Shown here: piece after piece, positions 1 through 64,000 of the stretch
How the letters are laid out: every line of letters starts with the position of its first letter
Position numbering within the stretch: position 1 is the first letter of the stretch
Source: Candidatus Deferrimicrobium sp.
Lineage (GTDB): Bacteria; Desulfobacterota; Deferrimicrobia; Deferrimicrobiales; Deferrimicrobiaceae
Direction of reading: 5' to 3'
DNA length: 64,000 nt
Assembly: GCF_036396855.1 (NCBI RefSeq)
Contig: NZ_DASWKA010000030.1
Coordinates: 12,103-76,102 of the forward strand
Program-made: the position numbers and the translations under genes
The notes under the pieces: generated by a model
What the model saw: only the letters and a program-made list of their open reading frames with translations
What the model was told of the DNA's origin: nothing
The model's database searches: none

Positions 1-460
1 GGGGGGAGATGATCGTGATCTTTCCCTGGACCCGTTCGTCGAAGATGAAGTTCCTCTTCGTCTGCTCGCTCATGAACTTGATGAGGACCGCCAGATCGAC
101 GTCGGTGAAGTCCATCGACAGGTAGACCGGAGGAGATACCGGGGGCGCCGGAGCCGCTGCGGGAGGCGTCTCGGGAGCGGTCGCGGGCGCCGGAGCCTCC
201 GCGGGGGGCGTCTCGGGAGCGGTCGCTGGCGCCGGAACCTCCGGGGAGAGTGTCTCGGGAGCGGTCGCAGGCGCCGGAGCCTCCGCGGGGGGCGTCTCGG
301 GAGCGGTCGCGGGCGCCGGAGCCTCCGGGGGGAGTGGTTCGGGAGCGGTCGCGGGCGCCGGAGCCTCCGCGGGGGCGACGTTGTCCGAAGGCGCCTCGGC
401 AGCGTATGCGGCGGGCCCGAAGGCGATGAGGCCGGCGATCAGCACGACAGGAATTCGCAT
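1..460 (-). CDS. gspD: Type II secretion secretin GspD, N-terminal part (gene runs off the window start)
   Basis: Absent from the ORF track because no stop lies in the window. ATG at 460-458 is preceded by GGAG. Translation gives MRIPVVLIAGLIAFGPAAYA (signal peptide), then 14-aa Pro/Ala/Thr repeats, then SMDFTDVDLAVLIKFMSEQTKRNFIFDERVQGKITIISP, a secretin N0-type motif. It lies directly downstream of gspC. Confidence 0.75.
   Translation of the reverse strand, partial: MRIPVVLIAGLIAFGPAAYAAEAPSDNVAPAEAPAPATAPEPLPPEAPAPATAPETPPAEAPAPATAPETLSPEVPAPATAPETPPAEAPAPATAPETPPAAAPAPPVSPPVYLSMDFTDVDLAVLIKFMSEQTKRNFIFDERVQGKITIISP
145..378. repeat. 42-bp tandem repeat, about 5.5 copies, in frame inside gspD
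   Basis: Units gcgccggagcctccgcggggggcgtctcgggagcggtcgcgg start at 145, 187, 229, 271, 313 and 355 (last one partial). On the minus strand they encode APAPATAPETPPAE-like units. Confidence 0.9.
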
Positions 461-474
461 GGGAATCTCCCGGA

Positions 475-1392
475 TCATCGGATTTCGTACGTCAGCGTGT
501 TCTTTTGCCCTTGACGAAGGATGTTTACCGTCACCTTCTTCTCATCCTTCAGGTTCTGGAAGATGGTGTAGAGCTTCTCGGGGGAGGATACGTCCAGACC
601 GTTCACCTGCTGGAGGACGTCCCCTCCCTGGAACCCGAGCTGTTCGAAGGTGGTGCCCGGGCGGATGGCGGCGATCCGGTACCCGGCCGACTTGTTTCCT
701 TCGAAAAACGGGATCAGGCGGACCTGGGTCATGTATTGGTTGATGTTGGTGGTCAGTTGCGTCACACCCTCCTCGTCGATGGAGAACCGGTTGTCCGCAA
801 GGCGTTCCACGCGGATGCCTCCCGCCGGAGGGGAGGAGGTCCCGGCGGCCTGGGGCGCACCGGGGGCCACGCTCCTCGTCTCCGCGGCGGGTGGGGGGGA
901 AAGGGACGCGCGCGTTCTGCTGCCCACCGGAAGGATCTCGAGCATCTCGCGCTCGCCGCCCCGGGTGAGCCACACCTTGGCCCGCTCGACGGAGGAAAGG
1001 AACGCCCCGGGCTCGACCTCCTCCTTTTCACGGAACGCCTTCGGCTCCTTCATCCCGGTCGCCCACAGGATCGCGCGCCGGGAGGCCGGGTTGGAGGAGA
1101 CGATCGTCCCGACGAGGACGAACGCCGTGCGCGGCCCCTGGGCAACGGATTGCACGTTACCTCCGGGGAGCCGGGACGGCAATTTCATCCCCTGCGAGGG
1201 GGCGAACAGGTTGGTCCACTGCTCCGGCGTCGTCGCCGGGACGGCTTGCGCCGCGGGAACGGCCGCGGCCCGCGACGCGGCCTTCGGGGCATACGCGCGC
1301 AAGGAGAGGTAGCTCGACAGCGTCATGCCGAGGGAACCCGCCGCCACGACGATAGAAATTCCCAATACCGCAAAATATTCCGGCTTTCGCAT
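475..1392 (-). CDS. gspC: Type II secretion protein GspC-like with C-terminal PDZ domain
   Basis: 305-aa ORF with an N-terminal TM helix (YFAVLGISIVVAAGSLGMTL) and a GspC-type core (FVLVGTIVSSNPASRRAILW...EVEPGAFL). The C-terminal PDZ-like segment reads GYRIAAIRPGTTFEQLGFQGGDVLQQVNGLDV. It sits immediately upstream of gspD. Confidence 0.7.
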   Translation of the reverse strand: MRKPEYFAVLGISIVVAAGSLGMTLSSYLSLRAYAPKAASRAAAVPAAQAVPATTPEQWTNLFAPSQGMKLPSRLPGGNVQSVAQGPRTAFVLVGTIVSSNPASRRAILWATGMKEPKAFREKEEVEPGAFLSSVERAKVWLTRGGEREMLEILPVGSRTRASLSPPPAAETRSVAPGAPQAAGTSSPPAGGIRVERLADNRFSIDEEGVTQLTTNINQYMTQVRLIPFFEGNKSAGYRIAAIRPGTTFEQLGFQGGDVLQQVNGLDVSSPEKLYTIFQNLKDEKKVTVNILRQGQKNTLTYEIR

Positions 1393-1468
1393 CCACTCCC
1401 CGGAAGGTCGGATATAAACATATATATTGGACGCATACTTGGTAGTTCGTCAACAGCGACGCTTCCCG

Positions 1469-2092
1469 TCACCGCCGATTCCCCCGGTTTTGACGGAGCT
1501 GGTATTGCCGGGTGAGGCGCCTCCCCTCCTCGTACCCGGTGGCGGTATCGGGGGAGGCCGGCCGCAAGGCTGCGGAGCCGACCGGGGAATCGGCTCCGGT
1601 CACCGCCGTGCCCCCGTGGCTTCCCAAAGGCAGGATCTCGAGTTTTTCTCTCTCGCTGCCGCGCGTGATCCAGGCCACGTCGCGCTCGACCGAGGCGAGG
1701 AACGCCCCGGGCTCGACCTCCTCCTTTTCACGGAACGCCTCCGGCGCCTTCATCCCGGTCGCCCACAGAATCGCGCGGCGGGAGACCGGGTTGGAGGAGA
1801 CGATCGTCCCCATGAGGACGAAATTCGAGCGCGACGCCAGGGGATCGGTCATCCCGTCCACCGCGGGGAGGCGGGACGCCAGTTTCATCCCGGCCCCGGG
1901 GGCGAAGAGGTTGTTCCATTCCTCCGGCGGCGCGGCGGGTCCGGCGGGTCCGGCGGGGGTCGCGGCCACCTGGGCCGGGGCCTTCGGGGAGTACGCGATC
2001 AGGCCGAGGAAGCTCGTCAGGATGACGCCGAGCGAAACGGCCGCCACGATGATGGAAAACCCCAATACGGCCAGGAAGACCGGCTTCCGCAT
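1469..2092 (-). CDS. GspC-like paralog lacking the PDZ domain
   Basis: ORF 1469..2122. The likely start is MRKPVFLAVLG at 2092, parallel to the MRKPEYFAVLG start of the neighbour. It shares the TM helix and the FVLMGTIVSSNPVSRRAILWATGMK..FREKEEVEPGAFL core but has no PDZ segment. Confidence 0.6.
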   Translation of the reverse strand: MRKPVFLAVLGFSIIVAAVSLGVILTSFLGLIAYSPKAPAQVAATPAGPAGPAAPPEEWNNLFAPGAGMKLASRLPAVDGMTDPLASRSNFVLMGTIVSSNPVSRRAILWATGMKAPEAFREKEEVEPGAFLASVERDVAWITRGSEREKLEILPLGSHGGTAVTGADSPVGSAALRPASPDTATGYEEGRRLTRQYQLRQNRGNRR

Positions 2093-2203
2093 GCATCCCC
2101 CGGGAAACAGAATGTGAGCCATTCTTCATATTGAACGCATTTCCCGGATCCCGTCAACAACCCCGGAACCCGGACGTTCATCACGCGCCGATGATCCGGT
2201 ATA

Positions 2204-3928
2204 ATGGGCACCGCCATGAGTGACCCGACCCTTCGCCCCAAAGGATCCGGAGCACGGGATCCCGTCGACTTCCTCCGGGGGATCGTCCGGCGCGACACCG
2301 AATCCGGCGTCTACGGCGGCCGGGTGGCGACGCGCTTCCCCCCCGAGCCGAACGGCTTCCTGCACATCGGCCACGCCAAGTCGATCTGCATCAACTTCGG
2401 CATCGCCGCGGAGTTCGGCGGCGTCTGCCACATGCGGTTCGACGACACGAACCCGGAAACCGAGGACATGAAATACGTCGAATCGATCCGGCGCGACGTG
2501 CGCTGGCTCGGGTTCGACTGGAAAGAGAATCTCTTCTTCGCGTCGGATTATTACGAACAGCTCTACGAACTGGCGGTCCGCCTGATCCGGGACGGGAAGG
2601 CGTACGTGGACAGCCAGAACGACGAGGGGATCCGGAGGGGCCGCGGCACGATCACGGAGCCGGGCGTCCACAGCCCGTACCGGGACCGCGCGGTGGAGGA
2701 GAACCTCGACCTCTTCGCCCGCATGAAGGCGGGGGAGTTCCCCGACGGGGCGCACGTCCTGCGCGCGAAGATCGATATGGCGGCGCGGAACATGAAGCTG
2801 CGCGACCCGCTGCTCTACCGGATCCGCCACGCCGCGCACTATCGCCGCGGCGACGCCTGGTGCCTCTACCCGATGTACGATTTCGCCCATCCGCTCTCCG
2901 ACGCGATCGAGGGGATCACGCACTCGATCTGCACGCTCGAGTTCGAGAACAACCGGGCGATCTACGACTGGCTCGTCGACAACCTGTTCCCGGAACCTCG
3001 TCCCCGGCAATACGAGTTCGCGCGCCTGAACCTCGACTATACGGTGATGAGCAAGCGGAAGCTTCTCCAGCTGGTGGAGGAGGGACTCGTCTCCGGCTGG
3101 GACGATCCCCGGATGCCGACGATCGCCGGGATGCGCCGCCGCGGCTACGCGCCGGAAGGGATCAGGCTCTTTGCCGCGCGCATCGGCGTGGACAAGTCGA
3201 ACAGCCGCGTCAGCATGGAACTGCTCGAGGACGCGATCCGGGACGATCTGAACGCCCGGTCGCCGCGCGCGATGGCCGTCCTGCGCCCCCTCAAGGCGAC
3301 GATCACGAACTGGCCGGACAACCGGGTGGAAGAACTGGAGATCGCGCTTTGGCCGAAGGATGCCGGGAAGGAGGGGACGCGCACGGTCCCCCTGGCGCGC
3401 GAGATCCTCATCGAGCGCACCGATTTCTCCGTCGATCCGCCGGCCGACTGGCGCCGCCTGCGCCCGGGCGGCGAAGCGCGGCTCATGGGCGGCTACTTCC
3501 TCCGGTGCGACGAGGTTTTTCGCGACCCGGCCACCGGCGAGGTGTCGGAGCTCCTCTGCTCGTACGACCCCGAGTCTCTCGGCGCGCCGGCCAGGGGCGA
3601 GCGGAAGAAATCGACCGCGATCCAATGGGTGTCCGCTGCGCATGCGGTATCGGCCGAGGTCCGCCTGTACGACCGCCTGTTCACCGTCGCCGATCCCGAG
3701 AACGTGGAAGAGGGGAAGACGTTCAAGGAGTTCCTGAACCCGGCCTCGGTGGAGGTGCTGCGGGGATCCCTTGTCGAACCCGCTCTCGCGTCCGCCTCGC
3801 CCGGGGACCGTTTCCAGTTCGTCCGCAACGGCTACTTCATCGCCGACGAGGCCGATTCGAAGCCCGGCGCGCCGGTTTTCAACCGCATCGTCGGCCTGAA
3901 GGACAAGTACCGCCCCAAAGGGTATTGA
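2204..3928 (+). CDS. glnS: Glutamine--tRNA ligase
   Basis: 574-aa ORF with class I motifs FPPEPNGFLHIGHAK and VMSKRKL, and GlnRS-type architecture. An alternative ATG lies at 2216. Confidence 0.95.
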   Translation: MGTAMSDPTLRPKGSGARDPVDFLRGIVRRDTESGVYGGRVATRFPPEPNGFLHIGHAKSICINFGIAAEFGGVCHMRFDDTNPETEDMKYVESIRRDVRWLGFDWKENLFFASDYYEQLYELAVRLIRDGKAYVDSQNDEGIRRGRGTITEPGVHSPYRDRAVEENLDLFARMKAGEFPDGAHVLRAKIDMAARNMKLRDPLLYRIRHAAHYRRGDAWCLYPMYDFAHPLSDAIEGITHSICTLEFENNRAIYDWLVDNLFPEPRPRQYEFARLNLDYTVMSKRKLLQLVEEGLVSGWDDPRMPTIAGMRRRGYAPEGIRLFAARIGVDKSNSRVSMELLEDAIRDDLNARSPRAMAVLRPLKATITNWPDNRVEELEIALWPKDAGKEGTRTVPLAREILIERTDFSVDPPADWRRLRPGGEARLMGGYFLRCDEVFRDPATGEVSELLCSYDPESLGAPARGERKKSTAIQWVSAAHAVSAEVRLYDRLFTVADPENVEEGKTFKEFLNPASVEVLRGSLVEPALASASPGDRFQFVRNGYFIADEADSKPGAPVFNRIVGLKDKYRPKGY

Positions 3929-3949
3929 CGTACATGGACGGAACAATTA

Positions 3950-4045
3950 CGATAGGCCTACTAGCCGGGGTGCTCGTTCCTACAGGGGCGGGCTGAGATC
4001 ACACCCGTTGAACCTGATCCGGATAATGCCGGCGCAGGAAGACAA
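3950..4045 (+). promoter_or_regulatory. TPP (THI-box) riboswitch aptamer
   Basis: ctagccggggtgc...ggctgagatcacacccgttgaacctgatccggataatgccggcgcaggaag matches the conserved THI-box segments (GGGGUGC, CUGAGA, ACCC-UUGAACCUGAUC-GGAUAAUGCC-GCG-AGGAA). It lies directly 5' of thiS. Confidence 0.85.
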
Positions 4046-4051
4046 CGAGAT

Positions 4052-4087
4052 GCGCGCTCGGTGAAAAACCTGGCGCGTTTTTTTATT
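4052..4087 (+). terminator. Intrinsic terminator, the riboswitch expression platform
   Basis: GC stem gcgcgc(4052-4057)/ggcgcg(4072-4077) is followed by a run of seven T (4078-4084), immediately upstream of the thiS RBS. Confidence 0.6.
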
Positions 4088-4103
4088 GTTCGGAGGGGCG
4101 GGC

Positions 4104-4304
4104 GTGAATCTGATCGTCAACGGCGAGGCGTACGAGGCGGAGCGGCTCGAATCCGTGACGGCGCTGCTCGAGGAGATGGGTGTCGGCGGCCGGCCGGTGG
4201 TCGTCGTCCTGAACGATGAAGTGGTCCCCGCTTCCTCGTGGGGCGCGTGCGGGTTGCGGGAGGGCGATCGCGTGGAGTTGTTCCGCCTCGTCGGCGGCGG
4301 ATGA
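4104..4304 (+). CDS. thiS: Sulfur carrier protein ThiS
   Basis: ORF 4086..4304. GTG at 4104 follows GGAGGGG. The small ubiquitin-like protein ends in ...ELFRLVGGG (C-terminal GG) and is followed by thiG. Confidence 0.85.
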
Positions 4305-4323
4305 TCGCCGGGAGGGGGGAGGC

Positions 4324-5157
4324 ATGAATCGGGAACCCGGAGGGGAAGAGATGGAGGGTCAAGACAGGGTACCGGATGAGTGGAGCGTCGGGGGGCACCG
4401 GTTCTCCTCGCGGCTCCTGATGGGGACCGGCAAGTTCCAGGATGCGGAAACCATGGTGGGGGCCGTCCTGGCCTCGGGGGCGCAGATCGTCACGGTGGCG
4501 CTGCGCCGCGTCGGCCGCAATCCACGGGAAGACGACATGCTCGGTCCGCTGGGAGAGCTGAAGGGGATCACCCTGATGCCGAACACCTCCGGGGCGCGGA
4601 ACGCGTCGGAGGCGATTCGAGCGGCGCGCCTCGGGAGGGAAATCTGCGGGAGCCCCTTCGTCAAGGTCGAGATCCACCCCAACCCGCACCATCTCATGCC
4701 CGACCCGATCGAGACGTTCGAGGCCGCAAGGGTCCTCGCCGCGGAAGGATTCGTGGTGATGCCGTACATGCCGGCCGACCCGGTCCTCGCCAAGCGGCTG
4801 GAGGACGTCGGGTGCGCGTCGCTGATGCCGCTCGGTTCCGCGATCGGAAGCGGGCGCGGGCTGGCCACGGCCGAGATGCTGCGGCTCATCCTTCGCGAGG
4901 CACGGATCCCCGTGATCGTCGACGCGGGCCTCCGTTCCCCTTCGGAAGCCGCCGCCGCCCTCGAGATGGGGTGCGACGCGGTCCTCGTGAACAGCGCCGT
5001 GGCGGCGTCCGGCGACCCGATCGCCATGGCATCGGCGTTCGCGCGGGCGGTCGGGGCGGGCCGGGACGCGCACCGGGCCGGCCTCATGCCGCAGGGCGGC
5101 GGCACCGCGCTGGCGACAAGCCCCCTGACGACGTTCCTTTCCGGGGAGGGTTCATGA
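4324..5157 (+). CDS. thiG: Thiazole synthase ThiG
   Basis: ORF 4216..5157 with ATG at 4324. Motifs [19 protein letters not shown] and VIVDAGL..PSEAA are typical of ThiG. Confidence 0.9.
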
Positions 5158-6290
5158 CACCGGAAGCGCGGATGCCCGCGTGGCTGGATCCATCGCCGTG
5201 GCTCGACGGAAAGGAGGCGACGCCCACGGACGTGGAACAGGCGCTCGGGTGCGATGCGCCCGGCGTGCGGGAACTCGCCGCGCTCCTTTCCCCGGCGGCG
5301 CATCCCTTCATGGAAACCATGGCGCAGCGCGCCCGCGCCCTGACGCAACGCCACTTCGGGCGAACCATCTCCATGTACGCGCCGCTCTACCTGGCCAACT
5401 ACTGCACGAACGGCTGCGCGTACTGCGGCTTCGCCTCCGATCGGGTCCAGCCCAGGCACCGCCTCGAGCCTCCGGAGGCGGAGGAGGAACTGGCGATGCT
5501 GAAGGAGATGGGGTTCGAGGAGGTTCTTCTGCTCACCGGGGAGCGCACTTCCCACGCCGGCTTCGATTACCTTCTCGAATGCGTGTCGCTGGCGGCGCGG
5601 CGGTTCCACGCCGTCGGGGTCGAGGCCTTTCCCATGACTACCCGGGAGTACGCCCTCCTGGCCGAAGCGGGCTGTTCCGGGGTGACGTTGTACCAGGAAA
5701 CGTACGATCCGCGCCAGTACGACCGACTCCACCGCTGGGGCCCGAAGAAGGATTACCTGGACCGGCTGGATGCGCCCGCCCGGGCGATGGAAGCGGGGAT
5801 CCGGACCGTTGGCCTGGGGGTGCTCCTCGGACTGTCGGATCCGGCCTTCGACGCCCTCTGCCTGCTGCGCCACGCGGAGCATCTGCGGCGGAATCATTGG
5901 AAGTCGGGGATCACGCTCTCGTTCCCCCGCCTGCGGCCCCAGTCGGGGAATTTCTCGGCGATGTTCCCCGTCGACGAGGCGTGGCTGGCGCGTCTGGTGT
6001 TCGCGGTCCGGATCGTTCTCCCGGATGTCCCGCTCCTCCTTTCGACGCGGGAACGGCCGGAATTCCGGGACGGCATGGCCGGGCTCGGGATTTCGAAGAT
6101 GAGCGCGGGAAGCCGCACGAGCGTCGGCGGCTACGGCGAGGCGGAGCCGGCGACCGAAGGCCAGTTCCAGGTCAGCGACAAGCGCAGCGTGCCGGAATTC
6201 TGCTCCATGCTGCGGAACCGGGGTCTGGAGCCGGTATTCAAGAACTGGGACAGCGTGTTCCGGGACGCGGATGGAGGCGGGCATGGATGA
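5154..6290 (+). CDS. thiH: 2-iminoacetate synthase ThiH (radical SAM)
   Basis: ATG at 5154 overlaps the thiG stop (ATGA). It carries the radical-SAM CxxxCxxC motif ([10 protein letters not shown]) and ThiH-like length and context. The upstream part of ORF 4380..6290 is an out-of-frame overlap with thiG. Confidence 0.9.
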
Positions 6291-6924
6291 CGCGTTCGGG
6301 CTTTATCTCGTCATGACCGACCCGGTGGTCGGATACGAGGCGTGCGCGGAAGCGGCGGTCCGGTGCGGCGTTCGGTATCTCCAGCTCCGGATGAAGGGGG
6401 CGCCCCCGGATGCCGTTCTCCAAACCGCCCTGCGCGTGCGCGAGATCACCCTCGGCAGCGACACCCTGTTCATCGTCAACGACGACGTGACGATCGCGCG
6501 CGATGCGGACGCCGACGGGGTCCACCTCGGTCAGCACGACCTGCCGATCGCCGAGGCGCGGCGCCTGTGGACCGCGCCGGGCAAGCGTTTCGGCCTTTCG
6601 ACGCACAATGAGCGGGAGGCGCTCATCGCGTCGCGCCTGTCGCCCGATTACATCGGGGTCGGACCGGTGTTCGCCACCCCGACCAAGGCGATCCCCGACC
6701 CGGTCCTCGGCACCGACCGGATGGGATCGATCATCCGATCGGTCCCGGTGCCGGCCGTCGCCCTTGGCGGGATCGACCTCGGGAATCTCGCGGAGGTCCT
6801 CCGCAGCGGCGCCCGGAACTTCTGCGTCGTGCGCGCGGTCACCCGCCGCCCGGATCCGGAGACCGCGATCCGGGAGTTGCAGGAGATCTGGCGGCAGGAA
6901 ACGGGAGCCGGCCTGGAGATTTGA
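6283..6924 (+). CDS. thiE: Thiamine-phosphate synthase ThiE
   Basis: ORF 6271..6924. ATG at 6283 has a GGAGG 5 nt upstream. Motifs LYLVMTD, YLQLRMK, DGVHLGQ and GVGPVFATPTK are present. Confidence 0.9.
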   Translation: MDDAFGLYLVMTDPVVGYEACAEAAVRCGVRYLQLRMKGAPPDAVLQTALRVREITLGSDTLFIVNDDVTIARDADADGVHLGQHDLPIAEARRLWTAPGKRFGLSTHNEREALIASRLSPDYIGVGPVFATPTKAIPDPVLGTDRMGSIIRSVPVPAVALGGIDLGNLAEVLRSGARNFCVVRAVTRRPDPETAIRELQEIWRQETGAGLEI

Positions 6925-6949
6925 AATCTTGTCGCGGGTTTGTTTTTCG

Positions 6950-6995
6950 TTGAACAAAGTACGCAAGTTTCTCCCCTCTCTCACCGATATTGAAT
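6950..6995 (+). promoter_or_regulatory. Conserved upstream element L1 (TTGAAC-AAAGTACGCAAGTT-N14-CCGATATTGAAT)
   Basis: A 46-bp element 33 bp upstream of the histidine kinase start. It recurs with the same spacing at 10543-10588. Confidence 0.5.
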
Positions 6996-7027
6996 CCGAA
7001 GGCAACCCATTCAGCGAGAGGATCCCG

Positions 7028-8938
7028 ATGGACCGGACAGCCGACAAACGCGCCTTCCGCAGCCCCGGCGCCTCCAAGGAGGAGCGAAAACGGCTTCGTG
7101 CCGTTTTCGACCTTTCCGGCGACGCCATCTTCCTCATCGACGGAGGGGGGCGTTTCCTCGATGTCAACCAGGTCGCCTGCGAACGCTACGGCTATGCCCG
7201 GGACGAGATGCTGCGGCGGCACGCGGGCGATTTAAACGTCCCGGAGCATGCCCCGCACTACGAGGGTCGGATGGCAACGCTCCGACGCGACGGCGCCGTC
7301 ATCTTCGAGACGGTGCACCAGGCGAAGGACGGCCGGCGTATCCCCACGGAAATCAGCTCGAGGCTCATCCGCGGGGGAGGCCCGGACTTCATCATCAGCG
7401 TCTGCCGGGACATTACGGAGAGGGTGAAGGCGGAGGAGGAGCAGCAGATCTTCAAGTCCCTCGTTGAGAACAGCACCGATCTCATCGGGATCGCCTCGCT
7501 GGACGGGAAGGTCTTCTACCTGAACAAGGCCGGCCTGAAGCTCGTCGGTCTGGACAGCCTGGGAGAAGAACGGAGAAGGAGGATTCAGGACTTCGCCCTG
7601 GAAAAGCACTTTAAACCGTTGCAGGAGATGCTTGCGTCTCTCTCGAAAGAGGGGACGTGGAAGGGCGAGGCAAGGATTCGTGACTTCATTACGGGGACGC
7701 CGATTCCGGTCGAGATCCACGGGTTCGCCATCAGGGACGACAAGACCGGGCAGCCGATCGCCCTCGCGGCCATCGTTCGGGACATCTCGGAGCGGAAAAA
7801 ACTGGAAGAGGAGATGGCGAGGGGCGACAAGCTGAATTCGATCGGCATCCTTGCCGGGGGGATCGCACACGATTTCAACAACCTCCTGACGGCGATCTTC
7901 GGGAACATCACGCTGGCGAAGATGTACGCGAACCGCCGGAGCGAGGTGTACAAGCGGCTGGAGGAATCCGAGAAGGCGGCGGAACGGGCGAGAGACCTGA
8001 CCCACCAGCTGTTGACGTTTTCGAAGGGCGGAGCGCCCGTCAAGAGGACGATCTCTCTTCAGGAACTGGCGAAGGAGTCGGCGAACTTCGTCCTGCGGGG
8101 ATCCAACGTCAAGTGTGAGTTCTCGTTTCCCCCCGACCTTTGGCACGTGGAGGCGGACGAAGGACAGATCAGCCAGGTGCTCAACAACATCATCATCAAC
8201 GCCACCCATGCGATGCGCGAGGGGGGGACCGTGCAGATGCACTGCGGGAATGTGGTCGTCGAACAGAGCGACCCGCCGCTGGCGAAGGGCAAATACATTT
8301 TGATTTCCATCATGGATCACGGGACCGGGATCACGAAGAAGCACCTGTCGAAGATCTTCGATCCCTATTTCACGACGAAGAAGAAGGGCAGCGGTCTTGG
8401 GCTGTCGACCAGCTATTCCATCGTCAGGAGCCATGGCGGGCATATAACGGCCGAATCCTTCCCGGGGATCGGCACGACCTTCAAGATTTACCTGCCGGCC
8501 TCCGGGGAGGGAATGCTGCTCCCGTGCGCCGAAGACGCACTGTTTGTCACGGGGAAGGGGAGAATCCTGGTGATGGACGACGAGGAGGCGGTCCGGGATG
8601 TCGCCCGGGGCATGCTGGAGGCCCTCGGCTACTCGGTGACGCTTGCGAAAGACGGGACGGAAGCGATTGATTTCTATAAAGCGGCGATGGTGGACGGAGA
8701 GCCGTTCGATTCGGTGCTCATGGATCTTACGATACCGGGCGGCATGGGCGGCATGGAAGCGGTGAAGAGGATCCTTGAATTCGACTCGAAGGTGAAAGCG
8801 ATCGTTTGCAGCGGATATTCCAACGACACGATCATGGCGAACTACAACAGCTTCGGTTTCCGCGCCGTCGTTCCCAAACCTTACAGCCTGAAGCAATTAG
8901 GCGGAGCCATCAGCGAAGTCCTCTCAGCGCCGCAGTAA
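7028..8938 (+). CDS. Hybrid sensor histidine kinase (PAS-PAS-HisKA-HATPase-REC)
   Basis: ATG at 7028 with a GAGAGGA RBS, inside ORF 6503..8938. It has two PAS-like segments, an H-box GGIAHDFNNLL, N/G boxes (NNIIINATHAM, DHGTGI, GSGLGLS) and a C-terminal receiver (ILVMDDEE...LMDLTIPGGMGG). Confidence 0.9.
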   Translation: MDRTADKRAFRSPGASKEERKRLRAVFDLSGDAIFLIDGGGRFLDVNQVACERYGYARDEMLRRHAGDLNVPEHAPHYEGRMATLRRDGAVIFETVHQAKDGRRIPTEISSRLIRGGGPDFIISVCRDITERVKAEEEQQIFKSLVENSTDLIGIASLDGKVFYLNKAGLKLVGLDSLGEERRRRIQDFALEKHFKPLQEMLASLSKEGTWKGEARIRDFITGTPIPVEIHGFAIRDDKTGQPIALAAIVRDISERKKLEEEMARGDKLNSIGILAGGIAHDFNNLLTAIFGNITLAKMYANRRSEVYKRLEESEKAAERARDLTHQLLTFSKGGAPVKRTISLQELAKESANFVLRGSNVKCEFSFPPDLWHVEADEGQISQVLNNIIINATHAMREGGTVQMHCGNVVVEQSDPPLAKGKYILISIMDHGTGITKKHLSKIFDPYFTTKKKGSGLGLSTSYSIVRSHGGHITAESFPGIGTTFKIYLPASGEGMLLPCAEDALFVTGKGRILVMDDEEAVRDVARGMLEALGYSVTLAKDGTEAIDFYKAAMVDGEPFDSVLMDLTIPGGMGGMEAVKRILEFDSKVKAIVCSGYSNDTIMANYNSFGFRAVVPKPYSLKQLGGAISEVLSAPQ

Positions 8939-8988
8939 CCGCCACGAAGGAAAACGCCCCCTTCCGGGGGCGCGGACATTCGTGGCGG
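8939..8988. terminator. Compound GC hairpin between convergent genes
   Basis: Outer inverted repeat ccgccacgaa(8939-8948)/ttcgtggcgg(8979-8988) encloses cgccccc-ttcc-gggggcg (8955-8972). No clear U-tail. Confidence 0.45.
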
Positions 8989-9062
8989 TCCTGATGCACG
9001 TCCTCCTCCGGGACGGGTGCGGCCGATATGCTCCGCCAGGGTGCGCTTGACAGGCGCCCCAT

Positions 9063-9473
9063 TCACTTCGGCACGGTCGGGTACCCGGCCTGGACCCAGG
9101 CGTCCCATCCCCCCTTCAGCACGGAGACCTTCGTAAACCCTTTCTCGATCAGCCGGAGCGCCACACCGGCGCTCGTTTGCTCGTTGCTTCAGGCGCAATA
9201 CAGGATCATGGGCTTGTTCTTGGAGTACCGCTTCTCCCATCCCCCCACGTCGTTCGGCTCTTCCCGCACCGCCCCGGCGATCTTGCGTTCGCTCCCTGTC
9301 CAATCCCTCCCGCTCCGGACATCCACAATGACGATTTCCGGGTTGCCCAAACGCTGCTTGAGTTCCTCCTTCGTGATCCGGGGAGGCTCCGCCGCTGAAA
9401 CTTCCCAGGAAACCGGTAAGGATGCCAACAGGAGGAACATCGCTCCGTAAGCGGCAATCCTTCTCTTTTTCAT
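9063..9473 (-). CDS. Periplasmic single-domain rhodanese, probable selenoprotein (in-frame UGA at 9191-9189)
   Basis: ATG at 9473 with a GGGAGGAG RBS, and signal peptide MKKRRIAAYGAMFLLLASLPVSWEVSAA. The rhodanese fold reads ...IVIVDVRSGRDW...KPMILYCA-[TGA]-SNEQTSAGVALRLIEKGFTKVSVLKGGWDAWVQAGYPTVPK*. The frame stays open for 41 more codons after the TGA and completes the domain. Confidence 0.7.
9156..9174 (-). promoter_or_regulatory. SECIS-like hairpin
   Basis: On the mRNA strand the hairpin is GAGCGCC-GGUGU-GGCGCUC (7-bp stem, G-rich apical loop). It starts 14 nt after the UGA. Confidence 0.6.
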
Positions 9474-9625
9474 ATCTCCTCCCTCGTGACTCCCGCGCGT
9501 CCCCAAAAATACTATTTTCGCAGAAAACGGATCACGGTTTTCCTGGATACGGAGAATATATGACTCCGATCCCCGCGCTTGGAATCATGGAGGACGTGCG
9601 AAACGTTATAGGTGTTTCCTGTATC

Positions 9626-9640
9626 CTATATACTATATAG
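9626..9640. promoter_or_regulatory. Perfect 7-1-7 palindrome CTATATA-C-TATATAG in a divergent promoter region
   Basis: It lies in the AT-rich 210-bp spacer between the rhodanese (-) and carbonic anhydrase (+) genes. Candidate operator. Confidence 0.4.
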
Positions 9641-9715
9641 ACTATATTCTAGCCGCGTCAGGCCATGGCGGGACCGGGGCCATGAATCTCACTGCCGGCT
9701 GCGTAAGGAGCGGCT

Positions 9716-10375
9716 ATGACGAAATCGACCACGGATCGGTATCTGGAAAACAACAAGCAGTATGCGGGCGGGCAGACGATACACAAGCCCTCTTACCCTG
9801 GAAAGCTGCCGATTCACCCGGCCAGGCGCGTGTCGGTCGTGGCCTGTATGGATGCGCGGCTTGACGTCGAGGACCTGCTCGGCCTGCAGACCGGCGACGC
9901 GCACATCATCCGCAACGCCGGTGGCGTGGTGAGCGACGATACGATTCGCTGCCTCATCGTCTCGCATCATCTGCTGGACACAAATGAGATCCTCCTGATT
10001 CACCATACCCGCTGCGGCATGCTCGCCTTCACGGATGATTTGCTCAAAGCCGGCCTGGAGGGAGACCCGGCGGCCGGGAAACTGCTTGCTCAGGCGACGG
10101 GGCGCGCTTTCACGAGCTGCAAGAAATCCGCGGCGATGCCGTCCGCGTTCCACGCCTTCCGCGGCCAGATCGAACCGCTCGATGCTCCGCGCGACGCGAA
10201 GCAAACGGAACGCCTCGAGTGGGACGTGCGGCGGGGGATGTCTTCGATCCTGAACCATCCGTGGATCCCGACCGGCGGGCCGGACGCGGTCACTGTGCGC
10301 GGATTCATCTACGACGTGGATACCGGGAAGCTGGAGGAAGTGGGCTATCCGGGGCCCATGGGATCGATCCGATAA
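9716..10375 (+). CDS. Beta-class carbonic anhydrase family protein
   Basis: 219-aa ORF with an AAGGAG RBS. Zn-ligand motifs are VVACMDARL and HHTRCGM. The C-terminal [14 protein letters not shown] is typical of the small beta-CA clade. Confidence 0.85.
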
Positions 10376-10389
10376 CGGCGGTCCCAGTG

Positions 10390-10524
10390 CCCCCGAAGGG
10401 GGTACCCCAGGGAGCGCGTTATATCCGGGAGTGGGGCGGGGGAACCCCGCTCTATGAACGGCAGGTAATATGCGTGGCGGTCCCAGCGGGGTTCGAACCC
10501 GCGTTTTCGCCTGGGAGGGCGCCG
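10390..10524. repeat. Repeat copy A: 85-bp R element plus a 3' fragment of tRNA-Glu
   Basis: 10475-10511 is identical to the 3' 37 nt of the tRNA-Glu gene at 21755-21791, with degenerate similarity to about 10524. 10390-10474 is homologous to 15465-15552. Confidence 0.8.
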
Positions 10525-10542
10525 ACGTACGATTACGGGAAT

Positions 10543-10588
10543 TTGAATAAAGTACGCAAGTTATAGCACCATCCTACCGATATTGAAT
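10543..10588 (+). promoter_or_regulatory. Conserved upstream element L2 (copy of L1)
   Basis: TTGAAT-AAAGTACGCAAGTT-N14-CCGATATTGAAT, with the same 46-bp geometry as 6950-6995. Confidence 0.5.
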
Positions 10589-10619
10589 GGGAAGCTTATC
10601 CCATGACGGGAGGAACCCG

Positions 10620-10766
10620 ATGGCCCGAAAGGCAGACCGGCACGTCCCCGGCGGACCCCGCGCTTCCATGGAGGAGCTGGAACGGCCCCGCTCCGTCGTT
10701 CCGAAACCTTGCAGCCTGAAGCAATCGGGCGGGACCATCAGCGCTGTTCTCTCGGCGCCGCTTTGA
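10620..10766 (+). pseudogene. Collapsed relic of a paralog of the 7028..8938 histidine kinase (48 codons, still in frame)
   Basis: The relic reads MARKADRHVPGGPRASMEELERPRSV|VPKPCSLKQSGGTISAVLSAPL*. The kinase at 7028..8938 has N-terminus MDRTADKRAFRSPGASKEERKRLRAV and C-terminus VVPKPYSLKQLGGAISEVLSAPQ*. DNA similarity is visible on both sides, and the relic is preceded by the L2 leader. Confidence 0.6.
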
Positions 10767-10787
10767 TGCCCCGGGTGAATTGATCGG

Positions 10788-12785
10788 ATGGCCCACCAGC
10801 ACGTCGTCAGCGACTACATGGAGCACGGCGCCTGCTTTTCCTGGGAACCGGGACTTGTAGCGCTCCACGTCATCTCCGACATCGTAACCGGCATCGCGTA
10901 CTTTTCCATCCCCGCCGCACTGTTCTACTTCGCTTACAAGCGGCGGGACCTTCCCTTCCACGGCGTAATTCTCCTCTTCGGGATTTTCATCCTGGCGTGC
11001 GGGACCTCCCATTTCCTGGCGGCCTATACGGTATATGTCGCCGACTACTGGATCGAAGGGGGGGTGAAGGCGTTTACGGCGTTGATCTCGGCGGTGGCCG
11101 CCTTTTACATGATCCCCCTGATCCCCGATGCCATCGCGATGCCCAGTTTGACGAAGTCATTGAAACAGAACAAGGAGCTGAACGCGCAACTGGAAAGAAA
11201 ATTGGACGAACTGAACGGGAAAACCCGGGAACTCATGGAAACCAACCGTGAACTGAACCTCAGCGAAAGCCGTTTCCGAGTGCTGGTCGAGCATGCCCCG
11301 GACGCCATCGTCGTGTACGACGCAACGCAGAACAGGTTCGTGGACGCCAATGCCAATGCGGATCGTCTTTTCGGATGCAGTCGCGAGGAGCTCCTGGCAT
11401 CCGGACCGCCGCGGTTTTACGCATCGGCGCAGCCGGATGGGTTTCCCCCCGCTGAGAGCATGGAGAAGATGATCGAACGGGCCCTGGCCGGAGAAACATT
11501 GCTGTTCGAGCGAGCGGTGCACAACGCGGAAGGGAAGGATCTTCTTTGCGAGGTGCGGCTGGCACGATTGCCTTTTACGGATCGCAACCTGATGCGCGGC
11601 AGCTTCATCGACATCACCGAACGGAAGAAACTGGAGGAACGGTTGCGCCAGTCGCAGAAGATGGAGTCGGTCGGAAGGCTTGCGGGGGGCATCGCCCACG
11701 ACTTCAATAACCTCCTGACGGTGATCACCGGGTACAGCGAGCTCATGCTGAGCCAGCTTGAAGAGAGGTCGCCGCTGGTCAAGGAAGTGGAGGAAATCAA
11801 GCGGGCCGGCGAGCGGGCATCGTCGCTTACGCAGCAACTTCTTGCGTTCAGCCGACGCCAGGTGCTGCAGCCGAGGGTGATCGACCTGAACGAGGTGGTC
11901 TCCCGCGTGGAGAAAATGCTCCGCCGGTTGATCGGGGAGGACGTGGAGCTCCGGACGGTCCCGGGTGCGGGGCTGTGGAGCGTAAAGGCCGACCCGGGTC
12001 AGATCGAGCAGGTCCTGGTCAACCTCGTGGTGAACGCAAGGGATGCGATGCCCGGCGGCGGGGTGCTCACCATCGAGACGGGCAACGTGTTTCTCGACGA
12101 GGAATATTCCCTCGGGCATCTCCCCGCGCAGTCCGGCCATTACGTCATGCTCGCCGTCAGCGACACGGGAGTGGGGATGGACGAGAGGACGAAGTCGCAG
12201 GTCTTCGAGCCCTTCTTTACGACGAAGGAATCGGGGAAGGGGACGGGGCTCGGGCTCTCCACCGTATACGGAATCGTCAAGCAGAGCGGGGGCTACATCT
12301 GGGTGTACAGCGAGCCCGGCAAGGGATCGACGTTCAAGGTCTACATTCCGCGCACGGAGGAGCGGGAGGATGGTCCACGCAAGGCGGTCCCGCCTGTCGA
12401 GGATCTTCGCGGGGAGAAAACCGTTCTCATTGTCGAAGACGAGGAATCGATTCTGAAATTGTCCTGCGCCGTTCTCGGTGGATACGGGTACGCGGTTCTT
12501 GCGGCGCGCGGCGGGGAGGATGGCCTTCGGATCGCCGGGAAGCACGAGGGGGAGATCAGCCTGCTCCTGACCGATGTGGTCATGCCCGGGATGGGGGGAA
12601 GGGAGTTGTACGAGCGGATTCTGCAGCAGCGACCGAAGATCAAGGTCCTTTACATGTCCGGCTATACGGACAAAGCGATCGTTCGCCGGGGTGTGCTGGA
12701 TCCGGGGACGTCTTTCCTGCAGAAGCCTTTCTCGCCGATTTCCCTGGCCCGGAAAGTGAAGGAGGTCCTTGAACCCCGGGCGTAA
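10788..12785 (+). CDS. Hybrid histidine kinase with N-terminal ethylene-binding-domain-like membrane module (EBD-PAS-HisKA-HATPase-REC)
   Basis: 665-aa ORF. Residues 27-120 align without gaps to Arabidopsis ETR1 helices 1-3 (ISD, IAYFSIP, FG.FI..CG..H, IP). After that come a coiled coil, a PAS domain, the H-box GGIAHDFNNLL, an ATPase domain and a receiver. Confidence 0.9.
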   Translation: MAHQHVVSDYMEHGACFSWEPGLVALHVISDIVTGIAYFSIPAALFYFAYKRRDLPFHGVILLFGIFILACGTSHFLAAYTVYVADYWIEGGVKAFTALISAVAAFYMIPLIPDAIAMPSLTKSLKQNKELNAQLERKLDELNGKTRELMETNRELNLSESRFRVLVEHAPDAIVVYDATQNRFVDANANADRLFGCSREELLASGPPRFYASAQPDGFPPAESMEKMIERALAGETLLFERAVHNAEGKDLLCEVRLARLPFTDRNLMRGSFIDITERKKLEERLRQSQKMESVGRLAGGIAHDFNNLLTVITGYSELMLSQLEERSPLVKEVEEIKRAGERASSLTQQLLAFSRRQVLQPRVIDLNEVVSRVEKMLRRLIGEDVELRTVPGAGLWSVKADPGQIEQVLVNLVVNARDAMPGGGVLTIETGNVFLDEEYSLGHLPAQSGHYVMLAVSDTGVGMDERTKSQVFEPFFTTKESGKGTGLGLSTVYGIVKQSGGYIWVYSEPGKGSTFKVYIPRTEEREDGPRKAVPPVEDLRGEKTVLIVEDEESILKLSCAVLGGYGYAVLAARGGEDGLRIAGKHEGEISLLLTDVVMPGMGGRELYERILQQRPKIKVLYMSGYTDKAIVRRGVLDPGTSFLQKPFSPISLARKVKEVLEPRA

Positions 12786-13032
12786 GAACGTCACCGGATC
12801 CCGGCAGCCCGTCGGCCGCGGGAAGTGGTAATTTCTGTTGTTATCCCGTGATTGCGAATACAATGAAGCACTGGTGACAGGTATTGTTGGGTGAGAGGAG
12901 AAGGATCTGACTCTGCCCGCGGCAAATCGTACCTTCCGTCCCCTCCCCGACGCATACAGCAAGCTCGCATCCCTCTTTGGAGCGGCCACCGCAGCGCTCG
13001 GGATCCTTGGTTTATCGGGCTGGATCCTCGGG

Positions 13033-15396
13033 ATGCCCCTGCTCGCGGGCATCCGATCCGCTTATATCCCGATGGCTCCCATCACCTCGATCGCCCTGGC
13101 TTGCCTCGGGGGGCTGCTCCTCGTTATCTCGGTGGGCCCCTCGCAAGGTTTGGTGGGCATGCTCGCAGTCGTGATTTCCGCGCTCATTTCGGCATACGGG
13201 CTGATCGAGCTCGTGGAAGCCCTGGGAATCCCCTTACTCTCCCTGGAAGAACGGCTGTTTCCCCATCCTCCGATGGTGGGTGCGATCCCCACCGGCCGCA
13301 TGTCACCGACAACGGCGGGTCTCCTGCTCCTCGCGGGAGCGGTTGTCCCGTTGCACTCTCTCCGCGAGCGGGGAGGGGAGCGCCGGAAGCTTCTCGGAGA
13401 CCTGGCCGGGTGTCTGGGGATTCTCGTGGCGATGGGCGGGATGGTGGTCGTCCTGAGCTATCTGCACGGGACCCCTCTTCTGTATGGCACCCTGACGATT
13501 CCGATGGCGGCTACGACCGCGCTCGCGTTCCTGTTGCTGGGAACGGGGCAGCTCCTCGCGATGGGACCGGACGGGTTCCCGTCGAGGCTGTTCTCGGGGC
13601 ATTCGGTCCGGGCCAGGCTTCTCCGGGCGTTCGTCTCGACCACGGTCGGTGTCGTGGTGGCGATCGACCTGTTGCACGTCTATGCCCGTGGAGTTTTCTT
13701 CGAAGACAACGCAATCCTGTCCGGTGTTTCCGCCACGGCCGTCGCCGTGATAACGGGTGCGCTGATCGCAAGAGTGGCCTTGAAGGTCGGCGACGACATG
13801 GACCGTTCCGAAGAAATCCGCAGGGAGGCGGAGGACAAACTTCGCGAGAGCGAGGATCGGTATCGGGACCTTGTGGAGCACAGCCAGGACCTCATCTGTA
13901 CGCACGATCTGGAGGGTCGCATCCTCTCCGCGAATCCGTGGGCTGCAACGATCCTGGACTACGCCCCGGAGGAGTTGTTGCGAATGAATTTCCGCGAACT
14001 TCTCGTGCCGGAAGTTCGTCATGAGTTCGAAAGATACCTGGAAAAGATCAGGATGCATGGCACCGCGCGGGGCCTGATGCGGGTTCAGACGCGCAATGGC
14101 GACCGGCGCCTCTGGGAATACAAGAACACCTTGCGTACGGAAGGATTGGCGGAACCGATCGTCCGCGGGATGGCGCATGACGTCACCGAGAGCAAGCGGG
14201 CGGAGGCGGAAAAGCGGAACCTGGAAGAGCAGGTCCGGCGGACGCAGAAGCTGGAGAGCCTGGGCGTGCTGGCCGGCGGGATCGCGCACGACTTCAACAA
14301 CATCCTGATGGCCGTGCTGGGGCACGCCGAGCTGGCCCTCGCCGAAATATCCCCGATGTCCCCCGCCCGCCGGAACATCACCGAGATCGCGACCGCGGCG
14401 CGCCGTGCCTCCGAACTGTGTCGGCAGATGCTGGCGTACGCCGGCAAGACGTCCATCGCGTTGGAGCGGGTGGTGCTGCGGGATCTGGTCGAGGAGATGG
14501 CGCACCTGCTCAAGACCGCGATCTCGAAGAAGGCGATCCTTAACCTGAACCTGGAGCGGGGCCTTCCGCCGATCGAGGCGGATCCGAGCCAGATCCGGCA
14601 GATCGTAATGAACCTGATCATCAACGCCTCGGAAGCGATCGGGGACCGGAGCGGGGTGGTCACCGTATCGGTGGGCGCGACGCGTTGCGACGAGGAGTAC
14701 CTGAGCAGGACGGAACTTCGGGAGACGCTGGCGCCCGGGCTGTACCTCCACCTGGAGGTGGCGGATACCGGCTGCGGGATAGGCGAGGAGACGCGATTGC
14801 GAATCTTCGAGCCGTTCTTCTCCACCAAGTTCACGGGGCGGGGACTGGGACTGGCCGCCGTCCTGGGGATCGTCCGGGCGCACAAGGGGGCGCTGAAGGT
14901 GTACAGCGAACCCGGGAAGGGTACGACGTTCAAGATCCTCTTCCCGGCGACGGAAGGACCGGTGGAGGGAGCACGGACCATCGAGCCCGCCCCGCTGGCC
15001 GACTGGCGGGGGAAGGGGACGATCCTGCTGGTGGACGACGAGGAGAGCCTGGTCGCCCTGGGGGCGCGGATGTTGGAGCACCTGGGCTTCACCGTACTGC
15101 TGGCGTCGGACGGCCTGCAGGCGGTGGAGCTGTACCGGGAACGGGGGAAGGAGATCGACATGGTGCTGATGGACCTGACGATGCCGCACATGGACGGCGC
15201 GGAAGCATTCGGGGAGCTGCGCCGGCTGAACCCCGCCGTCCTGGTGGTCCTCGCCAGCGGGTACAGCCACGAAGACGTGGCGTCCCGCTTCGCGGGGAAG
15301 GGTCTCAACGGGGTGTTGCAGAAGCCGTATTCCCTTCTCAAGCTCCGGGAATCGCTCGCCGGATTGTTGCCGAAACGACAGGAGGGGGATGCGTGA
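13033..15396 (+). CDS. Hybrid histidine kinase with a multi-TM N-terminal sensor (TM-PAS-HisKA-HATPase-REC)
   Basis: 787-aa ORF with several hydrophobic helices in the first ~250 aa. It has a PAS domain, the H-box GGIAHDFNNIL, an ATPase domain and a receiver (ILLVDDEES...LMDLTMPHMDG). The frame is open upstream to 12895 (see findings). Confidence 0.9.
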   Translation: MPLLAGIRSAYIPMAPITSIALACLGGLLLVISVGPSQGLVGMLAVVISALISAYGLIELVEALGIPLLSLEERLFPHPPMVGAIPTGRMSPTTAGLLLLAGAVVPLHSLRERGGERRKLLGDLAGCLGILVAMGGMVVVLSYLHGTPLLYGTLTIPMAATTALAFLLLGTGQLLAMGPDGFPSRLFSGHSVRARLLRAFVSTTVGVVVAIDLLHVYARGVFFEDNAILSGVSATAVAVITGALIARVALKVGDDMDRSEEIRREAEDKLRESEDRYRDLVEHSQDLICTHDLEGRILSANPWAATILDYAPEELLRMNFRELLVPEVRHEFERYLEKIRMHGTARGLMRVQTRNGDRRLWEYKNTLRTEGLAEPIVRGMAHDVTESKRAEAEKRNLEEQVRRTQKLESLGVLAGGIAHDFNNILMAVLGHAELALAEISPMSPARRNITEIATAARRASELCRQMLAYAGKTSIALERVVLRDLVEEMAHLLKTAISKKAILNLNLERGLPPIEADPSQIRQIVMNLIINASEAIGDRSGVVTVSVGATRCDEEYLSRTELRETLAPGLYLHLEVADTGCGIGEETRLRIFEPFFSTKFTGRGLGLAAVLGIVRAHKGALKVYSEPGKGTTFKILFPATEGPVEGARTIEPAPLADWRGKGTILLVDDEESLVALGARMLEHLGFTVLLASDGLQAVELYRERGKEIDMVLMDLTMPHMDGAEAFGELRRLNPAVLVVLASGYSHEDVASRFAGKGLNGVLQKPYSLLKLRESLAGLLPKRQEGDA

Positions 15397-15464
15397 CGTC
15401 TCTCATGCAGGGATCCCACCGGGAAGCCGGTCCAAGAGGGCGTTGACCCTCTCCCTTTTCCTTC

Positions 15465-15600
15465 CCCCCGAAGGGGGTACCCCTGGGAGCGCGATATATC
15501 CGGGAGTGGGGCGGGGGGGAACCCCGCTATATAAACGGCAGGCGGTTATTCGTGGCGGTCCCAGCGGGGTTCGAACCCGCGTTTTCGCCGTGAGAGGGCG
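15465..15600. repeat. Repeat copy B: 88-bp R element plus the 3' 48 nt of tRNA-Glu (attL-like)
   Basis: 15553-15600 is identical to 21755-21802 (tRNA-Glu from its 3' end into the anticodon loop). 15465-15552 is homologous to 10390-10474. Confidence 0.85.
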
Positions 15601-15688
15601 TTAAATAGCCCTTTCAGCATCATCCCGCATAACGTCCCATCGAAGTAGTACCCTACAGAATGTACTGAATTATAACCGTTAATAACGC

Positions 15689-16570
15689 TTGACGGTAACA
15701 CCGAACTGGGCGATCCGCACGGAATTCTCCCTCCTCCACGGCCGGGCGTTCCGAAGTCTTAAACGGATCACGACCGTGAAGGCCCTCTTTTACTTCTACG
15801 AAAAGCGCGTCGTGAAGGTGGACAAGCGGAAACGTGGCGATAAGCGATTCCAGGTCCAGCACGACGCGGAGATCAAGTTTTCCTACAAGGAAGCAGAGCA
15901 GCGGGGACTGACGCGAAAGCGGTTCGCGCAGGCGATCCGGGATCTTCATGCGGCCGGATTCATCGACATCCTCTATCGCGGCAGCGGGGCGCTGAAAGAT
16001 AGTTCCACCTATCGGTTGAGTGAACGGTGGAGGCGGTTCGATACTCCGGACTTCAAGGCCCAGGACATTCCCCTGCGTCTCCGGGAAGAACCGACGAAGA
16101 ATCTGGAACACGACGAAAAAGGAAGGTGGACCCGGGAAGAGGAAAAACCTCAAGTGGTCGAAATGCCCCTTGCTCAAGGGTCAAAACGTCCACTTGAGAT
16201 AACCGTACAAGGGTCAAACCGTCCACTTGAAAGGGGCGATTTCGACCAATCTTCAAGGGTCATAACGTCCACTGAACTAAGTACTACCAGGGGTAGCACT
16301 CGGATTCGGACTGTGAAGAAGGTTAAAAGAAAGACTCGGACCCGCGGTCACGGTTCAAAAGCTATCGCGGCCCCATTGAAAACGAAAATTCGACCCGCTG
16401 CAATTCCTACATGGCCGGATCAAAGCAAGGTACTCGACCTATGCGACAAGCTCCTCCTCGACTCCCTGGAGCGGTTCGGGGATGACGGCCGACCTCACCC
16501 CGAGATGGAGACGGCGCGGAACCTTATCAAGATCATCAACCGGGCGGTGGGAAGCGAGGCGGTGAACTGA
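15689..16570 (+). CDS. Phage/plasmid-type DNA-binding, replication-initiator-like protein
   Basis: 293-aa ORF (TTG start). The N-terminal pattern TPNWAIR...FRSL...AKALFYF...SYKEAEQRGLTRKRFAQAIRDLHAAGFI is typical of winged-helix proteins of integrative elements. The gene contains three iterons. The functional call is inference. Confidence 0.5.
   Translation: MTVTPNWAIRTEFSLLHGRAFRSLKRITTVKALFYFYEKRVVKVDKRKRGDKRFQVQHDAEIKFSYKEAEQRGLTRKRFAQAIRDLHAAGFIDILYRGSGALKDSSTYRLSERWRRFDTPDFKAQDIPLRLREEPTKNLEHDEKGRWTREEEKPQVVEMPLAQGSKRPLEITVQGSNRPLERGDFDQSSRVITSTELSTTRGSTRIRTVKKVKRKTRTRGHGSKAIAAPLKTKIRPAAIPTWPDQSKVLDLCDKLLLDSLERFGDDGRPHPEMETARNLIKIINRAVGSEAVN
16175..16275 (+). repeat. Three direct 22-23-bp iterons (CAAGGGTCAAAACGTCCACTTGA)
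   Basis: Copies at 16175-16197, 16208-16230 and 16254-16275 lie inside the rep-like ORF and encode the repeated QGSKRPLE/QGSNRPLE. Confidence 0.75.
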
Positions 16571-16788
16571 TGAGCACAAAGGAAACCAACACCATGATCA
16601 CCACGGTGGACACGATCACGATCACCGATCCTGACCCGTGCCGGGCTACCCGGTGCGATATGCAGGACAGTCCCACGTCGGCGTGTCGTAAGAGGGGCTG
16701 CGGCTTCGAGTGGAGCAAAACAGCCCGGCTCGACCGCAAGGCGAGGGAAGAGAAGGACAGGAAGGTGAGGGAGAACGTATGCCGATGA
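16570..16788 (+). CDS. Small Cys-rich hypothetical protein
   Basis: 72-aa ORF whose ATG overlaps the upstream stop by 1 nt. It has several Cys (CRATRCD...CRKRGCG). No recognisable family. Confidence 0.4.
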   Translation: MSTKETNTMITTVDTITITDPDPCRATRCDMQDSPTSACRKRGCGFEWSKTARLDRKAREEKDRKVRENVCR

Positions 16789-17126
16789 AGCCGAGGAAGC
16801 CGTGCAAGGGTCCACTCTGTCCGGGTCTGACATCAACGAAGTATTGCGACCGGCACGCCCACCTCGAACAGCAGGACAAGGCGAGATGGGATGCACGGCG
16901 CGGGAGCGCAAAGGAACGCGGGTACGGAGGATCCTGGTCAGCGGCCCGGCTGATGCACCTTCGGAATAGCCCGCTCTGCTACGACTGCGGCAGGCCCGCC
17001 ACGCTGGTCCACCATATCGTACCTATCAGCGAAGGCGGGCCGCGGCTCGACATGGACGGGCTGATGAGCTTATGCGTCGGATGCCACGGCAAGCGGCACG
17101 GCAACGATGCGAGGGCGAAGGGATGA
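16779..17126 (+). CDS. HNH endonuclease (phage packaging-associated type)
   Basis: ATG at 16779 follows GGTGAGGGAG. Motifs are CYDCGRPATLVHHIVPISEGG...LMSLCVGCHGKRH (HNH/zinc finger). It lies just upstream of the small terminase gene. Confidence 0.8.
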   Translation: MPMKPRKPCKGPLCPGLTSTKYCDRHAHLEQQDKARWDARRGSAKERGYGGSWSAARLMHLRNSPLCYDCGRPATLVHHIVPISEGGPRLDMDGLMSLCVGCHGKRHGNDARAKG

Positions 17127-17268
17127 ACCGTAACTCCTTGCTATGGAAGGAGATACCGGGGCGGCCTTCGATCATACCCAATGATGCCCCACGACCGACC
17201 GGTGAGGTGGAAACGCGTGAGACCCGCCGCGAACGAGAATTGGCAATTTCAAAAAGGAGATTTTGGCG

Positions 17269-17616
17269 ATGACAGCGACCTCTCGTAAAGCTCCCCGGGC
17301 TCCCGGTCACCTCTCCAAGCCCGCCCGGAAATGGTGGTCGGGCGTCATGGAGTGCTACGAGATCGAGGAGCACATGATCCAGACGGTGACAGCGGCGGCG
17401 GAGGCCTGGGACCGGAAGGAGATGGCCCGGGAGATCCTCGGCAAGGAAGGATTGACCATCGACTGCCGGGACGGGAAGAAAACGCATCCCGCCGTCGGGA
17501 TCGAGCGGGACAGCAGGCTCGCCTACCTCCGGGCCGTCCGCGAGCTGTGTTTATCCGCCGAAGATCCGGAGGATTCCCGCTCGCCGGGACTTCGCTACCC
17601 CGGGAGGAGGTATTAA
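17269..17616 (+). CDS. Phage terminase small subunit, P27-like
   Basis: ORF 17263..17616 with ATG at 17269 after AAGGAG. The sequence pattern (PGHLSKPARKWW...EEHMIQTVTAAAEAWDR...GLTI...GKKTHPAV...RDSRLAYLRAVRELCL) resembles the P27 small-terminase family. Confidence 0.65.
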   Translation: MTATSRKAPRAPGHLSKPARKWWSGVMECYEIEEHMIQTVTAAAEAWDRKEMAREILGKEGLTIDCRDGKKTHPAVGIERDSRLAYLRAVRELCLSAEDPEDSRSPGLRYPGRRY

Positions 17617-17618
17617 AA

Positions 17619-17834
17619 ATGCCGATCAAGAAAAAACTGGCACGTAAGGTTCCGCGGCCCGCTCCGCTGAAGCCGGATGTGTTTCCCCTTCTCCAAACCG
17701 GCGAGGAGATTGATTGGTTCGCCTTCGACCTTTCGTATGGTGACAATGCGCGTGAACTATTCGAACGTGTCCGGGGCGACTACCCCGCGGGGACGTTCCC
17801 GTGGGCGGAGCAGAGATTCGGGCGGGCGGGCTGA
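17619..17834 (+). CDS. Hypothetical phage-like small protein
   Basis: 71 codons with a strong GGGAGGAGG RBS. It is tightly packed after the small terminase gene. Confidence 0.5.
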   Translation: MPIKKKLARKVPRPAPLKPDVFPLLQTGEEIDWFAFDLSYGDNARELFERVRGDYPAGTFPWAEQRFGRAG

Positions 17835-17836
17835 CG

Positions 17837-18091
17837 ATGCCGACACGTTTACGAACTGGAAAACGTTCATCCCGCTTAGGCGGACTTTCCGAGGTTGCGT
17901 ATCGTTATTTCGGCGAAGGACCGTTTTTCGAGGCGGAGAGATTCGAGCAGCAGACCTCGCCGGCGGAGCGTGCCGGGATTTGGAGGGCGCACCGGGCCGC
18001 GATCATCGAAAGATGGCGCGTCGAAAACCCTGCAAACATCGACCTGGGAACCTGGGGCGAACACCTGGAGGGGGCCGCACATGCCAACTAA
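17837..18091 (+). CDS. Hypothetical small protein, paralog 1 (MPTRLRTGKR...)
   Basis: ATG lies 2 nt after the upstream stop. It shares the N-terminus and a W..HR..I..RW motif with the next gene. Confidence 0.5.
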   Translation: MPTRLRTGKRSSRLGGLSEVAYRYFGEGPFFEAERFEQQTSPAERAGIWRAHRAAIIERWRVENPANIDLGTWGEHLEGAAHAN

Positions 18092-18398
18092 GCTACGGAC
18101 GGGAAAACGACAGACGCGGCTCTCCGAGGACCGCATGGCGCACCTGGTATCGGGGACGTGCCTGGACTCCCCCGTCCGCTGGCACTCCCGGCTGCATTAC
18201 CCCTTCAAGGATGAGAAGCACCGCCGGGCCGTCTGGTTCCAGCACCGCGAGGAGATTGTCGCCCGATGGGGGCCGGTTGAGCTGTTGCAGGCGTGGGCGG
18301 ACTACGAGGCGACGGAGGAGCAGAAGGCGGCCTTCGATCATTCCGGTACGCCGAACCCGTTCCGGACCTACCAGCAGGAGGAAGCCGATGCCGACTGA
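18081..18398 (+). CDS. Hypothetical small protein, paralog 2 (MPTKLRTGKR...)
   Basis: ATG at 18081 overlaps the upstream gene by 11 nt. It carries the motif VWFQHREEIVARW. Confidence 0.5.
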   Translation: MPTKLRTGKRQTRLSEDRMAHLVSGTCLDSPVRWHSRLHYPFKDEKHRRAVWFQHREEIVARWGPVELLQAWADYEATEEQKAAFDHSGTPNPFRTYQQEEADAD

Positions 18399-18645
18399 CC
18401 GTGACAAGTTACTCGCCGATTTCGTAACGGCTGCGCTTGAACTGATGAAGGAAGGGCTCTCCGGGCTCAACGTCGAGAAGGCGTTTCACGTCTCCCGGGC
18501 GCAACAGATGGGCGCGGATGTCGTTTTGGTTTTTGCTCCCGGCGCCGGGACCGTGGTCGGGTGTCTCCATTTTCCCGACCCGGACGCCGATACGCCGGAG
18601 CTTTTCCGGATCGTGGTCCCCTTTCCGGAAGGGGTGTCGAATTGA
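18388..18645 (+). CDS. Hypothetical small protein
   Basis: 85 codons. The ATG overlaps the upstream stop (ATGCCGACTGA). Confidence 0.45.
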   Translation: MPTDRDKLLADFVTAALELMKEGLSGLNVEKAFHVSRAQQMGADVVLVFAPGAGTVVGCLHFPDPDADTPELFRIVVPFPEGVSN

Positions 18646-18864
18646 TTTCCTCCCTTCGCTTCTCATGCGTCGGGAAGATGAACCTGTTTCACCTGGCGCG
18701 GATCGCCGACGAGAGTGCGGCCCTCCGCTTTCATCCCATCAACACGCGCTCGCATGGCGACCACGGCGAGAGAACGAAGGCGTCACGGCGCGCAAACCCA
18801 TCAACACGGTGGGCAAATTCAGATAGCTTTGTGAACCGACAATTAAATAACGAAAGGATTCGTC

Positions 18865-20133
18865 ATGCCATACAAAACGATCAAGGCCGAAATCGCGTCT
18901 ATGGGCGGCTTGATTTCGGAGCTTCGCGAGAAAGCCCAGCACTTCAACAGACCGCTCACCGCGAAAGAATCGGCGCTCTGCGCCGATGCGGAGCTCAAGA
19001 TCAACGAACTCCGGATGGAACTTCCCGCGAATGAACCGCTGACCCTCCAGGGGCCGGGCGGCGGCTCGCCCCGGGCCATCAGCGGGGGCAGCAATACCGG
19101 CGGCTTCGAGAGCGTCGGCGAGATCATGCAGGCCCTCTACCGGCGCTCCAAGGGCGAGGGGATGGATCCCCGGCTCGAACCGCTCCAGGTGCGGGCGGGG
19201 ATCAATGAAACGGTCCCGAGTCAGGGAGGATTCGCGGTTCCGGAGCAGCTCATCTACAAGGCCTTCACGGAAGACCTCCAGGACACGGTGCTCCTGCAAC
19301 TGTGCGACAAGGTGACAATGACCAGCGACAAGCTGGGCGTCCCGATTTTCGGGGACGACTCGCACTCCACCTCGGCTCCCTTCGGGATCACCTGGGACCA
19401 GATCCCCGAGTCCGGCACCTTCGGCGACTTCCAGTCGGTCCCCTTCAAGAAGCTGCAACTTCACGCCTACAAGTCCGGGGCGCTTTTCTCCGCGTCGAAC
19501 GAATGGCTCTCCGATGCGGATCCCGCCATGCGCGCCCGGCTGGAGAACATCTTCCAGGCGTCTTTGCGGTGGTACGTCGAAAGCAAGCTGTGGAACGGAA
19601 CGGGGGCGGGCCAGGCGCTCGGGGCGCTCAATGGCGACGGGGCGCTCGAAATCCCGAAGGAGACGGGCCAAACCGCGGACACGATCATGACGGAGAACAT
19701 CGTCAAGATGTGGGCGCGGCTCCGGCCGGGATCCCACAACCGGGCAATATGGGCGGCGAATCCGACGACGTTTCACATGTTGGCAACTTTGGCTGTTTCA
19801 ATTGGGACCGGAGGGAGCGTGGTTTCTCTTCTTCAGCCCTCCGGGATCGCGGGGGCTCCGGCAACCTCGATCCTCGGGCGGCCGCTCTACCTCTCGGAAC
19901 ACCTCCCGGCGCTCGGGGATGCGGGCGACATCTGCCTCCTCGACCCCATGCTGTACGTCCTTGGGGACCGGAAGCAGATCACCGTGGATGCCTCACCTCA
20001 CATCAGATTTCAATATGACGAGACGGCGTTCCGTGTTCAATCCAGATTCGACGGCCAACCCGCGCTCTCTTCGGTCCTGACTCCGGCCAATGGCGACACG
20101 TGCGCCTGGCTCGTGAAGATCGCGGCGAGGTGA
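18865..20133 (+). CDS. HK97-family phage major capsid protein homolog
   Basis: 422-aa ORF with an AAAGGA RBS. An N-terminal coiled-coil/scaffold-like segment precedes a body typical of HK97-type capsid proteins (...VPSQGGFAVPEQL...LPALGDAGDICLLDP..Y...R). Confidence 0.8.
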   Translation: MPYKTIKAEIASMGGLISELREKAQHFNRPLTAKESALCADAELKINELRMELPANEPLTLQGPGGGSPRAISGGSNTGGFESVGEIMQALYRRSKGEGMDPRLEPLQVRAGINETVPSQGGFAVPEQLIYKAFTEDLQDTVLLQLCDKVTMTSDKLGVPIFGDDSHSTSAPFGITWDQIPESGTFGDFQSVPFKKLQLHAYKSGALFSASNEWLSDADPAMRARLENIFQASLRWYVESKLWNGTGAGQALGALNGDGALEIPKETGQTADTIMTENIVKMWARLRPGSHNRAIWAANPTTFHMLATLAVSIGTGGSVVSLLQPSGIAGAPATSILGRPLYLSEHLPALGDAGDICLLDPMLYVLGDRKQITVDASPHIRFQYDETAFRVQSRFDGQPALSSVLTPANGDTCAWLVKIAAR

Positions 20134-20151
20134 TGATCCGAACTTCCACCC

Positions 20152-20173
20152 GGGGGCGGCTTCGGCCGCTCCC
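20152..20173 (+). terminator. UUCG-tetraloop hairpin after the capsid gene
   Basis: gggggcggc-ttcg-gccgctccc forms a 9-bp stem including one G.U. The U-tail is weak. Confidence 0.45.
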
Positions 20174-20541
20174 TGCTTCCCCCTGCCGAGTAATTGCGGC
20201 GGGGCCGTCCCGAAAGGGGCGGGATACTGACCCGGCGTTTTCATACGGTTTCTCGCGATCGGTGACGCCTTCCCGTGCCGGGGCCGCCGCAAGGCGGTGT
20301 GATCGGGCAGGTGAAGCGGGCGCGGATCATCGCGAACCTCGGCATCCTTCCGGGCGACAGCAGCCCGCGGGAGTGCCCCGAAAGCGACCTCGTTCGTCGA
20401 GGGCCGTCGCGAGGCGGTAAATGGTGGAAAGGTCGCGAGCTGTGACGGGACGGGGGCATCACAGGCGGTCCTTCGGGGCCGCTTCCCCCTCCCCGGATCT
20501 TCGAGCAAGCATTACAACTTTGCGTTGTAACTCTCCCGGAG

Positions 20542-20907
20542 GTGTCACGATTGCCATCCTCTCCCCGCGGCTGGTTCTGTAGATCGACCTATACCCTCGA
20601 TGCGCAGGGGCGGCCCTTTTCGCCTCGGCTGGAATACACGGGATGGACGGATCGACGGATGAACGACTCCCGGGAGACGGCGCTGTCCGTGAAGATCATG
20701 GCGGAGCGGGCGTCTCATGCGGTATGCGGGAATGGTGTCGGGTACAAGCTGCTGTTGGACTACTATGCGGGCGAGGTGTCCTGGTGGAGCTTCACGGAAC
20801 CGGAGCAAGCGATCCTCCGGAAGACCATCCGGCATTTCTCGAAGGCGCTCCGCGAGGCGGGATTCCTACCGGATGACGATGGGCACGCATCCCGGGCGAG
20901 TCCTTGA
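20542..20907 (+). CDS. Hypothetical protein, possible island regulator
   Basis: 121-aa ORF. TTG at 20551 fits the GGAGG at 20538-20542 better than GTG at 20542. It is preceded by the palindrome TTACAAC-N5-GTTGTAA (20512-20530). Confidence 0.4.
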   Translation: MSRLPSSPRGWFCRSTYTLDAQGRPFSPRLEYTGWTDRRMNDSRETALSVKIMAERASHAVCGNGVGYKLLLDYYAGEVSWWSFTEPEQAILRKTIRHFSKALREAGFLPDDDGHASRASP

Positions 20908-21104
20908 ACGGTAACGCTCCCCGGCGTGCGGCCATCGGTGGGGGCTCTTGACGGCTTGCGGTGGATCGGCCCGCACCTCCCCCCAGGCGATCTCGCGGAT
21001 GGAAGAAGTTCCCTCCGGGAAAATCATCGAAGAAAGAAACTTCCTAACGGGAATATAAGTCCAATTTTGGAGTTTTATAAAATCCAGCCCAAGGGAGGCG
21101 GAAA

Positions 21105-21671
21105 ATGAAACGGTTCAATAGGTATCTCTCCAAAGCGATTTGTTGCGTGGTTCTACTGTTACCACTGGCCTTCATCGGTGCGGGTCAGGCGGTAGCGGCA
21201 CCGGCTACACCGAATGTAAATGTCGTCAATACACCGACTGTACTTGTCGGAAATACTCCATTGCCGGTGTTTGACGTAGACAACCCTGCGAGTCAGCCTT
21301 TCCAGGCATCTGCACAATTTACGATGAGTGGGATTGGGCCAGTATTCAGCGTTACTTCCGACATTACTGTTGTACCTGCTGGAAAGATGCTTGTGATTGA
21401 GCATGTCACTTTTATTGGCGCAACGGGGTCGCCGGGGAAAATAGGAGCGAGTATCTCAAACTCAATAGCTGGTCCGGGAAGGACTCATTGGTTGGTATTA
21501 ACAGAGCAAGGCGCTCTATTTGGTACTCCTGCTTTCATGGCAAATCAACCGATGCGTTTGTATGCCGGCCCCGGGACAACAGTTCGAGGTCATGCCTTTC
21601 GCAGCATAGATTCAATTGATGCAAGCGCGGGCGCATTTAGCATCTCTGGACATTTTGTCGATATTCCATAG
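21105..21671 (+). CDS. Secreted hypothetical protein, AT-rich cargo gene
   Basis: 188-aa ORF with an AAGGGAGG RBS and signal peptide MKRFNRYLSKAICCVVLLLPLAFIGAGQAVAA. It is visibly AT-richer than everything around it. Confidence 0.6.
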   Translation: MKRFNRYLSKAICCVVLLLPLAFIGAGQAVAAPATPNVNVVNTPTVLVGNTPLPVFDVDNPASQPFQASAQFTMSGIGPVFSVTSDITVVPAGKMLVIEHVTFIGATGSPGKIGASISNSIAGPGRTHWLVLTEQGALFGTPAFMANQPMRLYAGPGTTVRGHAFRSIDSIDASAGAFSISGHFVDIP

Positions 21672-21713
21672 GGAAGGTGTTATGAGTACCGTTATGAGTG
21701 AGGCGTAAAAGAG

Positions 21714-21746
21714 AAGGGGTTTTCGGCATATAACCGAAAACCCCTT
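21714..21746. terminator. Bidirectional intrinsic terminator
   Basis: A 13-bp stem aaggggttttcgg/ccgaaaacccctt with a 7-nt loop is T-rich on both sides. It serves the cargo gene (+) and the tRNA operon (-). Confidence 0.7.
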
Positions 21747-21754
21747 TGATTTCG

Positions 21755-21830
21755 TGGCGGTCCCAGCGGGGTTCGAACCCGCGTTTTCGCCGTGAGAGGG
21801 CGGCGTCCTGGGCCACTAGACGATGGGACC
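21755..21830 (-). tRNA. tRNA-Glu (anticodon CUC)
   Basis: The 76-nt sequence GGTCCCATCGTCTAGTGGCCCAGGACGCCGCCCTCTCACGGCGAAAACGCGGGTTCGAACCCCGCTGGGACCGCCA closely resembles E. coli tRNA-Glu. The anticodon loop is CUCUCAC and CCA is encoded. Confidence 0.95.
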
Positions 21831-21833
21831 GGC

Positions 21834-21907
21834 TGGCTGGGGAGCCAGGGCTCGAACCTGGAAACCGTGGGTCAGAGCCACGTGTGATACCATTTCACCA
21901 CTCCCCA
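21834..21907 (-). tRNA. tRNA-Gln (anticodon CUG)
   Basis: The 74-nt sequence is TGGGGAGTGGTGAAATGGTATCACACGTGGCTCTGACCCACGGTTTCCAGGTTCGAGCCCTGGCTCCCCAGCCA. It has the UGGGG...CCCCAGCCA acceptor typical of tRNA-Gln and the anticodon loop CUCUGAC. Confidence 0.95.
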
Positions 21908-21944
21908 ACGGAACGAACAAGTTACTCGATAGGGAGCAGTTGCG

Positions 21945-23339
21945 TCAAGCGCCAATCCGCCCCGCGGCGCTCCGAAGGCGGCGCACCACCTCGTCCCGCC
22001 CGAGGATCTCCATCACCTCGAACAGCCCCGGCGACGCGGTCCCCCCGGTGAGGGCGACGCGGATCGGTTGGTGAACCTTCAGGTTCCCCCCCCTGCGTTC
22101 CACCACCGCTTTCAGTGCATCCTCCCTCTCCGCCTTGAAGTCCTCGAGGACGGAAAACGCATCGGCGATCTCGCGGAGAACAGGGGCGATCTCCGGGGTG
22201 AGGAACTTCGACGCCACCGAAGGTTCGGCCGGCTTCGGGCGGAAGTAATATTCCGCCGATTCGGCCATCTCCTCGAGGGTCCGGGACCGCTCCAGCAATG
22301 TTCGCACGGCGGCGGTGAGCCACGGGGATGGTTTCGTGTCGATCCCGCGTTTCGCGAGGAAGGGGACGAGGAGGTTCGCGAGCAGCGAAGGTTCCGCCAT
22401 CTTGATGTAGTAAGCGTTGAGATGGAGCAGTTTGTCGAGGTTGAATTTCGACGGAGACTTGCCGACGTGCTCCAGGGAGAAGAGGTCCTGCATCTCCACC
22501 ATGGAGAAGATCTCCTGGTCGCCGTGCCCCCACCCGAGGCGCACGAGATAGTTGACCATCGCTTCGGGGAGGAAGCCCTTCTCCCGGTACGCCGTCACCG
22601 ACACGTCGTCCTGGCGTTTGGAGAGCTTGCCGCCTTCCATCCCGTGGATCAGCGGAAAGTGGCCGAACCGAGGGAGAGGGTAGCCGAGCGCCTCGTAAAG
22701 AAGGATCTGCTTCGGCGTGTTGTTCAGGTGGTCGTCTCCTCGCAGGACGTGGGTGATCCCCATCGACGCGTCGTCGACCACGACGACGAAGTTGTACGTC
22801 GGCGACCCGTCGGTTCGCAGGAACACCAGGTCGTCCAGCTCCGCGTTCTCGTAGACCACGTCGCCGCGCAGCAGGTCGCGCACCACCGTCTGTCCCGCGC
22901 GCGGCGTCTTGAACCGGAGGACGGAAGGCTTCCCTTCCGTCGCGCCGGAGGCAAGGTCGCGGCACCGGCCGTCGTACCGGGGCTTCTCCTTGCGCGCCGC
23001 CATCTCCTCCCGGCGCGCGTCGAGCTCCTCTTTCGTGCAGACGCACCGGTACGCCTTCCCATCCCGCAGGAGCCGCTCCGCCTCCTTCCGGTACAGCTCC
23101 ATCCGCTCCATCTGGAAATGAGGACCCTCGTCCCACGTGATCCCGAGCCACGTCATTCCGTCGAGGATCGCCCGGACCGCCTCGGGGGTGGATCGCTCCT
23201 GGTCGGTGTCCTCGATCCGGAGGATGAATTTGCCGCCGGTGTTGCGGGCGTAAAGGAGGTTGAACAGGGCGGTTCGGGCACCGCCGATGTGGAGGAATCC
23301 CGTGGGGCTGGGGGCGAAGCGCGTCACGACGTTCGGCAT
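21945..23339 (-). CDS. gltX: Glutamate--tRNA ligase
   Basis: ATG at 23339 (MPNVVTRFAPSPTGFLHIGGART) with the KLSKR motif. The N-terminal 200 aa of ORF 21945..23939 is a spurious extension over the neighbouring gene. Confidence 0.95.
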   Translation of the reverse strand: MPNVVTRFAPSPTGFLHIGGARTALFNLLYARNTGGKFILRIEDTDQERSTPEAVRAILDGMTWLGITWDEGPHFQMERMELYRKEAERLLRDGKAYRCVCTKEELDARREEMAARKEKPRYDGRCRDLASGATEGKPSVLRFKTPRAGQTVVRDLLRGDVVYENAELDDLVFLRTDGSPTYNFVVVVDDASMGITHVLRGDDHLNNTPKQILLYEALGYPLPRFGHFPLIHGMEGGKLSKRQDDVSVTAYREKGFLPEAMVNYLVRLGWGHGDQEIFSMVEMQDLFSLEHVGKSPSKFNLDKLLHLNAYYIKMAEPSLLANLLVPFLAKRGIDTKPSPWLTAAVRTLLERSRTLEEMAESAEYYFRPKPAEPSVASKFLTPEIAPVLREIADAFSVLEDFKAEREDALKAVVERRGGNLKVHQPIRVALTGGTASPGLFEVMEILGRDEVVRRLRSAAGRIGA

Positions 23340-23395
23340 GGAGGGTCCTCGATTCGGGGGATCGGATCCGGCGGACGGGACGAAAAAGGGGAGCC

Positions 23396-24220
23396 TCAGC
23401 GGAAGGCGAGCCCCGCGTACCCGACCACCTGTTCGAAATCCCGGCTGACGTCGCCGGAGGTGGCGTATCTTATCAAACGGGCCGACGTCGCGCCAAGGCG
23501 GCGGGCGGCGAAGAGGACGACCGTGGACGGCATCACCCCGCACATCGAGATCCGCTCGGTTCGGACGGTTTCGAAGAGCCCCTCGGGATCGAGGGCCAGC
23601 ATCCGGTCGATTGCCAACCGGTCCTTTTTCCGGGCCACGGCGTCGGGCACATAGTGGGACATGTCGGAGCTGGCGACCAGCAGGGGAAGCTCGGGGTCTC
23701 CCGCGATCGCGTCCGCCACTCCCTCCCCGAGGTCCCGGCACTCCTCGAGGGAAAGTCGTCCGAGGGCGACGGGGACGATACGCACGTCCGGCCGGAACCG
23801 GTGAAGGAACGGAAGCTGGACCTCGATCGCATGCTCCCGGGAATGGGCCGACGCGTCTTCCCGCAGGAGGGGACAGGCGGCTTCGAGTCGTGCGGCGAGT
23901 TTTTCGTCGATCGGGACGTCTCCCCACGGCATCCGCCAAACGCCGCGGGACATGATGGCGGCATCCTCCCCGATCCCGGTGTGGTTCGGGCAGAAGATCA
24001 CCGCCCTGCCGGGCACCCGGACGGAGGAGAAGACTTCTCCCGCCACTGCCCCGGAATAGACGTATCCCGCATGGGGGGAAACGACCCCGATCGCCGGCTC
24101 CGGGGCTTCCACCTCCCGGGTGAGCTCGAAGAGCGCCCGGGAAAGGCCGGAGGCGGTCCCGGGATAGAACTGTCCGGAGACGGCGGGCATCCGCTTCATG
24201 TTCATGCCCACATGATACAA
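23396..24220 (-). CDS. Memo-like protein (AmmeMemoRadiSam system protein B family)
   Basis: 274-aa ORF with motifs PAVSGQFYPG, VSPHAGYVYSG and HSREHAIEVQLPFL. The start is uncertain (TTG 24220, ATG 24205 or 24199). Confidence 0.8.
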   Translation of the reverse strand: MYHVGMNMKRMPAVSGQFYPGTASGLSRALFELTREVEAPEPAIGVVSPHAGYVYSGAVAGEVFSSVRVPGRAVIFCPNHTGIGEDAAIMSRGVWRMPWGDVPIDEKLAARLEAACPLLREDASAHSREHAIEVQLPFLHRFRPDVRIVPVALGRLSLEECRDLGEGVADAIAGDPELPLLVASSDMSHYVPDAVARKKDRLAIDRMLALDPEGLFETVRTERISMCGVMPSTVVLFAARRLGATSARLIRYATSGDVSRDFEQVVGYAGLAFR

Positions 24221-24241
24221 CGCGCGGGGGGTATTTGGCGA

Positions 24242-24271
24242 TTGACAGCCGGGGGGGGGGTTCCCTATAGT
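24242..24271 (+). promoter_or_regulatory. Near-consensus sigma-70 promoter of the yceD-rpmF-plsX-fab operon
   Basis: TTGACA (24242-24247), an 18-nt spacer containing a G10 run (24251-24260), and TATAGT (24266-24271), about 30 nt upstream of the yceD start. Confidence 0.55.
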
Positions 24272-24301
24272 ATCTCTTTTACTTTACGAGGGAATTCGCG
24301 C

Positions 24302-24844
24302 TTGTACATCCGGGTGTCCGAGATTCCCGGGGGCGGACTGGATGTGTTCGCTTCCCGGGGGAAGGCGTCGATCCCCCGCGTTCTGGATGGGATGGATCCC
24401 TCACCGTTGCGGGCGCTCCGGCTGGTCGACGCGGATCTTCTCCTGACGGTCGAGGGCGGCGACGTCTGGATCGAGGGTTCGTTCGAAGCGCTCGGCGAGG
24501 GCTTTTGCGACCGTTGTACCGACCCGGTGACGCTCCGGCTCGGGAAGGCGTTCCGGGTGTTCCTGACGCCGAAGAGCCGGGATCGGGTACCCGCCGGATC
24601 GGTCGAACTTCACGAGGAAGACCTCGATGTCGAGTATTATGACGGAACGGGTGTCGAAACGAACGACATCCTCTGGGAGCAGGTGGGCCTGGAACTCCCG
24701 ATGCGGCTCGTGTGCACCGAAGCGTGCCGCGGGGTCTGCCCCGTGTGCGGGAAGAACCGGAACCAGGAGGAGTGCTCCTGCGTTGCGGGGGAAGTAAAGA
24801 GCCCGTTCGAAATTCTCAAGAACCTGAAAGGAAAAAAGGAGTAA
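24302..24844 (+). CDS. yceD: YceD/DUF177 family protein (23S rRNA accumulation protein)
   Basis: TTG at 24302 in ORF 23654..24844. It has the C-terminal CxxC...CxxC segment (CTEACRGVCPVCGKNRNQEECSC) and the conserved position upstream of rpmF. Confidence 0.8.
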   Translation: MYIRVSEIPGGGLDVFASRGKASIPRVLDGMDPSPLRALRLVDADLLLTVEGGDVWIEGSFEALGEGFCDRCTDPVTLRLGKAFRVFLTPKSRDRVPAGSVELHEEDLDVEYYDGTGVETNDILWEQVGLELPMRLVCTEACRGVCPVCGKNRNQEECSCVAGEVKSPFEILKNLKGKKE

Positions 24845-24847
24845 GCC

Positions 24848-25030
24848 ATGCCGAATCCGAAACGACGCGGATCGAAATGCCGCCGGGACAAGCGGCGCAC
24901 GCACAAGAAACTGTCCCAACCGGCGGTGAGCATCTGCCCGCAGTGCAAGGCGACCAAGCGCCCCCATGCCGTTTGCCCGACGTGCGGAACCTACAAGGGT
25001 CGGGAAGTCATCGTAAAATCCGAAGACTGA
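24848..25030 (+). CDS. rpmF: 50S ribosomal protein L32
   Basis: 60 aa, MPNPKRRGSKCRRDKRRTH...CPQC...CPTCG. Confidence 0.95.
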   Translation: MPNPKRRGSKCRRDKRRTHKKLSQPAVSICPQCKATKRPHAVCPTCGTYKGREVIVKSED

Positions 25031-25046
25031 CCCACTCTTCCGTTCG

Positions 25047-26069
25047 ATGAAAATCGCCGTCGATGCGATGGGGGGGGACCATGCCCCGCGCGAGATCGTG
25101 CGGGGTGCGGTCGAATCGGCCCGTTCGAACGGCCTCTCCCTGATCCTGGTCGGCCAGGAGGAGCGGATCCGCGCGGAGTTGCGCCAGATCGACGTTTCCG
25201 GCGCCGCCATCGAGGTGCAGCACGCCTCCGAGGTCGTCGAGATGAGCGAAGTCCCCGCCATCGCCCTCCGCAAGAAACGGGATTCGTCGATCCGCGTCGG
25301 GCTTCGACTTGTCGCCGACGGGAAGGCGTCCTCCTTTGTCAGCGCGGGAAACTCCGGCGCGGTGATGGGGGGGGGGTTCCTGATCCTCAAGAAGATCAAC
25401 GGCGTGGACCGCCCCGCGATCGCGGCGACCATCCCCACGCCCCACGGCCCGGTGGTCCTCGTCGACGCCGGCGCGAACGTCGAGTCCAAGCCCGCCCACC
25501 TGCTGCAGTTCGGATATATGGGCGAGGCGTACTCCAGGATGATCCTGGGAATCCCGCGCCCCCGCGTCGGCGTCGTCAGCATCGGCGAGGAGGATTCGAA
25601 GGGGACGGACCTGACGCGGGACACGTGCGGGCTGTTCCGTCGCACGGGACTGAATTTCGTCGGGAACGTCGAGGGGCGGGACTTCTTCGCGGGGAAAGCC
25701 GATGTGTTCGTCTGCGACGGATTCGTGGGGAATGTCGCGATCAAGACGATGGAAGGGATGGCGACGGCCCTCGGGCAGTTTTTGAAAGAGGAGATCGGCA
25801 AGTCCCTCATGGCGAAGGTGGGCGCCCTGCTCGCGGAGCGCGCTCTTCGGGGGGTGAAGGACCGGCTCGACTACGAGGAATACGGCGGCGCTCCGCTCCT
25901 GGGGGTCCGGGGCGGGGTTTTCATCTGCCACGGATCGTCCAGCGAGCGGGCGATCAAGAACGGGATCCGGGCCGCCGGCTCCCTGGCGCGCTATGGCGTG
26001 GACGTCGAGATCGCCCGGTCCATCGCGGCGCGGGGACACGCGGCGGCGGGCGCGCCGGCGATACCATAA
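25047..26069 (+). CDS. plsX: Phosphate acyltransferase PlsX
   Basis: 340 aa, MKIAVDAMGGDHAP... in the canonical rpmF-plsX-fabH context. Confidence 0.95.
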   Translation: MKIAVDAMGGDHAPREIVRGAVESARSNGLSLILVGQEERIRAELRQIDVSGAAIEVQHASEVVEMSEVPAIALRKKRDSSIRVGLRLVADGKASSFVSAGNSGAVMGGGFLILKKINGVDRPAIAATIPTPHGPVVLVDAGANVESKPAHLLQFGYMGEAYSRMILGIPRPRVGVVSIGEEDSKGTDLTRDTCGLFRRTGLNFVGNVEGRDFFAGKADVFVCDGFVGNVAIKTMEGMATALGQFLKEEIGKSLMAKVGALLAERALRGVKDRLDYEEYGGAPLLGVRGGVFICHGSSSERAIKNGIRAAGSLARYGVDVEIARSIAARGHAAAGAPAIP

Positions 26070-26089
26070 GACGACCGCAGGGAGGGAAC

Positions 26090-27067
26090 GTGGCATCGAA
26101 AATCATCGGGCTGGGGATGTACGCCCCGCCGAAAGAGTTGACCAATTCCGACCTCGAAAAGATGGTCGATACGAACGACGCGTGGATCACGGAGCGTACC
26201 GGGATCCGGACCCGCCACATCGCGGAGCCGGGGTCGCCGAATTCCGATCTCTGCGTCGAGGCGGCCCGGAAGGCGCTGGACGACGCGGGCGTCGACCCGG
26301 CGGAAATCGACATCGTGGTCGTCGGGACGCTGACGCCCGACATGCCGTTCCCCTCCACCGCGTGCTTCCTGCAGGCGAAGATCGGGGCGACGCGCGCCTA
26401 CGGCATGGACCTCTCCGCCGCCTGTTCGGGGTTCGTCTACTCCCTGTCGGTGGCGGACGCGCTGATCCGGGCGGGCCGGGGAAAGAAGGCCCTCGTGGTC
26501 GGCTCGGAGATCCTCTCCACGGTCGTCGATTACACCGACCGCTCGACCTGCATCCTCTTCGGCGACGGCGCGGGGGCGGTGGTTCTCTCCGAATGCCCGG
26601 AAGGGGAGGGGGTCCTCAGCTGCCACCTGCACTCCGACGGCGATCTCTGGAAGCTGATCTATTGCCCGGGCGGCGGCACACTGCATCCGTACTCCCCCGA
26701 GATGCTGGAACAGCGGCTTGGCTTCATACGGATGGCGGGGAATGAAACGTTCAAGCACGCCGTCCTCCGGATGGTCGAGGCTTCCCGCGAGGCGCTGGAC
26801 CGGAACGGGGTCACCATCGACGACGTGAAACTGTTCATCCCGCACCAGGCGAACCTGCGCATCATCCAGGTCGTCGGGAAGCGGCTCGGGATCCCCGACG
26901 AGCGCGTCTTCGTCGACCTCGAGAAGTACGGGAACACCTCCGCCGCCTCCATCCCGATCGCGCTCGCGGAAGCCAAGGCGCAGGGACGGTTCGCAGCCGG
27001 GGACCTCGTGCTCGTCGTCGCGTTCGGGGGGGGGCTCACCTGGGCCTCCGCCCTGATGCGGATGTAG
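26090..27067 (+). CDS. fabH: 3-oxoacyl-ACP synthase III
   Basis: GTG at 26090 after GGAGGGA. Motifs DTNDAWITERTGI, SAACSGF and HQANLRI..., ending in GGGLTW. Confidence 0.95.
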   Translation: MASKIIGLGMYAPPKELTNSDLEKMVDTNDAWITERTGIRTRHIAEPGSPNSDLCVEAARKALDDAGVDPAEIDIVVVGTLTPDMPFPSTACFLQAKIGATRAYGMDLSAACSGFVYSLSVADALIRAGRGKKALVVGSEILSTVVDYTDRSTCILFGDGAGAVVLSECPEGEGVLSCHLHSDGDLWKLIYCPGGGTLHPYSPEMLEQRLGFIRMAGNETFKHAVLRMVEASREALDRNGVTIDDVKLFIPHQANLRIIQVVGKRLGIPDERVFVDLEKYGNTSAASIPIALAEAKAQGRFAAGDLVLVVAFGGGLTWASALMRM

Positions 27068-27076
27068 GAGGAGGAG

Positions 27077-28009
27077 ATGGGAATCGGGCTCCTCTTTCCG
27101 GGGCAGGCGTCGCAGTTCCCGGGGATGGGGAAGGATCTTCACGACGCATATTCGGTCGCGCGTCGGACCTTCGAGGAGGCGTCCGAGGCGCTGTCGCTGG
27201 ACATGGCGGCGCTCTGTTTCCGGGGAACCGAGGAGGAGCTCCGGATGACGGAGAACACGCAGCCGGCGATCTTCACCGTGAGCGTGGCCGCCTTCCGGGT
27301 CCTCGCGGCCGAGACCGGGGTCCGGCCCGCCTGCGCGGCAGGCCATTCCCTCGGGGAATATTCGGCGCTGGTCTCGGCCGGGGCGCTCCCCTTGAGGGAC
27401 GCGGTCCGGGTCCTGCGGTCGCGCGGGAAATACATGCAGGAAGCCGTTCCGGTGGGGGAGGGCGCGATGGCGGCGATCCTCGGGCTTTCCCCTTCGCAGG
27501 TCGAGGAGGCATGCCGCGCGGGCGCGTCGATGGGCATCGTCTCGCCGGCGAACTTCAACGGCGGCGGCCAGATCGTGATCTCGGGAGAGGCGAAGGCGGT
27601 GGCGGCGGCGTGCGAGGCGGCGAAGGCCGCGGGCGCGAAGCGGGCCCTTCCTCTCGCCGTGAGCGCACCGTTCCATTGCGCCTTGATGCGGCCCGCTGCG
27701 AACCGGCTCGCGCCCGAGTTGCGGGCGATCCCGCAGGGGCCGTTCGCGTTCCCGGTGGTGGCGAACGTGACGGCGGATCCGTACGGGGCAGGCGATGTCG
27801 TCGCCGATGCGCTGATCCGGCAGATCACCGCTCCGGTGCGCTGGGAGGAATCGGTCATCGCGATGCGGGCCGCGGGGGCCGATGCGTTTCTCGAGGTGGG
27901 GCCGGGGAAGGTCCTCTCGGGGCTCCTTCGCCGGATCGAAAAGGACGCGGCGACGGCGGTCTTCTGCGGTCCGGCCGACCTCGACGCGGTGCGGGGGTTG
28001 ACCGCCTGA
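27077..28009 (+). CDS. fabD: Malonyl CoA-ACP transacylase
   Basis: 310 aa with motifs FPGQASQ, GHSLGEYSAL and APFHC. Confidence 0.95.
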   Translation: MGIGLLFPGQASQFPGMGKDLHDAYSVARRTFEEASEALSLDMAALCFRGTEEELRMTENTQPAIFTVSVAAFRVLAAETGVRPACAAGHSLGEYSALVSAGALPLRDAVRVLRSRGKYMQEAVPVGEGAMAAILGLSPSQVEEACRAGASMGIVSPANFNGGGQIVISGEAKAVAAACEAAKAAGAKRALPLAVSAPFHCALMRPAANRLAPELRAIPQGPFAFPVVANVTADPYGAGDVVADALIRQITAPVRWEESVIAMRAAGADAFLEVGPGKVLSGLLRRIEKDAATAVFCGPADLDAVRGLTA

Positions 28010-28074
28010 CGTTTTTCGCTGGAACCGCGGGACCGGGAAAAGATAAGAATACGGGGTAAGATGGGAGGATGAAG

Positions 28075-28818
28075 ATGCGGATTTCCGGGAAGGTGGCGCT
28101 GGTCACCGGTTCCGCGCGCGGGATCGGCCGGTCGATCGCCGAGGCGTTCAGCGCGGAAGGGGCGATCGTCGTGGTGAACGACGTCGGAAACGACGCGGGG
28201 GCCCGCGAGACCCTGGCCGCCATCACGAGTTCGGGCGGGAGCGGGACGGTGGAGATGTTCGACGTGAGCGACGCTGTCGGGGTCGACGCAGGAGTGAAGA
28301 ACATACTGGCCGCGCACGGCCGGATCGACATCCTCGTGAACAACGCCGGGATCACCCGGGACAACCTTCTCCTGCGGATGTCGGAGGAGGAGTTCGACGC
28401 GGTCATCCGCGTCAACCTGAAGGGAACCTACCTCCTGACGAAGACGGTCACCCGCCACATGATGAAGCAGCGGAGCGGAAAGGTCGTCAACATCAGTTCG
28501 GTGGTCGGAATGATGGGGAATGCCGGCCAGTCGAATTACGCCGCGGCGAAGGCGGGGATCATCGGCTTCACGAAGGCCGCCGCGCGCGAGCTTGCAGCGC
28601 GGAACATCACGGTCAACGCGATCGCCCCCGGGTTCATCCGGACGGCGATGACGGCGGGACTGCCGGAGGCTGTCCAGAAGTCGTTTCTCGCCCAGATCCC
28701 GCTCGGCCGTTTCGCGGAACCGAAGGAAGTGGCCGAACTGGCCCTGTTTCTGGCCTCCGACGCCTCCTCCTACATCACGGGGCAGGTGATCGGGCTCAAC
28801 GGCGGGATGTACATGTAG
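28075..28818 (+). CDS. fabG: 3-oxoacyl-ACP reductase
   Basis: ORF from 28069. ATG at 28075 is better spaced from GGGAGG. SDR motifs TGSARGIG, NNAG and YAAAKAG are present. Confidence 0.95.
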   Translation: MRISGKVALVTGSARGIGRSIAEAFSAEGAIVVVNDVGNDAGARETLAAITSSGGSGTVEMFDVSDAVGVDAGVKNILAAHGRIDILVNNAGITRDNLLLRMSEEEFDAVIRVNLKGTYLLTKTVTRHMMKQRSGKVVNISSVVGMMGNAGQSNYAAAKAGIIGFTKAAARELAARNITVNAIAPGFIRTAMTAGLPEAVQKSFLAQIPLGRFAEPKEVAELALFLASDASSYITGQVIGLNGGMYM

Positions 28819-28864
28819 TGCGGATCACATGTAGCGCATATCAAGGGGAAAGGGAGGAAACGGA

Positions 28865-29098
28865 ATGCCGGTAGAACAGCGGGTCCGGGAGATCGTGGCG
28901 GAGCAACTGGAACGTGACGTGAACGAGGTCACCAACACGGCGTCGTTCATCGACGACCTGGGGGCGGACTCCCTCGACATCGTGGAGTTGGTGATGAAGA
29001 TGGAGGAGGAGTTCGGGATCGAGATCCCCGACGAGGAAGCCGAGAAGATCAAGACCGTCAACGACGTGATCCAGTACATCACGACGCACAAGAAATAG
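28865..29098 (+). CDS. acpP: Acyl carrier protein
   Basis: 77 aa with the DLGADSLD phosphopantetheine site. Confidence 0.95.
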
Positions 29099-29150
29099 CG
29101 GCCCAGCCCAGGCGGGCCCCGATCGAAGGGGCGAGGGCGGAAGGAACGAC

Positions 29151-30389
29151 ATGCGCAGAGTGGTTGTGACGGGACTGGGGGCGGTGACCCCCCTTGGCGT
29201 GGGAGTCCGGCCCACGTGGGACGCGGTTCTCGCCGGCACGTCGGGCGTGGGGCCGATCACGCGGTTCGACGCGAAGGATTTTTCCACGACCATCGCGGCC
29301 GAGGTAAAGGGGTTCGACCCCGAGCGGTTCATCGACAGGAAAGAGATCAAGCGGATGGACCCGTTCATCCACTACGCCATGGCGGCCACGCACATGGCGA
29401 TGGAGGACGCGGGGCTGGTGATCGACGCCGCGCTGGCGCCGAAGACGGGCGTCTACATGGGGAGCGGGCTGGGAGGGCTCTCCACCCTCGAACGGTACCA
29501 CAAGGCGTACATGGAGGGCGGGCCGAGGAAGATCAGTCCCTTCTTCATCACGATGCTCATCTCAAACCTCGCCCCGGGGCATATCGCGATGCGGTACGGC
29601 GCCAAGGGGCCGAACATCGCAACAACGACGGCGTGCGCCGCCTCCAGTCACGCGACCGGCGAGGGGATGCACGCGATCCGCAGCGGAGTGTGCGACGTGG
29701 TGATCGCGGGCGGCGCCGAGGCTACGATCACCCCGCTCGGGCTGGGCGGGTTCTGCACCATGAAAGCCCTTTCCACCCGGAACGACGATCCCGGGACCGC
29801 ATCGCGCCCCTTCGACAAGGAGCGGGACGGCTTCATCATGGGGGAAGGGTCTGCGATCCTGATCCTCGAGGAGCTTGAGCACGCCCGGAGCCGGGGGGCG
29901 AAGATCTACGCGGAGATGCTCGGATACGGCGCCTCGGCCGACGCCTACCATGTCACGGCACCGTCTCCCGGCGGCGAGGGGGCGGCGCGCGCGATGACGG
30001 CGGCCCTTGCCGACGCCGGCGTTCCCGCTTCCGCGGTCGACTACATCAACGCTCACGGCACCTCGACCCCCTACAACGATCTGTACGAAACGATGGCGAT
30101 CCGGACCGTGTTCGGCGAGCGGGCGAAGTCGATCGCCGTCAGTTCGACCAAGTCGATGACGGGGCATCTCCTCGGCGCCGCGGGGGCGATCGAAGGGATG
30201 TTCTGCGCCCTCGCGTTGCAGGAGGGGGTGATCCCGCCCACGATGAACTACACGACGCCGGACCCGGAGTGCGACCTCGACTACGTCCCCAACACGTCGC
30301 GCCGCCAGCCGATCCGGTACGCCATGTCCAACTCTTTCGGCTTCGGCGGAACGAACTCGGTCCTGCTGTTCGGCCGTTTCGAGGCGTAG
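29151..30389 (+). CDS. fabF: 3-oxoacyl-ACP synthase II
   Basis: 412 aa with the KAS II catalytic context ([21 protein letters not shown]). Confidence 0.95.
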
Positions 30390-30392
30390 CCC

Positions 30393-32150
30393 GTGGCGCC
30401 CCTCCCACGACGCGTCGTCATCGCCTCCGATCACGCGGGCGTGGAGATGAAGCGGGCCCTGCGGGAAGCGATGGAGGCCCTCGGCATTTCCGCGCAGGAT
30501 CTCGGGACAGGCTCCGGGGAATCGGTGGATTATCCGGACTACGCCGCGGCGGTCGCCGGGCGGGTCTCCGCGGGGACGGCGGACGCCGGCGTGCTGGTCT
30601 GCGGGACCGGCATCGGGATGTCGATCACGGCCAACAGGTTCCCCGGGGTTCGCGCCGCGATCCTCTACGACGACGAAGCGGCGCGGTTGTCCCGCCTGCA
30701 CAACGACGCCAACGTCGCCGTCTTCGGCGCGCGGACGATGTCCGCGGACGACGCGGCGCGGCGGCTGGGGCTTTTCCTGTCGGAGCCGTTCGAGGCGGGC
30801 AGGCACACACGGCGGATCGAGAAGATCCGCGGCATCGAGAAGACCATCCCGGCCGGTCCCGCGCCGGCCGCACAACGAGAGGCTCCCATGTCCTTCCTGA
30901 AAGAGGCCGACCCCGAGATCTTCGACATCATCCGCAAGGAGACCGAGCGGCAGGCGTCCACGCTCGAGCTGATCGCCTCGGAGAACTTCGTGAGCGAGGC
31001 GGTCCTCGAGGCCACCGGGTCCGTGCTGACGAACAAGTACGCCGAGGGGTACCCGGGGAAGCGGTATTACGGCGGGTGCGAGTTCGTGGACCAGGCCGAA
31101 GCGCTGGCGATCGAGCGCGCGAAGAGGATCTTCGGCGCCGAGCACGTCAACGTGCAGCCCCACGCCGGCTCCCAGGCGAACATGGCCGTCTACTTCACCG
31201 TGATGAGCCCGGGCGACACGATGCTTGGGATGAACCTCTCCCACGGCGGCCACCTGACCCACGGATCCCCCGTGAACTTCTCGGGGAAGCTCTACAACGT
31301 GGTCCCCTACGGCGTGCGGGAGGACACCGAGACGATCGATTTCGACCAGGTCCGCGACCTCGCCCTGAAGCACCGGCCGAAGCTGATCGTCGTGGGCGCC
31401 TCCGCCTACCCCCGGACGATCGACTTCCCGGCGTTCCGCAGGATCGCAGACGAGGCCGGCTGCATGGTGATGGCCGACATCGCGCACATCGCGGGGATGG
31501 TCGCCGTCGGACTGCACCCCAGCCCGGTTCCGTACTGCGAATTCGTCACGACCACGACGCACAAGACGCTGCGCGGCCCCCGCTCCGGACTGATCCTGTG
31601 CCGGGAGGAGTTCAGGAAGAAGCTCGATTCCGCCATCTTCCCCGGGAGCCAGGGCGGCCCCCTGATGCACGTGATTGCGGCGAAGGCCGTGGCGCTGAAG
31701 GAGGCGATGACCCCCGCCTTCAAGGAGTACCAGGAGCAGCTCGTCCGCAACGCGGAGGCGATGGCGAAAGCCCTCCTCGCCCGCGGATACCGGCTCGTCT
31801 CCGGCGGCACGGACAACCACCTGATCCTGGTCAACCTGAAGGACACCCCGCTGACGGGGAAAGAGGGGGAAGCGGCGCTGGAGAAAGCGGGGATCACGGT
31901 CAACAAGAACACGGTCCCCTTCGAAACGCGAAGCCCGTTCATCACCAGCGGGATCCGCATCGGAACGCCCGCGGTCACCACCCGCGGGATGAAGGAAAAG
32001 GAGATGGAACGGATCGGCAACCTGATCGCCGACGTGCTCGCCGCGCCCTCGGACGCCTCCGTGCAGCGGCGGGTGGAGACGGAGGTGCGCGCGTTGTGCG
32101 ACGCCTTCCCTCTCTACGCCTCGCGTCTCGGGGCGTACGCGAAGGGGTGA
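30393..32150 (+). CDS. glyA: Single ORF fusing ribose-5-phosphate isomerase B (aa 1-150) to serine hydroxymethyltransferase (aa 166-585)
   Basis: 585-aa ORF with no stop between the two parts. The RpiB part reads VVIASDHAG...[12 protein letters not shown]...[11 protein letters not shown] 15-aa Pro/Ala linker follows, then a complete SHMT ([12 protein letters not shown]...ASENF...THKTLRGPR). An internal ATG at 30888 is preceded by GAGAGG. Confidence 0.8.
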
Positions 32151-32626
32151 GGCCGTTGCCGGCGGCGGCGCGGACCCGTCCCGACTGGGACACCTATTTC
32201 ATGGACATGGCGAAGCTCGCCGCCAGGCGCTCGTCGTGCCTGCGGAGGTCGGTCGGCGCGGTGCTGGTGAAGGACCGCAGGCTCCTGGCGACGGGGTACA
32301 ACGGCGTTCCCTCCGGCGTCACGCACTGCGAGGTCGTCGGATGCCTCCGCGAGCGGCTCAAGGTCCCCTCGGGGGAGCGCCACGAACTGTGCCGGGGCCT
32401 GCACGCCGAGCAGAACGCGATCATCCAGGCCGCGTACCACGGCGTCTCGATCAAGGGCGCCCAACTGTACTGCACGAACCTTCCTTGCATCATCTGCGCG
32501 AAGATGCTGGTCAACGCCGGCGTCCGCCGGATCATCTATCTCGAGGGGTACAGCGACACCCTGACACGGGAGATGCTCGACGAGGTCGGCATGGAGCTGC
32601 TGAAGCTCACGGATCCCTCCCCATGA
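32147..32626 (+). CDS. dCMP deaminase family protein
   Basis: GTG at 32147 overlaps the glyA stop. Motifs are HAEQNAI and [13 protein letters not shown] (CDA zinc site). Confidence 0.85.
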
Positions 32627-33099
32627 AATGCCCCCGGTGCGGCCACGTGGACAACAAGGTGGTCGATTCCCGGGCGGGCAAGGACGGGGACGTCATACGA
32701 CGCAGGAGGGAATGCCTCTCCTGCGCGCGGAGGTTCACCACCTACGAGCGGATCGAGGAGGAGCTTCCCCTTGTCGTGAAGCGGGACGGCCGGCGCGAGC
32801 CGTACGACCGCCAGAAGATTCTCTCCGGGATCCGAAAGGCGTGCGAGAAGCGGCCCGTAAGCGCGGACACCATCGAACACCTCGTGGAAGCCCTCGAGCA
32901 GGAATTCCAGTCCGGCGCCGAGAAGGAGATCTCCACCATCCGGATCGGCGAGCGGGTGATGGCGAAGCTGGTCCAGGTGGACGACGTGGCGTACGTCCGC
33001 TTCGCCTCGGTGTACCGGCAGTTCAAGGACGTGAGCCAGTTCGTCGAGGAGATCAGGACCCTCATCTCCGAGCCTCCCGGCCGAACGACGAAGTCATGA
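32623..33099 (+). CDS. nrdR: Transcriptional repressor NrdR
   Basis: MKCPRCGH...[16 protein letters not shown] zinc ribbon plus an ATP-cone. The ATGA overlaps the upstream stop. Confidence 0.95.
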
Positions 33100-34220
33100 C
33101 GACCCGTCCGGAGTTTCCCGGAATCGGGTTCATGCGGCGGGCGTTGCGGCTCGCCCGGAAAGGGGCCGGGCGGACCGCGCCCAACCCGGCGGTCGGCGCC
33201 GTGGTCGTGCGGGGAGGGCGCGTCGTGGGGGAAGGGTATCACCACGCCGCGGGACTTCCCCACGCCGAGATCGAGGCGATTCGGGTGGCGGGGAGCGCGG
33301 CGCGGGGTGCGGACCTGTACGTGACGCTCGAGCCGTGCGATCACCGCGGCCGCACCGGGCCGTGCACCGAGGGGATCCTCGCGGCGGGGATCGCGCGGGT
33401 GTCGTACGCGATGGAGGACCCCAACCCGGCCGTTTCCGGCCGCGGCGCGGCGCGGCTGCGCGACGCGGGCCTCGTCGTGCACCGCGGGCCGATGGAGGCC
33501 GAGGCGAGGGAACTCAACCGCGGGTTCTGCCGCTGGGTCGTTTCCGGGAAGCCGTTCGTCACGCTGAAGCTGGCCGTCTCCCTCGACGGCCAGATCGCGG
33601 CCGCGGGCGGCGATTCCCGGTGGATCACGGGCGAGGCGGCGCGTCGAAGCGTGCACCGGATGCGGTCGGAGTCCGACGCCGTGCTCGTGGGGGGGGAAAC
33701 GGCGCGTCGGGACGATCCGCTCCTTACAGCCCGCGTTCCCGGGGGGCACGACCCCCGGAGGGTGATCCTCACGTCGCGCCCCGCGGAACTTGCGCGCGGG
33801 AAAGTCCTTCGCGATCCGGGCGGCCAGGTGATCGTCGCCTGCCCGAAAGGCGTCCCGGAGCACGACGTGCGCATCGTGCGGGACGCGGGGGCCGTGGTGC
33901 TCCGCCTCCCCGCGCGTGGGGGGGCCGTGCGCGCGCGCGATTTCCTGGCCGCCCTCGGGGCGGAAGGGGTGACGTCCCTCCTGGTCGAGGGAGGCGCCCG
34001 GACCGCCGGCTGGCTCGCGTCCGAGGACGCGGTCGACCGGTACGTCGTCTTCGTCGGGCCCCTGCTCCTGGGAGAAGGGATCCGCGCCGTGGCAGGCTGG
34101 GCGAGCCGGTCGGTGTCCTCCGGGAAGCGCCTCGCGTTCACCTCGGTCCGCCGCGTCGGCCCGGACATCGAAATCTCCGCGGAACCCGTGCCCGCCAAGG
34201 GCATGAGAGAAGGTGGATGA
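33096..34220 (+). CDS. ribD: Riboflavin biosynthesis deaminase/reductase RibD
   Basis: ATG at 33096 (ATGA overlap). Motifs are [17 protein letters not shown] and TLEPC, followed by a reductase domain. Confidence 0.95.
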
Positions 34221-34222
34221 AG

Positions 34223-34858
34223 ATGTTCACCGGTATCGTCGAGGACGTGGGGACGGTCACCGCCCTGTCGCCGTTGCGGGCGGGGACGGCGATCACGGTG
34301 GCGACGAACCTGCCGATGGAGACGATCGCGGAGGGGGATTCCGTCGCCGTCTCGGGGGTTTGCCTTACCGTGGCGCGGAAAGGGGCGGGGACGATCGAAG
34401 CGGACGTCTCGAAGGAGACGCTCTCGAAGACGACGCTCGGCGGGATGCGCTCCGGGTCAAAGGTCAATCTGGAGCGGTCGCTGACCCTGTCGGGGCGTCT
34501 GGGAGGCCACATCGTCTACGGCCACGTGGACGGAACCGGCGTGATCCGGGAAATCCGCCCGCTGGGGGAAGCCCGGGTATTCCATATCCAGGCCGATCCT
34601 TCTATAATGAAGTTCATGGTTTACAAGGGGGCGATCACCGTCGACGGGGTCAGTCTCACGATCAGCGCCTCCCGCCGGGACGGATTCGAACTGGCCATCA
34701 TCCCGATCACACTTGAACGGACGACGCTTGGCGTCGCGCGGGCAGGGGAGCGGGTCAACCTCGAAACCGACATCGTCGGGAAATACGTCCTCAAGATCCT
34801 TGAAGGCGGGAGGAGCGGCGTCACGCTGGATTTTCTGAAAGATCACGGATATTCGTAG
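34223..34858 (+). CDS. ribE: Riboflavin synthase
   Basis: Canonical [11 protein letters not shown]-terminus (an alternative ATG at 34217 adds MK). Two lumazine-binding repeats are present. Confidence 0.9.
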
Positions 34859-34874
34859 GAAAGGCGAGGACGGG

Positions 34875-36080
34875 ATGCCGTTTTCAAGGATCGAGGAGGC
34901 CATCGCGGACATCCGCGATGGCAGGATGGTCGTCCTCGTGGACGACGAGGACCGGGAGAACGAGGGCGACCTGACCCTCGCGGCGGAGTTCGTCACCCCC
35001 GAGGCGATCAACTTCATGGCCCGTCACGGGCGCGGGCTCATCTGCCTCAGCATCACCGAGGAGAAGGCGAAGGCGCTGCGTCTTCCCCCCATGGTGCACG
35101 ACAACTCCTCGGCTTTCGGCACCGCCTTCACCGTCTCGATCGAGGCGCGCCGCGGCGTGAGCACCGGCATCTCGGCGCACGACCGGGCCACGACGATCCG
35201 GACCGCCATCGCGGAAACCGCCAGGCCGGAAGACCTGGTCCGCCCGGGTCACGTCTTCCCCATCATCGCGCGGAAGGGCGGAGTCCTGGTGCGGACGGGG
35301 CAGACGGAAGGGTCGGTCGACCTCGCCCGCCTCGCCGGGTGCGCGCCCGCCGGAGTGATCTGCGAGATCATGAACGAGGACGGCACGATGGCGCGGATGG
35401 GCGATCTCGAGCGGTTCTCCGCGGAGCACAACCTCCGGATCGTCTCCATAAAGGACCTGATCGAGTACCGGATGCACGGCGAGCGGCTGGTGGAACGCAC
35501 CGGCGAAACCCGGATGCCGCTGCGGATCGGCGGCGAGTTCACGGCCTACACCTACGCAAACGCGATGAACGGCGACACCCACATCGCCTTCGTCAAGGGG
35601 GAGATCCGCCCCGAGGAACCGATCCTCGTGCGCGTCCATTCCGAGTGCCTGACCGGCGACGTCTTCGGCTCGATGCGGTGCGATTGCGGCGAGCAGCTTC
35701 GAAACGCCCTCCGGCGGATCGAGGCGGACGGGACGGGAATCCTCCTCTACATGCGCCAGGAAGGGAGGGGAATCGGGCTCGAGAACAAGATCCGCGCCTA
35801 CAACCTGCAGGACAAGGGGTTCGACACCGTCGAGGCGAACGAGCGGCTCGGGTTCAAGCCCGACCTGCGGGATTACGGCGTCGGAGCGCAGATCCTGGTG
35901 GACCTCGGGGTCCGCAAGATCCGGCTCCTCACGAACAACCCGAAAAAGATCATCGGCCTGTCGGGCTACGGCCTGCAGATGATCGAGCGGGTGCCGATCG
36001 AGGTCGCGCCGAACGAGGCGAACGTCCGGTACCTTCGAACCAAGAAGAAGAAGATGGGCCACATCCTGAACATGGAGTAG
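34875..36080 (+). CDS. ribBA: Bifunctional DHBP synthase / GTP cyclohydrolase II
   Basis: 401 aa. The DHBP part has [11 protein letters not shown] and the GCH II part has [19 protein letters not shown]. Confidence 0.95.
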
Positions 36081-36089
36081 GAGGGGGCG

Positions 36090-36551
36090 ATGGTGCGGGT
36101 GATCGAGGGGGATCTGCAGGGCCAGGGAGTCAAGGTGTCGATCGTGGTCTCGAGATTCAACGGCTTCATCACCGACAGGCTGCTCGAGGGGGCGCTGGAC
36201 GCCCTCCGGCGGCACGGCGTGGAAGAAAAGGGGATCACCGTGGTTCGTGTCCCCGGCTCCTTCGAGATCCCGCTGGGGGTGCGGCGGGCGGCGGGACAAA
36301 AGGTCGACGCGGTGATCGCGCTCGGTGCGCTGATCCGGGGAGGAACCCCGCATTTCGACTACCTGAGCGCCGAGGTCACCAAGGGAGTCGCCCACGTGAT
36401 GCTGGAGACGGGGATCCCCGTCGCGTTCGGCGTGCTGACGACGGATACCGTGGAGCAGGCGATCGAGCGCGCCGGCACGAAGGCGGGGAACAAGGGTGCC
36501 GAGGCGGCCCAGTCCGCCCTCGAGATGGTCAGTCTGCTCCGCAAGATGTGA
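36090..36551 (+). CDS. ribH: 6,7-dimethyl-8-ribityllumazine synthase
   Basis: 153 aa with VSRFN..IT..LL.GA and VPG.FEIP motifs. Confidence 0.95.
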
Positions 36552-36581
36552 GCGGGACGGACCCGGGGAAAGCAAGATTTC

Positions 36582-37004
36582 GTGCGCAGGGAATCCCGGG
36601 AGAAGGTATTCCAGACCCTCTTCATGATGGACGCGCTGGGGGTTGGCCCGGACGAGGCCATCCCCCTTTTCGCGTTGTCCTCCGATCCGCCCTCCGACGC
36701 GCGCTACTACGCGGAAGCGGTGCGCGGTGTATGGAGCCGCATCGGTGAAATCGATGCCGTCATCGGGGAGGCGGCGGAGCACTGGCGAGTCGAAAGAATG
36801 ACGCTCGTGGACCGGAACATCCTGCGCCTCGGGGCGTACGAGCTCTCCCCGGGGAGCGACATCCCGATCGCGGTGGCGATCAACGAGGCGGTCGAGCTCG
36901 GCAAGCGGTTCGGCTCCGAGGAGTCCGGCGCCTTCATCAACGGGATCCTCGACCGGATCTCCGGGATCGCACGGAAGAAGACAACGGCGGAGGGATCGGC
37001 GTGA
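36582..37004 (+). CDS. nusB: Transcription antitermination factor NusB
   Basis: 140 aa (GTG start) with the [12 protein letters not shown] motif, in rib-nusB context. Confidence 0.9.
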
Positions 37005-39577
37005 AGTACAGGCCGCAGGAGATCGAACGGAAGTGGCAGCGGAGATGGGACGAGGCCGGAGTGTCCCGGTGCCCGGACGAGCTGTCCGGACCGAAATATT
37101 ACTGCCTCGAGATGTTCCCGTACCCTTCCGGACGGATCCACATGGGGCACGTGCGGGTGTACACGATCGGCGACCTGCTCGCGCGCTTCAAGCGGATGCA
37201 GGGGTTCCAGGTGCTTCACCCGATCGGTTGGGACGCGTTCGGGCTGCCCGCCGAAAACGCCGCCTACCGGCACGGGACGCACCCGGCGAAATGGACGTGG
37301 GAGAACATCGCCTTCATGCGGGGCCAGCTGAAGGAGTTGGGGATCTCCTACGACTGGGACCGCGAGTTCGCGACCTGTTCCCCGGAATATTACAAGTGGG
37401 AGCAGCTCTTTTTCCTGTGGATGCTTCGGGACGGTCTCGCGTACCGCAAGCGCGCCACTCTCAACTGGTGCGGGGAATGCCAGACCGTGCTCGCCAACGA
37501 GCAGGTGAACGGCGACGGGACGTGCTTCATCCACGACCAGACGCCGGTGGCCCAGAAGGAGCTCGACCAGTGGTTCATCGGCATCACGAAGTACGCCGAG
37601 GAGCTGCTCTCCGGGCACAGGGAGCTCGAGGGCCGGTGGCCGGCGAACATCCTCGAGATGCAGCGCAACTGGATCGGCCGCAGCGAGGGGGCGGAGATCC
37701 GCTTTCCCCTCGACGAGGGGGGCGGCGACGTCACGGTGTTCACGACGCGGCCCGACACGCTCTTCGGCGCCACGTTCATGAGCATGGCCCCCGAGCACCC
37801 GATGGTGATGGAGTTCGCGAAACGGACCGGCAGGGAGCGCGAGGTGAGGGAGTTCGTCGACCGGGTGGCGGGCCAGGACCGGATCGCCCGGACGAGCGAG
37901 GACCTCGAGAAGGAGGGGGTGTTCACCGGGGGGTATTGCGTGAACCCCGCCACGGGAAACCGGATCCCGGTCTACGCCGCCAACTTCGTACTGTACGACT
38001 ACGGAACGGGCGCGGTGATGGCGGTGCCGGCCCACGACCAGCGCGACTTCGAGTTCGCCCGCAAGTACGGCCTCCCGGTGACGGTCGTCGTGCAGCCCGA
38101 GGGGGAGGCGATCGATCCGGCGACGATGACCGCTGCGCACGAGGGGCCGGGGCGACTGGTCGGCTCCGGCGCGTTCGACGGGATCTCGAGCGATGAGGGG
38201 AAGAGGGCGATAACGGATCACCTGGAAGGGAAGAGGTTGGGTCGCGGGACGATCCAGTACCGTCTTCGCGACTGGGGCGTCAGCCGGCAGCGGTACTGGG
38301 GTTGCCCGATCCCGGTGATCCATTGCGAGGCGTGCGGAATCGTCCCCGTTCCGGAGAAGGATCTTCCGGTGGTGCTCCCGGAGGACCTTCCGTACACGCG
38401 GGAGCGGGGGAACCCGCTGGCAGGCGCGGAGCATTGGGTTCGCGTGCCGTGCCCCTCCTGCGGGAAGCCCGGCCGGCGGGAGACCGACACGTTCGACACC
38501 TTCGTCGAGTCCTCCTGGTACTTCCTGCGCTACATCGACCCGAAGAACGACCGCGCTCCGCTCGACCCGGAAAAGATGCGCCGGTTCGCGCCTGTGGACC
38601 AGTATGTGGGGGGGGTGGAGCACGCCTGCATGCACCTCATCTACGCACGCTTCTTCCACAAGTATCTCCGCGACAAGGGGCTGGCTCCGGGAAACGAACC
38701 GTTCGAGCGCCTCCTTTCCCAGGGGATGGTCTGCATGCAGACCGCCGAGTGCCCCAAGCACGGCTGGAGGTACCCGGAGGAGGTCGACGAAAAAGGGAAG
38801 TGCCGCCAGTGCGGCGAGACGGTGGACGTCGGGCGGTCGATGAAGATGTCGAAGTCGAAGAGGAACGTCGTCGAGCCCTCGTCGCTGATCGAGCGGTACG
38901 GGGCCGACACGGCACGGCTCTTCATTCTCTTCGCGGCGCCGCCGGAAAAGGACCTCGACTGGAACGAGCAGGGCGTGGAGGGAGCCTTCCGGTTTCTCAA
39001 CCGCATCCATCGGCTGGTCGCGCCGCGCGCAAAGGCGATCGCGGCCGCCGCGGCCGTCTGGGACGGTTCCCGAGAGGTCCGCGCCATCCGGCAGGTGACC
39101 CACCGGACGCTGATCAAGGTCACCGCCGACATCGAGGACCGCTCCCACTTCAACACGGCGATCTCCGCCGTCATGGAGATGGTGAATTTCCTCTACCTCG
39201 TCCCCGAAGCCGCGTGGGAGCGTCCCGCGCCGGCCGCCGCCCTCCGCGAAGCGGTGGAGATCCTGCTCCATATGCTTTCTCCCTTCGCGCCTCATATGGG
39301 CGAGGAACTTTGGGAGCGCATCGGAGGGAAGGGACTGCTCTGCTCCCGTCCCTGGCCCGCAGCCGACGTCGACGTCGCGCGGGAGGAGGAGATCGAGGTC
39401 GTCGTCCAGGTCAACGGGAAGGTGCGGTCGAAGCTGGCCATCGGCGCCGGCGCCGGAGAGGGAGAGGTTCGCGAGCGGGTGATGGCCGATCCGAAGGTCC
39501 GGGAGTACACGGCGGGCAGGGAGATCCGAAAGACCGTCTACGTTCCCGGGAAACTCTTCAGCATCGTCGTTTCCTGA
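37001..39577 (+). CDS. leuS: Leucine--tRNA ligase
   Basis: 858 aa with class I motifs [11 protein letters not shown] and KMSKSKRN. The GTG overlaps the nusB stop. Confidence 0.97.
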
Positions 39578-39608
39578 AGGGAATGTATTGAAGCACAAGG
39601 GGAGATTC

Positions 39609-40133
39609 ATGGCAGGCCGGATCGCGTATCGGATCCTCTTCGCGTTGACGCTCCTGTCCGCGGTCGCGGGGTGCGGATACCGCCTCGAGTCCGGGACGGC
39701 GCTGTTCAGGAACCCCTCGGTGCGGATGGACGTCCCCCCCTTCGCGAACCGTTCCGCGACGCCCGACGCCGGCGCCGTGGCCGCCGCGCGCTTCCGCGAG
39801 GAACTTCGCCGGAGCGGCTTCCGTGGCACCTTCGGAAACATCGGCGCGAACTACCTGGTCGAGGGGACGGTGCGGGAGGTCCGTTCGGACCTCTTCTCCC
39901 ACGGCGCGGACCGGTTCTCGCTCGAGAATCGCCTTACCCTGGTGGTGGATATCCGGGTGGTCGAGGTCGTCCGGGGAGGAGTCCTCTGGAAAGAGTCCGG
40001 CCTGACCGAGACCGCTTCCTTCTTTTCCGGAACGGACGCGCAGTACACGGAGGCAAACCGGCGCGCCGCCTTCGAGCAGGTAGTCCGGCGGATGGCCGTC
40101 CGCCTCTCCCAGACCCTCCGCGTGCTCCTTTGA
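39609..40133 (+). CDS. lptE: LPS-assembly lipoprotein LptE
   Basis: ORF from 39588. ATG at 39609 after GGGGAG gives MAGRIAYRILFALTLLSAVAGC (lipobox). It sits in the conserved leuS-lptE-holA position. Confidence 0.7.
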   Translation: MAGRIAYRILFALTLLSAVAGCGYRLESGTALFRNPSVRMDVPPFANRSATPDAGAVAAARFREELRRSGFRGTFGNIGANYLVEGTVREVRSDLFSHGADRFSLENRLTLVVDIRVVEVVRGGVLWKESGLTETASFFSGTDAQYTEANRRAAFEQVVRRMAVRLSQTLRVLL

Positions 40134-41050
40134 AACCGGCCGATCCTCCCCCGATCTTCCGGGAGTGGCTCTCGGGGGATCCCGCCCCGGCATACCTTCT
40201 TTATGGGGACGGAGCCGGTCTCGCCGGGCTTTTCGCGTGGTCGTTGGAGGGGAAGCTGCGCGGAGAAGGGGTTCCGATCGAGTCGTTCCGGTGGACGCTC
40301 GAAGATCTCGCCCGGGAATCCCCCACCGCTGCGTGGCGGTCCCCGTCGTTCTTCTCCCGCGTGCGGATCTTCACGCTTCCCGACATCGCGGAGATGAAGA
40401 AGGCGCACCGGGAGGAGATCAAGGCGTATCTCGAATCCCCGGAGCCTTCCGCGACGCTGATCCTCCACGGGACCGATTTCCGGCAGGCGCGAGGGTTCTC
40501 AGGCGCACGGAACCTCCTTTCGGACGCCCCGAGGGAAGAGAAGGCGGTCGAGGCGCTGGCGCGTCATGCCGTTGCCGTGGCCGCCGAGGGCGGAGCGAAG
40601 CTCACGCGGGAATCTGCGCACTTTCTCGCGCGGTGGGTGGGCGTCTCCTTCGACGCCCTCGGCGCGGAGATCGGCAAGGTGCTGGCGTTTGCCGGCGGGC
40701 GCGGGGAAGTGGTCGAGGAAGACATCCGTGCGGTCTGTGTCGCCCGGGGAGAAGTCGATCCGTTCCGCCTGGCCGAGACGCTGGTGCGGAAGGACGGAAA
40801 AACGTGTCTCTCCCTGTTCCGTCGCTTCGCGGCGGCGGCGGATCCCGACGATTACCACAAACTGAACGGGGCGGTGGCGTGGTTCCTTCGGAGCAGGATC
40901 CAGGGGAAGGGGAGTGCCGGAGGGGTTACGCCGCGGCGGGCCGCGGAGATCTTCCGGACCCTGTCACGAATCGACCGGGAGATCAAGGGGGAGAGCAGGC
41001 TCTCCCCCGGGCAGGTGTACGAGATCCGGCTGCTGTCGCTGCTGCGCTGA
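40130..41050 (+). CDS. holA: DNA polymerase III delta subunit
   Basis: TTG at 40130 overlaps the lptE stop. The ~306-aa protein has delta-like organisation and conserved synteny. Sequence motifs are weak. Confidence 0.7.
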   Translation: MKPADPPPIFREWLSGDPAPAYLLYGDGAGLAGLFAWSLEGKLRGEGVPIESFRWTLEDLARESPTAAWRSPSFFSRVRIFTLPDIAEMKKAHREEIKAYLESPEPSATLILHGTDFRQARGFSGARNLLSDAPREEKAVEALARHAVAVAAEGGAKLTRESAHFLARWVGVSFDALGAEIGKVLAFAGGRGEVVEEDIRAVCVARGEVDPFRLAETLVRKDGKTCLSLFRRFAAAADPDDYHKLNGAVAWFLRSRIQGKGSAGGVTPRRAAEIFRTLSRIDREIKGESRLSPGQVYEIRLLSLLR

Positions 41051-41055
41051 CCAGG

Positions 41056-41325
41056 TTACTTCTTCGCCGCCTTGTGGACGGCTTTCGCCAGGCGCGAGAC
41101 CTTGCGGGATGCGGTCTTCTTGTGCAGAACGCCCTTCGACCCGGCGCGCTCGAGGACGGAAGCGGCTTTGCGCAGCAGTTCGACGCTCTTCTCCCCGGTT
41201 CCCTCTGCGATCGCGGACCGGACGTCCTTGACGGCGGTCTTCACCGTGGAGCGGACGTGGCGGTTGCGAGCCCTGGCCTTCAGGCTCTGCTTGTGCCGTT
41301 TGATGCCGGACTTGATCCTGGCCAA
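41056..41325 (-). CDS. rpsT: 30S ribosomal protein S20
   Basis: 89 aa, MARIKSGIKRHKQSLKARARN... Confidence 0.95.
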   Translation of the reverse strand: MARIKSGIKRHKQSLKARARNRHVRSTVKTAVKDVRSAIAEGTGEKSVELLRKAASVLERAGSKGVLHKKTASRKVSRLAKAVHKAAKK

Positions 41326-41473
41326 TCTGTGCCTCCTTGCGATCCGTTCGATGAATTCGGTAAAGCGACATTAAACACTACGATTAGCGAAAAGTCAAAG
41401 AATTACGCGGTCCGTGGATGCCCAATAAAAAGGCAATCTGATAAAGGGGCACTCCGGACACGGGCGAAGGGGA

Positions 41474-41519
41474 ATTTCCACAGGAGAATCCACAGACTAT
41501 CCACAAAGGATGTGGAAAA
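41474..41519. promoter_or_regulatory. Cluster of four DnaA-box-like 9-mers
   Basis: The boxes are ATTTCCACA (41474-41482), GAATCCACA (41486-41494), CTATCCACA (41497-41505) and the inverted TGTGGAAAA (41511-41519). The direct boxes are spaced 12 and 11 bp apart. Confidence 0.5.
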
Positions 41520-41529
41520 CGCCGTGCGG

Positions 41530-42333
41530 TCAGGCCGTCGACTTCTTCGCCATCTCCCAGAGGCGATCCAGCGTGGGCATGTCGGAATCCTCGATAGAAC
41601 ATCCTGTTTCCACTGCGATTTTTTCCATCTCCCGAAACCGGCGCTCGAAACGTTCATTGACGGACACCATCGCCACCTCCGCGTTCAGGCCCAGAAACCG
41701 GGCAAGATTCACCAGGGAGAAGAGGAGATCGCCGAGTTCGTGCTCCGTGTGGGCCGGATCTCCCTCCGCCATCGCCTCTTTCAGTTCCGAGAGCTCCTCT
41801 TCGACCTTTTCCAGCACCTGCTCCGTCCGTTCCCAGTCGAACCCGGCCCTTGCCGCTTTTTTCGACATCTTCGCCGCTCGGAGAAGGGAGGGAAACTCTT
41901 TCGGAATTCCACCGATGATCGATTCATGGGAACGGTTCTCGATCGTTTTCTTTATGTGATCCCACTGTCGCGACACCGCATCCGGCGTGTCGGCGGTGGC
42001 GTCCCCGAAGACGTGCGGGTGCCGTCGAATCATCTTCTCCGAGATGGAGGCGATCACGTCAGTAATGTTGAATTGCCCGTTTTCGGATGCGATTTGCGCG
42101 TGGAACAGGATCTGCAAGAGAAGATCCCCGAGTTCCTCGCACAGCGAATCCGGGTTTCCGCCACGGATCGCGTCGATCACTTCGTGCGCCTCTTCCACGA
42201 GATATTGGCGAAGCGTTTCGTGGGTCTGGGCGCGGTCCCACTCACAGCCGCCGTTCGCGCGAAGGCGGGCCATGATCTCCACCAATTTCCGGAATTCGTC
42301 CACAGAGTTTTTTCTCCGGAGTAATGTTAGCAT
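41530..42333 (-). CDS. mazG: Nucleoside triphosphate pyrophosphohydrolase MazG
   Basis: 267 aa with tandem MazG domains (LRANGGCEWDRAQTHETL, EELGDLLLQI, HELGDLLFSL). Confidence 0.9.
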   Translation of the reverse strand: MLTLLRRKNSVDEFRKLVEIMARLRANGGCEWDRAQTHETLRQYLVEEAHEVIDAIRGGNPDSLCEELGDLLLQILFHAQIASENGQFNITDVIASISEKMIRRHPHVFGDATADTPDAVSRQWDHIKKTIENRSHESIIGGIPKEFPSLLRAAKMSKKAARAGFDWERTEQVLEKVEEELSELKEAMAEGDPAHTEHELGDLLFSLVNLARFLGLNAEVAMVSVNERFERRFREMEKIAVETGCSIEDSDMPTLDRLWEMAKKSTA

Positions 42334-42341
42334 AAAGGCTT

Positions 42342-44255
42342 ATGACTCGACGGGTTTCCAACCGATCCCGGAGAGGGTGGGTGAGGTGCGCGCTCTTCCT
42401 CCTGGTCTTGATCCCTCTCGATCCCTCCCGCCTCGACGCGGCGGACCCGTTTCCAGGATACCCGATATCCGTTCGCCAACAGGCGATCCGCGTGGTCGAG
42501 GCGGCAGGCCCCGGAAAGGGGGAGGCGCTCGAACGGGAGGTACGCGCTCTTCGGCGTGCGATGTTCGACAACGCGATCCTGTCCATGAACGCCGTTCCGG
42601 ACCGGATCTTCGACCGCGCGGCCCGGGAAGGGTGGAAACGCGGGTCGTACGAATCGATGAGAGCGGTAACCCGCGTTGCGCCGCTCTCCGTCCCTCTCTG
42701 GACCTGGCTTGTCTGGGACGACGTTGCGCGGTTCCGGCTCGAGGAGTTCCTCTTCGACGTCGGAGGGTTGTGGGGAGCGCTTCGACAGTACGGTCCCGGG
42801 CTGCTCGGGTACGCCGTTTGGCTTGTTCTGTTCCTCTCCGCATCGGCGTGCTGGTTCGCGATCTGGGCGTCGCTCAATCTCCTGCTGCGGGCGCTCCCCG
42901 CGTTGACGTTGGACGTCGCCCGCTTCCTCAAGGGACTCCCCCGGCCGGAGATCTTCGCCTCCGGGATCGTCCTCGCCGTTTTTGCGGCACCGGTCGCGTG
43001 CGAAGTCGGGATCGCCGCGGCGGTGGTCTTCTGGGTCGCCCTCTCGGCCGCGTACCTGCGCCGCGGCGAGCTCGTGATCGGGGGGACGGCGATCCTGCTT
43101 ATGGCCGGCGTCTTCCTTTGCGGCGGCTTCCTCGAAGCGATTCACCCGGTGGCGGCAACGGCGCGGCAGGGGGGATGGCTGGGAGGGGAGGGGTACTACT
43201 ACGGGGGGGGGTCGAACCCCGGGGATGACGGGCGGGGGTTGCTGACCGGGGAGGAATGGGAGCGCATGGCGCGGTTCGCCCGCGCCCGGTCCGAGATGGA
43301 GGGAGGAAACCTGCGGACGGCGGAGTCGCTCTGGACCGAACTGATCGGAGAAGGAGGGGATTCGGCCGATGCGTACAACAACCGCGGGATCGTCCGTATC
43401 CGCCTCGGAAAGACGGAGGAGGGGCTCGCCGATTTCGAAGCCGCGGCATCCCTCAGCCCGGCAGGCGGTCGGGCCCAATGGAACGCCTACCAGGTCTACC
43501 TGCAGGAGTTCCGGCTGGTGCAGGCCTCCCGGATCCAGCCGGTCGCCTGGGCCGGAATCCGCGGCCTTGTCCCCTTCGACTACCGCGCCGAGGAGATGAC
43601 CCACGGGGAACTGGTCGCCGCGCCGCTTCGGGTCGGAGACGTGTGGAAGAGCCTGTTTACCGTGAGGGAAGAGTGGTTTCGGGAGGCCGGGAGGAACTCG
43701 TTCCACGCCCTGTTCTTCCGTCCCGTCCCCGGGGCATGGGTCCCGGCGCTTCTGGCGGCCGGGTTGGCCTGGACGGCGCTGTGGCGGCTTCTCTCCGGGA
43801 AAATCTGGGTGAGCAGCGTCTGCCGTTCGTGCGGCGCCGGCACGCTGGTCGTCCGGAGCCGCGAAGCCGTCGACATCTGCAACGCGTGCCGAGCGCAGGT
43901 CGGCAAGGGGATCCGGGGGGGAGAGGAGCGCGAACTGCGGGGGTTGAGCATTTCACTGCACCGGCGGTATGTCCGCGCCTGCTCCGTCCTGTTCCCGGGG
44001 GCGGGAGCCCTCTGGGCGGGGAAGGTGTTCCGGACCATGGTGTACGGTCTTCTCCTCTCGCTTTCCGCCGGGTTGATCACCGTGTCGTGGAGCGCCGGCA
44101 GGCTGGCAGGCGGCCTGATCGGCGACATGCAGACCGACATCTGGAGGGCGGCGCTGGGGGCGGTCGCGGTTCTTTGGCTGTTCGGGGCCGCCTGGGGATG
44201 GCGCTCGTTCGAGAACCTCCAGTTGCGTCACAACGTCTCCGGGGAAAGGCTGTAG
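42342..44255 (+). CDS. Multi-pass membrane protein with a TPR-like segment and a CxxC...CxxC zinc ribbon
   Basis: 637-aa ORF with several hydrophobic helices. It has a TPR-like region (ADAYNNRGIVRIRLGKTEEGLADFEAA) and CRSCGAG...CNACRAQ. No family is recognised. Confidence 0.6.
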   Translation: MTRRVSNRSRRGWVRCALFLLVLIPLDPSRLDAADPFPGYPISVRQQAIRVVEAAGPGKGEALEREVRALRRAMFDNAILSMNAVPDRIFDRAAREGWKRGSYESMRAVTRVAPLSVPLWTWLVWDDVARFRLEEFLFDVGGLWGALRQYGPGLLGYAVWLVLFLSASACWFAIWASLNLLLRALPALTLDVARFLKGLPRPEIFASGIVLAVFAAPVACEVGIAAAVVFWVALSAAYLRRGELVIGGTAILLMAGVFLCGGFLEAIHPVAATARQGGWLGGEGYYYGGGSNPGDDGRGLLTGEEWERMARFARARSEMEGGNLRTAESLWTELIGEGGDSADAYNNRGIVRIRLGKTEEGLADFEAAASLSPAGGRAQWNAYQVYLQEFRLVQASRIQPVAWAGIRGLVPFDYRAEEMTHGELVAAPLRVGDVWKSLFTVREEWFREAGRNSFHALFFRPVPGAWVPALLAAGLAWTALWRLLSGKIWVSSVCRSCGAGTLVVRSREAVDICNACRAQVGKGIRGGEERELRGLSISLHRRYVRACSVLFPGAGALWAGKVFRTMVYGLLLSLSAGLITVSWSAGRLAGGLIGDMQTDIWRAALGAVAVLWLFGAAWGWRSFENLQLRHNVSGERL

Positions 44256-44257
44256 CG

Positions 44258-45144
44258 ATGCAGGGGAAGATCGCCGACTTCGGCATCCCGGATATCTTCC
44301 AGCTCGTCTCCTCCCAGGGAAAGAGCGGATCCCTCGCGATCTCCGGGCCCGATCGCGTGACGATCTTTCTCTTCTCCGAGGGAAAGATCGTCGACGTCCA
44401 GCCGGACCGCCGGGAATCGAGATCCCTCCTCGGCACGATGCTCCGGGACGCGGGGTACCTGACGGACTCGGATCTCAGGAGGCTCCTCTCTTTCCAGGGA
44501 GCGGGCGGGAAGAAGATCGGCGAACTCCTGGTCGAGAAGGGGAAGGTCTCGAAGGAGGTCCTCGCCCGGTACCTCGTCCTGCAGGTCAAGGAGTGCCTCT
44601 TCGACGTCCTCACTTTCAGCGAGGGAGAGTACCGGTTCGAGGGATTCGCCGTCCATCCCTTCGCGTGGGGAGGAGAACCGATTCGCCCGGATGTCCTCCT
44701 GATGGAGGGGATGCAGTTCCTCGATGAATATCCTCGTTATCGCGGGATATTTCCATCCGGAGATTTTCTCGTGACGCGGAAGAGGGGGGAACGCGTCGAC
44801 CCGTACGCCTTCAGCGAGGTGGAGAGGATTCTCTGGAAGGCACTCGACTTCTCGGAGGATCCCGATCGCGTCTACCGGAAAGCGTGCCTCACGGGATTCG
44901 AGGGGATCAAGGGGCTGGCCGGACTCCTCCAACGCGGGATGATCGAGGTCTCCGCGAAAGATCCCGGGGACCATGTCGATCCCGGCAAGCGGCTGCGCGA
45001 CGAGGTCACCGCCAGGCGCCGTTTCAACACGATCCGGATGGCGCTGTGGGGATTCGCGGCAGCGGCGGCGGCCGTGTGGATCTACCGGGGGCTCTTCTCC
45101 CTGGAGGCGTATCGGGCCTTCACGGCGTGGGTGGACTTCTTCTG

Positions 45145-45145
<1 letters not shown>
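44258..45145 (+). CDS. DUF4388 (PATAN-like) domain protein
   Basis: ATG at 44258. The N-terminal GKIADFGIPDIFQLVSSQGKSGSL pattern is characteristic of DUF4388. It has a C-terminal TM helix. Confidence 0.6.
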
Positions 45146-46137
<992 letters not shown>

Positions 46138-47693
46138 CCGCCCGCCGGAGAACGGGGCCTCGCCGCGGGGCCGCCACTGGCGGCTTCTCGCGCTGAGCCT
46201 CGGGTCGGGCGCCGTATTCGCGGTTCTCTTCTACCTTTGGGGGCGTGAACTCTTCCCGAGGGGGGCGGGGCGATGGGGGGGGACTTTCCCCTTCGTCGGC
46301 GCGGTCGCGCTCACGTTGGCCGTAGCCCTCTTCCTCACGGAATGGTTCGGGTTCGCCGGCCGCGAGGTGCGGAAGGTCCGGCTGGCGGCGCGCGACTTCC
46401 TCTTCCTCTGTTCCCTCGCTCTCCTGCTGTTCTTCGCGGCGAAGGCGGTGATCGACCTGATCGCCGAGATCCCGTCGCTCGGGCGGAGCGTCCCGACCCG
46501 GGTGTACTCCTATCTGATACCGCTCCCCGCCTTCGCGATGGTGGTCCGGGTCCTCATCAACTCCGAGACGTCGATCCTCTTCACGGTCGCCGCGTCGGTC
46601 CTCTCGGCCGCCGCCGCCGCGGGAAGCTGGCCCGCGCTGCTGTTCCTCCTCCTGTCCGGCACCGCCGGCGCCGCGCGCGCGCGACGGGTCCCGGACAGGT
46701 ACCGCATGCTGATGGCCGGCGTGCAGACCGCGCCCGTGTGCGCCCTCGCCGCGGCGGCCCTCGAGTTCTCCTTCCACGGCGGCGGGGGAGTCGTGTGGGC
46801 CGGGATCTTCGGCGCCTTCAACGGCCTCCTGTCCGGCCCGATCGCCCTCGCGGTCATGCCGGTGGCGGAGTCAGCTTTCGGGTACGCGAGCGACATCCGC
46901 CTGATGGAGCTGTCCGGCACCGGCCACCCGCTCCTCTCCCGGCTGATGATGGAGACGCCCGGGACGTTTCACCACAGCGTGGTGGTCGGGACGCTGGCGG
47001 AGGCGGGCGCGCACGCCATCGGCGCCAACCCGGTGCTTTGCCGCGTCGCCGCCCTCTACCACGACATCGGGAAACTCGGGAGAGCCCAATATTTTTCCGA
47101 GAACCAGGCCGGAGCGGCGAACGTTCACGACGCGATGTCTCCCGGGCTCTCCCGCGCGGTGATCCTGTCCCACGTGAAGGAAGGGGTCCGCATGGCGGGT
47201 GAGTACCGGCTGGGGGACCGGATCACGGAGATCATCGAGCAGCATCATGGGACGAGCCTTCTCTACTGCTTCCTCGACAAGGCGAGGCCGATGATCCAGG
47301 ACCGGAAGGCGTCGGAGGAGATGTTCCGGTACCCGGGGCCGAAGCCGAAGAGCCGCGAGGCGGCGATCATCATGCTGGCCGACGCGGCCGAGGCGGCGGT
47401 GCGAAGCCTTGCCCGCCCCACCCCGCAGGAGGTCGACGAGACCGTCACCGGGATCGTCAACCGGATCTACCTCGACGGTCAGCTGAACGAGTGCGACCTC
47501 ACCCTGCGGGAGCTGCACGCCGTCGGCCGCGCCATCCGCCAGGTCCTCACCGCCGTCGCCCACGCCCGTGTCGACTACCCCGCGGGAGCGAGCAATTGAT
47601 GCACGGGCGCCCGCTCTGCGACACACGCGACACAGGCCACAGAGGGGTTTTCTCGGCGAGTGTACGGCAAGGGGGATTCACTTTAAGGTGCAA

Positions 47694-47889
47694 GCGCTTT
47701 CAGGGGACATACCTGGTTCTGACCCGGGAGGAAGACAAGGGGTGTCCTCCCGCTGAAGGGAAGGTGTGTCCCCTGCCCACAACCCACAACCCACAACCAC
47801 AAGGTTTAGGCGCTTTCAGGGGACATACCTGCCGAGGGGGGCCATTCTTTGTCTGACCTGAGTCGCAGGGAAGGTGTGTCCCCTGCCCA
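47694..47889 (+). repeat. Two tandem 116-bp-period hairpin elements separated by (CCCACAA)3
   Basis: The left arm gcgctttCAGGGGACATACCTg occurs at 47694 and 47810. The right arm gggAAGGTGTGTCCCCTGccca occurs at 47758 and 47868, giving a 14-bp stem with one G.U on the + strand. The heptamer repeat lies at 47776-47802. Confidence 0.8.
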
Positions 47890-48355
47890 TGAACGATACA
47901 GGGTTAGCCTGCGCCAAGACCTTCGTCCCGCGCCGCTCGCGGGGCGGCGGCTGAAGGCGTACGCACGGGCTGCGCTCGCCCTCCTTTCTTCGAACGGGGC
48001 CGACGTGCGGGTCCGGGTGGTCGGGGACGCCGCGATGGCGCGCTGGAACCGGGAATTTCTCTGCAGGGACCGCCCCACGAACGTCCTCTCCTTCCCGGAG
48101 ACGGACGGCGTTCCGGCGCGCGGGGCGATGGTGACGGGGGACATCGTCGTTTCCGCCCCCACCTGCCTGTCGGAGACCGGGGGATGGAAGGAGACGCCCG
48201 AGGCGCGCGTATTCTTCTTCGTCCTCCACGGCATCCTCCACCTCGCGGGGTACGATCACGAGAAGGGCGGCGCGCCGGCACGCCGGATGCGCCGGAAGGA
48301 ACTGGCGCTGTTCCGGCGTGTCCTCGACGGGGAAGGCCGGGTGCGGATCCGTTGA
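47876..48355 (+). CDS. ybeY: rRNA maturation endoribonuclease YbeY
   Basis: ORF 47849..48355 with a likely GTG start at 47876. Motifs are TNVLSFP and HGILHLAGYDH (zinc site). Confidence 0.85.
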   Translation: MSPAHERYRVSLRQDLRPAPLAGRRLKAYARAALALLSSNGADVRVRVVGDAAMARWNREFLCRDRPTNVLSFPETDGVPARGAMVTGDIVVSAPTCLSETGGWKETPEARVFFFVLHGILHLAGYDHEKGGAPARRMRRKELALFRRVLDGEGRVRIR

Positions 48356-49882
48356 GCCGCCAGGGACCGGCGACACTCTTCCTGACCGGCGCGCTGTTCG
48401 TTCTTTCCTACGCCCTCGGGACCCCAGGGTACGATGTTCCCTGGCTGCCGTTCGTCTGCCTGGCCCCGTTCCTCGCGCTCGCGGTGTCGGCACGCTCGGC
48501 GCGGCACGCCGCCTTTCGCGGATGGATCGCGGGAACGGCCGCCAACGTCCCCCTCTATTACTGGATCGCCTACACCATCGCGGTGCAGGGGAAGCTCGGC
48601 TGGGCGCCAGGGATCCTCGCGGCATTTCTCGTCTCCGCCTACGTCGGCGCCTACTTTTCGGTAGCCGCCGCCGCCGCGCGCCACCTGGAGGGCCGGTTCG
48701 GCGAGCGCGGCCTCTGGCTCTTTCCCCTTGTCTGGACAGCCGTCGAGGTGGCCCGAAGCCACCTTTTCTCCGGCTTCCCCTGGATGCTCCTCGGGTACAC
48801 CCTCGCCGGGAGCGCCACGCTGCGCCAGGCGGCGGACCTGGCGGGGGTTCACGGGCTCTCGTTCCTTCTCGCCCTGTCCGGCGTCTCCGTCTATCTCGCG
48901 GGGAGGCGTCTGTGCGATCGGGCCCCCGTAAAGGCGGCGATCCCGCTGATCCCCGGGATCGCGGTGATCCTGTTCCTGGTTCTGTACGGTCGGTCCGGTT
49001 CGGCGAACCCGGCGGGTTTTGGGGCCCGGGTTCCCGAGGTGAAGGTGGCCATCGCCCAGGGCGGAATCGACCAATCCTTGAAGTGGGACCCGGGGAACCA
49101 GCTGGCCACGCTCGCGATCTACGGGGAGCTTACGCGCACGGCGAGGGACGAGGGCGCGCAGCTGGTCGTCTGGCCGGAGACCGCGGCTCCGTTCTTCTAC
49201 GGGTGGGAAGCGGGGCTCTCCCGGCGGCTCGAGGCCATCGCGGTGAGCGGGGGGATCCCGATCCTCTTCGGGGCGCCCTGGTACGACCCCGGGGGCGGCG
49301 GGAAATTCTACAACAGCGTCTTCCACATGGACGCACGCGGGATCGTACTCGGGCGGTACGACAAGCGGCACCTGGTGCCGTTCGGCGAATACGTTCCCCT
49401 CCGACCGGTCCTCTTTTTCCTGAACAAGCTGACCGCGGGCGCGGCAGATTTCTCGTCCGGCACCTCCCCGGCCCTGTTCCGCTTCAACGGCCAGCCGGTG
49501 GCCGCATCGATATGCTACGAGGCGCTGTTTCCGCCGCTGTTCCGGGAAGGGGTCCTCGAAGGGGGCACGTGGCTCGTGAACGTCACGAACGACGCCTGGT
49601 TCGGCGACACGGTCGCCCCACACCAGCACCTCGCCATGGCCCGGATGCGGTGCGTGGAGTTCCGGCGACCCATGGTGCGTGCCGCCAACACGGGGATCAG
49701 CGCGGTCATCGACGCGGACGGGGGGATCGCGACTTCCCTCGGCCTCTTCCGGCGGGGGGTTCTGGTCGCCGGAATCCGGCCGGGGACCGGAGAAACCGTC
49801 TACGCAAAAACCGGGGAAATCTTTGGGATTTCATGTAGTATACTTGCGTTTTTAGCGTTTATTTTTCCCTTGCGAGGTTCCC

Positions 49883-51004
<1,122 letters not shown>

Positions 51005-51008
<4 letters not shown>

Positions 51009-52492
51009 ACGAGTCGTGGAACGACCTGATGAAGGAGCGCATTCTCAAGATCAACGCGCTGAAGTCGGCGGGGCGGAATCCGTGGCCGAACGACCAGGCT
51101 CCGGGGTGGACCAACGCGGGTGCCCGCGCAGCCGCGGAAGGGCGTTCTTCGGAGGAGCTGGCCGCGCGGACGATCCGGGTGGACGTCGCGGGGCGGGTGA
51201 TGGGCCTTCGACGCTTCGGAAAGGCGGCGTTCCTCGTCCTGTCCGACCGGTCGGGCCGGCTGCAGGCGTACCTGAAAAAGGATCGCCTCGGGGAGGAGGA
51301 GTACGACCTCTTCCTGAAATCCGTCGACGCGGGTGACATCGTCTGGGTCGACGGGCCCCTGTTCCTCACACGCACGGGCGAGTTGACCGTCGATGCGGCG
51401 AAGTTCCGCCTGCTGACGAAGGCGATCCGCCCCCTTCCGGAGAAGTGGCACGGGCTCTCCGACATCGAGACCCGCTACCGGCAGCGGTACGTGGACCTGA
51501 TCGTCAACGAGGACGTCCGGGAGATCTTCCGGCGGCGGGCGCGGATCGTTTCCTTCCTCCGCTCCTTCCTGACGACCCGGGACTTCCTCGAGGTCGAGAC
51601 CCCGATGATGCAGACGGTGGCGGGGGGCGCGACGGCGCGTCCGTTCGTGACCCATCACAACGCCCTCGACATGGACCTGTACCTGCGGATCGCCCCGGAG
51701 CTCTACCTGAAGCGTCTCCTGGTCGGCGGGTTCGAGCGCGTCTTCGAGATCAACCGGAACTTCCGGAACGAGGGGATCGATACCCAGCACAACCCCGAGT
51801 TCACGATGATCGAGTTCTACCAGGCGTACGCCACCTACACGGAGATGATGGCGCTGACGGAGGAGATGCTCTCCTCCCTGGCGACGGAGCTGTTCGGCGC
51901 GCCGAAGTTCACCTACCAGGGGGAGACGGTCGACTTCACTCCGCCGTGGGAGCGCCTGACGGTGGCGCAGGCCGCGGCCCGCCACGGGGGGTTCCCCGAG
52001 GAGCGCCTGTCCGACGAGGCGTTCCTTCGGGAGACGGCGGCGAAGCTCGGGGTCAAGGACGCGGCGACGGCGTCCCCGGGGAATCTGCTGGTTGCGATCT
52101 TCGAGGAGGTGGCCGAGAAGAAAATCGCCGGACCGACCTTCGTCACGGAATACCCGATCGACGTCTCCCCGCTCTCGCGCCGCAACGACGAACGTCCGGA
52201 GATCGTCGACCGGTTCGAGCTGATCGTCCGCGGCCGGGAGATCGCAAACGCGTTCTCGGAGCTGAACGACCCGGTGGATCAGCGGGAGCGGTTCGACGAG
52301 CAGCTCCGCAGGCGCGAACGGGGGGACGAGGAGGCCCATTTCATGGACGAGGATTACCTCCGGGCGCTCGAACACGGGATGCCGCCCGCGGCCGGGGAGG
52401 GGATCGGAATCGACCGGCTCGTGATGCTCCTCACGGACTCCCCGTCGATCCGCGACGTGATCCTGTTCCCCCAGCTTCGGAAAGAAGGGTAG
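51005..52492 (+). CDS. lysS: Lysine--tRNA ligase (class II)
   Basis: GTG at 51005 overlaps the prfB stop. It has an OB-fold N-domain and class II motifs (FRNEG, GIGIDRL). Confidence 0.95.
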
Positions 52493-52498
52493 AGGCGG

Positions 52499-53734
52499 TT
52501 GCGCCTTCCCGTCGAGTTCTACATCGCCCGGAAGTACCTTCTGGCGAAACGGAAGCAGACGTTTATCTCGATCATCACCTTCATCTCGATCGGCGGGGTC
52601 ACCGTCGGGGTGATGGCGCTGATCATCGTCCTCGCGGTGATGAGCGGATTCGAGCGCGAGTTGAAGGACCGGATCCTCGGGGCCACCGCGCACGCCCACA
52701 TCACCAGCCTGAACGGGAGCATCGAGAACCCGTTTGCCGTGACGGAAAAGGTGCGGAAGGTCGACGGCGTGGTCGCGGCCTCCCCGTACATCTTCACCCC
52801 GATGATGATCGCCTCGGGGAGCGGCGCCGTCGGCGGAGTGCTGCGCGGCGTCGACACGTTGACGGTCGGCGACGTCACCCGGCTGCGGCGTGACCTCCGG
52901 GCCGGGCGGCTCGAGGATCTCCATCGGGCAACGAAGGACGGACTGCCGGGCGCCATCCTGGGAAAGGAGCTCGCCGGGAACCTCGGCGTCGGGCCGGGGG
53001 ACGTGATCGAGGTGCTGGTGCCCGGAGGAACGATCACCCCACTCGGCGCGTTCCCCAAGACGGCCCGGTTCGGCGTCGCAGGCATTTCCGAATCGGGGAT
53101 GTACGAGTACGACGCCACCTTCGCCTATGTCGACTTCGAGGAGGCCGGACGCCTGCTGGGGATGGAGGGGCGCGCCACGGGGGTGGAAGTCAAGGTGAGG
53201 GACGTCTACGACGCCGGGGAGGTCGCGCAGCGGATCCGGTCGACCCTCGGGTATCCGTTCTGGGCGAAGGACTGGATGCAGAGCAACCGGAACCTTTTCT
53301 CCGCCCTGAGGCTCGAAAAGGTGGTGATGTTCATCATCCTCGTCCTCATCGTGATGGTGGCGGCCTTCAACATCATCTCCACCCTGATCATGATCGTGAT
53401 GGAGAAGACGAAGGACATCGCGGTCCTGATGACGCTGGGGGCGACGCGCCGCTCGATCCGGAGGATCTTCGCCATCGAGGGGCTGATCATCGGGGTGGCC
53501 GGGACGGCGGCCGGGACCGCGCTCGGCGCGTTGCTGTGCTTCCTGCTCCAGCGGTACCGGTTCATCCGCCTTCCGAGCGACGTCTACTACATCTCGACCC
53601 TTCCCGTCGCCCTCGAACCGGGGACCGTCCTTCTCGTGGTGGCGAGCTCCATCCTGATCTGCTTCCTCGCCACCGTCTATCCCGCGCTCCAGGCATCCCG
53701 CGTCGATCCTGCGGAGGCGATCCGGTATGAGTGA
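52499..53734 (+). CDS. Lipoprotein-releasing ABC transporter permease (LolC/E family)
   Basis: 411 aa, beginning FYIARKYL..KRKQTFIS, with FtsX-like C-terminal helices. Confidence 0.9.
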   Translation: MRLPVEFYIARKYLLAKRKQTFISIITFISIGGVTVGVMALIIVLAVMSGFERELKDRILGATAHAHITSLNGSIENPFAVTEKVRKVDGVVAASPYIFTPMMIASGSGAVGGVLRGVDTLTVGDVTRLRRDLRAGRLEDLHRATKDGLPGAILGKELAGNLGVGPGDVIEVLVPGGTITPLGAFPKTARFGVAGISESGMYEYDATFAYVDFEEAGRLLGMEGRATGVEVKVRDVYDAGEVAQRIRSTLGYPFWAKDWMQSNRNLFSALRLEKVVMFIILVLIVMVAAFNIISTLIMIVMEKTKDIAVLMTLGATRRSIRRIFAIEGLIIGVAGTAAGTALGALLCFLLQRYRFIRLPSDVYYISTLPVALEPGTVLLVVASSILICFLATVYPALQASRVDPAEAIRYE

Positions 53735-54407
53735 TGCGCCCGCCCTGCAGGCCGAGGAGGTGCGGAAGGTGTTCCGCCGCGACGGGTACGATATCGAGGT
53801 GCTCAAGGGCGTCTCCCTCTCCCTCGCGATGGGCGAGACGGCGGGGGTGGTCGGCATTTCCGGCGCCGGAAAGACGACGCTGCTCCAGATCCTCGGGACG
53901 CTCGACCGAGCGACCTCCGGGAAGGTGCTGTACGGAGGGAAGGACGTGACGCAACTCTCCGCGGACGAGATGGCCGCCTTCCGGAACCGCTCGGTCGGAT
54001 TCGTCTTCCAGTCCCACAACCTGCTGCCGGAATTCAGCGTCCTCGAAAACGTGACGCTGCCGTGCCTGATCGCGCGGATGGATCCTGCGGAGGCGCGCCG
54101 ACGGGCCGTCGCGCTGCTCGGGGAGGTCGGGCTCTCGGAACGTCTCGCGCACCGCACCGGGGAGATCTCCGGCGGCGAGCAGCAGCGCACGGCGATCTGC
54201 CGGGCCCTCGTGATGGAGCCGTCGGTGCTTCTGGCCGACGAGCCGACCGGGAATCTCGATCGGGCGACGGCCTCCGGCGTGGTCGACCTTCTCCTGTCGC
54301 TCAACCGGTCGAGGGGACTGTCCCTGCTCATGGTGACGCACAACGACCAGGTCGCGTCCCGTCTTCACCGCGTGATCCGGATCGACGACGGGAGGATCGC
54401 CTCGTGA
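53727..54407 (+). CDS. lolD: Lipoprotein-releasing ABC transporter ATP-binding protein
   Basis: 226 aa with a Walker A (GISGAGKTT), the signature ISGGEQQR and a Walker B (LLADEPTGNLD). Confidence 0.9.
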   Translation: MSDAPALQAEEVRKVFRRDGYDIEVLKGVSLSLAMGETAGVVGISGAGKTTLLQILGTLDRATSGKVLYGGKDVTQLSADEMAAFRNRSVGFVFQSHNLLPEFSVLENVTLPCLIARMDPAEARRRAVALLGEVGLSERLAHRTGEISGGEQQRTAICRALVMEPSVLLADEPTGNLDRATASGVVDLLLSLNRSRGLSLLMVTHNDQVASRLHRVIRIDDGRIAS

Positions 54408-56680
54408 GGGGGATATTCTCTCTCCACCGGGTCTTCCTGTGCGCGGTTCTTCTTTTGATCGGCGCCGGGAGCATGGAAGCCGCCGGATTCCGGGTGGAGG
54501 CGATCGAGGTGCGGGGGGCGGACCGCGTCGGTCCGGACGCGGTCCGGAAGGCGATGAGCACGAAGGTCGGGGAGGAGCTGGACCTGGAAAAGGTCCGCCA
54601 GGACGTAAAGGCGATCTACAAGACGGGGTATTTCCGTGACGTAACCTTCGACACGGAGGAGGTCTCCGGAGGATATCGCCTTACCGTGATCGTCGCCGAG
54701 AAGCCGATCGTCGGAGCGGTGCTGATCGAGGGGAACAAGGACGTGGAGACCGCCGACCTTCGCGCCGCCCTGACCGTCAAGGAGCGGTCTCTTTACCAGG
54801 AGGAGAAGGTAAAGGAATCGGCGAATAAATTAAAGGAAGTTTGCCAGAATAAAGGGTTTATCGACGCATCCGTTGAGTCGTCCGTCACGGAGGACTCCAA
54901 GGGGGCCTTGCGGGTGACCTTCCGGGTCGCCGAGGGCCCGAAGCTGAAGATCGAACGGATCGTCGTCATCGGAAACCGGTACCACCCGACGAAAGCGATC
55001 CTCAAGGTGATGGACACTTCGACGAAGGGATTCTTCTCGTTCATCACCGACTCCGGAACCTTCAAGAAGGACGGCCTCGAAAACGACGTACGGAAGATCG
55101 AGGCGCTCTACCAGAACAGCGGGTTCCTGGACTCCAAGATCTCCGAGCCGAACGTCGACCGGGGGAAGAAAGGGTTGATCCTCACGATCCGGATCTTCGA
55201 GGGGCGGCAATACCGCGTCGGGGAGATCCGCTTCTCCGGGGAATCCGGCATCCCCGAGGACACGCTTCGAAAGACGGTAAAGCTCACCCGCGGCGAGGTC
55301 TTCGATCGGGAGACGCTCCTGTCCGACCTGCTCGCCCTCACCACCCTCGTGAACGACGAAGGGTACGCGCAGGCCCTCGTTTCCCCCGGGGTGGAAAAAC
55401 GCAAGGAGTACCCGGTCGCGGACGTGACCTACCGGTTCGAGCGGGGCACGAAGTTCCGCTTCGGAAGAGTGGAGGTCTCAGGAAACACGAAGACGCTGGA
55501 CCGCGTCATCCGCCATAGTCTCGACGTCGCCGACGGGCGGACCTACACGGCCACGGGACTGAAAACGAGCAAGGAGAACCTGACCCGCACATCGTACTTC
55601 AAGGACGTGAAGATCAGCACCGCCCCTTCGACGGTGCCGGGAGAGATGGACGCGAAGATCGAGGTGCAGGAAGGGCCGACCGGGACCTTGTCGGGCGGGC
55701 TCGGGTACAGTTCGATCGACAAGATCTTCGGCGTGGTCCAGTTGACCGAGAACAACCTCTTCGGCAGGGGCTGGAAGGCGTCCCTCAACTCCCAGTTCGG
55801 GGCGCGACGGACCACGTACAGCATCGACTTTCGCGATCCGTATTTCCTGGACACCGACTTCAGCCTGCTTCTCGGCGCCTACAAGACGAAGGTGCAGTAC
55901 ACCGATTTCGAGAAGGATGCGCGAGGGGGAAGAGCGGGCATCGGATACAATTTTTCGAGGTTTATCCACGGGTCCGTCTCCCTCCGGATGGACGAGACCA
56001 GGATCCTTGCGGTTTCCGGCACGCTCCCCTCTTCGAACATTCGGCAGGAGATCGACAAGGGCCTCCAGAAAACCCGGAGCATCGGCTTCAACGTGACGCG
56101 GAACACGACGGACCGGTTCATCGACCCCTCCCGGGGAGGCGTCCAATCCGCTAGTCTGGAATACGCGGGGGGGCCATTGGGCGGCGACAGTCAGTTCGTC
56201 AAATATTTCCTGAACGCGAAGTGGTTCTACCCGGTGACCACTTCCACCGTGTTTTCGTGGAACGTCCTATGGGGACACGTGGTTCCGACGATCGGGGGCG
56301 AGGAGATACCGCTGTTCGAGCGGTTTTTCCTCGGGGGGCCATACAGCGTCCGGGGTTTCCGGTCCCGGTCCATCTCGCCCACGGACCCCAACACGGGGGA
56401 ATTGATCGGGGGAAACAAGGAGGTGGTCGCAAACCTGGAGTACCTGTTTCCACTCGTCGGCGAGATCGGGTTCAAGGGGGTGCTCTTTTTCGATGCCGGG
56501 AACTCCTGGGCGCAAGGTTCCTGGCCCTTCATGGACCAGGGGTTGTGGGCGGCCTACGGGGTTGGCATCCGCTGGTACTCTCCGATGGGGCCGCTGCGAT
56601 TCGAATGGGGACGGAATCTCGACCGCCCGGAGGGGCAACCGAAGAGCGTGTTGGAATTCACGATCGGGACGGCGTTCTGA
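54404..56680 (+). CDS. bamA: Outer membrane protein assembly factor BamA
   Basis: GTG at 54404 overlaps the lolD stop. It has a signal peptide, POTRA repeats and a C-terminal barrel ending ...VLEFTIGTAF. Confidence 0.9.
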   Translation: MRGIFSLHRVFLCAVLLLIGAGSMEAAGFRVEAIEVRGADRVGPDAVRKAMSTKVGEELDLEKVRQDVKAIYKTGYFRDVTFDTEEVSGGYRLTVIVAEKPIVGAVLIEGNKDVETADLRAALTVKERSLYQEEKVKESANKLKEVCQNKGFIDASVESSVTEDSKGALRVTFRVAEGPKLKIERIVVIGNRYHPTKAILKVMDTSTKGFFSFITDSGTFKKDGLENDVRKIEALYQNSGFLDSKISEPNVDRGKKGLILTIRIFEGRQYRVGEIRFSGESGIPEDTLRKTVKLTRGEVFDRETLLSDLLALTTLVNDEGYAQALVSPGVEKRKEYPVADVTYRFERGTKFRFGRVEVSGNTKTLDRVIRHSLDVADGRTYTATGLKTSKENLTRTSYFKDVKISTAPSTVPGEMDAKIEVQEGPTGTLSGGLGYSSIDKIFGVVQLTENNLFGRGWKASLNSQFGARRTTYSIDFRDPYFLDTDFSLLLGAYKTKVQYTDFEKDARGGRAGIGYNFSRFIHGSVSLRMDETRILAVSGTLPSSNIRQEIDKGLQKTRSIGFNVTRNTTDRFIDPSRGGVQSASLEYAGGPLGGDSQFVKYFLNAKWFYPVTTSTVFSWNVLWGHVVPTIGGEEIPLFERFFLGGPYSVRGFRSRSISPTDPNTGELIGGNKEVVANLEYLFPLVGEIGFKGVLFFDAGNSWAQGSWPFMDQGLWAAYGVGIRWYSPMGPLRFEWGRNLDRPEGQPKSVLEFTIGTAF

Positions 56681-56712
56681 TCGAACTACGGGAAGGGAAA
56701 AGGAGACAAGAG

Positions 56713-57267
56713 ATGCGGAAAGCGGGAATCATCCTGGTAGCGGCTGTGGTCACGGCGATCTTCGCGGGGACCTCCCTCGCGGAAGGGTTGCGGGTGGCCG
56801 TCATCGACATGAACAAGATCCTCAACGACTCCGAGGCGGGCCAGTCGGCGAAGAAGAAGATGGAATCCCGGTACGAGGAGCTGAAAAAAGCGATCGACAG
56901 GACGCAGGAAGAGGCGCGCAAGATCAAGGACGAGATCGACAAGCAGAAGGTGATGCTGGGGAAGGAGAAGCTCAAGGAGAAGGAGGACGCCCTCCAGGCG
57001 AAGATCAACGAACTGCGGCAGATGACCCAGAAGGGGGAGCAGGAGATGCAGGCCCAGCAAGCCGAATTCACCCGCGATGTGTTCAAGGCGGTCGAGAAGC
57101 AGGTCGAGGTCGTCGTGAAGGCCGACAAGCTCGATATCGTCCTCGAGAAGACGGCGGGGGTCATCCATTTCAACCCGTCGATGGACATCTCGCTGCGGGT
57201 CCTTGACCTGGTGAACAAGGCCGGCAAGGAGGCGCCGGAGAAAAAGAGTAGCGGAAGTGGGAAGTGA
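56713..57267 (+). CDS. skp: Periplasmic chaperone Skp (OmpH family)
   Basis: ATG at 56713. It has a signal peptide and a Lys/Glu-rich coiled coil, in the bamA-skp-lpxD context. Confidence 0.85.
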   Translation: MRKAGIILVAAVVTAIFAGTSLAEGLRVAVIDMNKILNDSEAGQSAKKKMESRYEELKKAIDRTQEEARKIKDEIDKQKVMLGKEKLKEKEDALQAKINELRQMTQKGEQEMQAQQAEFTRDVFKAVEKQVEVVVKADKLDIVLEKTAGVIHFNPSMDISLRVLDLVNKAGKEAPEKKSSGSGK

Positions 57268-57429
57268 GGGTCTGTCACGGAATAAAGTGTGCAGATATGG
57301 GCGTTGAGTCGCCCGGCCGGCAAGGCACGAGGAGGGAGAATACCGTGAGTATTCGACAGACGAGCAACGCAGCCCGCCGGGATGAATCGGCGGCCAGATC
57401 GCACAGGTTATTCCGTGACAGGCCCTAAG
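57264..57429 (+). ncRNA. 166-nt structured repeat element, copy 1 (candidate cis-regulatory RNA or hairpin MITE)
   Basis: A 19-bp closing stem joins 57267-57285 with 57408-57426 (one U.G on the + strand). Internal hairpins are GGGCG-N6-CGCCC, GAATAC-CGTGA-GTATTC and CCGCCG-N8-CGGCGG. It is 156/166 identical to 59685-59850. Confidence 0.7.
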
Positions 57430-58449
57430 CTCCTTCTCTCGGTTCTGGCGGAGGCGATCGGGGCCCGTCTCCAGGGGACGGACGCCGAGGTGAGCGGGAT
57501 CGCAGGGGTGGACGAGGCCGGGCCGGGACAGGTCACCTTCCTGTCGAACCCGAAGTACACCCGACAGGCCCGGGAGACGAAGGCGTCCGCGATCATCGCC
57601 AAACAGCCGATCTCCGGCGCCGGGTGCGCGTTCCTGCTCACGCCGGATCCGTACCTCGCCTTCGCCCTTGCCGTCGAGCGGTTCCACCCGACGGTGCGGC
57701 TCGCCGCCGGCGTTTCCGCGCAGGCCAGCGTCCATCCGACCGCCGTGCTGGGGAAGGAGGTGCACGTCGGCCCTTTCGCCGTCGTCGCCGAGGGAGCGGT
57801 CGTCGGCGACCGGGTCACGCTGTACCCCGGGACGTACGTCGGGAAGGGAGCGGTCGTCGGCGACGACTCCGTTCTTCACCCGCGGGTCACTCTCTATGAA
57901 GGGGTGCGTGTCGGGAAGCGGGCGCTCCTGCACGCCGGCTGCGTGATCGGCAGCGACGGCTTCGGGTTCGCGCCGACTCCGCAGGGGTACCGGAAGATAC
58001 CGCAGGTGGGGACCGTCGAGATCGGGGACGACGTCGAGATCGGGGCGAACACCACGATCGACCGCGCAGCGCTCGGGGTCACCCGCGTCGGTCCCGGGAC
58101 CAAGCTGGACAACCTGATCCAGGTGGCGCACAACGTGGAGATCGGCCGGGACACGGTGATCGCCGCCCAGGTGGGGATATCGGGGAGCGCCCGGATCGGG
58201 GACCGCGTGATGATCGGCGGTCAGTCGGGGCTGGCGGGGCACATCGAGGTGGGTGACGGGGTGATGCTCGGCGCGAAGACCGGGGTGGCCGCATCGCTCT
58301 CGGCGAAGGAGAGCAGGGCCTGGTCGGGAGTGCCGGCGATGCCCCACAGGACCTGGCTGAAAATGGCGACGCTCCTGCCGAGGCTGCCGGAGCTTTTCCG
58401 GCGGGTCGCCCGGCTGGAGGGCGGGAAACCTGCGGAAGGAGAGGAGTGA
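57415..58449 (+). CDS. lpxD: UDP-3-O-acylglucosamine N-acyltransferase
   Basis: ORF 57382..58449. GTG at 57415 gives VTGPKLLLSVLAEAIGARL.G, which fits LpxD N-termini. The ATG at 57382 belongs to the repeat element. Hexapeptide repeats run throughout. Confidence 0.9.
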   Translation: MTGPKLLLSVLAEAIGARLQGTDAEVSGIAGVDEAGPGQVTFLSNPKYTRQARETKASAIIAKQPISGAGCAFLLTPDPYLAFALAVERFHPTVRLAAGVSAQASVHPTAVLGKEVHVGPFAVVAEGAVVGDRVTLYPGTYVGKGAVVGDDSVLHPRVTLYEGVRVGKRALLHAGCVIGSDGFGFAPTPQGYRKIPQVGTVEIGDDVEIGANTTIDRAALGVTRVGPGTKLDNLIQVAHNVEIGRDTVIAAQVGISGSARIGDRVMIGGQSGLAGHIEVGDGVMLGAKTGVAASLSAKESRAWSGVPAMPHRTWLKMATLLPRLPELFRRVARLEGGKPAEGEE

Positions 58450-58450
58450 C

Positions 58451-58909
58451 ATGTTCCGAATCCGGGAAATCATGGAGCTGTTGCCGCACCGGTACCCGTT
58501 CCTGCTCGTGGACCGGATCCTGGAGTGGGAACCCGGGAAGCGGATCGTCGGCATCAAAAACGTGACGATCAACGAGCCGTTCTTCCAGGGGCACTTCCCG
58601 GGACACCCGATCATGCCGGGTGTCCTGATCGTGGAGGCCCTCGCGCAGACGGGGGGGATCCTCGCGCTCAAGGAGATGGGAGGCGGGAAACGGATCGCGT
58701 ACTTCACGGGGATCGACAATTGCAAATTCCGCCGGCCGGTCGTCCCTGGAGACCAGCTTCGCCTGGAGATCACCGTGATCGCACACAAGGGGCCGGTGTG
58801 GAAGATGCACGGCGAGGCCCGGGTCGACGGTGCGCTCGCGGCGAGGGGGGACGTGACGGCGACGATCCCGGACGGCGTCGATCCGGGCGGGGAAGGGGAA
58901 GAGACATGA
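58451..58909 (+). CDS. fabZ: 3-hydroxyacyl-ACP dehydratase FabZ
   Basis: 152 aa with motifs LPHRYPFLLVDR and FFQGHFPG.PIMPGVL. Confidence 0.95.
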   Translation: MFRIREIMELLPHRYPFLLVDRILEWEPGKRIVGIKNVTINEPFFQGHFPGHPIMPGVLIVEALAQTGGILALKEMGGGKRIAYFTGIDNCKFRRPVVPGDQLRLEITVIAHKGPVWKMHGEARVDGALAARGDVTATIPDGVDPGGEGEET

Positions 58910-59688
58910 TTCATCCGACCGCCATCATCGATCCGGGGGCGGAGCTCGGGAAAGACGTCTCGGTCGGGTCGTTCGCCGTAATCGGGCCGAAGGTGACGAT
59001 CGGCGACGGGACCACCGTCGGATCGCACGCGGTCATCGAGTCCCACGTCCGCATGGGAAAGGGGAACCGCATCCATTCGTTCGCCTCCGTCGGGGCGATC
59101 CCGCAGGATCTGAAGTTCCGCGGCGAGGAGTCGTGGGTGGAAATGGGGGACGGGAACATCATCCGCGAATTCGCCACCTTGAACCGTGGCACCTCCGGGG
59201 GCGGAGGCGTGACGCGGATCGGGAACAACACGCTGGTGATGGCGTACAGCCATGTCGCCCACGACTGCGTCATCGGGAGCCGCGTCATCATGGCGAACGC
59301 GGCCACTCTCGCCGGCCACGTTACGATCGAGGACGGCGCGATCATCGGCGGGATGACCGGGGTGCACCAGTTCGTCCGGATCGGGGAGCACTGCATCATC
59401 GGAGGGATGTCGGCCGTTTCGCAGGACGTTCCGCCGTACGTCACGGCGGTCGTTTCCCGACCGCAGCGCGGATACGCGCTTTACGGTCTGAACCTCGTAG
59501 GGCTCCGGCGGAACCGCTTCTCCCCGGAGACCGTTGCTGCGCTGAAGCAGGCGTTCAAGATCATCTTCCGCGCGGAGGTTCCCATCAAGGAGGCGCTTGC
59601 GCGGGCCGAGGCGGAGCTCCCGGCGCTGCCCGAGGTCAGGCACCTGATCGCGTTCGTCCGCGAGAGTAAACGCGGCGTTCTGAGGTGA
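58906..59688 (+). CDS. lpxA: UDP-N-acetylglucosamine O-acyltransferase
   Basis: ATG at 58906 (ATGA overlap). It begins MIHPTAIIDP and has hexapeptide repeats. Confidence 0.95.
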   Translation: MIHPTAIIDPGAELGKDVSVGSFAVIGPKVTIGDGTTVGSHAVIESHVRMGKGNRIHSFASVGAIPQDLKFRGEESWVEMGDGNIIREFATLNRGTSGGGGVTRIGNNTLVMAYSHVAHDCVIGSRVIMANAATLAGHVTIEDGAIIGGMTGVHQFVRIGEHCIIGGMSAVSQDVPPYVTAVVSRPQRGYALYGLNLVGLRRNRFSPETVAALKQAFKIIFRAEVPIKEALARAEAELPALPEVRHLIAFVRESKRGVLR

Positions 59689-59850
59689 GGGTCGGTCCAG
59701 GAATAATGTGTGCAGATATGGGCGTTGAGTCGCCCGGCCGGCAAGGCACGAGGAGAGAGAATACCGTGAGTATTCGACCGACGAGCAACGCAGCCCGCCG
59801 GGATGAATCGGCGGCCAGATCGCACAGATTATTCCTGGACCGGCCCTAAG
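59685..59850 (+). ncRNA. 166-nt structured repeat element, copy 2
   Basis: A 19-bp closing stem joins 59688-59706 with 59829-59847. It has the same internal hairpins as copy 1 and ends 1 nt before the lpxB ATG. Confidence 0.7.
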
Positions 59851-59851
59851 G

Positions 59852-60997
59852 ATGCCGAAAACCTTGTTCCTCGCCTGCGGGGAGCCTTCGGGGGAGGCGT
59901 ACGCCGCGCGGGTGGCGCGCGCGTTCCGCGGCCGCTTTCCGGGCGTCCCGATGGAGGGGATCGGAAGCGCGCTTCTCGCGGCGGAAGGGGTGAGGATCCT
60001 GCGGGATTACGGCGACATCTCCGTCATCGGCGTCACGGAAGCGCTGCGGCGCCTTCCGGCGATCCGCGCGGCCCTTTCCGCGGTCACGGCGCGCGTGAGC
60101 CGACCCGACATCGGAGCGGTGCTGCTCGTCGACTTTCCCGACTTCAACTTCCGGGTGGGGAAAACCGCCGCGCGGCGCGGGATCCCCGTGGTCTATTACG
60201 TCCCCCCGCAGGTGTGGGCCTGGCGACCCGGCCGGGCGAAGACCCTCTCCCGGTTCACGAAGGGCGCGGTCGTCCTGTTCCCCTTCGAGGTCGCATTCCT
60301 TCGCGCAAGCGGCGTAAACGCCGTCTTCGCCGGACATCCGATTCTCGACGAGCTCGCCCCGTTCCTCGACGCGCCTCCCGACCCGGACCGGTTCGGGATC
60401 CCCCGGGGGAAGCGGGGGATCGGCCTGCTCCCGGGAAGCCGGTCGGGGGAAGTCGCCGCGCACCTTCCGATCCTGCTCGACGCCGCGCGCCTCCTCCTTC
60501 AACGGTTTCCCGACCTCCACTTCGCCCTTCCCGTGGCGCGTCCGGCGCTGCGTGAGGCGATCGCGCGCGAGGTCGCGGACTCGGGGCTTCCGGTCGCGCT
60601 GGTGGACGAGACGCGGCAACTCCTCTTCCGGGGGCTGGAGGCCGCGATCGCGGTTTCGGGAACCGTCACGCTCGAGCTTGCCCTGCTTGGCGTGCCGGCG
60701 GTCATCGTCTACCGGACCTCCTGGTTGAGCTACCAGGTCGGCCGTCGCCTGGCGAGGGTCGACTGCGTCGGCCTGCCCAACATCGCTTCAGGAGAGAAGT
60801 TCCTGCCGGAGTTGATCCAGGACGACTGCACTCCGCAGCGGATCGCCGTCGCCCTCGGGGAGATCCTGTCCGATCCGGCGCACAGGGAGCGTCTGCGCGC
60901 GATGGGGCTCTCGCTGCGTTCGATCCTCCGCGGCCCGGGTCCCACGGAGGCGGTCGTTTCGATGCTGGGGAGGGAGGCGGCGGAAGGATGGGCGTGA
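59852..60997 (+). CDS. lpxB: Lipid-A-disaccharide synthase
   Basis: 381 aa with GEPSGE and VVYYV.PQVWAWR motifs. Confidence 0.95.
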   Translation: MPKTLFLACGEPSGEAYAARVARAFRGRFPGVPMEGIGSALLAAEGVRILRDYGDISVIGVTEALRRLPAIRAALSAVTARVSRPDIGAVLLVDFPDFNFRVGKTAARRGIPVVYYVPPQVWAWRPGRAKTLSRFTKGAVVLFPFEVAFLRASGVNAVFAGHPILDELAPFLDAPPDPDRFGIPRGKRGIGLLPGSRSGEVAAHLPILLDAARLLLQRFPDLHFALPVARPALREAIAREVADSGLPVALVDETRQLLFRGLEAAIAVSGTVTLELALLGVPAVIVYRTSWLSYQVGRRLARVDCVGLPNIASGEKFLPELIQDDCTPQRIAVALGEILSDPAHRERLRAMGLSLRSILRGPGPTEAVVSMLGREAAEGWA

Positions 60998-62757
60998 GCC
61001 TGTACCGGCGGATGCTCGAGTACACCCGGCCGTACGTTCCGAGGCTCCTCCTCGCGATGCTCGTGATGGTCGGGGTGTCGGCTCTCAGCGGCTCTACCGC
61101 CTTCCTCGTGAAACCGATCCTCGACGACATCTTCATCCGGAAGGACGCCGCCCAGCTGACGTACATCCCGCTCCTGGTGCTGGCGATCTACATCGTCCGC
61201 GGGCTGCTCGAGTTCACCCAGAGCTACCTGATGGCCGGGGTTGGGCAGCGGGTGGTGCGGGACATCCGCGATCACCTGTACCGCCACCTGCAGTCGCTGT
61301 CGCTCTCGTTCTACCTCAGGCATCCCACCGGGGTCCTGATGTCCCGCGTCCTGAACGACGTCGGCCTGATGCAGAGCGCGATCACCGACGCCGCCACCGG
61401 GCTCGTCAAGGACATCTTCACCGCGGGGTTTCTCATTTTCGTCATCTTCTATCGCGACTGGAAACTCGCGCTGATCGCCCTGGTCGTCTTCCCGCTCGCC
61501 TTCTGGCCGATCGCCCGCTTCGGCCGGAAGCTGCGGCGGACGAGCGTCCGGGCACAGGAGATCACGGGGGGCCTCTCGTCCCATCTGCAGGAGACGATCA
61601 GCGGGGCGAAGCTCGTGAAGTCGTTCGGGGCCGAGACCTACGAGACGGAGCGGTTCTCCCTCCGGAACAACGAGCTGTTCCGCCTGAGCATGAAGGTCGT
61701 GAAGGTGCAGGCGATGACCTCCCCGCTTTCCGAGATGTTCGCCGGGGTCGGGGCGGCGGCGGTCATCTACTACGGCGGCCACAGCGTGGTGAACGGCCAC
61801 AGCACGGCGGGTAATTTCTTCTCCTTCATCACTGCGCTGTTCATGCTCTACGAGCCCGTGAAGCGGCTCTCCCGGATCAACAACGTCGTCCAGCAGGGGC
61901 TCGCCGCCGGTGGTCGCGTTTTCGAGGTGATCGACACGCTGCCCGAAGTGTGCGAGGCGGCGGGTGCGGTCGCGCTCGGTCCGATCACGAAGGAGATCTT
62001 CTTCGATCGCGTCGATTTCCGGTACGCCCCGGGAGGGGAAGCGGTCCTGAAGGAGATCGACTTCCGTGTCCCGGCCGGGACGATGGTCGCCATCGTCGGC
62101 TCCAGCGGGGCGGGGAAGTCCACGCTGGTCGACCTGATCCCGCGGTTCTACGACCCGCAGGAGGGAGTGATCCGGATCGACGGGGTCGACGTCCGGAACG
62201 TCACGCTCGCTTCCCTGCGCGAGCAGATCGGTATCGTGAGCCAGCACACGGTGCTCTTCAACGACACGATCCGGAACAACATCGCCTACGGGATGCCCGA
62301 CGCCCCGATGGAGAAGGTCGTCGAGGCGGCGCGCCGCGCGAACGCGCACCCGTTCATCGAGCGGATGCCCGACGGGTACGGGACGGTCGTGGGGGAGCAG
62401 GGGCTGCGGCTGTCCGGAGGGGAGCGGCAGCGCCTCGCGATCGCCCGGGCGCTGCTGAAGGACGCCCCGCTGCTCATCCTCGACGAGGCGACCTCCGCGC
62501 TCGACACCGAATCGGAGCACGTTGTGCAGGAGGCGCTGGACGCCCTCATGCGCGGCCGGACGACCTTCGTCATCGCCCACCGGCTCTCCACGGTCCGCAA
62601 CGCGGACGTGATCTTCGTGGTGGAGGACGGGCGCATCGTCGAGCGGGGGCGGCACGAGGACCTTCTCTCCCGGGAGTCCCGCTACCGCTCCTTCTACCTG
62701 AAGCAGTTCGAGGAGCGGAAGGCCGATCTCCCGGATGGCGAAGCGGGAACACGCTGA
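60988..62757 (+). CDS. msbA: Lipid A export ABC transporter MsbA-like (permease + ATPase)
   Basis: 589 aa with six TM helices. It has a Walker A (GSSGAGKST), LSGGERQR and ILDEATSALD. Confidence 0.9.
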   Translation: MGVSLYRRMLEYTRPYVPRLLLAMLVMVGVSALSGSTAFLVKPILDDIFIRKDAAQLTYIPLLVLAIYIVRGLLEFTQSYLMAGVGQRVVRDIRDHLYRHLQSLSLSFYLRHPTGVLMSRVLNDVGLMQSAITDAATGLVKDIFTAGFLIFVIFYRDWKLALIALVVFPLAFWPIARFGRKLRRTSVRAQEITGGLSSHLQETISGAKLVKSFGAETYETERFSLRNNELFRLSMKVVKVQAMTSPLSEMFAGVGAAAVIYYGGHSVVNGHSTAGNFFSFITALFMLYEPVKRLSRINNVVQQGLAAGGRVFEVIDTLPEVCEAAGAVALGPITKEIFFDRVDFRYAPGGEAVLKEIDFRVPAGTMVAIVGSSGAGKSTLVDLIPRFYDPQEGVIRIDGVDVRNVTLASLREQIGIVSQHTVLFNDTIRNNIAYGMPDAPMEKVVEAARRANAHPFIERMPDGYGTVVGEQGLRLSGGERQRLAIARALLKDAPLLILDEATSALDTESEHVVQEALDALMRGRTTFVIAHRLSTVRNADVIFVVEDGRIVERGRHEDLLSRESRYRSFYLKQFEERKADLPDGEAGTR

Positions 62758-62911
62758 GTGGACCATTTCATAAATACGGCAACGAATCCGAAGAGCGATC
62801 CCGGAAGGCGCCTGGCCTCCGGGACTCCCCCTACGGCTGCGCTGCCTCGGAGGGGAGCTCCGTTCGTGGCTCGCCGTGCGGTGAACCCGCACGGCTGGCA
62901 CCGGCCTCACT

Positions 62912-62954
62912 GTGCCCCCCGTTCTTCCTACGGCGGGGGTACCCCGGCAGCGCG
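62912..62954. repeat. Partial third copy of the R-element 5' module
   Basis: gtgccccc...gggggtaccccggcagcgcg compares with gtgcccccgaagggggtaccccagggagcgcg at 10387 and with the copy at 15465. Confidence 0.4.
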
Positions 62955-63072
62955 AAGCTCGTACCGGGGCGCCCCCCTCCTGCGGCTGCTCCGCCGGGCC
63001 CAACCGTTACGTGCGCCTTCCGTGCTGTCTTCACGATATGTCGCCGTACATGTGTTTGGGAGTTTATAGGTA

Positions 63073-64000
63073 ATGGGTCGCCCGTTCCTCCCCGGAAGCC
63101 CGGGGCATCTTCTCTACAACTTCCTGCTCGGGACGGGACTTATCGTCGGCGCTCCCGCCTGGATCCCGTGGGTCCTCCTCTCGCGGAAGCGGAGGGCGAA
63201 CCTCCCGGACCGGGTCGGACTGCGCGGCGGTCCCCGGCGGGCGCCCATCGACGGACGCCCGACCGTGTGGGTTCATGCGGTATCCGTGGGGGAGACCCTC
63301 GCGGCCGTTCCCCTCCTTCGCCTGCTGCGCCTTCGCGTCGCCGACGCCCGGCTCCTCGTCTCGAGCGTGACGCTCACCGGGCGGGAGACGGCGGTCAAAT
63401 CCCTCTCCGGAATCGTCGACGAAGGATTCTACTTTCCGTTCGACCTTCCGGGTCTCTGCGGGAGCTTCCTCGACCGGGTTCGGCCGGACGTCGTGGTGAT
63501 CGTCGAGACCGAGATCTGGCCCAACTTCATCGCCGCGTGCGCACGCCGCGGGGTTTCCGTCGTGATCGTCAACGGCCGTTTGTCGAAGCGCTCGTTCGTC
63601 GGATATATGCGGTTCCGATGGTTCTTCGCTCCCATCCTCCGGACGCTTCGGACGATCTCGGCCCAGACCTCGGAGGATGCGGAGCGGTTCGTCGCCCTGG
63701 GGGCCCCGCGGGACATCGTCACCGTTGGGGGGAACCTGAAGTTCGACGTTTCCCCCCCCGAATCCGGCGCGTCGCCGCTATCGGCCATGCTCCTGCGGGA
63801 GAAGGCCGCGGGAGCCGCGTGGATCGTCGCAGGTTCGACGCACGACGGCGAGGAGGCGCAGCTACTGCGGGCGTTCCTCACAGCGCGGGAGAGGAACCCA
63901 TCGATTCGGCTCCTCCTCGCGCCGCGCCACCCGGAGCGATTCGACGCTGTCGAGGCCCTCGTCCTCAGGGAGGGCGTTTCCTTGGTACGCCGCACGTCGA
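63073..64000 (+). CDS. waaA: 3-deoxy-D-manno-octulosonic acid transferase (partial, runs off window end)
   Basis: Absent from the ORF track because no stop lies in the window. ATG at 63073. Translation MGRPFLPGSPGHLLYNFLL...VWVHAVSVGE...VIVETEIWPN...VNGRLS is typical of KdtA/WaaA. Confidence 0.85.
   Translation, partial: MGRPFLPGSPGHLLYNFLLGTGLIVGAPAWIPWVLLSRKRRANLPDRVGLRGGPRRAPIDGRPTVWVHAVSVGETLAAVPLLRLLRLRVADARLLVSSVTLTGRETAVKSLSGIVDEGFYFPFDLPGLCGSFLDRVRPDVVVIVETEIWPNFIAACARRGVSVVIVNGRLSKRSFVGYMRFRWFFAPILRTLRTISAQTSEDAERFVALGAPRDIVTVGGNLKFDVSPPESGASPLSAMLLREKAAGAAWIVAGSTHDGEEAQLLRAFLTARERNPSIRLLLAPRHPERFDAVEALVLREGVSLVRRTS

Follow-up and report, generated by a model that had tools for sequence, protein, structure and literature searches.

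PspE and GlpE of E. coli, the former a periplasmic protein, are thiosulfate sulfurtransferases made of a single rhodanese domain; the active-site Cys of both lies at the end of the central strand, and neither contains selenocysteine (Sec). In TsoB, a fusion of 572 positions that contains two Sec residues, Sec is part of the active-site loop of rhodanese domains. Another relative, the rhodanese-like domain of Alr3790 from Anabaena, has been solved several times (PDB 3k9r, 2kl3, 3hix, 3ilm), and its loop (Y-G-A-G-D-E-Q-T-S) has neither Cys nor Sec. A single-domain rhodanese that uses Cys and has no C-x-U motif is Sud of Wolinella succinogenes (PDB 1qxn, deposited as 'sulfide dehydrogenase'), which we take to be a periplasmic polysulfide-sulfur transferase. 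The closest described group, though, is a family of rhodanese selenoproteins with the motif CxU, which appears as rhodanese form 3 in reviews, where it is credited to Zhang & Gladyshev 2005 (the bSECISearch paper). A 2022 review names the same family 'COG0607 form 2 (CxU)', and a study of the Olavius symbionts in 2007 reported eight rhodanese-related sulfurtransferase selenoproteins, one of which had the form UxU. The family is also covered by a curated NCBI model, the equivalog NF041203 ('rhodanese_LYCAU'), named 'rhodanese-related (seleno)protein'. Our literature search returned no paper reporting biochemical or experimental work on the LYCAU rhodanese family, and the literature on Deferrimicrobium/MBNT15 that we searched made no mention of selenocysteine. 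In this paper, we have analysed a gene of this kind in a stretch of 64 kb of DNA (hereafter the window) from a Candidatus Deferrimicrobiota-like bacterium, together with 119 loci fetched from genomes and metagenomes.

The gene is located on the minus strand of the window. Its start codon ATG (9473-9471) is preceded by a purine-rich, Shine-Dalgarno-like stretch, GAGGGAGGAG (9476..9485, minus strand; read directly from the sequence), and the translation opens with MKKRRIAAYGAMFLLLASLPVSWEVSAAEPPRITKEELKQ and runs to ...KPMILYCA, where it meets an in-frame TGA (9191-9189). Beyond this codon the same frame stays open for 41 further codons (SNEQTSAGVALRLIEKGFTKVSVLKGGWDAWVQAGYPTVPK) up to a second stop, TGA 9065-9063. 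The coordinates, the TGA after ...KPMILYCA and the 41 open codons given in the initial annotation were all exact on re-reading. The full-length coding sequence (9063..9473, minus strand), as defined by the sequence and by NF041203, comprises 136 residues, with Sec at position 95, plus the stop codon. When the UGA was written as X, the read-through protein scored 155 bits against NF041203 (cutoff 115, E 7e-46) over profile positions 6-126 of 126, the top score among the 11 proteins scanned, and the LYCAU motif after which the model is named is exact in it (...MILYCA-TGA at 9197-9189). It resembles PspE and GlpE in having a single rhodanese domain, yet it scored 29.5 bits against the GlpE model, whose cutoff is 102, and is thus not a protein of the GlpE/PspE type; the score against the TsoB model was 18.6 bits against a cutoff of 805. 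Alr3790 was the best-scoring solved structure after a C-terminal match to the solved rhodanese 6mxv, and Sud gave a weak match (E 3e-4).

By its sequence, the window gene is a Sec-containing rhodanese of an already known family, described in 2005 and represented by a curated NCBI model, and it is a typical, top-scoring member. The LYCAU motif, the domain, the position of the UGA and the placement of the SECIS element are those of NF041203, with no structural difference; what sets the window copy apart from the other members is its Candidatus Deferrimicrobiota-like host and its species-specific neighbourhood. The host was assigned to this lineage through its GlnS, with a similarity of ~90% to MAGs named Candidatus Deferrimicrobiota or Deferrimicrobium (formerly MBNT15). 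The novelty that had first been claimed for this gene was accordingly overstated, for the family is already in the literature and has a curated HMM at NCBI, and current understanding of it is unchanged by the window gene. Family members occur in Desulfobacterota-like bacteria, gutless-worm symbionts, Acidobacteriota (Blastocatellia, Pyrinomonas) and the Deferrimicrobiota-like lineage of the window; the best match in the genome collection, from the Olavius Delta4 symbiont, is 57% identical. We hold it to be very probable that the locus encodes one 136-residue NF041203 protein with a Sec-decoded UGA and a SECIS element, an active-site loop with C93 and Sec95, and putative export.

A rival account of the locus would be that the TGA is a true stop, which would leave either a rhodanese pseudogene, truncated or in decay, or a gene for a fragment of 94 residues, with the frame downstream open by chance. 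Gene callers do end the gene there in every database entry, and the window is without visible Sec machinery. Independent samples in ENA, JGI and Logan yielded nine contigs on which the identical 94-aa N-terminal product was called, and hence the TGA at 9191-9189 is no sequencing error. Furthermore, the proteins of 45 clusters at 56-100% identity were called at 94-95 aa, or longer only by an N-terminal extension, and end at the same column, which is the signature of a conserved UGA. The initial annotation had counted homologues with the same truncation as evidence against its own reading; a common end column in 45 clusters is instead what a conserved Sec-UGA is expected to produce. When the codon at the Sec column was tallied in the 119 loci, we found TGA (9189..9191 in the window, minus strand) in 55, from several phyla, 53 of them C-x-TGA and two TGA-x-TGA. 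Cys stands at this column in two loci, L018 (TGT, 7484) and L077 (TGC, 1682), both of the form C-x-Cys. Asp occupies the column in 51 loci, consisting of 49 Asp-x-Asp paralogues, which contain neither Cys nor Sec, and two C-x-D homologues that keep Cys93, while the ordinary rhodaneses among the fetched loci have Ser or Asn. The resulting C-x-U motif of the window gene, defined by its sequence and by column conservation, comprises TGC (Cys93), GCC (Ala94) and TGA (Sec95) at 9189..9197 (minus strand).

The segment after the UGA points in the same direction. Its frame, length and second stop are kept in all 11 close relatives, and its mean identity to 41 distant homologues is 58%, versus 41% for the segment before the UGA, so that conservation is higher in the 41 downstream codons than ahead of the UGA. 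The rhodanese domain (Pfam PF00581, E 1.4e-15; residues 34-128, 9090..9374, minus strand) extends over both sides of the UGA, the downstream codons completing the domain. Judged by this conservation, the segment after the UGA is translated and under selection. Given the TGA at one column in 55 loci of several phyla, the conserved and domain-completing segment downstream, the existence of Cys homologues and a conserved RNA hairpin (see below), we regard a true stop at this position as extremely improbable.

Three observations on the fetched loci may be recorded here. The two loci with two in-frame TGA codons (LY-TGA-S-TGA; L005 6569-6577 and L065 1137-1145) are U-x-U variants that match the 'UxU' form of the Olavius symbionts. 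In the loci of the Olavius Delta4-symbiont type (L001, L052-L055) there are two tandem C-x-U genes, the additional gene lying ~340-420 nt upstream of the matched one. The MAG of L002 contains a second copy (L017, 2361-2686), which is frameshifted upstream of the TGA, and is either a pseudogene or the product of an assembly indel error.

A predicted bacterial SECIS hairpin, GAGCGCC-GGUGU-GGCGCUC, in which a 7-bp stem (GAGCGCC/GGCGCUC) carries the loop GGUGU, is located at 9156..9174 (minus strand), and was delineated by folding, alignment and the bSECIS constraints. It begins 14 nt past the UGA, and its loop begins 21 nt past the UGA. The bSECIS model of Zhang & Gladyshev, as quoted in PMC13188914, requires 3-9 nt in the apical loop and 4-16 bp in the upper stem, a G within the first two loop positions, 16-37 nt between the UGA and the loop, and an MFE of -7.5 kcal/mol or lower. 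With a loop of 5 nt, a stem of 7 bp, a spacing of 21 nt and a folding energy of -12.8 kcal/mol, the window hairpin lies within these constraints, in agreement with the sequence, spacing and fit to the model that the initial annotation had put forward. The hairpin alone has a z-score of -3.7, one of 200 shuffled sequences folding as well, and the 71-nt stretch around it shows no unusual stability (z = -0.1). Neither the whole window nor 9000-9300 gave a match to a SECIS family when scanned with Rfam; to our knowledge, no Rfam family exists for generic bacterial SECIS elements.

Evidence that the RNA structure itself has been selected comes from an ungapped alignment of 46 distinct hairpin sequences (A1), in which the core stem is formed by columns 23-27 with 33-37 (five pairs). 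The core stem is paired in all 46 sequences, and C-G to U-A compensatory double changes are seen at two pairs. In the true register 87% of the cells are paired, versus 24-49% when the register was slid by way of control (three controls in each direction). All five core pairs are present in each of the 45 distinct TGA homologues, whereas the Asp-x-Asp paralogues have one to four and the C-x-D homologues none. As the stem is almost invariant, covariation amounts to these two double changes together with wobble changes. The stem overlaps the codons of T100-S101-A102 and A105, residues that are at least 90% conserved, and one might hence suppose that the hairpin persists merely because the peptide T-S-A-x-V-A is conserved, with no selection on the RNA structure. 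We consider this very unlikely, since in paralogues with similar peptides (e.g. SARVAA, SSRVAA) the codons differ and the pairing is for the most part absent, and since the pairing has been preserved through the two compensatory changes. Among the 45 TGA sequences, 43 have GCG as the Ala codon at columns 34-36, compared with a mixed usage in the paralogues, which indicates that synonymous sites are constrained. Likewise, the amino acid specified by the loop codon varies (R, S, G or W), but the middle G of this codon is invariant, and Ser at this position is always encoded by AGU. Lastly, the two Cys forms differ in this respect: L077, which is only a few residues away from the Sec forms L016 and L076, retains the full hairpin, whereas the more divergent L018 has lost it. 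The state of L077 suggests a recent change from Sec to Cys. In its pattern of sequence conservation, the hairpin conforms to an RNA structure under selection.

With the score of 155 bits against NF041203, the conserved UGA and the conserved hairpin, the proposal that this is a rhodanese selenoprotein split by annotation has been upheld. Because gene callers cut at the Sec-UGA, every database copy, including those of the close relatives, is without its C-terminal 42 residues; the correct gene call at this locus would be the protein of 136 residues, one more selenoprotein split by annotation.

If decoding follows the mechanism that is standard in bacteria, selenocysteine would be inserted at the UGA (9191-9189), and the hairpin at 9174-9156, within the coding sequence, would bring SelB with its Sec-tRNA(Sec) to the ribosome that has paused at this codon. 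Genes for this machinery were sought near the locus. A tblastn search with SelA, SelB and SelD of E. coli gave no match in the 64-kb window, and with ARAGORN no tRNA-Sec was detected there or across 37 related loci. An additional left flank of ~10 kb is likewise devoid of selA, selB, selD and tRNA-Sec, and contains just a type II secretion operon. In Pyrinomonas methylaliphatogenes K22, which is in culture and carries the Sec form, a selA gene, the product of which shares 44% identity with E. coli SelA, is located ~6 kb away from the rhodanese gene. Weak 'SelD' matches beside the Blastocatellia copies are ThiL-like by eye, with motifs of the AIR-synthase family, and were not counted as selenophosphate synthetase. 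We infer Sec decoding in the organism of the window from the conservation of the gene itself.

Translation through the UGA might in principle insert something other than Sec, either by near-cognate reading as Trp or Cys or under a reassigned genetic code, and it is true that no paper found by us shows Se incorporation for the LYCAU family. TGA is, however, the most frequent ordinary stop among the high-GC3 ORFs of the window, and the ORF for GlnS, for instance, terminates at TGA with a length equal to that of its GlnS homologues. We also scanned the whole window for in-frame TGA codons with coding-like GC3 on both sides, and found two sites, 9191-9189 and 36549-36551. The latter (window 36081-37004, plus strand) was rejected as a second selenoprotein, as it is the stop of ribH (lumazine synthase), with nusB starting in the same frame. 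TGA being the commonest ordinary stop, and a single in-frame candidate being left in 64 kb, we take a reassigned code to be excluded. In addition, the Sec column contains Cys in homologues, the hairpin combines bSECIS geometry with an invariant loop G, and in one of the carriers a gene for SelA is situated close to the rhodanese gene. Selenocysteine remains our reading of the codon, and insertion of another residue seems to us only a very slight chance.

The initial annotation had placed Sec at the position of the canonical catalytic Cys of rhodaneses, aligning U-SNEQT-S with the loop C-NAGRQ-S. The profile alignments and a structural model assign that position to C93 instead. The HMMER alignment to 6mxv sets the canonical Cys on C93. 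When a family profile of 52 sequences was compared by hhalign with E. coli GlpE and PspE, Cys65 of GlpE and Cys67 of PspE also fell on C93, and U95 was located in a two-residue insertion, or at loop position 3. For the structure we used the AlphaFold model of P0049, an Asp-x-Asp paralogue that is 42% identical to the window protein, has the same length and spacing, and stands in for it here; its pLDDT is ~90 in the loop region, and Foldseek confirmed the rhodanese fold and matched the model to Alr3790. In this model the central strand ends at the equivalent of Y92 and the helix starts at that of Q99, leaving a six-residue loop that corresponds to C93-A-U-S-N-E98, with the equivalent of C93 the first residue after the strand. 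Finally, out-group rhodaneses with the same spacing (YCSSEQCQTS) retain Cys where the window protein has C93, and have Ser in place of U95.

Since C93 is placed in this way by the profile alignments and the paralogue model, Sec95 would not occupy the position of the canonical catalytic Cys; the canonical rhodanese Cys is predicted to be C93, and Sec95 a second reactive residue two positions further on in the same loop (C-x-U). The opposite assignment, with Sec95 itself at the canonical position and C93 as an extra residue ending the preceding strand, derives some support from an ungapped alignment anchored on the helix (SAGVALRLIEKGF with GlpE SKGAAQYLLQQGY, by eye), in which U95 stands six residues before S101 just as C65 stands six before S71 of GlpE. 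It disagrees with the 6mxv and hhalign placements, with the strand end at Y92 and the C93-E98 loop of the model, and with the Cys of the out-group rhodaneses, and we judge it unlikely. With C93 as the canonical Cys, the distance from the catalytic Cys to the conserved Ser of the next helix is two residues longer in the window protein than in GlpE or PspE, and its loop Sec has no counterpart in those enzymes. The window protein shares with Alr3790 the E-Q-T-S that follows the loop, the loop of Alr3790 being one residue shorter.

In the single rhodanese domain, C93 opens the loop after the central strand and Sec95 lies two residues on. Most probably, the two residues would work as a pair, either cycling through a selenenylsulfide or with Sec as the attacking residue, which would take up sulfane sulfur or selenium as a nucleophile, and Cys93 as the resolving one. 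In either case, the protein would be an extracytoplasmic sulfur/selenium-transfer or thiol-redox protein.

An extracytoplasmic location is suggested by the N-terminus, MKKRRIAAYGAMFLLLASLPVSWEVSAA (9390..9473, minus strand), which is signal-peptide-like according to its sequence and to comparison with homologues, with cleavage likely after VSA/SAA. By eye, its n-region is basic and is followed by a hydrophobic core and then by a VSA/SAA site (MKKRR-IAAYGAMFLLLASLPV-SWEVSAA), and it would take the protein out of the cytoplasm as a Sec-type signal peptide; PspE likewise has an N-terminal signal peptide. By a simple hydrophobic-run rule, used in place of a trained predictor, a signal-like segment is present in 48 of 50 distinct Sec-form homologues versus two of 40 Asp-x-Asp forms. 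Some Sec forms have a lipobox, e.g. VFGC in Olavius symbionts. The twin arginine of the window protein is not conserved in close relatives, where KGR, KTR and SKR are found, which makes a Sec-type signal likelier than a Tat-type one. Thus, of what was first said about export, the signal-like N-terminus stood and is common to the Sec forms under this simple rule, but the remark that export is unusual for selenoproteins has to be qualified, because exported selenoproteins are not unprecedented. As c-type cytochromes are matured outside the cytoplasm, ExtKL of Geobacter, a multihaem cytochrome c selenoprotein that is membrane-localised, is a likely precedent. Export is not mentioned in a 2026 review of selenoproteomes.

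A more specific idea would be that the Sec form is specifically extracytoplasmic, being either exported unfolded by the Sec translocon or lipid-anchored, and runs a C93-x-U95 selenenylsulfide, sulfane-sulfur or selenium relay, while the Asp-x-Asp paralogues are cytoplasmic and catalytically dead. We put this forward tentatively, as possible rather than probable; if true, it would define a function for a widespread selenoprotein family. The question that the family raises is the role of a C-x-U rhodanese outside the cytoplasm, rather than whether its members are selenoproteins. Sud may be seen as a functional analogue, being a sulfur carrier outside the cytoplasm, and no polysulfide reductase or respiratory partner genes were found near the window gene in the annotated region (about window 1-19,500 plus the left flank).

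The genomic context gives no functional assignment, as a conserved operon partner was sought across the loci and none was found. The gene looks monocistronic from its sequence signals. A σ70-like promoter candidate, CTGACG-18-TATAGT (9632..9661, minus strand; a consensus match only, 9 of 12), is located in the divergent intergenic region, and an intrinsic-terminator-like hairpin followed by a T-run, GCGCCCCCGGAAGGGGGCGT (8944..8973, minus strand; from the sequence), lies ~90 nt past the second stop, that is, after the second stop and not after the UGA. The divergent intergenic region, otherwise 65% GC, also contains an AT-rich stretch with repeated TATAG units, ctagaatatagtctatatagtatataggata (window ~9600-9660), which may be a regulator-binding or promoter region. 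The divergent neighbour is a gene of the beta-class carbonic anhydrase family (Pfam Pro_CA, 219 aa, window 9716-10375, plus strand), and the selenoprotein gene is flanked by two hybrid PAS histidine kinases. The pairing with the carbonic anhydrase gene occurs in the same species only, relatives at 72-84% identity having different neighbours, and the sharing of 'histidine kinase' clusters is probably due to generic domains that they have in common.

At the Blastocatellia loci L006, L008, L010, L011, L013, L016, L068, L070 and L075-L077, a ThiL-like gene of the AIR-synthase family lies 0.15-3 kb downstream, its product being 23-30% identical to E. coli SelD, and cupin, IscU-like and cysteine-desulfurase-like genes, identified by eye from their motifs, are found within 3 kb. 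Such sulfur-trafficking neighbours are curious beside an apparently exported protein.

Several other features of the window were noted. A TPP riboswitch (3956-4057, plus strand; Rfam RF00059, 63.5 bits against a gathering score of 54.3) is directly followed by a thiS-thiG-thiH-thiE operon (~4065-6924). Window 1-2125 is part of a type II secretion operon, complete with gspC, D, E, F, G, H, I, J, K and further genes, which continues beyond the left end on the 92-kb contig (L128 10001-20918). Phage-like genes at ~17200-21910, including a Terminase_4-like gene (~17269-17616) and Phage_capsid (18865-20133), adjoin tRNA-Glu(CTC) at 21755-21830 and tRNA-Gln(CTG) at 21834-21907, and are probably a prophage remnant.

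Follow-up and report, generated by a model that had tools for sequence, protein, structure and literature searches.

The window, which here means the whole analysed stretch of 64,000 nucleotides, belongs to a 93%-complete Candidatus Deferrimicrobium MAG. On its forward strand, positions 10788..12785 encode a hybrid histidine kinase of 665 aa, described from the ORF list, Pfam and an AF2 model, with the domain order ETR1_N, coiled coil, PAS, HisKA, HATPase_c and REC. The gene lies in a 5-kb block that reaches from a tRNA-Glu 3' fragment to a tRNA-Glu gene. Around it are the relic of a kinase, another hybrid kinase, a gene for a beta-carbonic anhydrase and an island that resembles a phage satellite. 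The left boundary of the block is a diverged copy of the tRNA-Glu 3' segment (10471..10522, + strand, repeat family D2), which recurs in the related contig L103, where it immediately follows the gene for the beta-carbonic anhydrase. Next follows a mini-ORF of about 49 codons (10606..10769, +; repeats D3 and D7), a collapsed relic of the upstream kinase's paralog that ends 18 nt ahead of the kinase start codon and is called as a 48-49-aa gene in contigs L086, L103 and L104. The second hybrid histidine kinase (13033..15396, +; 787 aa; ORF list and Pfam) has a multi-TM N-terminal domain of about 270 aa for which no Pfam match was found, and it is co-located with the ethylene-type kinase in L085 and L103. 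An exact, 100% identical copy of the tRNA-Glu 3' segment (15549..15600, +; D2) is the scar of a later insertion of the satellite-like island (15601-21754), which is followed by the integration target, tRNA-Glu(CTC) (21755..21830, -), and by tRNA-Gln(CTG) (21834-21907), both detected with ARAGORN. The possibility that the kinase gene is cargo of this capsid-bearing island was rejected because in the sister contig L103, which is without the island, tRNA-Glu comes directly after the second kinase and thus adjoins the kinase pair. No integrase is left at the tRNA-Glu block. An adjacent stand-alone response regulator or Hpt gene is likewise absent from the locus, and the two Hpt-domain genes of the genome are located on other contigs only.

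The secondary structure of the AF2 model agrees with the domain layout of the kinase, and the position of the start codon is kept in orthologs. A helical, coiled-coil-like linker leads from TM3 to the PAS domain (residues 122-152; 11151..11243, +) and is modelled as a helix of low confidence. The PAS domain (residues 162-280; 11271..11627, +) was matched by Pfam PAS_4 / PAS_9, with strands and helices at 173-275 in the AF2 model. The kinase core (11673..12356, +), delimited with Pfam, a motif scan and Foldseek, comprises HisKA (296-358), in which H304 of the HDFNN motif is the phospho-acceptor, and HATPase_c (402-523), in which the N, G1, F and G2 boxes are all intact. In the receiver domain (residues 546-657; 12423..12758, +; Pfam Response_reg), both D596 and K646 are intact, which completes the set of signalling-output motifs. 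The open reading frame given in the preliminary description and its fusion to a PAS-HisKA-ATPase-REC output, here backed by Pfam matches to all four parts, were therefore confirmed. Foldseek matches of the full-length model were confined to the cytoplasmic PAS-kinase part, where DHp-CA is 47% identical to the Caulobacter CckA structure 5idj. JGI labels some of the orthologs CckA, and the NCBIfam CckA models gave the best matches, all of them sub-threshold. Since the scores of 453 and 364 bits (NF046020 / NF046026) are far under the equivalog cut-off of 1000, an identity as a CckA ortholog was rejected. The likeness to CckA-type hybrid kinases concerns the cytoplasmic part only, whereas the input domain is unrelated and the window gene is accessory. 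The matches to other NCBIfam kinase models were likewise far under the respective cut-offs. A promoter scan of the upstream region, which found no sigma-70-like site, was uninformative.

The ethylene-binding domain proper (residues 23-117; 10854..11138, +) consists of three TM helices. It was recognized by Pfam ETR1_N (PF25487) with an E-value of 4.3e-33 and 113.9 bits at a cut-off of 27, covering positions 2-96 of the 97 profile positions, and scored 118.5 bits in the whole-genome profile scan. Hydropathy places the hydrophobic cores at about 30-41, 62-76 and 100-112, and the AF2 model has helices at 21-51, 58-81 and 87-116, with a pLDDT of only 65-76 in the TM part of the monomer. No solved ethylene-binding-domain structure for a check of the geometry was found by PDB sequence search or Foldseek, and a PDB sequence search with the 130-residue domain gave no match even at E <= 10. 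NCBIfam contains no model that covers an ETR1_N-type domain. Judged by its sequence, the membrane part is a true member of the ETR1_N family, and the Cys/His pair predicted to ligate Cu(I) is aligned.

Seven residues of ETR1, Asp25, Tyr32, Ile35, Pro36, Ile62, Cys65 and His69, were reportedly singled out by Wang et al. in 2006 as required for the binding of ethylene. All seven ethylene-binding residues are kept in the window protein. A BLASTP alignment with residues 1-141 of Arabidopsis ETR1 (32% identity over 109 residues, E 9e-18) yields the equivalences D31=D25, Y38=Y32, I41-P42=I35-P36, I68=I62, C71=C65 and H75=H69, to which K94=K91 and P113=P110 are added in helix 3. The first reading of the DNA had already matched D31, Y38, I41-P42, C71 and H75 to ETR1, with C71 encoded by TGC at 10998-11000 and H75 by CAT at 11010-11012, and had proposed a profile alignment as a check; the matches and codons all hold, and the PF25487 match is full-length with Cys and His aligned. 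The gap-free offset of +6 that it assumed over helices 1-3 applies to helices 1 and 2 only, as the loop between TM2 and TM3 contains a gap of 3 residues, which shifts helix 3 to an offset of +3. As cited in PMC11819568, alanine scanning of ETR1 defined a set of residues needed for ethylene binding. Asp25 of ETR1 aids the affinity for Cu(I) and ethylene, and Lys91 forms a polar bridge to the Asp and takes part in signal transmission via TM3 (PMC10266040).

Conservation was counted in an alignment of 82 family members. All 82/82 rows share C16, D31, Y38, I41, C71, H75 and K94, among them D31 (GAC, 10878..10880, +), the predicted Cu(I) ligands C71 (TGC, 10998..11000, +) and H75 (CAT, 11010..11012, +), and K94 (AAG, 11067..11069, +). 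C71 and H75 would lie one helical turn apart on TM2, as do Cys65 and His69 of ETR1, and both members of the Asp25-Lys91 coupling pair are present, as D31 and K94. Ahead of TM1, the motif YMEHGACFSWEPG (residues 10-22; 10815..10853, +), delineated from alignments, includes H13 (81/82 rows) and C16, which aligns with Cys4 of ETR1 and bears out the earlier remark on a Cys before TM1. The motif is predicted to be outside the membrane, in the periplasm, because of the positive-inside rule and a KRR in loop 1. Bacterial members have an extra invariant His-Gly-x-Cys before TM1 that is absent from plant receptors.

The closest characterized system is AzoEtr1 of Azospirillum brasilense Sp7 (PMC11819568), which is likewise non-cyanobacterial and begins with a three-helix ethylene-binding domain, to which PAS and a histidine kinase are joined. 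The cloning primer given in that paper served to verify its locus. Aligned gap-free over 121 residues, the two binding domains share 46% identity (E 4e-43), and all seven binding residues are common to both proteins. AzoEtr1 has 525 aa, lacks a fused receiver and has an adjoining response-regulator gene, whereas the hybrid kinase of the window carries its REC in the same polypeptide and is encoded without such a neighbour. The hosts also differ, a root coloniser in the one case and a wetland iron reducer in the other, and AzoEtr1 was assayed and found to bind ethylene saturably (PMC11819568), whereas the window protein is known from sequence. The premise of the preliminary description that functional bacterial receptors have so far been characterised in cyanobacteria is outdated, since both ethylene binding and signalling by AzoEtr1 were demonstrated in 2025 (PMC11819568). 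The cyanobacterial receptors SynEtr1 (slr1212, Synechocystis sp. PCC 6803) and GeiEtr1/2 (Geitlerinema), compared by description (PMC6682694), share the bacterial domain, the single N-terminal Cys and histidine-kinase phosphotransfer, and GeiEtr2 also has PAS and a C-terminal receiver (PMC6682694). SynEtr1, however, additionally bears a cyanobacteriochrome light sensor, and the cyanobacterial binding domains fall on other branches of the tree than the window protein. In two-gene modules such as AzoEtr1 with AzoRR and SynEtr1 with slr1213, the regulator gene adjoins the receptor, whereas here the receiver is fused instead. Arabidopsis ETR1 (subfamily 1) belongs to the same Pfam family and shares Cys65/His69, Asp25, Lys91 and the other binding residues, an N-terminal Cys, and a histidine kinase and receiver output. 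It is only 32% identical, however, and has a TM2-TM3 loop longer by 3 residues, two N-terminal Cys instead of one plus the bacterial HGxC motif, and GAF where the window protein has PAS; its output runs via CTR1/EIN2 and not via a phosphorelay.

Taken together, the protein is probably a membrane hybrid histidine kinase with a canonical ETR1-type ethylene-binding input and is predicted to act as a Cu(I)/ethylene sensor. The individual steps of sensing are derived by analogy from ETR1, SynEtr1 and AzoEtr1. The protein would dimerise, perhaps via a disulfide at the periplasmic C16, and each monomer would hold one Cu(I) on TM2 at C71/H75, polarised by D31 on TM1. Ethylene would enter the membrane by diffusion and bind to Cu(I). 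The D31-K94 bridge would relay the resulting change to TM3, and the helical linker and PAS would carry it on as far as the DHp helix, so that autophosphorylation at H304 would be altered. From H304 the phosphate may pass to D596 of the fused receiver, then to an Hpt protein and finally to a response regulator.

The main alternative is that the host lineage uses a genuine ETR1_N Cu(I) domain to report a signal other than ethylene, with carbon monoxide, acetylene, a longer alkene, an isocyanide, copper availability or redox state as candidates. The Cu(I) site might also accept further small unsaturated ligands, and ETR1-type sites respond weakly to CO, acetylene and propylene too. The receptors in the clade of the window protein are known from sequence, their hosts cycle iron and sulfur and are mostly anaerobic, and the invariant bacterial His-Gly-x-Cys before TM1 could handle copper. 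Nevertheless, every residue required in the ETR1 alanine scan is kept, no pocket residue is remodelled, and the nearest assayed relative, the 46% identical AzoEtr1, binds ethylene saturably, so that a different ligand is considered unlikely, at roughly one chance in several.

The distribution of the gene bears on another alternative. The gene was found in 3/28 genomes of the genus, at a different site in one of the three, and matches over the cut-off occurred in 2/301 of a phylum sample; this is the survey in related genomes that had been suggested. The ORF is intact in a sister strain at 97% DNA identity, and orthologs in other MAGs are 83-98% identical. Homology to the ortholog in the genome G017, where the copy adjoins the sdh genes, ends at the ORF ends, and GC3 of the kinase gene is 0.79 compared to 0.85-0.90 in flanking housekeeping genes. 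The gene is thus supported as an accessory, horizontally exchanged sensor module and not a core gene of the lineage, and its earlier placement in an accessory segment at a tRNA hotspot is upheld by its position in the variable block at tRNA-Glu. A gene of this kind could be a functionless passenger, remnant cargo of an old tRNA-Glu element that decays like the upstream kinase relic. A fragment of tRNA-Glu and tRNA-Glu itself enclose the gene, the integrase is gone, the 49-codon relic directly precedes it and no partner regulator is close by; it was also not found in 25/27 other genus genomes searched. Against this, several strains and species preserve an unbroken frame of 665 codons (83-100% identity) and the catalytic and ligand-binding residues are all kept. 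In addition, the same binding module is joined to varied, intact outputs in close relatives, which argues for continued use of the module. A passenger without function is therefore regarded as very improbable. That the ETR1 similarity is a chance resemblance among hydrophobic helices, for which nothing speaks beyond the general risk with transmembrane segments, was ruled out with near certainty by the profile E-value of 4e-33 over the entire model, BLASTP E-values of 9e-18 (ETR1) and 4e-43 (AzoEtr1), and functional polar residues in invariant columns.

The ETR1_N-type family, already listed in Pfam, has bacterial members in the thousands: 5,292 representative clusters were counted at E <= 1e-10, and species genomes from many phyla contain at least 582 loci. 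Putative receptors in further bacterial phyla have long been noted in the literature, as cited in PMC11819568. Published work already covers the family of the domain, how widely it occurs in bacteria, the variability of its outputs and one functional non-cyanobacterial receptor, and the gene is a further member of this catalogued family that opens no new class of system. Searching the literature for ethylene receptors in Deltaproteobacteria, Nitrospirae or Geobacter turned up no publication that deals with the clade of the window protein. In the domain tree, this clade contains Nitrospirota, Geobacteraceae, Pelobacteraceae and Deferrimicrobium, joined by Alphaproteobacteria in a weakly supported grouping (93/98, drawn unresolved). 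A tentative reading, considered possible though less likely than not, combines two ideas. The clade, which in the composition of Deferrimicrobium, Geobacteraceae (Geomonas, Oryzomonas), Pelobacteraceae, Thermodesulfovibrionales and Dissulfurispiraceae is well supported, may represent an ethylene sensor specialised for bacteria that cycle iron and sulfur in anoxic soils and sediments. The binding module of about 450 bp, which ends around nt 11230, may be a mobile cassette that is exchanged between genomes and joined anew to differing PAS/GAF/kinase outputs. If this is true, the sensor would tune the clade to ethylene from flooded roots or anaerobic microbial routes. With its fully canonical pocket and simple architecture, the window protein would be well suited as a bacterial representative of its clade.

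If the predicted sensor does bind ethylene, a lineage of peat and sediment that is facultatively anaerobic, reduces iron and has no known plant partnership (MBNT15 / Deferrimicrobiota) would join the organisms that sense this gas, which would support ethylene as a general gaseous cue in wet, oxygen-poor soils beyond its role as a plant hormone. The physiological signal is likely ethylene from outside the cell, supplied by plant roots or microbial pathways in wet soil or peat that is poor in oxygen; anaerobic microbial ethylene production is documented (PMC13753814). Self-made ethylene from the anaerobic methylthio-alkane reductase pathway was considered as a source, but no nitrogenase-like gene for it was found in the 93%-complete genome, and therefore the host probably does not make ethylene in this way. 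The description of the host as non-photosynthetic is supported, and its GlnRS is nearest to Candidatus Deferrimicrobium / Deferrimicrobiota, but 'apparently anaerobic' was imprecise. Because the genome carries three heme-copper (COX1-family) oxidase genes, the host is facultative and not strictly anaerobic, as is reported for its lineage (PMC9386147).

The 665-codon open reading frame at 10788..12785 (+) encodes a hybrid histidine kinase whose residues 23-117 match the Pfam family ETR1_N (PF25487, 'Ethylene receptor 1-like, N-terminal domain') from position 2 to 96 of its 97-position profile, with the Cys/His pair aligned and a score of 113.9 bits (E-value 4.3e-33) against a curated cut-off of 27 bits. 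Membership in this family is secure, and chance similarity to ETR1 is excluded. In a BLASTP comparison, residues 1-141 of Arabidopsis ETR1, in a sequence not drawn from a database record, aligned over 109 residues with 32% identity (E 9e-18). This alignment bears out most of what the preliminary description had proposed, namely the equivalences D31=D25, Y38=Y32, I41/P42=I35/P36, C71=C65 and H75=H69, as well as the Cys preceding TM1, where C16 pairs with ETR1 Cys4; codons 71 and 75 read TGC (10998-11000) and CAT (11010-11012), as reported. Two further residues are kept that had not been listed, I68=I62 and K94=K91; ETR1 I62 completes the set of seven residues that ethylene binding requires. The gap-free alignment with a constant offset of +6 over helices 1-3 had to be given up: the TM2-TM3 loop needs a 3-residue gap, and for this reason the offset is +6 in helices 1-2 and +3 in helix 3.

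A scan in which each prokaryote species was represented by one genome matched, among others, the Azospirillum brasilense locus L084, which was identified as AzoEtr1 because its translated N-terminus, MFGGVEAF..., is exactly that encoded by the AzoEtr1 cloning primer in PMC11819568. The first 130 residues of AzoEtr1 show saturable 14C-ethylene binding (PMC11819568), and the window domain aligns with it over 121 residues at 46% identity with no gap (E 4e-43). When the window copy and ETR1 were aligned with 80 family loci of many phyla (82 rows in all), the residues C16, D31, Y38, I41, C71, H75, K94 and P113 proved invariant, with Ile at position 68 in 80 rows and Pro at position 42 in 74. Since the binding-site columns are kept, the ethylene-binding pocket is, as judged from its sequence, canonical and not remodelled.

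A near-invariant motif, (Y/F)M(E/P)HGxC(F/Y)xW(E/N)PG, precedes TM1 in the bacterial domains (window 10815-10853, residues 10-22; same columns in L005-L084), with H13 in 81 of the 82 rows and C16 in all of them. Plant ETR1 has only the Cys of this motif, whereas the bacterial domains carry HGxC; a single N-terminal Cys has been described for bacterial receptors (PMC6682694). Speculatively, copper could be handed over at this Met/His/Cys cluster, which is predicted to be periplasmic, so that its role would go beyond a disulfide.

Pfam matches for PAS (residues 162-280), HisKA (296-358), HATPase_c (402-523) and Response_reg (546-657) agree with the PAS-HisKA-ATPase-REC fusion described earlier, and the catalytic motifs are present (H-box H304 in HDFNN; N, G1, F and G2 boxes; receiver D596 and K646). 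Hydropathy places three hydrophobic cores at residues about 30-41, 62-76 and 100-112. With basic residues in loop 1 (AYKRRDLPFH) and an acidic loop 2, the positive-inside rule predicts an outside N-terminus and an inside C-terminus, as in ETR1. An AlphaFold2 model based on 25 orthologs (mean pLDDT 72) has helices at 21-51, 58-81 and 87-116; a long helical linker at 122-152 leads to the cytoplasmic part, where the PAS fold is followed by the DHp hairpin (277-354), the CA domain and the receiver. Foldseek matches were limited to the cytoplasmic part, including LOV/PAS kinases such as 4gcz and the DHp-CA region of Caulobacter CckA (5idj), which is 47% identical to its counterpart here. Neither a PDB sequence search with the 130-residue domain nor Foldseek with the model found a solved ethylene-binding-domain structure. 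The DHp-CA core (window 11673-12356) shows 46-48% identity to that of Caulobacter CckA, a range that also covers the CA domain crystallised with c-di-GMP (5idm).

The reading of this protein as a putative ethylene sensor is well founded. Its main rival, a Cu(I) site that responds to copper status or to a ligand other than ethylene, is given room by a clade of putative receptors and by the bacterial HGxC motif, but it is rather improbable given the fully conserved ethylene pocket and the precedent of AzoEtr1, which binds ethylene. By analogy, an ethylene-sensing kinase would form a dimer with one Cu(I) per monomer on C71 and H75, assisted by D31. Ethylene at the copper would act through a D31-K94 bridge on TM3 and from there through the linker helix and PAS on DHp, so that altered H304 autophosphorylation would be passed by phosphotransfer to D596 and on to an Hpt protein. 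Two Hpt-domain genes are located on other contigs of the genome. No partner response regulator adjoins the kinase, in contrast to AzoEtr1 and SynEtr1, where it is adjacent.

At thresholds of E <= 1e-3, 1e-10 and 1e-30, a phmmer search with the 130-residue domain against 1.84 billion cluster representatives returned 7,820, 5,292 and 280 proteins, respectively. At least 582 loci with a relative of the domain were found in the scan of species genomes, and the listed loci span Cyanobacteriota, Acidobacteriota, Gemmatimonadota, Verrucomicrobiota, Alphaproteobacteria, Nitrospirota, Geobacteraceae, Pelobacteraceae and others. Named close relatives carry generic annotations only, such as 'PAS domain S-box protein' or 'CckA', and putative receptors with many output types are described from other bacterial phyla (PMC11819568; PMC7700396). 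The view that functional bacterial receptors were characterised only in cyanobacteria is untenable, since AzoEtr1 already binds ethylene (PMC11819568) and the family is large. The window protein thus adds to a large, already known and partly characterised family and is not a novel class; it draws some interest from the lineage of its host, from the canonical pocket within a clade of bacteria from anoxic soils, and from the exchange of modules, for which the evidence is clear.

The host genome, a MAG of 2.56 Mb in 153 contigs (93% complete), has one ETR1_N copy. The GlnRS it encodes shares 89-90% identity with proteins assigned to Candidatus Deferrimicrobium sp. or Candidatus Deferrimicrobiota. 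The domain occurs in 2 of 27 other genomes of the genus, in none of nine other genera of the family or seven genomes of the sister family, and above the cut-off in only one of 300 evenly sampled other genomes of the phylum. Maximum-likelihood phylogeny of the binding domain places the window copy in a clade (support 100/96) with Nitrospirota (Thermodesulfovibrionales, Dissulfurispiraceae), Geobacteraceae (Geomonas, Oryzomonas), Pelobacteraceae and unnamed 'delta' MAGs; the grouping of this clade with Alphaproteobacteria including Azospirillum is weakly supported (93/98, drawn unresolved). Another copy from Deferrimicrobiaceae (L038) is placed apart, among Acidobacteriota. This patchy distribution and the tree placement indicate horizontal acquisition. 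GC3 is 0.79 in the kinase gene versus 0.85-0.90 in GlnRS, ThiH and GltX.

The ortholog in genome G017 shares 83% protein and 85% DNA identity, with homology ending 5-13 nt from the ORF ends, and is flanked by AHSA1/CDF-efflux genes and sdh. Genome G003 shares only nt 10783-11230 (87% identity), the binding domain and linker start, with the end within the linker helix; there (L089, G003:C215, 2-1957 (-)) the domain is fused to at least four PAS domains. In more distant relatives the C-terminal domain is an HD-GYP-type or SpoIIE phosphatase. Such comparisons are clear sequence evidence that the binding-domain module has apparently been exchanged between different outputs. In the comparison with L089, P0020, P0023, P0065 and P0102, binding-domain modules 82-88% identical are fused to varying numbers of PAS/GAF domains. 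That the kinase is a decaying passenger gene is highly improbable, as frames and motifs are intact across strains.

The description of the host as apparently anaerobic was only half right: its lineage (MBNT15) is described as facultatively anaerobic and iron-reducing and as a common inhabitant of peat and organic-rich sediments (PMC9386147), and the three COX1-family oxidase genes of the genome agree with this. Ethylene production by the host via methylthio-alkane reductase, a route that yields ethylene anaerobically in other bacteria (PMC13753814), is unlikely because no nitrogenase-like genes were found in the 93%-complete genome.

The ethylene-type kinase is the middle of three hybrid kinases (6503-8938, 10788-12785, 13033-15396), with rhodanese and beta-carbonic anhydrase genes upstream and HNH and HK97-type capsid genes downstream, followed by tRNA-Glu and tRNA-Gln (21755-21907). 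The 3' part of tRNA-Glu is repeated at 15549-15600 (100% identical) and 10471-10522 (83%). A sister-strain contig (L103, 97% identical DNA) has the order kinase 1, rhodanese, carbonic anhydrase, tRNA-Glu fragment, 49-codon relic, ethylene-type kinase, kinase 3, tRNA-Glu, tRNA-Gln, GltX. As this order runs without the capsid-bearing island (15601-21754), the island is a later insertion, and the kinase, which with its neighbour adjoins tRNA-Glu there, is ruled out as its cargo. Instead, it is part of an older 5-kb block, from tRNA-Glu fragment to tRNA gene, whose integrase is gone. The accessory segment at a tRNA integration hotspot proposed earlier is thereby supported and made more precise by the tRNA-Glu 3' repeats and by the variability of the interval across the genus.

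This thiE to tRNA-Glu interval (window 6925-21754) measures 14.8 kb and is a variable hotspot in the genus. It is 1.6 kb in the 100% complete G005 (C5:90500-96500, L091), with a hypothetical 231-aa gene only, while it holds a methyltransferase and an IS (rve) transposase in G012 (C8:1-4200, L094) and a kinase without the binding domain, then sdh genes, in G022 (C3:45500-64000, L093). The beta-carbonic anhydrase gene (9716-10375) is another accessory gene of the hotspot; the 27 other genomes of the genus have no ortholog (E <= 1e-40), yet metagenomes contribute 211 members to its 90% cluster.

A 66-nt repeat (10390-10455 and 15465-15530, 88% identical) adjoins the two tRNA-Glu fragment copies, and L103 does not have it at the upstream copy. 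This pattern suggests that the two att-like sites recombined, or underwent gene conversion, in the strain of the window. Window 10543-10769 contains a leader-like element and a mini-ORF of ~49 codons, repeating the leader, first codons and last codons of the upstream kinase (6950-7001/10543-10594; 8860-8933/10688-10761). This element, conserved in L086, L103 and L104, is by its sequence a collapsed kinase paralog and could provide the ethylene-type kinase with its promoter. The 787-aa kinase (13033-15396) has a multi-TM N-terminal sensor region (residues 1-270, 13033-13850) without a match in the Pfam search. It accompanies the ethylene-type kinase in the window and L103 and is absent in the G017 and P0016 contigs, where a 332-aa HATPase_c-REC protein follows instead.

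Follow-up and report, generated by a model that had tools for sequence, protein, structure and literature searches.

What kind of element places a phage capsid gene between two copies of a tRNA-Glu fragment, with no TerL, portal, protease or integrase gene beside it? An island in Candidatus Deferrimicrobium (MBNT15) raises this question. It lies within the stretch of DNA analysed here, 64 kb long and hereafter called the window, and its gene content is as a preliminary description had listed it: a Rep-like gene with iterons, an HNH endonuclease, a P27-type small terminase subunit (TerS), four small genes and an HK97 capsid protein (Table 1). We propose that the island probably belongs, in reduced and integrase-less form, to a family of ~10-kb, tRNA-integrating, PICI-like satellites.

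Table 1. Features of the island and its surroundings, by position in the window
Feature	Position	Strand	Remarks
Third tRNA-Glu fragment copy	10420..10521	.	includes copy of the 53 nt preceding the 15549 repeat
Distal att copy, 52-nt repeat	15549..15600	.	
Left att-proximal arm	15601..15699	+	L063 homology
Rep-like gene	15689..16570	+	N-terminal winged-helix-like motif
Candidate origin, iterons	16149..16276	.	repeats inside rep ORF
Cys-rich small protein, 72 aa	16570..16788	+	
HNH endonuclease, 115 aa	16779..17126	+	PF01844 E=2.2e-7; phrog_144 E=2.7e-27
HNH-TerS intergenic region	17127..17268	.	cos location proposed in the preliminary description
TerS, P27 / Terminase_4 type, 115 aa	17269..17616	+	PF05119
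o71	17619..17834	+	paralogous to o84, o105
o84	17837..18091	+	paralogous to o71, o105
o105	18081..18398	+	extra paralog copy in this lineage
o85, 85 aa	18388..18645	+	54 homologs at ≥58% identity
HK97-fold major capsid protein homolog (MCP), 422 aa	18865..20133	+	PF05065 E=1.6e-29
Conserved noncoding block	~20216..20520	+	common to L049, L020, L018, L062, L006
o118, 118 aa	20551..20907	+	homologs in 8 relatives
o188, 188 aa	21105..21671	+	lower-GC stretch
Right att-proximal arm	21676..21746	.	two GTTATGAGT repeats and hairpin
tRNA-proximal att copy	21751..21802 (part 21751..21830)	-	inside intact tRNA-Glu(CTC)
tRNA-Glu(CTC)	21755..21830	-	

A direct repeat bounds the island. The preliminary description had it as perfect and 48 nt long; perfect it is, and it measures 52 nt, 48 of them from the 3' part of tRNA-Glu and 4 from the adjoining sequence, a length far above chance expectation. 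Between the two copies lie 6,150 nt, and the unit with one copy is 6,202 nt. Next after tRNA-Glu(CTC) comes tRNA-Gln (21834-21907). Several independent metagenome assemblies contain this island at 99–100% identity and at the same integration site. The third tRNA-Glu fragment copy is 96% identical over 50 nt (10473-10521); this copy and the repeat at 15549 flank two hybrid histidine-kinase genes.

The reported lack of integrase, TerL, portal and protease was borne out by tblastn of the 64-kb window. Five family integrases gave no similarity there (E≤1), and TerL, portal and protease sequences from two true phages had no match in the window or at any satellite-type locus. They matched only at loci whose MCP is at most 38% identical, which are true phages. 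One account of this pattern is decay: a phage of HNH-TerS-TerL-portal-protease-MCP layout would have entered at tRNA-Glu and suffered internal deletion, losing its tail, lysis and integrase genes as well. The missing integrase fits such a history, and the surviving gene order is colinear with that of true phages, for example L056 and L071, where TerL, portal and protease fill the interval.

The relatives of the island argue strongly against decay. At ≥45% identity, its MCP falls in a clade of ~70 proteins (clade mean 57%), and the closest MCP of an isolated phage is 38% identical. In all relatives examined with usable flanks, the capsid gene resides in a small element with an integrase, an AlpA-like HTH_17 protein, Rep and usually TerS; none of them has TerL, portal or protease. 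Integrase, HTH_17, Rep and MCP are all present in L006, L008, L009, L060, L062, L063 and L074-77, with TerS annotated in L006, L060, L062 and L063 and detected by tblastn in L074. L049, L011 and L021, which are complete elements, as well as L012 and L015, gave the same picture in Pfam scans. Some relatives also carry defence-type cargo, for example SIR2_2. Hosts are 'deltaproteobacterial' and Planctomycetota metagenome-assembled genomes.

Complete relatives are uniform in size. Repeat-bounded elements measure 10,089 (L011), 10,074 (L021), 10,324 (L014), 10,235 (L063) and 10,534 nt (L062), and L049, a 10,254-nt contig from IMG/VR, a collection of predicted viruses, is circular, its ends overlapping by 127 nt. 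These six thus span 10.07–10.53 kb. Since no examined relative with an MCP at ≥45% identity has TerL, portal or protease, and complete ones, circular or bounded by tRNA repeats, reach only ~10 kb, internal deletion of a prophage does not explain the island; we consider decay extremely unlikely. The satellite-like character proposed in the preliminary description therefore stands.

The genes within the supposed gap point the same way. Four small genes of 71, 84, 105 and 85 aa follow TerS, spaced by 2 nt or overlapping by 11 nt, and o71, o84 and o105 (17619..18398) occupy the slot where phages have TerL. Compared with close relatives, dN/dS is 0.12–0.17 for o71, 0.14–0.39 for o85 and 0.13–0.23 for MCP, and it is 0.28 for TerS against L018. 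The small ORFs are thus real genes under purifying selection (dN/dS 0.12–0.39), in line with the earlier view that the remaining ORFs are intact rather than degraded; o71, o84 and o85 are conserved family genes, not the debris that decay would leave. Many relatives have o85 directly 5' of their MCP gene, and some lack it (e.g. L011, L049). Its AlphaFold2 (AF2) model is confident (pLDDT 89.9), and comparison with known folds gave no match.

The HNH gene, too, sits poorly with prophage ancestry. The closest relatives (L018, L060, L074) lack it, and HNH is a lineage-specific, late addition. At 63% identity it resembles the HNH of true phage L071, whose TerS and MCP are unrelated to those of the island; this is the sole phage link, and no helper phage was identified. 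The HNH-TerS intergenic region is composite, its left 64 nt going with HNH (common to L073) and its right 30–50 nt with TerS (common to L018 and L074). It may function as a cos site. TerS itself passes the PF05119 cut-off at 26.7 bits and scores 29.5 bits against TIGR01558 (P27 family), under the cut-off of 45.6.

The AF2 model of the capsid protein shows an HK97 fold and, at the N-terminus, a helical delta-like domain of ~110 aa. Among its structural matches are the capsids of the Rhodobacter GTA and of the cf-PICI EcCI2 (9gyi). In L074, TerS, o71 and o85 are 89%, 72% and 87% identical to those of the island, yet MCP is just 35% identical; by this comparison, the capsid gene has been swapped between otherwise near-identical modules.

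Could the capsid gene instead be cellular or defensive, an encapsulin-like, GTA-like or decoy/sensor function on an ordinary integrative element? The GTA match, the SIR2_2 cargo and the missing helper would suit this idea. However, a GTA would need portal, TerL and tail-like genes, and none is present. PF05065 is a phage capsid family, and the delta-like domain is present. Moreover, the gene keeps company with TerS in several relatives and with HNH in a few, DNA-packaging proteins with no role in a compartment, and the uniform element size fits a small-capsid payload. We regard a non-satellite role as very unlikely.

As a family without other virion genes, these satellites most likely spread by borrowing the rest of the particle from a helper. 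In the working model, a tyrosine integrase and an AlpA/Xis-like HTH_17 protein would carry out integration at a tRNA gene and excision from it, and Rep would fire an iteron origin located within its own gene. The P27-type TerS of the element, joined in some members by the HNH nuclease, would then steer the helper's TerL to element DNA. The HK97-type capsid protein with its delta-like scaffolding domain would build or co-build a small head holding ~10 kb, while the helper would provide portal, maturation protease, TerL, connectors and tail. What this model says of helper dependence, of packaging specificity and of small heads is inferred.

The Rep-like product is 293 aa from a TTG start at 15689, or 264 aa from GTG 15776, the gene callers' choice. 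Its N-terminal domain carries the winged-helix-like motif FSYKEA..GLT...A..LH..GFID, and it matched no family in Pfam, NCBIfam or PDB; no family-level support was obtained for the Rep, cos and regulator roles. Three 23-nt iterons (16175-16197, 16208-16230, 16254-16276) and an inverted partial copy (16149-16172) lie within the gene, and at the equivalent position the Rep ORFs of relatives encode a different repeated-peptide stretch. Whether rep is expressed from this copy is uncertain: its sole full-length start, a TTG, lacks an obvious ribosome-binding site and sits within sequence that forms the -35 box of the integrase promoter in L063. Homologs of the Cys-rich protein follow rep in L011, L060, L063, L073 and L074.

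Beyond the capsid gene, the conserved noncoding block contains several GC-rich hairpins with tetraloops. The next gene, o118, has a dN/dS of 0.16–0.39, with a value of 0.30 against close relatives, and a regulatory role for it would be a guess. In o188, GC drops to 0.48–0.51 (island ~0.62) and the N-terminus looks signal-peptide-like by eye; the protein matched no family and was found in none of the relatives.

Why, then, does the island lack an integrase? The preliminary description called the island integrase-less; the lack is a secondary loss and no part of the satellite's design. Complete relatives examined carry an integrase and HTH_17 regulators, the ends of the island match att-proximal arms of integrase-bearing L063, and the island falls ~4 kb below the family norm. 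On the left, 15619-15699 shares 88% identity with L063 2155-2235, a segment flanked by the att repeat and the integrase promoter of that element, and homology ends immediately past TTGACGGTAAC. On the right, integrase arm-type repeats (GTTATGAGT) occur at 21679-21687 and 21691-21699, upstream of a 14-bp hairpin (21714-21746), and identical pairs recur near the L063 and L060 att sites. This pair is kept only at the right arm; the integrase-adjacent pair of L063 is absent here.

Whether this copy still moves is doubtful. It could be a minimal satellite that receives integrase in trans from a related resident satellite or the helper, in the manner of integrase-less cis-mobilisable elements with att sites at their ends, and is perhaps packaged as a multimer. 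The 52-nt cores are perfect although the distal copy is free of tRNA constraint, every ORF is intact, one arm-site pair is kept, three tandem att-like copies stand at the locus, as after accretion events, and the island is present in several metagenomes. Against this, L063's integrase-adjacent arm pair is absent and no integrase occurs in 64 kb; with neither HTH_17 module present, control of induction is missing; and at 6.2 kb, the island is ~60% of an apparently constrained family size (10.1–10.5 kb). The excised circle across the repeats that the preliminary description proposed to look for was not found for this copy, nor was an empty site or a sign of packaging. A 6,210-nt Logan contig is only the unitig between the repeats. 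We therefore think continued mobility unlikely and favor a reduced copy: its core repeats are intact but it has just one of two arm-site pairs, so that most probably it is stranded, or can move only with integrase acting in trans.

Among known systems, the earlier comparison with SaPIbov5 and cos-type PICIs is apt. Ccm, the capsid-protein homolog of SaPIbov5, takes the pentamer positions and forces heads to the small T=4 size (PMC5052747, PMC8569155). Like the elements described here, SaPIbov5 is an integrated island of small size that brings its own replication module and an HK97-fold capsid homolog whose N-terminus forms a delta-like domain. TerL, portal and protease are missing from both, and the two share a dependence on an HK97-like helper, as we infer here. 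Unlike these elements with their P27-type TerS, joined here by HNH, SaPIbov5 lacks TerS and carries the helper cos site. Ccm is ~19% identical to the helper capsid protein, whereas MCP here is full-length and well conserved. Hosts are Deferrimicrobiota and Planctomycetota rather than Firmicutes, and this copy lacks an integrase.

cf-PICIs (EcCIEDL933, EcCI2) are likewise satellites with their own HK97 MCP, TerS and HNH that borrow the remaining parts, and they make their own capsids (bioRxiv 10.1101/2022.09.08.507074). They are defined by also having TerL, portal, protease and head-tail adaptor/connector genes (PMC10085698), all absent here and in the relatives examined. Classical PICIs share the complete relatives' five-function layout in the SatelliteFinder model (int, alpA/merR/stl, primase-replicase, capsid-morphogenesis, TerS), their small size, their tRNA or other fixed sites, and TerS for packaging redirection; this copy has three of the five functions. 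Unlike classical PICIs, the family has a full MCP for capsid morphogenesis rather than a Cpm- or Rpp-type factor, and Rep is an iteron-type initiator, with no primase/helicase domain detectable in this lineage. P4-like satellites, PICMIs and marine VEIMEs, all of them small and integrative, likewise travel in hijacked helper virions. At 11.6 kb, P4 carries a comparable payload and is packaged through cos, but it has no MCP and uses Sid and Psu to remodel the capsid of its helper. PICMIs and VEIMEs lack a major capsid gene and are packed as concatemers in full-size heads (PMC10803314, PMC9618062). Elements of ~10 kb with their own capsid-protein and TerS genes constitute a so far undescribed family.

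An incomplete virion module sits at a tRNA-Glu gene in the window. Perfect direct repeats enclose an insert of 6,150 nt beside an intact tRNA, the arrangement of a tRNA-integrated genomic island. The preliminary description rightly recognized perfect repeats of the tRNA-Glu 3' part, but gave their length as 48 nt; the repeat finder extends them to 52 nt, of which 48 nt belong to the tRNA gene and 4 nt lie past its end. The gene set, taken from database gene calls and conservation, is listed in the Table. ORF, repeat, and Pfam/PHROG searches confirmed the inventory first read from the DNA: a Rep-like gene with embedded iterons, an HNH gene, a small terminase (TerS), small genes and an HK97-family capsid protein (MCP), with no large terminase (TerL), portal or protease. 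The iterons in the rep ORF number three, each of 23 nt, and a partial copy in inverted orientation lies with them. Neither the island nor the window gave a match to TerL, portal or protease in Pfam and PHROG scans or in tblastn with phage proteins, and the same scans found no tail or lysis genes among the island ORFs. Several assemblies from ENA, JGI and Logan hold the same island, at 99–100% identity and at the same integration site.

Table. Positions and supporting evidence for the island, its surroundings and the relatives compared with it (window positions unless a locus is named)
Feature	Position	Strand	Support or detail
Left direct repeat	15549–15600		repeat finder
Right direct repeat	21751–21802		repeat finder
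tRNA-Glu(CTC), intact	21755–21830	-	ARAGORN, Rfam
tRNA-Gln	21834–21907		ARAGORN, Rfam
Rep-like gene	15689 or 15776 to 16570	+	
Cys-rich ORF, 72 aa	between Rep-like gene and HNH in listed order	+	
HNH	16779–17126	+	PF01844 E=2.2e-7; phrog_144 E=2.7e-27
TerS	17269–17616	+	PF05119 26.7 bits (cut-off 24.7); phrog_83
Four small genes (71, 84, 105, 85 aa: o71, o84, o105, o85)	between TerS and MCP	+	spacing 2 nt or 11-nt overlap
MCP	18865–20133	+	PF05065 E=1.6e-29, 103.6 bits (cut-off 24.2)
118-aa gene (o118)	after MCP	+	
188-aa gene (o188)	after o118	+	lower GC, 0.48–0.51
Noncoding block	20216–20520; L049 731–1100; L020 5291–5408; L062 6553–6699; L018 3360–3640; L006 11275–11552		
Capsid gene of L074	L074 10470–11810		compared with window 18865–20133
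Element in L011	tRNA-Met		repeat 49 nt; 10,089 nt
Element in L021	tRNA-Thr		repeat 50 nt; 10,074 nt
Element in L014	tRNA-Met		repeat 46 nt; 10,324 nt
Element in L063	tRNA-Met		repeat 47 nt; 10,235 nt
Element in L062	tRNA-Pro		repeat 49 nt; 10,534 nt

Measured against the SatelliteFinder core set for phage-inducible chromosomal islands (PICIs; PMC10085698), the island has the small terminase: its TerS exceeds the PF05119 cut-off, while scoring 29.5 bits (E=5.8e-7) against the P27 equivalog TIGR01558, under the 45.6 cut-off of that model. The integrase is absent from both the island and the 64-kb window, as judged by a Pfam scan of ORFs and by tblastn with five family integrases (E ≤ 1); the relatives examined have one. 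No island ORF matched HTH_17, HTH_3 or MerR, the signatures sought for an alpA/merR/stl-type regulator. The 118-aa protein, which had no match in Pfam, PHROGs or NCBIfam and nothing significant in a profile search against PDB sequences, is an unclassified regulator candidate.

Relatives of the island show that absence of TerL is the conserved, complete state of a family. In the protein collection 554 homologs of the MCP were found; identity is 45–92% for about 70 of them and then drops to about 40% and below. We examined the context of those whose flanks allowed it (L006, L008, L009; L060, L062, L063; L011, L012, L014, L015, L016, L020–L023; and L049 from IMG/VR), using database Pfam annotations, Pfam scans of concatenated ORFs, and tblastn, all of which agree. 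A tyrosine integrase is found at these loci together with HTH_17 (AlpA/Xis-like) genes, one or two in number, and often with a cI-like HTH_3/31 gene; further components are a Rep or primase-helicase, small conserved ORFs, the MCP, usually a Terminase_4 TerS, and variable cargo such as SIR2_2. By the same three approaches none encodes TerL, portal or protease, so that the virion module is incomplete in the relatives examined as it is in the island, the general mark of a phage satellite. Tail genes are likewise absent from them, except in L012, a Sedimentisphaerales MAG locus adjoining a tRNA-Glu(CTC). There, a 765-aa tape-measure-like gene (Tape_meas_lam_C; 6814–9111), the sole tail-related gene seen among family members, directly precedes the MCP, which is of satellite type and is followed by HNH and TerS. 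Among cargo and neighboring genes, the defense-type SIR2_2 gene of L063 (9663–10694) lies inside the element, and a ParE/antitoxin pair in L060 (8589–9137) lies just outside the element's tRNA-Met end.

Phage contigs served as a control for these absences. When TerL, portal and protease of two true phage contigs, L056 and L071, were used as tblastn queries, they matched only loci whose MCP is at most 38% identical to that of the island. These loci are real phages, and the split between them and satellite-type loci is clean. Gene order is Int-HNH-TerL-portal-S49 protease-MCP in L056, with a TerS homolog between HNH and TerL (tblastn), and HNH-TerS-TerL-portal-ClpP-MCP in L071.

Family members are also uniform in size. 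In five relatives, direct repeats derived from the 3' part of a tRNA gene flank the element (Table), and the two ends of L049 overlap exactly over 127 nt, which marks it as circular or concatemeric with a 10,254-nt unit. Despite differing integrases, Reps and cargo, element sizes converge on 10.1–10.5 kb, which is what a packaging-size constraint would produce. The satellite P4, at 11.6 kb, is packed in a T=4 head. The preliminary description had held out a decayed prophage remnant as its alternative, a reading that relatives with a full prophage at this site would have favored. None of the relatives examined has TerL, portal or protease, and those of 10.1–10.5 kb are complete without them, which rules out a simple internal deletion of a prophage. 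One locus, L016 (10001–11221, an uncultured delta proteobacterium MAG), does hold a clearly decayed remnant, with the family MCP gene frameshifted into at least three pieces among ORFs that look cellular by eye, in contrast to the intact ORFs of the island.

The MCP is a full-length HK97-fold protein by both profile and predicted structure. Its AF2 model (pLDDT 80.4) matches the capsids of HK97, T5, Mycofy1, RcGTA and cf-PICIs (capsid-forming PICIs) with a Foldseek probability of 1.00 and a target-normalized TM of 0.6–0.69, and the cf-PICI EcCI2 capsid is among the best structural matches. The PF05065 match exceeds its cut-off in agreement with this fold. An N-terminal helical domain of ~110 residues is predicted to be delta-like because it is not in the mature capsid chains matched. 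Among isolated phages, Streptomyces phage Dagobah has the nearest MCP (38% identity).

Capsid genes appear to move between members of the family as cassettes. L074–L077 together represent a complete relative of ~9.9 kb in which TerS (89%), o71 (72%), o84 (52%) and o85 (87%) resemble the island proteins, but the MCP is only 35% identical. With TerS and o85 so similar and the MCP so distant, sequence comparison indicates that the capsid gene has been swapped between otherwise near-identical modules. Such exchange is expected if the capsid must match a particular helper. The L074 element directly precedes a gene for a pyruvate:ferredoxin oxidoreductase gamma subunit (PF01558), whose start is overlapped by the integrase ORF.

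The genes of the island are under selection. Nei-Gojobori comparison with close relatives having unsaturated dS (0.47–0.94) gave dN/dS of 0.13–0.23 for MCP, 0.14–0.39 for o85, 0.12 for o71, 0.28 for TerS and 0.30 for o118; for o84 it was 0.31 against L018, where dS is higher (1.17). These values mark the small ORFs as real genes under purifying selection. The 54 homologs of o85 are all 54–97 aa long (mostly 82–86) and at least 58% identical, and its AF2 model is confident (pLDDT 89.9), with no Foldseek match at E<0.1 in PDB or BFVD. o71, o84 and o105 form one paralogous family with the N-terminal halves of 161–180-aa proteins in L049 and L011. Paralogs of the o71 type lie directly 3' of TerS, the place of TerL in phages.

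The replication and HNH genes differ in how widely they are shared. The Rep-like ORF is conserved in relatives, some distant ones having AAA_25 or Prim-Pol in its place, and the island copy, with its embedded iterons, had no Pfam, PHROGs, NCBIfam or PDB family match and nothing significant in a profile search against PDB sequences. The sole start codon that gives full-length Rep is a TTG at the position of the -35 box in the L063 integrase promoter, with no visible ribosome-binding site, so rep expression in the island copy is uncertain. A 5' truncation of Rep, suggested by alignment with L060-type Rep, is not established, since L022-type Rep aligns from residue 7. The HNH gene is missing from the closest relatives (L018, L060, L074) and is therefore a recent addition in this lineage. 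It lies directly upstream of TerS, as in L056 and L071 and as in cos-packaging HK97-like phages. Both its catalytic His and its Zn-binding Cys residues are conserved. In the island and its three closest homologs, Gly takes the place of the middle Asn (DGLMSLC), a residue kept in more distant homologs, phage copies among them. A search for a helper phage through HNH yielded none that could be named. The nearest phage homolog, in L071, is 63% identical, yet L071 is not a convincing helper because its TerS and MCP are unrelated to those of the island.

Comparison with L063 suggests how the island came to be without an integrase. In the first ~100 nt inside the left repeat, 15619–15699 is 88% identical to L063 2155–2235, a segment flanked on one side by the att repeat and on the other by a TTGACG-17-TATAAT promoter, two GTTATGAGT repeats and the integrase gene. 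In the window this homology ends right after TTGACGGTAAC, and the rep ORF comes next. An identical GTTATGAGT pair occurs at the right end (21679–21699, 52 nt from the core), as well as in L063 (12237–12257) and L060; these pairs are presumably integrase arm-type sites. The island is colinear with L063 through left arm, rep, TerS, MCP, o118 and right arm. Three segments of L063 have no counterpart in it: one of about 2.4 kb with Int, HTH_17 and a 196-aa gene, a pair of genes that follow MCP, and one of about 2.6 kb with the cargo and a second HTH_17 module. Its gains are HNH, the lower-GC 188-aa gene and one more paralog of o84. Colinearity and the missing segments together point to secondary loss of the integrase, and the window island is a degraded member of the family.

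This copy is more likely stranded, or mobilizable only in trans, than fully functional, because the integrase, the regulators and the left arm-site pair are missing, its size is off the family norm, and no empty-site or junction contig was found for it. Counting against this are the intact ORFs and the perfect match between the 52-nt repeats. Sites retrieved through the flanking GltX were all occupied. A 6,210-nt Logan contig (L004), which includes all but the first 22 nt of the left repeat and only the first 30 nt of the right one, was considered as an excised circle; its ends match a k=31 de Bruijn unitig between two repeat copies, and it therefore says nothing about a circular form.

In the surrounding locus the tRNA-Glu 3' fragment occurs a third time, at 10473–10521 (96% identity over 50 nt), accompanied by a duplicate of the 53 nt that precede the repeat at 15549, including a GC hairpin (10420–10521 versus 15496–15600). 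Between the two occurrences of this ~100-nt unit lie two hybrid PAS/HisKA/HATPase/REC kinase genes (10788–12785 and 13033–15396). The locus thus resembles two integrase-less segments arrayed in tandem at tRNA-Glu. Simple tandem integration does not explain why flank was duplicated along with core.

Downstream of the capsid gene (in some relatives, of a ~155-aa gene that follows it) is a noncoding block that is GC-rich and conserved. It holds several hairpins with GAAA, GCAA or UUCG loops and ends in the ribosome-binding site of the next gene. Rfam gave no match, the MFE is not unusual (z-score -0.75), and RNAalifold found some hairpins with compensatory changes and an unfavorable covariation term. 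Possible roles for the block are those of a packaging site or of a leader or regulatory RNA.

From these data we infer how family members would depend on a helper, be packaged and set capsid size. Int and Xis would perform tRNA integration, and Rep, with its iterons, would replicate the element. TerS, with or without HNH, would capture the helper's TerL. The element's own MCP would form or co-form small heads, to which the helper would contribute portal, protease, connectors and tail. The circular 10,254-nt L049 in IMG/VR is the sole family-level hint, an indirect one, of helper-induced excision or encapsidation. A size-redirecting role for the MCP would be analogous to that of Ccm, the SaPIbov5 capsid-protein homolog that occupies pentamers of T=4 capsids (PMC5052747, PMC8569155).

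In NCBI, proteins with 100% identity to HNH and o85 of the island are assigned to Candidatus Deferrimicrobium sp. Candidatus Deferrimicrobium belongs to the candidate phylum MBNT15 / Deferrimicrobiota (PMC9386147). A full-text literature search returned no paper linking phage satellites with Desulfobacterota, Planctomycetota or Deferrimicrobium, which is not proof of novelty. Taken together, the observations lead us to propose tentatively, at a little less than an even chance, a widespread and undescribed satellite class between PICIs and cf-PICIs, occurring in phyla without reported satellites (Deferrimicrobiota/MBNT15, 'Deltaproteobacteria', Planctomycetota). Its members would bring only capsid shell protein and TerS, take portal, protease, TerL and tail from a helper, and swap the capsid cassette to match helpers; the 6.2-kb copy could be a second-order parasite on a sibling satellite's integrase and the helper phage.

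If this proposal is true, a conserved family giving shell protein and TerS only would represent a third division of labor between satellite and helper, and would extend satellites to environmental phyla without cultured phage-host systems. It would also pose the structural question of how a foreign delta-domain MCP assembles on a helper portal and gets processed by a helper protease. For metagenome mining, the hallmark would be MCP and TerS without TerL or portal in a ~10-kb element. Capsid-hallmark-based virus calling picks up family elements, making them a source of 'viral' calls in virus-prediction pipelines that are not viruses. IMG/VR lists two of them as viral genomes, L049 (UViG 3300036766_001228) and L050 (3300005145_000037), neither of which has TerL, portal or tail genes.

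Known satellites, to our knowledge, fall into two groups: those that take over an entire capsid (P4, SaPIs, PLE, PICMI) and those that make all of it themselves (cf-PICIs). In classical PICIs the capsid-morphogenesis factors are non-MCP proteins, whereas the family encodes a full HK97 MCP. It also differs from VEIMEs and PICMIs, in which a major capsid gene is absent (PMC9618062, PMC10803314). A precedent is given by cf-PICIs (bioRxiv 10.1101/2022.09.08.507074; definitions in PMC10085698), but by definition these carry their own TerL, portal, protease and head-tail adaptor/connector genes (PMC10085698), which the island and the relatives examined are without. We classify the family as PICI-like satellites with a Ccm-like but full-length MCP.

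Follow-up and report, generated by a model that had tools for sequence, protein, structure and literature searches.

The two copies of a repeat found in the lpx cluster of the 64-kb window (the whole stretch of DNA analyzed here) probably represent a previously undescribed, non-autonomous, MITE-like mobile hairpin of ~158 bp, which is associated with a 3-bp T-N-A duplication and whose structure is kept after insertion. The element has several of the attributes by which MITEs are recognized, being short (below ~300 bp) and non-coding, bounded by terminal inverted repeats, dispersed in many copies and polymorphic for presence and absence among close relatives. Relics of it persist in relatives, and in most cases it coincides precisely with the stop codon of the gene that precedes it. 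Its hairpin is maintained by compensatory change after insertion, and its copies do not decay.

Two copies at the skp-lpxD and lpxA-lpxB junctions

Both copies are direct, same-strand repeats (57264-57429 and 59685-59850), the stretch that they share starting at 57261 and 59682, respectively; they fall within 2.4 kb, and the window holds no other. The initial annotation had described them as 166-nt units between skp and lpxD and between lpxA and lpxB, a context borne out by the gene order (bamA, skp, copy 1, lpxD, fabZ, lpxA, copy 2, lpxB, msbA). They differ at 10 of the 166 positions and no more (57273, 57277, 57278, 57286, 57336, 57358, 57407, 57415, 57416 and 57420 in the numbering of copy 1). 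Comparing both copies, we likewise found eight of these ten differences in the terminal stem, where three pairs have been fully and compensatorily swapped (57273/57420, 57277/57416 and 57278/57415) and a fourth (57286/57407) is a mismatch in copy 1 and a pair in copy 2; the U.G wobbles that had been reported are present in copy 1 and in copy 2.

The boundaries of copy 1, set from alignments of 19 and of 63 copies and from the comparison of filled with empty sites, place the element proper at 57268-57425 on the + strand (GGGTCTGTCA...TGACAGGCCC), as one long imperfect hairpin between skp and lpxD; copy 2 proper occupies 59689-59846 (+) at the lpxA-lpxB junction. On its left, copy 1 is flanked by TGA (57265-57267, +), which is the stop codon of the skp ORF and the left copy of the duplicated target (ancestrally TAA), and on its right by TAA (57426-57428, +), which doubles as the right target copy and as the terminator codon of a 27-codon ORF considered below. 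Copy 2 is flanked by the TGA stop codon of lpxA (59686-59688, +) and by TAA (59847-59849, +), 2 nt before the lpxB ATG (59852). That the TGA inside the repeat serves as the stop of skp in one copy and of lpxA in the other had been overlooked.

Dispersal, target sites and the start codon of lpxD

A scan of GTDB MAGs returned 17 full-length copies, a number that rose to 75 with the addition of metagenome contigs, distributed over ~31 unrelated gene junctions of Deferrimicrobiaceae-like bacteria; the genes adjoining the copies outside the lpx cluster include dnaJ, accC, lysA, a T2SS-F gene and an mglA-like gene. Several metagenome contigs end within the element, assemblies tending to break at the repeat. 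A blastn search with the element found no match among PLSDB plasmids, phages or E. coli genomes, and one with a member of a sister family found none among PLSDB plasmids.

Both lpx junctions are devoid of the element in four relatives whose LpxD is 88-91% identical. Between lpxA and lpxB, the site is empty in L182-L184 as well as in L028 (reading AGGTAGGAATG) and L023 (reading AGGTAGGGCCCTGAAGGTG), the latter two of which retain the skp-lpxD copy; it is filled in the window and in L066/L073, and a truncated relic occupies it in L185. Between skp and lpxD, the site is empty in L182, L184 (reading GGAGGTAAGCGC) and L185, whereas L183 retains just TGA-GGG-CCC-CAA there. Relics in relatives thus take the form of GGGCCC or of a 16-nt arm stub, and a GGG+CCC relic is compatible both with excision by a transposase and with slipped-strand deletion between GG repeats. 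The sequence GGCCCTGAAGG in L023 was considered as a further excision footprint and is ambiguous, for L066 and L182 show it to be (also) native spacer; L183 and L185 hold the clearer relics.

Aligned with the empty site of L184 (...GGTAAGCGC), the window (...AGTGA[element]TAAGCTC) displays a 3-bp duplication of TAA at the skp stop, and sister families are flanked by TTA/TTA and TCA/TCA. At 19 of 31 sites a long upstream ORF genuinely terminates at the left triplet, T[GA]A, and at three more a TAG overlaps the first G of the element. Identical flanking triplets (TAA/TAA or TGA/TGA) occur at ~8 of 24 sites, a proportion near chance if the middle base is free, and the evidence for a duplication therefore comes mainly from a few comparisons of filled with empty sites; in many flank pairs the middle bases are not the same, and at lpxA-lpxB an insertion within TA would account for the junction about equally well. 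Because of the T-N-A duplication and the GGG/GGC termini, our guess is that a DDE transposase of the IS5 or PIF-Harbinger type might move the element in trans. Tourist-type MITEs and the IS5 and PIF-Harbinger elements resemble it in a 3-bp T-N-A or TWA duplication and in GGG/GGC termini, and we treat membership of this group as a lead only. Canonical Harbinger elements, relatives of the IS5 family, generate duplications of 3 bp (PMC12730594). Neither an autonomous partner, nor solo ends, nor an IS5-like transposase with the element's ends was present in ~1 Mb of fetched loci, and no transposase-like arrangement surrounds the multi-copy loci L131, L082 and L172.

At the skp-lpxD junction the insertion bears directly on a coding sequence. 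In element-free relatives lpxD starts at the position of a GTG (57257-57259, +) which in the window is split from lpxD by the element, as seen both in the junctions (GTGGGAAGTGAGGGCCCCAAG in L183, ATGGGAGGTAAG in L184 and GTGGGAAGTGA[element]TAAG in the window) and on comparison of the LpxD N-termini. The present start, according to the gene call, is a GTG at 57415-57417 (+) in the right arm of copy 1, and the NCBIfam LpxD profile match begins at residue 6 of the ORF starting at 57415. Where the window has this GTG, the family consensus reads TGG and orthologous copies in other species read TTG; at the orthologous skp-lpxD site the right arm runs TGG -> TTG -> GTG while the left arm matches it with C -> A -> C, and two of the three compensatory swaps between the copies are the very changes that create the lpxD start codon. 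These junctions and arms indicate that the insertion cut lpxD from its original start and that a GTG evolved in the right arm replaces it, with the left arm compensating. The initial annotation had overlooked this start within the repeat, and gene callers disagree on it, choosing either the arm GTG or an internal ATG (P0020). An internal ATG at 57382 was rejected as a general start: at 8 of 22 sites it shares the reading frame of the gene that follows, no more than expected by chance.

The hairpin, its apical core and explanations of their conservation

The two copies fold with energies of -90 and -96 kcal/mol (z = -9.8 and -11.1), and none of 200 shuffles folded as well. In both copies the minimum free energy and the centroid structures are a single long, irregular hairpin capped by one apical stem-loop, in place of the three interior hairpins proposed earlier, and closed by terminal inverted repeats of 19-22 bp (GGGYCTGTCCAGGAATAA / TTATTCCTGGACAGRCCC). 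Across 63 distinct copies, 98.5% of the cells in the stem alignment are paired, 184 cells are G.U against 9 that are A.C, and 13 stem pairs have changed on both sides, compared with 6.2 +/- 1.2 in shuffles (0 of 500 reaching 13) and 1-5 in slid controls. The argument that a terminal inverted repeat recognized by a transposase would conserve its sequence was weak when drawn from two copies, and it is rescued by the compensation observed at an orthologous site after insertion. As had been supposed, the element matches no named RNA family: the window contains no Rfam match at the gathering score, a search of both strands of 57100-60000 with E values of up to 10 was likewise negative, and among 20 loci of the wider superfamily only a tRNA matched. 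The motifs defining hammerhead, twister and hairpin ribozymes, SRP RNA, 6S RNA and integron attC sites are absent by eye, and those with Rfam models were unmatched. A promoter and terminator scan found no promoter-like or terminator-like site inside either copy.

At its apex the hairpin bears a conserved core of ~55 nt, absent from Rfam and common to hairpin elements with unrelated arms, which in copy 1 spans 57319-57374 (+) (GGCAAGGCACGAGGAGGGAGAATAC-CGTGA-GTATTCGACAGACGAGCAACGCAGCC) and in copy 2 59740-59795 (+), with the loop GTG of the latter at 59766-59768. A scan of IMG/VR with the core pattern found no match, and a full-text literature search with core sequence strings returned only unrelated primers. 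In copy 1, direct reading of the core reveals a Shine-Dalgarno-like AGGAGG (57330-57335, +), which 9 nt separate from the loop GTG downstream of it; a stretch resembling this region, GGAGGAGGGAGAATTCCGTG, lies on the - strand near 15713-15748 of the window. From the loop GTG, a frame of 27 codons and a stop (57345-57428, +), presumably translated, runs through the 3' arm to the right-hand TAA. At 20 of 23 sense sites it is open and extends as far as the terminal stop, and the loop GTG is invariant at 22 of these 23 compared with 4 of 10 others (Fisher p = 0.001, for sites related by descent). We rejected this frame as protein-coding, since invariant third positions combined with a varying second position (the N in GACNGACG) argue against a protein-coding constraint. 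In distant families sharing the core, several copies are clearly antisense by ORF inspection (L087, L130, L084 and L149) and many families lack a start codon in the loop, and the mini-ORF therefore does not explain the conservation of the core; codon-position GC yields low-confidence orientation calls only, and we claim no superfamily-wide orientation rule.

We propose that the element is co-transcribed with its operon and that the long hairpin loops out the 160-nt insert, which would keep the upstream stop and the downstream start side by side and allow tightly coupled genes to stay expressed; breakage of the stem would then be harmful, and the host would maintain the fold. The apex resembles a translation start, with AGGAGG, a 9-nt spacing and a GUG in the loop, and the 27-codon frame, ending on the duplicated stop next to the downstream start, could restore termination-reinitiation coupling, while its translation could melt the 3' arm. 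Co-transcription, folding as RNA and translation of the loop ORF are all inferred here from the sequence. In its most extended form, the proposal would make the element a mobile, self-neutralizing cassette of operon junctions that duplicates the stop, folds it beside the start, restores coupling by its own ribosome-binding site and GUG, is kept by purifying selection and acts as a source of start codons, as at lpxD, its apex being a new structured motif carried across several phyla on different mobile arms and presumably binding the ribosome or a protein; taken as a whole, this is a tentative construction that we rather doubt.

Unlikely, too, is the idea that the apex constitutes a structured RNA in its own right, or a platform to which proteins bind (k-turn-like, with GGA motifs and three tandem G.A steps), merely carried by mobile arms, the putative function of the core being to bind a protein or the ribosome and not to make the insertion tolerable. 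The core, a motif new to Rfam, is nearly invariant across families with unrelated arms and termini, and covariation marks the P2 stem that encloses it and the P3 stem at the apex: in a 35-sequence alignment, both partners have changed in 9 of 14 predicted pairs, with as many as 18 sequences affected at a pair; its conservation is exaggerated in this comparison by the collection of all distant members with a pattern drawn from the core itself. The internal-loop strands 5'-GCGAGGAGGGAG and 5'-CGACNGACGAGC could pair as G-C alternating with three tandem G.A steps, and the core can accordingly be read as such a helix. The mixed orientation of the distant families is awkward for a platform, however, as the reverse complement loses the G.A pairs.

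We judge it quite improbable that the element is a purely selfish MITE devoid of any RNA role, the complementarity of its arms arising from processes at the level of DNA, namely the binding of both ends by one transposase, template switching that copies changes between arms and gene conversion that holds the consensus. Its dispersal, polymorphism and relics agree with such a history, and paired arm changes are the expected product of template switching in inverted repeats, intrastrand switching in quasi-palindrome mutation of the Ripley type being a known source of paired changes in two arms. At both antisense sites, too, conservation exceeds that of the flanks 2-3-fold, which means that a sense-RNA function cannot be the sole constraint, and the distant families have no clear orientation rule. 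Template switching and the co-evolution of terminal repeats nevertheless predict perfect, strand-symmetric arms, yet three U.G wobbles are retained by 43-56 of the 63 copies, sporadic stem mismatches are G.U in 34 cells and A.C in 9, and the + strand folds more stably than the - strand in all 63 copies (means of -91 and -78 kcal/mol). Relative to the flanking genes 26 sites are sense, 2 antisense and 3 convergent, a bias unexpected for cut-and-paste insertion at a palindromic T-N-A. Resident copies should moreover decay neutrally, whereas orthologous copies diverge by 1-7% and 600 nt of flanking coding DNA by 5-19%, the element changing 3-10 times more slowly; in the alignment, variants specific to a site persist across species, which argues against homogenization among copies. 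The core inference of the initial annotation, that pairing is conserved over sequence and on the mRNA strand, is upheld and much strengthened by the 63 copies.

Strand asymmetry could in principle reflect DNA instead: a single-stranded hairpin might work much like IS200/IS605, REP-RAYT or integron attC, acting on the lagging-strand template, with the strand-specific fold and the orientation bias recording the direction of replication and the apex acting as the recombinase recognition site. This is very improbable. The fold is indeed strand-specific with G.T tolerated, and a conserved apex and internal loops within variable, covarying stems resemble single-stranded DNA sites recognized by structure. 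For leading-strand genes the template of the lagging strand is the sense strand, and the copies lie in housekeeping operons, which tend to the leading strand, so that the orientation bias could partly mirror replication direction; the distant families, moreover, are not consistently sense. Against this, perfect terminal inverted repeats and a 3-bp duplication are foreign to HUH-type elements, whose ends are asymmetric and which do not duplicate their target; among the called genes, none that adjoins a copy encodes an HUH, RAYT or integrase protein; and 26:2 exceeds the typical leading-strand gene bias. IS200/IS605-derived and REP-RAYT repeats in particular combine the absence of a duplication and asymmetric ends with hairpins of 20-40 nt, a conserved 5' tetranucleotide and a nearby Y1 transposase, and an identity with them was rejected on the symmetric ends, the 3-bp duplication and the absence of such a gene among those called near the copies.

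Least credible of all is a new cis-acting RNA of the lipid A operon, one of the two readings in the initial annotation, taken here as a dedicated riboswitch-like or RNase III control that tunes lpxD and lpxB, for its attractions (two neighboring copies confined to the lpx cluster within the window, a strong fold and an lpxD start sequestered in the stem) are set against ~29 other sites at unrelated genes, close relatives that lack the element at both lpx junctions, the absence of the lpxA-lpxB copy from L023 and L028, which keep the one at skp-lpxD, and the lack of an Rfam match.

Relation to known repeats and implications

The mobile hairpin with a maintained structure, our preferred reading, has parallels in several bacteria. 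E. coli genomes carry ERIC, REP and BIME repeats, and blastn at word size 11 found no match to the element in 5,426 complete E. coli genomes (28 Gb). Similar to ERIC/IRU of the Enterobacteriaceae and YPAL of Yersinia, the element is an imperfect palindrome in intergenic parts of operons, conserved between species and bordered by short flanks containing T and A. ERIC/IRU measure 100-170 bp, occupy transcribed intergenic regions of operons, are co-transcribed and affect the fate of the mRNA (PMC3184786, PMC10969869). The element differs from them in its 3-bp T-N-A flank in place of TA, its strong sense bias, its insertion at stop codons and an apical core common to families with other arms. Correia elements (CREE/NEMIS) of Neisseria are also hairpin MITEs with long terminal inverted repeats; they are characterized by a TA duplication, 26-bp repeats specific to Neisseria, internal promoters and an IHF site, and the element is set apart from them by its T-N-A flanks, its lack of a promoter-like site and a host of another phylum. 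Correia repeats are co-transcribed with neighboring genes and their RNA stem is a substrate of RNase III (PMC10969869), and cleavage by RNase III is a plausible fate of the element's own terminal stem. The view of the repeat as a Correia- or ERIC-like hairpin MITE co-opted into the cluster was essentially right as to its kind, while by sequence it appears to belong to neither family.

The bcr1 repeat of the Bacillus cereus group is likewise MITE-like and transcribed (~155 bp), with compensatory base changes that keep the RNA structure (PMC3184786); it has 5-bp direct repeats and its structural stability has repeatedly been lost, in contrast to the almost fully paired stem and slow change of the element. 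MIRU and Neisseria REP2 repeats lie between genes of polycistronic operons, and the reading frames, ribosome-binding site or start codon that they contain overlap their neighboring genes or lie directly against them (PMC3184786). They share with the element the idea of a Shine-Dalgarno sequence, a GUG and a terminal stop, the translation of the loop ORF being presumed in our case; MIRUs are 40-100 bp long, often in tandem, and not long hairpins. Chunjie of Geobacter uraniireducens, whose phylum is a related one, is a MITE located within an operon that it leaves intact (PMC10969869, PMC3184786); it belongs to a different family, A+T-rich and 178-235 bp long with 21-bp inverted and 9-bp direct repeats (PMC3184786).

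Bacterial MITEs are usually regarded as decaying passengers, and this element differs in being better conserved than the genes that surround it. It resides in essential, tightly packed operons, between skp and lpxD, between lpxA and lpxB, and beside dnaJ, accC and lysA; its strand-specific fold has been repaired by compensatory change at a fixed locus, and it is now part of the essential lpxD gene, whose start codon it provides. For annotation it carries a warning, as the lpxD start is called inconsistently and assemblies break at the repeat. The element thus offers a natural system for asking how an insertion becomes harmless in a translationally coupled operon, whether selection on the host or on the element maintains the structure of a MITE, and what role is played by a widely shared, unannotated apical motif.

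Paired copies and their predicted RNA fold

Two copies of the same element lie in direct orientation in the lpx cluster, copy 1 (57264-57429) between skp and lpxD and copy 2 (59685-59850) between lpxA and lpxB, within the gene order bamA, skp, copy 1, lpxD, fabZ, lpxA, copy 2, lpxB, msbA (NCBIfam matches and public gene calls); the stretch common to both starts 3 bases before 57264 and 59685. As the initial annotation had it, the copies differ at exactly 10 positions, 8 of them in the terminal stem, with three base pairs swapped on both sides (57273/57420, 57277/57416 and 57278/57415) and a fourth, 57286/57407, mismatched in copy 1 and paired in copy 2; the inner 126 nt hold only 2 differences. 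Each copy folds into one long irregular hairpin (-90 kcal/mol for copy 1 and -96 kcal/mol for copy 2, z about -10 and -11 versus shuffles), and not into the three interior hairpins first described. Two features had been overlooked: both skp (57265-57267) and lpxA (59686-59688) terminate at a TGA that belongs to the repeat, and the GTG start codon of lpxD (57415-57417) sits in the right arm of copy 1.

The structural inference, that pairing rather than sequence is retained and on the mRNA strand, was upheld in an alignment of 63 distinct copies. Standard pairs make up 98.5% of the cells in the 52-pair consensus structure, and 13 pairs changed on both sides, versus 6.2 +/- 1.2 in column shuffles (0 of 500 reaching 13) and 1-5 in a control with the partners slid. 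Three positions are U.G in 43-56 of the 63 copies, G.U cells outnumber A.C cells by 184 to 9 overall and by 34 to 9 among minority states alone, and in every one of the 63 copies RNA folds more stably from the + strand (-91 versus -78 kcal/mol).

Orientation was judged from the positions of stops and starts, from GC by codon position and from ORFs; among the matches listed there are 26 sites where the + strand is sense with respect to the flanking or downstream gene, 2 antisense sites between co-directional genes (loci L062/L065/L146 and L126) and 3 between convergent genes. At sites common to several species the element diverges by 1-7%, versus 5-19% for 600 nt of flanking, mostly coding DNA (1.3% versus 19% at site 19, 0.6% versus 11% at site 12); the antisense site is conserved too, less strikingly than the sense sites. 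Site-specific variants are retained across species, which argues against homogenisation among copies. In structure, strand, orientation and rate, the element does not behave as a decaying MITE.

Dispersal and insertion on stop codons

Scanning one genome per species with an 18-mer returned 17 copies of full length with 90-96% identity, chiefly from MAGs that carry the label Deferrimicrobiaceae, Deferrimicrobium or 'Deltaproteobacteria bacterium', and the lpx cluster accounts for only 2 of these loci. With the genome hits pooled into a metagenome scan that used a pattern from the element's centre, at least 75 full-length copies were obtained, collapsing to at least about 31 distinct insertion sites. 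Downstream genes at 10 other sites are unrelated housekeeping genes (encoding DnaJ, an MglA-like GTPase, a LapB-like protein, T2SS-F, a BadF/BcrA ATPase, an acyl-CoA synthetase, an SDR, LysA, AccC and a flavoprotein). The element is thus a dispersed repeat, and the earlier suggestion of an RNA dedicated to lipid A is rejected; its alternative, a repeat of the hairpin-MITE kind, stands on this dispersal and on the empty, filled and relic junctions described below. The element matched no Rfam family, whichever strand was searched and with E as lax as 10, nor were there matches in plasmids, phages, E. coli genomes or IMG/VR, or a third copy anywhere in the 64-kb window. The window derives from an uncultured lineage, and its locus also occurs on ENA and JGI metagenome contigs, several of which end within copy 2; metagenome contigs ending within the element include L002, L004, L095, L110, L114, L137 and L170.

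Other repeats in the window include the 3' 52 nt of tRNA-Glu (21755-21830, - strand), found again 6 kb and 11 kb away (15549-15600 and 10471-10522, at 100% and 83% identity), with a 66-nt repeat (10390-10455/15465-15530) and repeated histidine-kinase-like segments (7829-7914, 11658-11743, 14248-14333) nearby; it looks as if islands had integrated in tandem, or been duplicated, at a tRNA gene. A 42-nt tandem array at the window edge (102-414, where a 103-nt unit recurs six times with overlap, every 42 nt), a separate 300-nt repeat (919-1218/1619-1918, 81% identical) and a TPP riboswitch aptamer (3956-4057, + strand; Rfam RF00059, 63.5 bits, above the gathering score) were also seen.

Aligned with their flanks, the copies end in (A)GGGYCTGTCC...GGACAGRCCC(T), usually with T[GA]A on the left and T-N-A or TAG on the right. 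The lpxA-lpxB junction is empty in the related loci L028 (AGGTAGGAATG) and L023, both of which retain the skp-lpxD copy, and filled in the window and, with a longer native spacer, in another species (L066/L073); four relatives with LpxD 88-91% identical lack the element at both junctions. Of these four, L183, L184 and L185 among them, L184 shows the undisturbed skp-lpxD overlap, GGCGATGGGAGGTAAGCGC, with the skp stop TAA within lpxD codons 3-4, where the window reads AGTGGGAAGTGA[GGG...CCC]TAAGCTC; by this comparison, the window apparently carries an insertion on skp's TAA with a 3-bp duplication, its left copy since changed to TGA. At the same position L183 (3990-4025) has GGAAGTGAGGGCCCCAAG, that is TGA+GGG+CCC+CAA, evidently a relic retaining only the terminal trinucleotides, and its LpxD starts MGSEGPK. 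At lpxA-lpxB, L185 (6270-6302) keeps a 16-nt left-arm stub (TGAGGGCCTGTCCGGGAATCCCCTGAGGATG) and L023 (1690-1705) a short TAG-GGCCC-TGA. These relics may be excision footprints or slippage deletions.

Among the matches listed, a long upstream ORF genuinely terminates on the left triplet at 19 of 31 sites, a TAG overlaps the element's first G at 3 more, and the flanking triplets are identical (TAA/TAA, TGA/TGA) at about 8; sister families have TTA/TTA and TCA/TCA flanks. Since many triplet pairs are unlike in the middle base, the duplication rests mainly on the filled and empty comparisons. The 3-bp T-N-A duplication and GGG/GGC termini suggest a transposase of IS5/PIF-Harbinger type; Harbinger elements make 3-bp duplications and are kin to IS5 (PMC12730594). 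Neither an autonomous partner nor a solo end was found in about 1 Mb of fetched DNA.

A start codon in the arm and a putative one in the loop

LpxD of element-free relatives begins MG(S/N)K(F/I)LLS, and the homologous GTG persists in the window at 57257-57259, now severed from lpxD; in all species with the skp-lpxD copy, LpxD begins at the right-arm codon. This codon is TGG in the family consensus, TTG in five species and GTG in the window, and the paired left-arm base is C in the consensus, A with TTG and, by a further change, C with GTG. Because the left-arm base changed in step with the start codon, two of the three swaps represent compensation after a selected change at one fixed locus, for which TIR-transposase co-evolution does not account. 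Start calls for lpxD are inconsistent in element-bearing genomes (LpxD homologs P0020 versus P0002/P0011; 57382 versus 57415 in the window), some being placed at an ATG within the element (MNRRPDRTGYS...) and some at the GTG/TTG of the arm.

In the core of copy 1, AGGAGG (57330-57335, + strand) is followed after 9 nt by a GUG (57345-57347, + strand) within the apical loop of 5 nt. This GUG opens a 27-codon frame spanning the whole 3' arm and stopping on the right-hand duplicated triplet. Among the matches listed, the frame is open and ends on that triplet at 20 of 23 sense sites, and the GUG is invariant at 22 of 23 sense versus 4 of 10 other sites (Fisher p = 0.001, the sites not being independent); the downstream start is usually 0-12 nt from the terminal stop. 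Conservation of the peptide as a protein was rejected: third positions are fixed and a second position varies. Our best reading is a two-part mechanism, in which the hairpin would hold the old stop and the next start side by side in the mRNA and, in the window family, translation of a short frame may melt the 3' arm, ending where the upstream ribosome formerly ended, so that coupling would be preserved.

The apical core across families

The central-core pattern also matched at least about 60 hairpin elements with unrelated arms and termini (CTAG|AACCCATCTC..., TTA|GGGCCCGTCAGG..., TTA|GTGGTCC...), none of them matching Rfam. Common to these and the window family is GCAAGGCGCGAGGAGGGAGAATA-loop-TATTCGACYGACGAGCAACGCAGC; the enclosing stem covaries heavily (at a single pair, as many as 18 of the 35 sequences have both sides changed), and the apical stem covaries when judged by eye. 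The conserved strands, 5'-GCGAGGAGGGAG and 5'-CGACNGACGAGC, are compatible with a single putative helix of G-C pairs alternating with three tandem G.A steps; the members were gathered via the core, and part of its conservation therefore reflects ascertainment. In many distant families the loop lacks a start codon, and the loop frame is therefore not the reason for core conservation; some distant members lie in clear antisense orientation to their genes. The wider set comes from metagenomes of soil, peat and groundwater; the apical core of ~55-100 nt is all that it has in common with the window family, and CTAG, TTA or TAG-type repeats flank its members (for example L092:509-568, L087:485-650 and L149:803-900, among L062-L181). 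L131 has three copies within 7 kb (2418-2582, 3509-3597, 9388-9550), and L108 and L172 two cores each, inverted relative to one another.

The element resembles several known systems (PMC3184786, PMC10969869, PMC12730594): ERIC, an intergenic, transcribed, conserved palindrome (the element being presumably transcribed); Correia, a MITE of hairpin form that RNase III cleaves; bcr1, MITE-like and showing compensatory changes; MIRU and REP2, repeats in operons with frames or an RBS, like its putative ones; and Tourist-type MITEs, with their 3-bp T-N-A duplication. By sequence it is none of these (Rfam search, E. coli genomes), and Chunjie of Geobacter is a different family. We file it as a new member of the MITE-like intergenic hairpin repeats.

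Elsewhere in the window, 15713-15748 (- strand) reads GGAGGAGGGAGAATTCCGTG, closely like the element's core and loop (GAGGAGGGAGAATACCGTG); if this is an ordinary ribosome-binding site and GTG start, the element's apex would mimic a translation start in this genome. What is notable in the element is its insertion on stop codons, its bias towards the sense strand, the strong purifying selection on it and the apical motif common across families.
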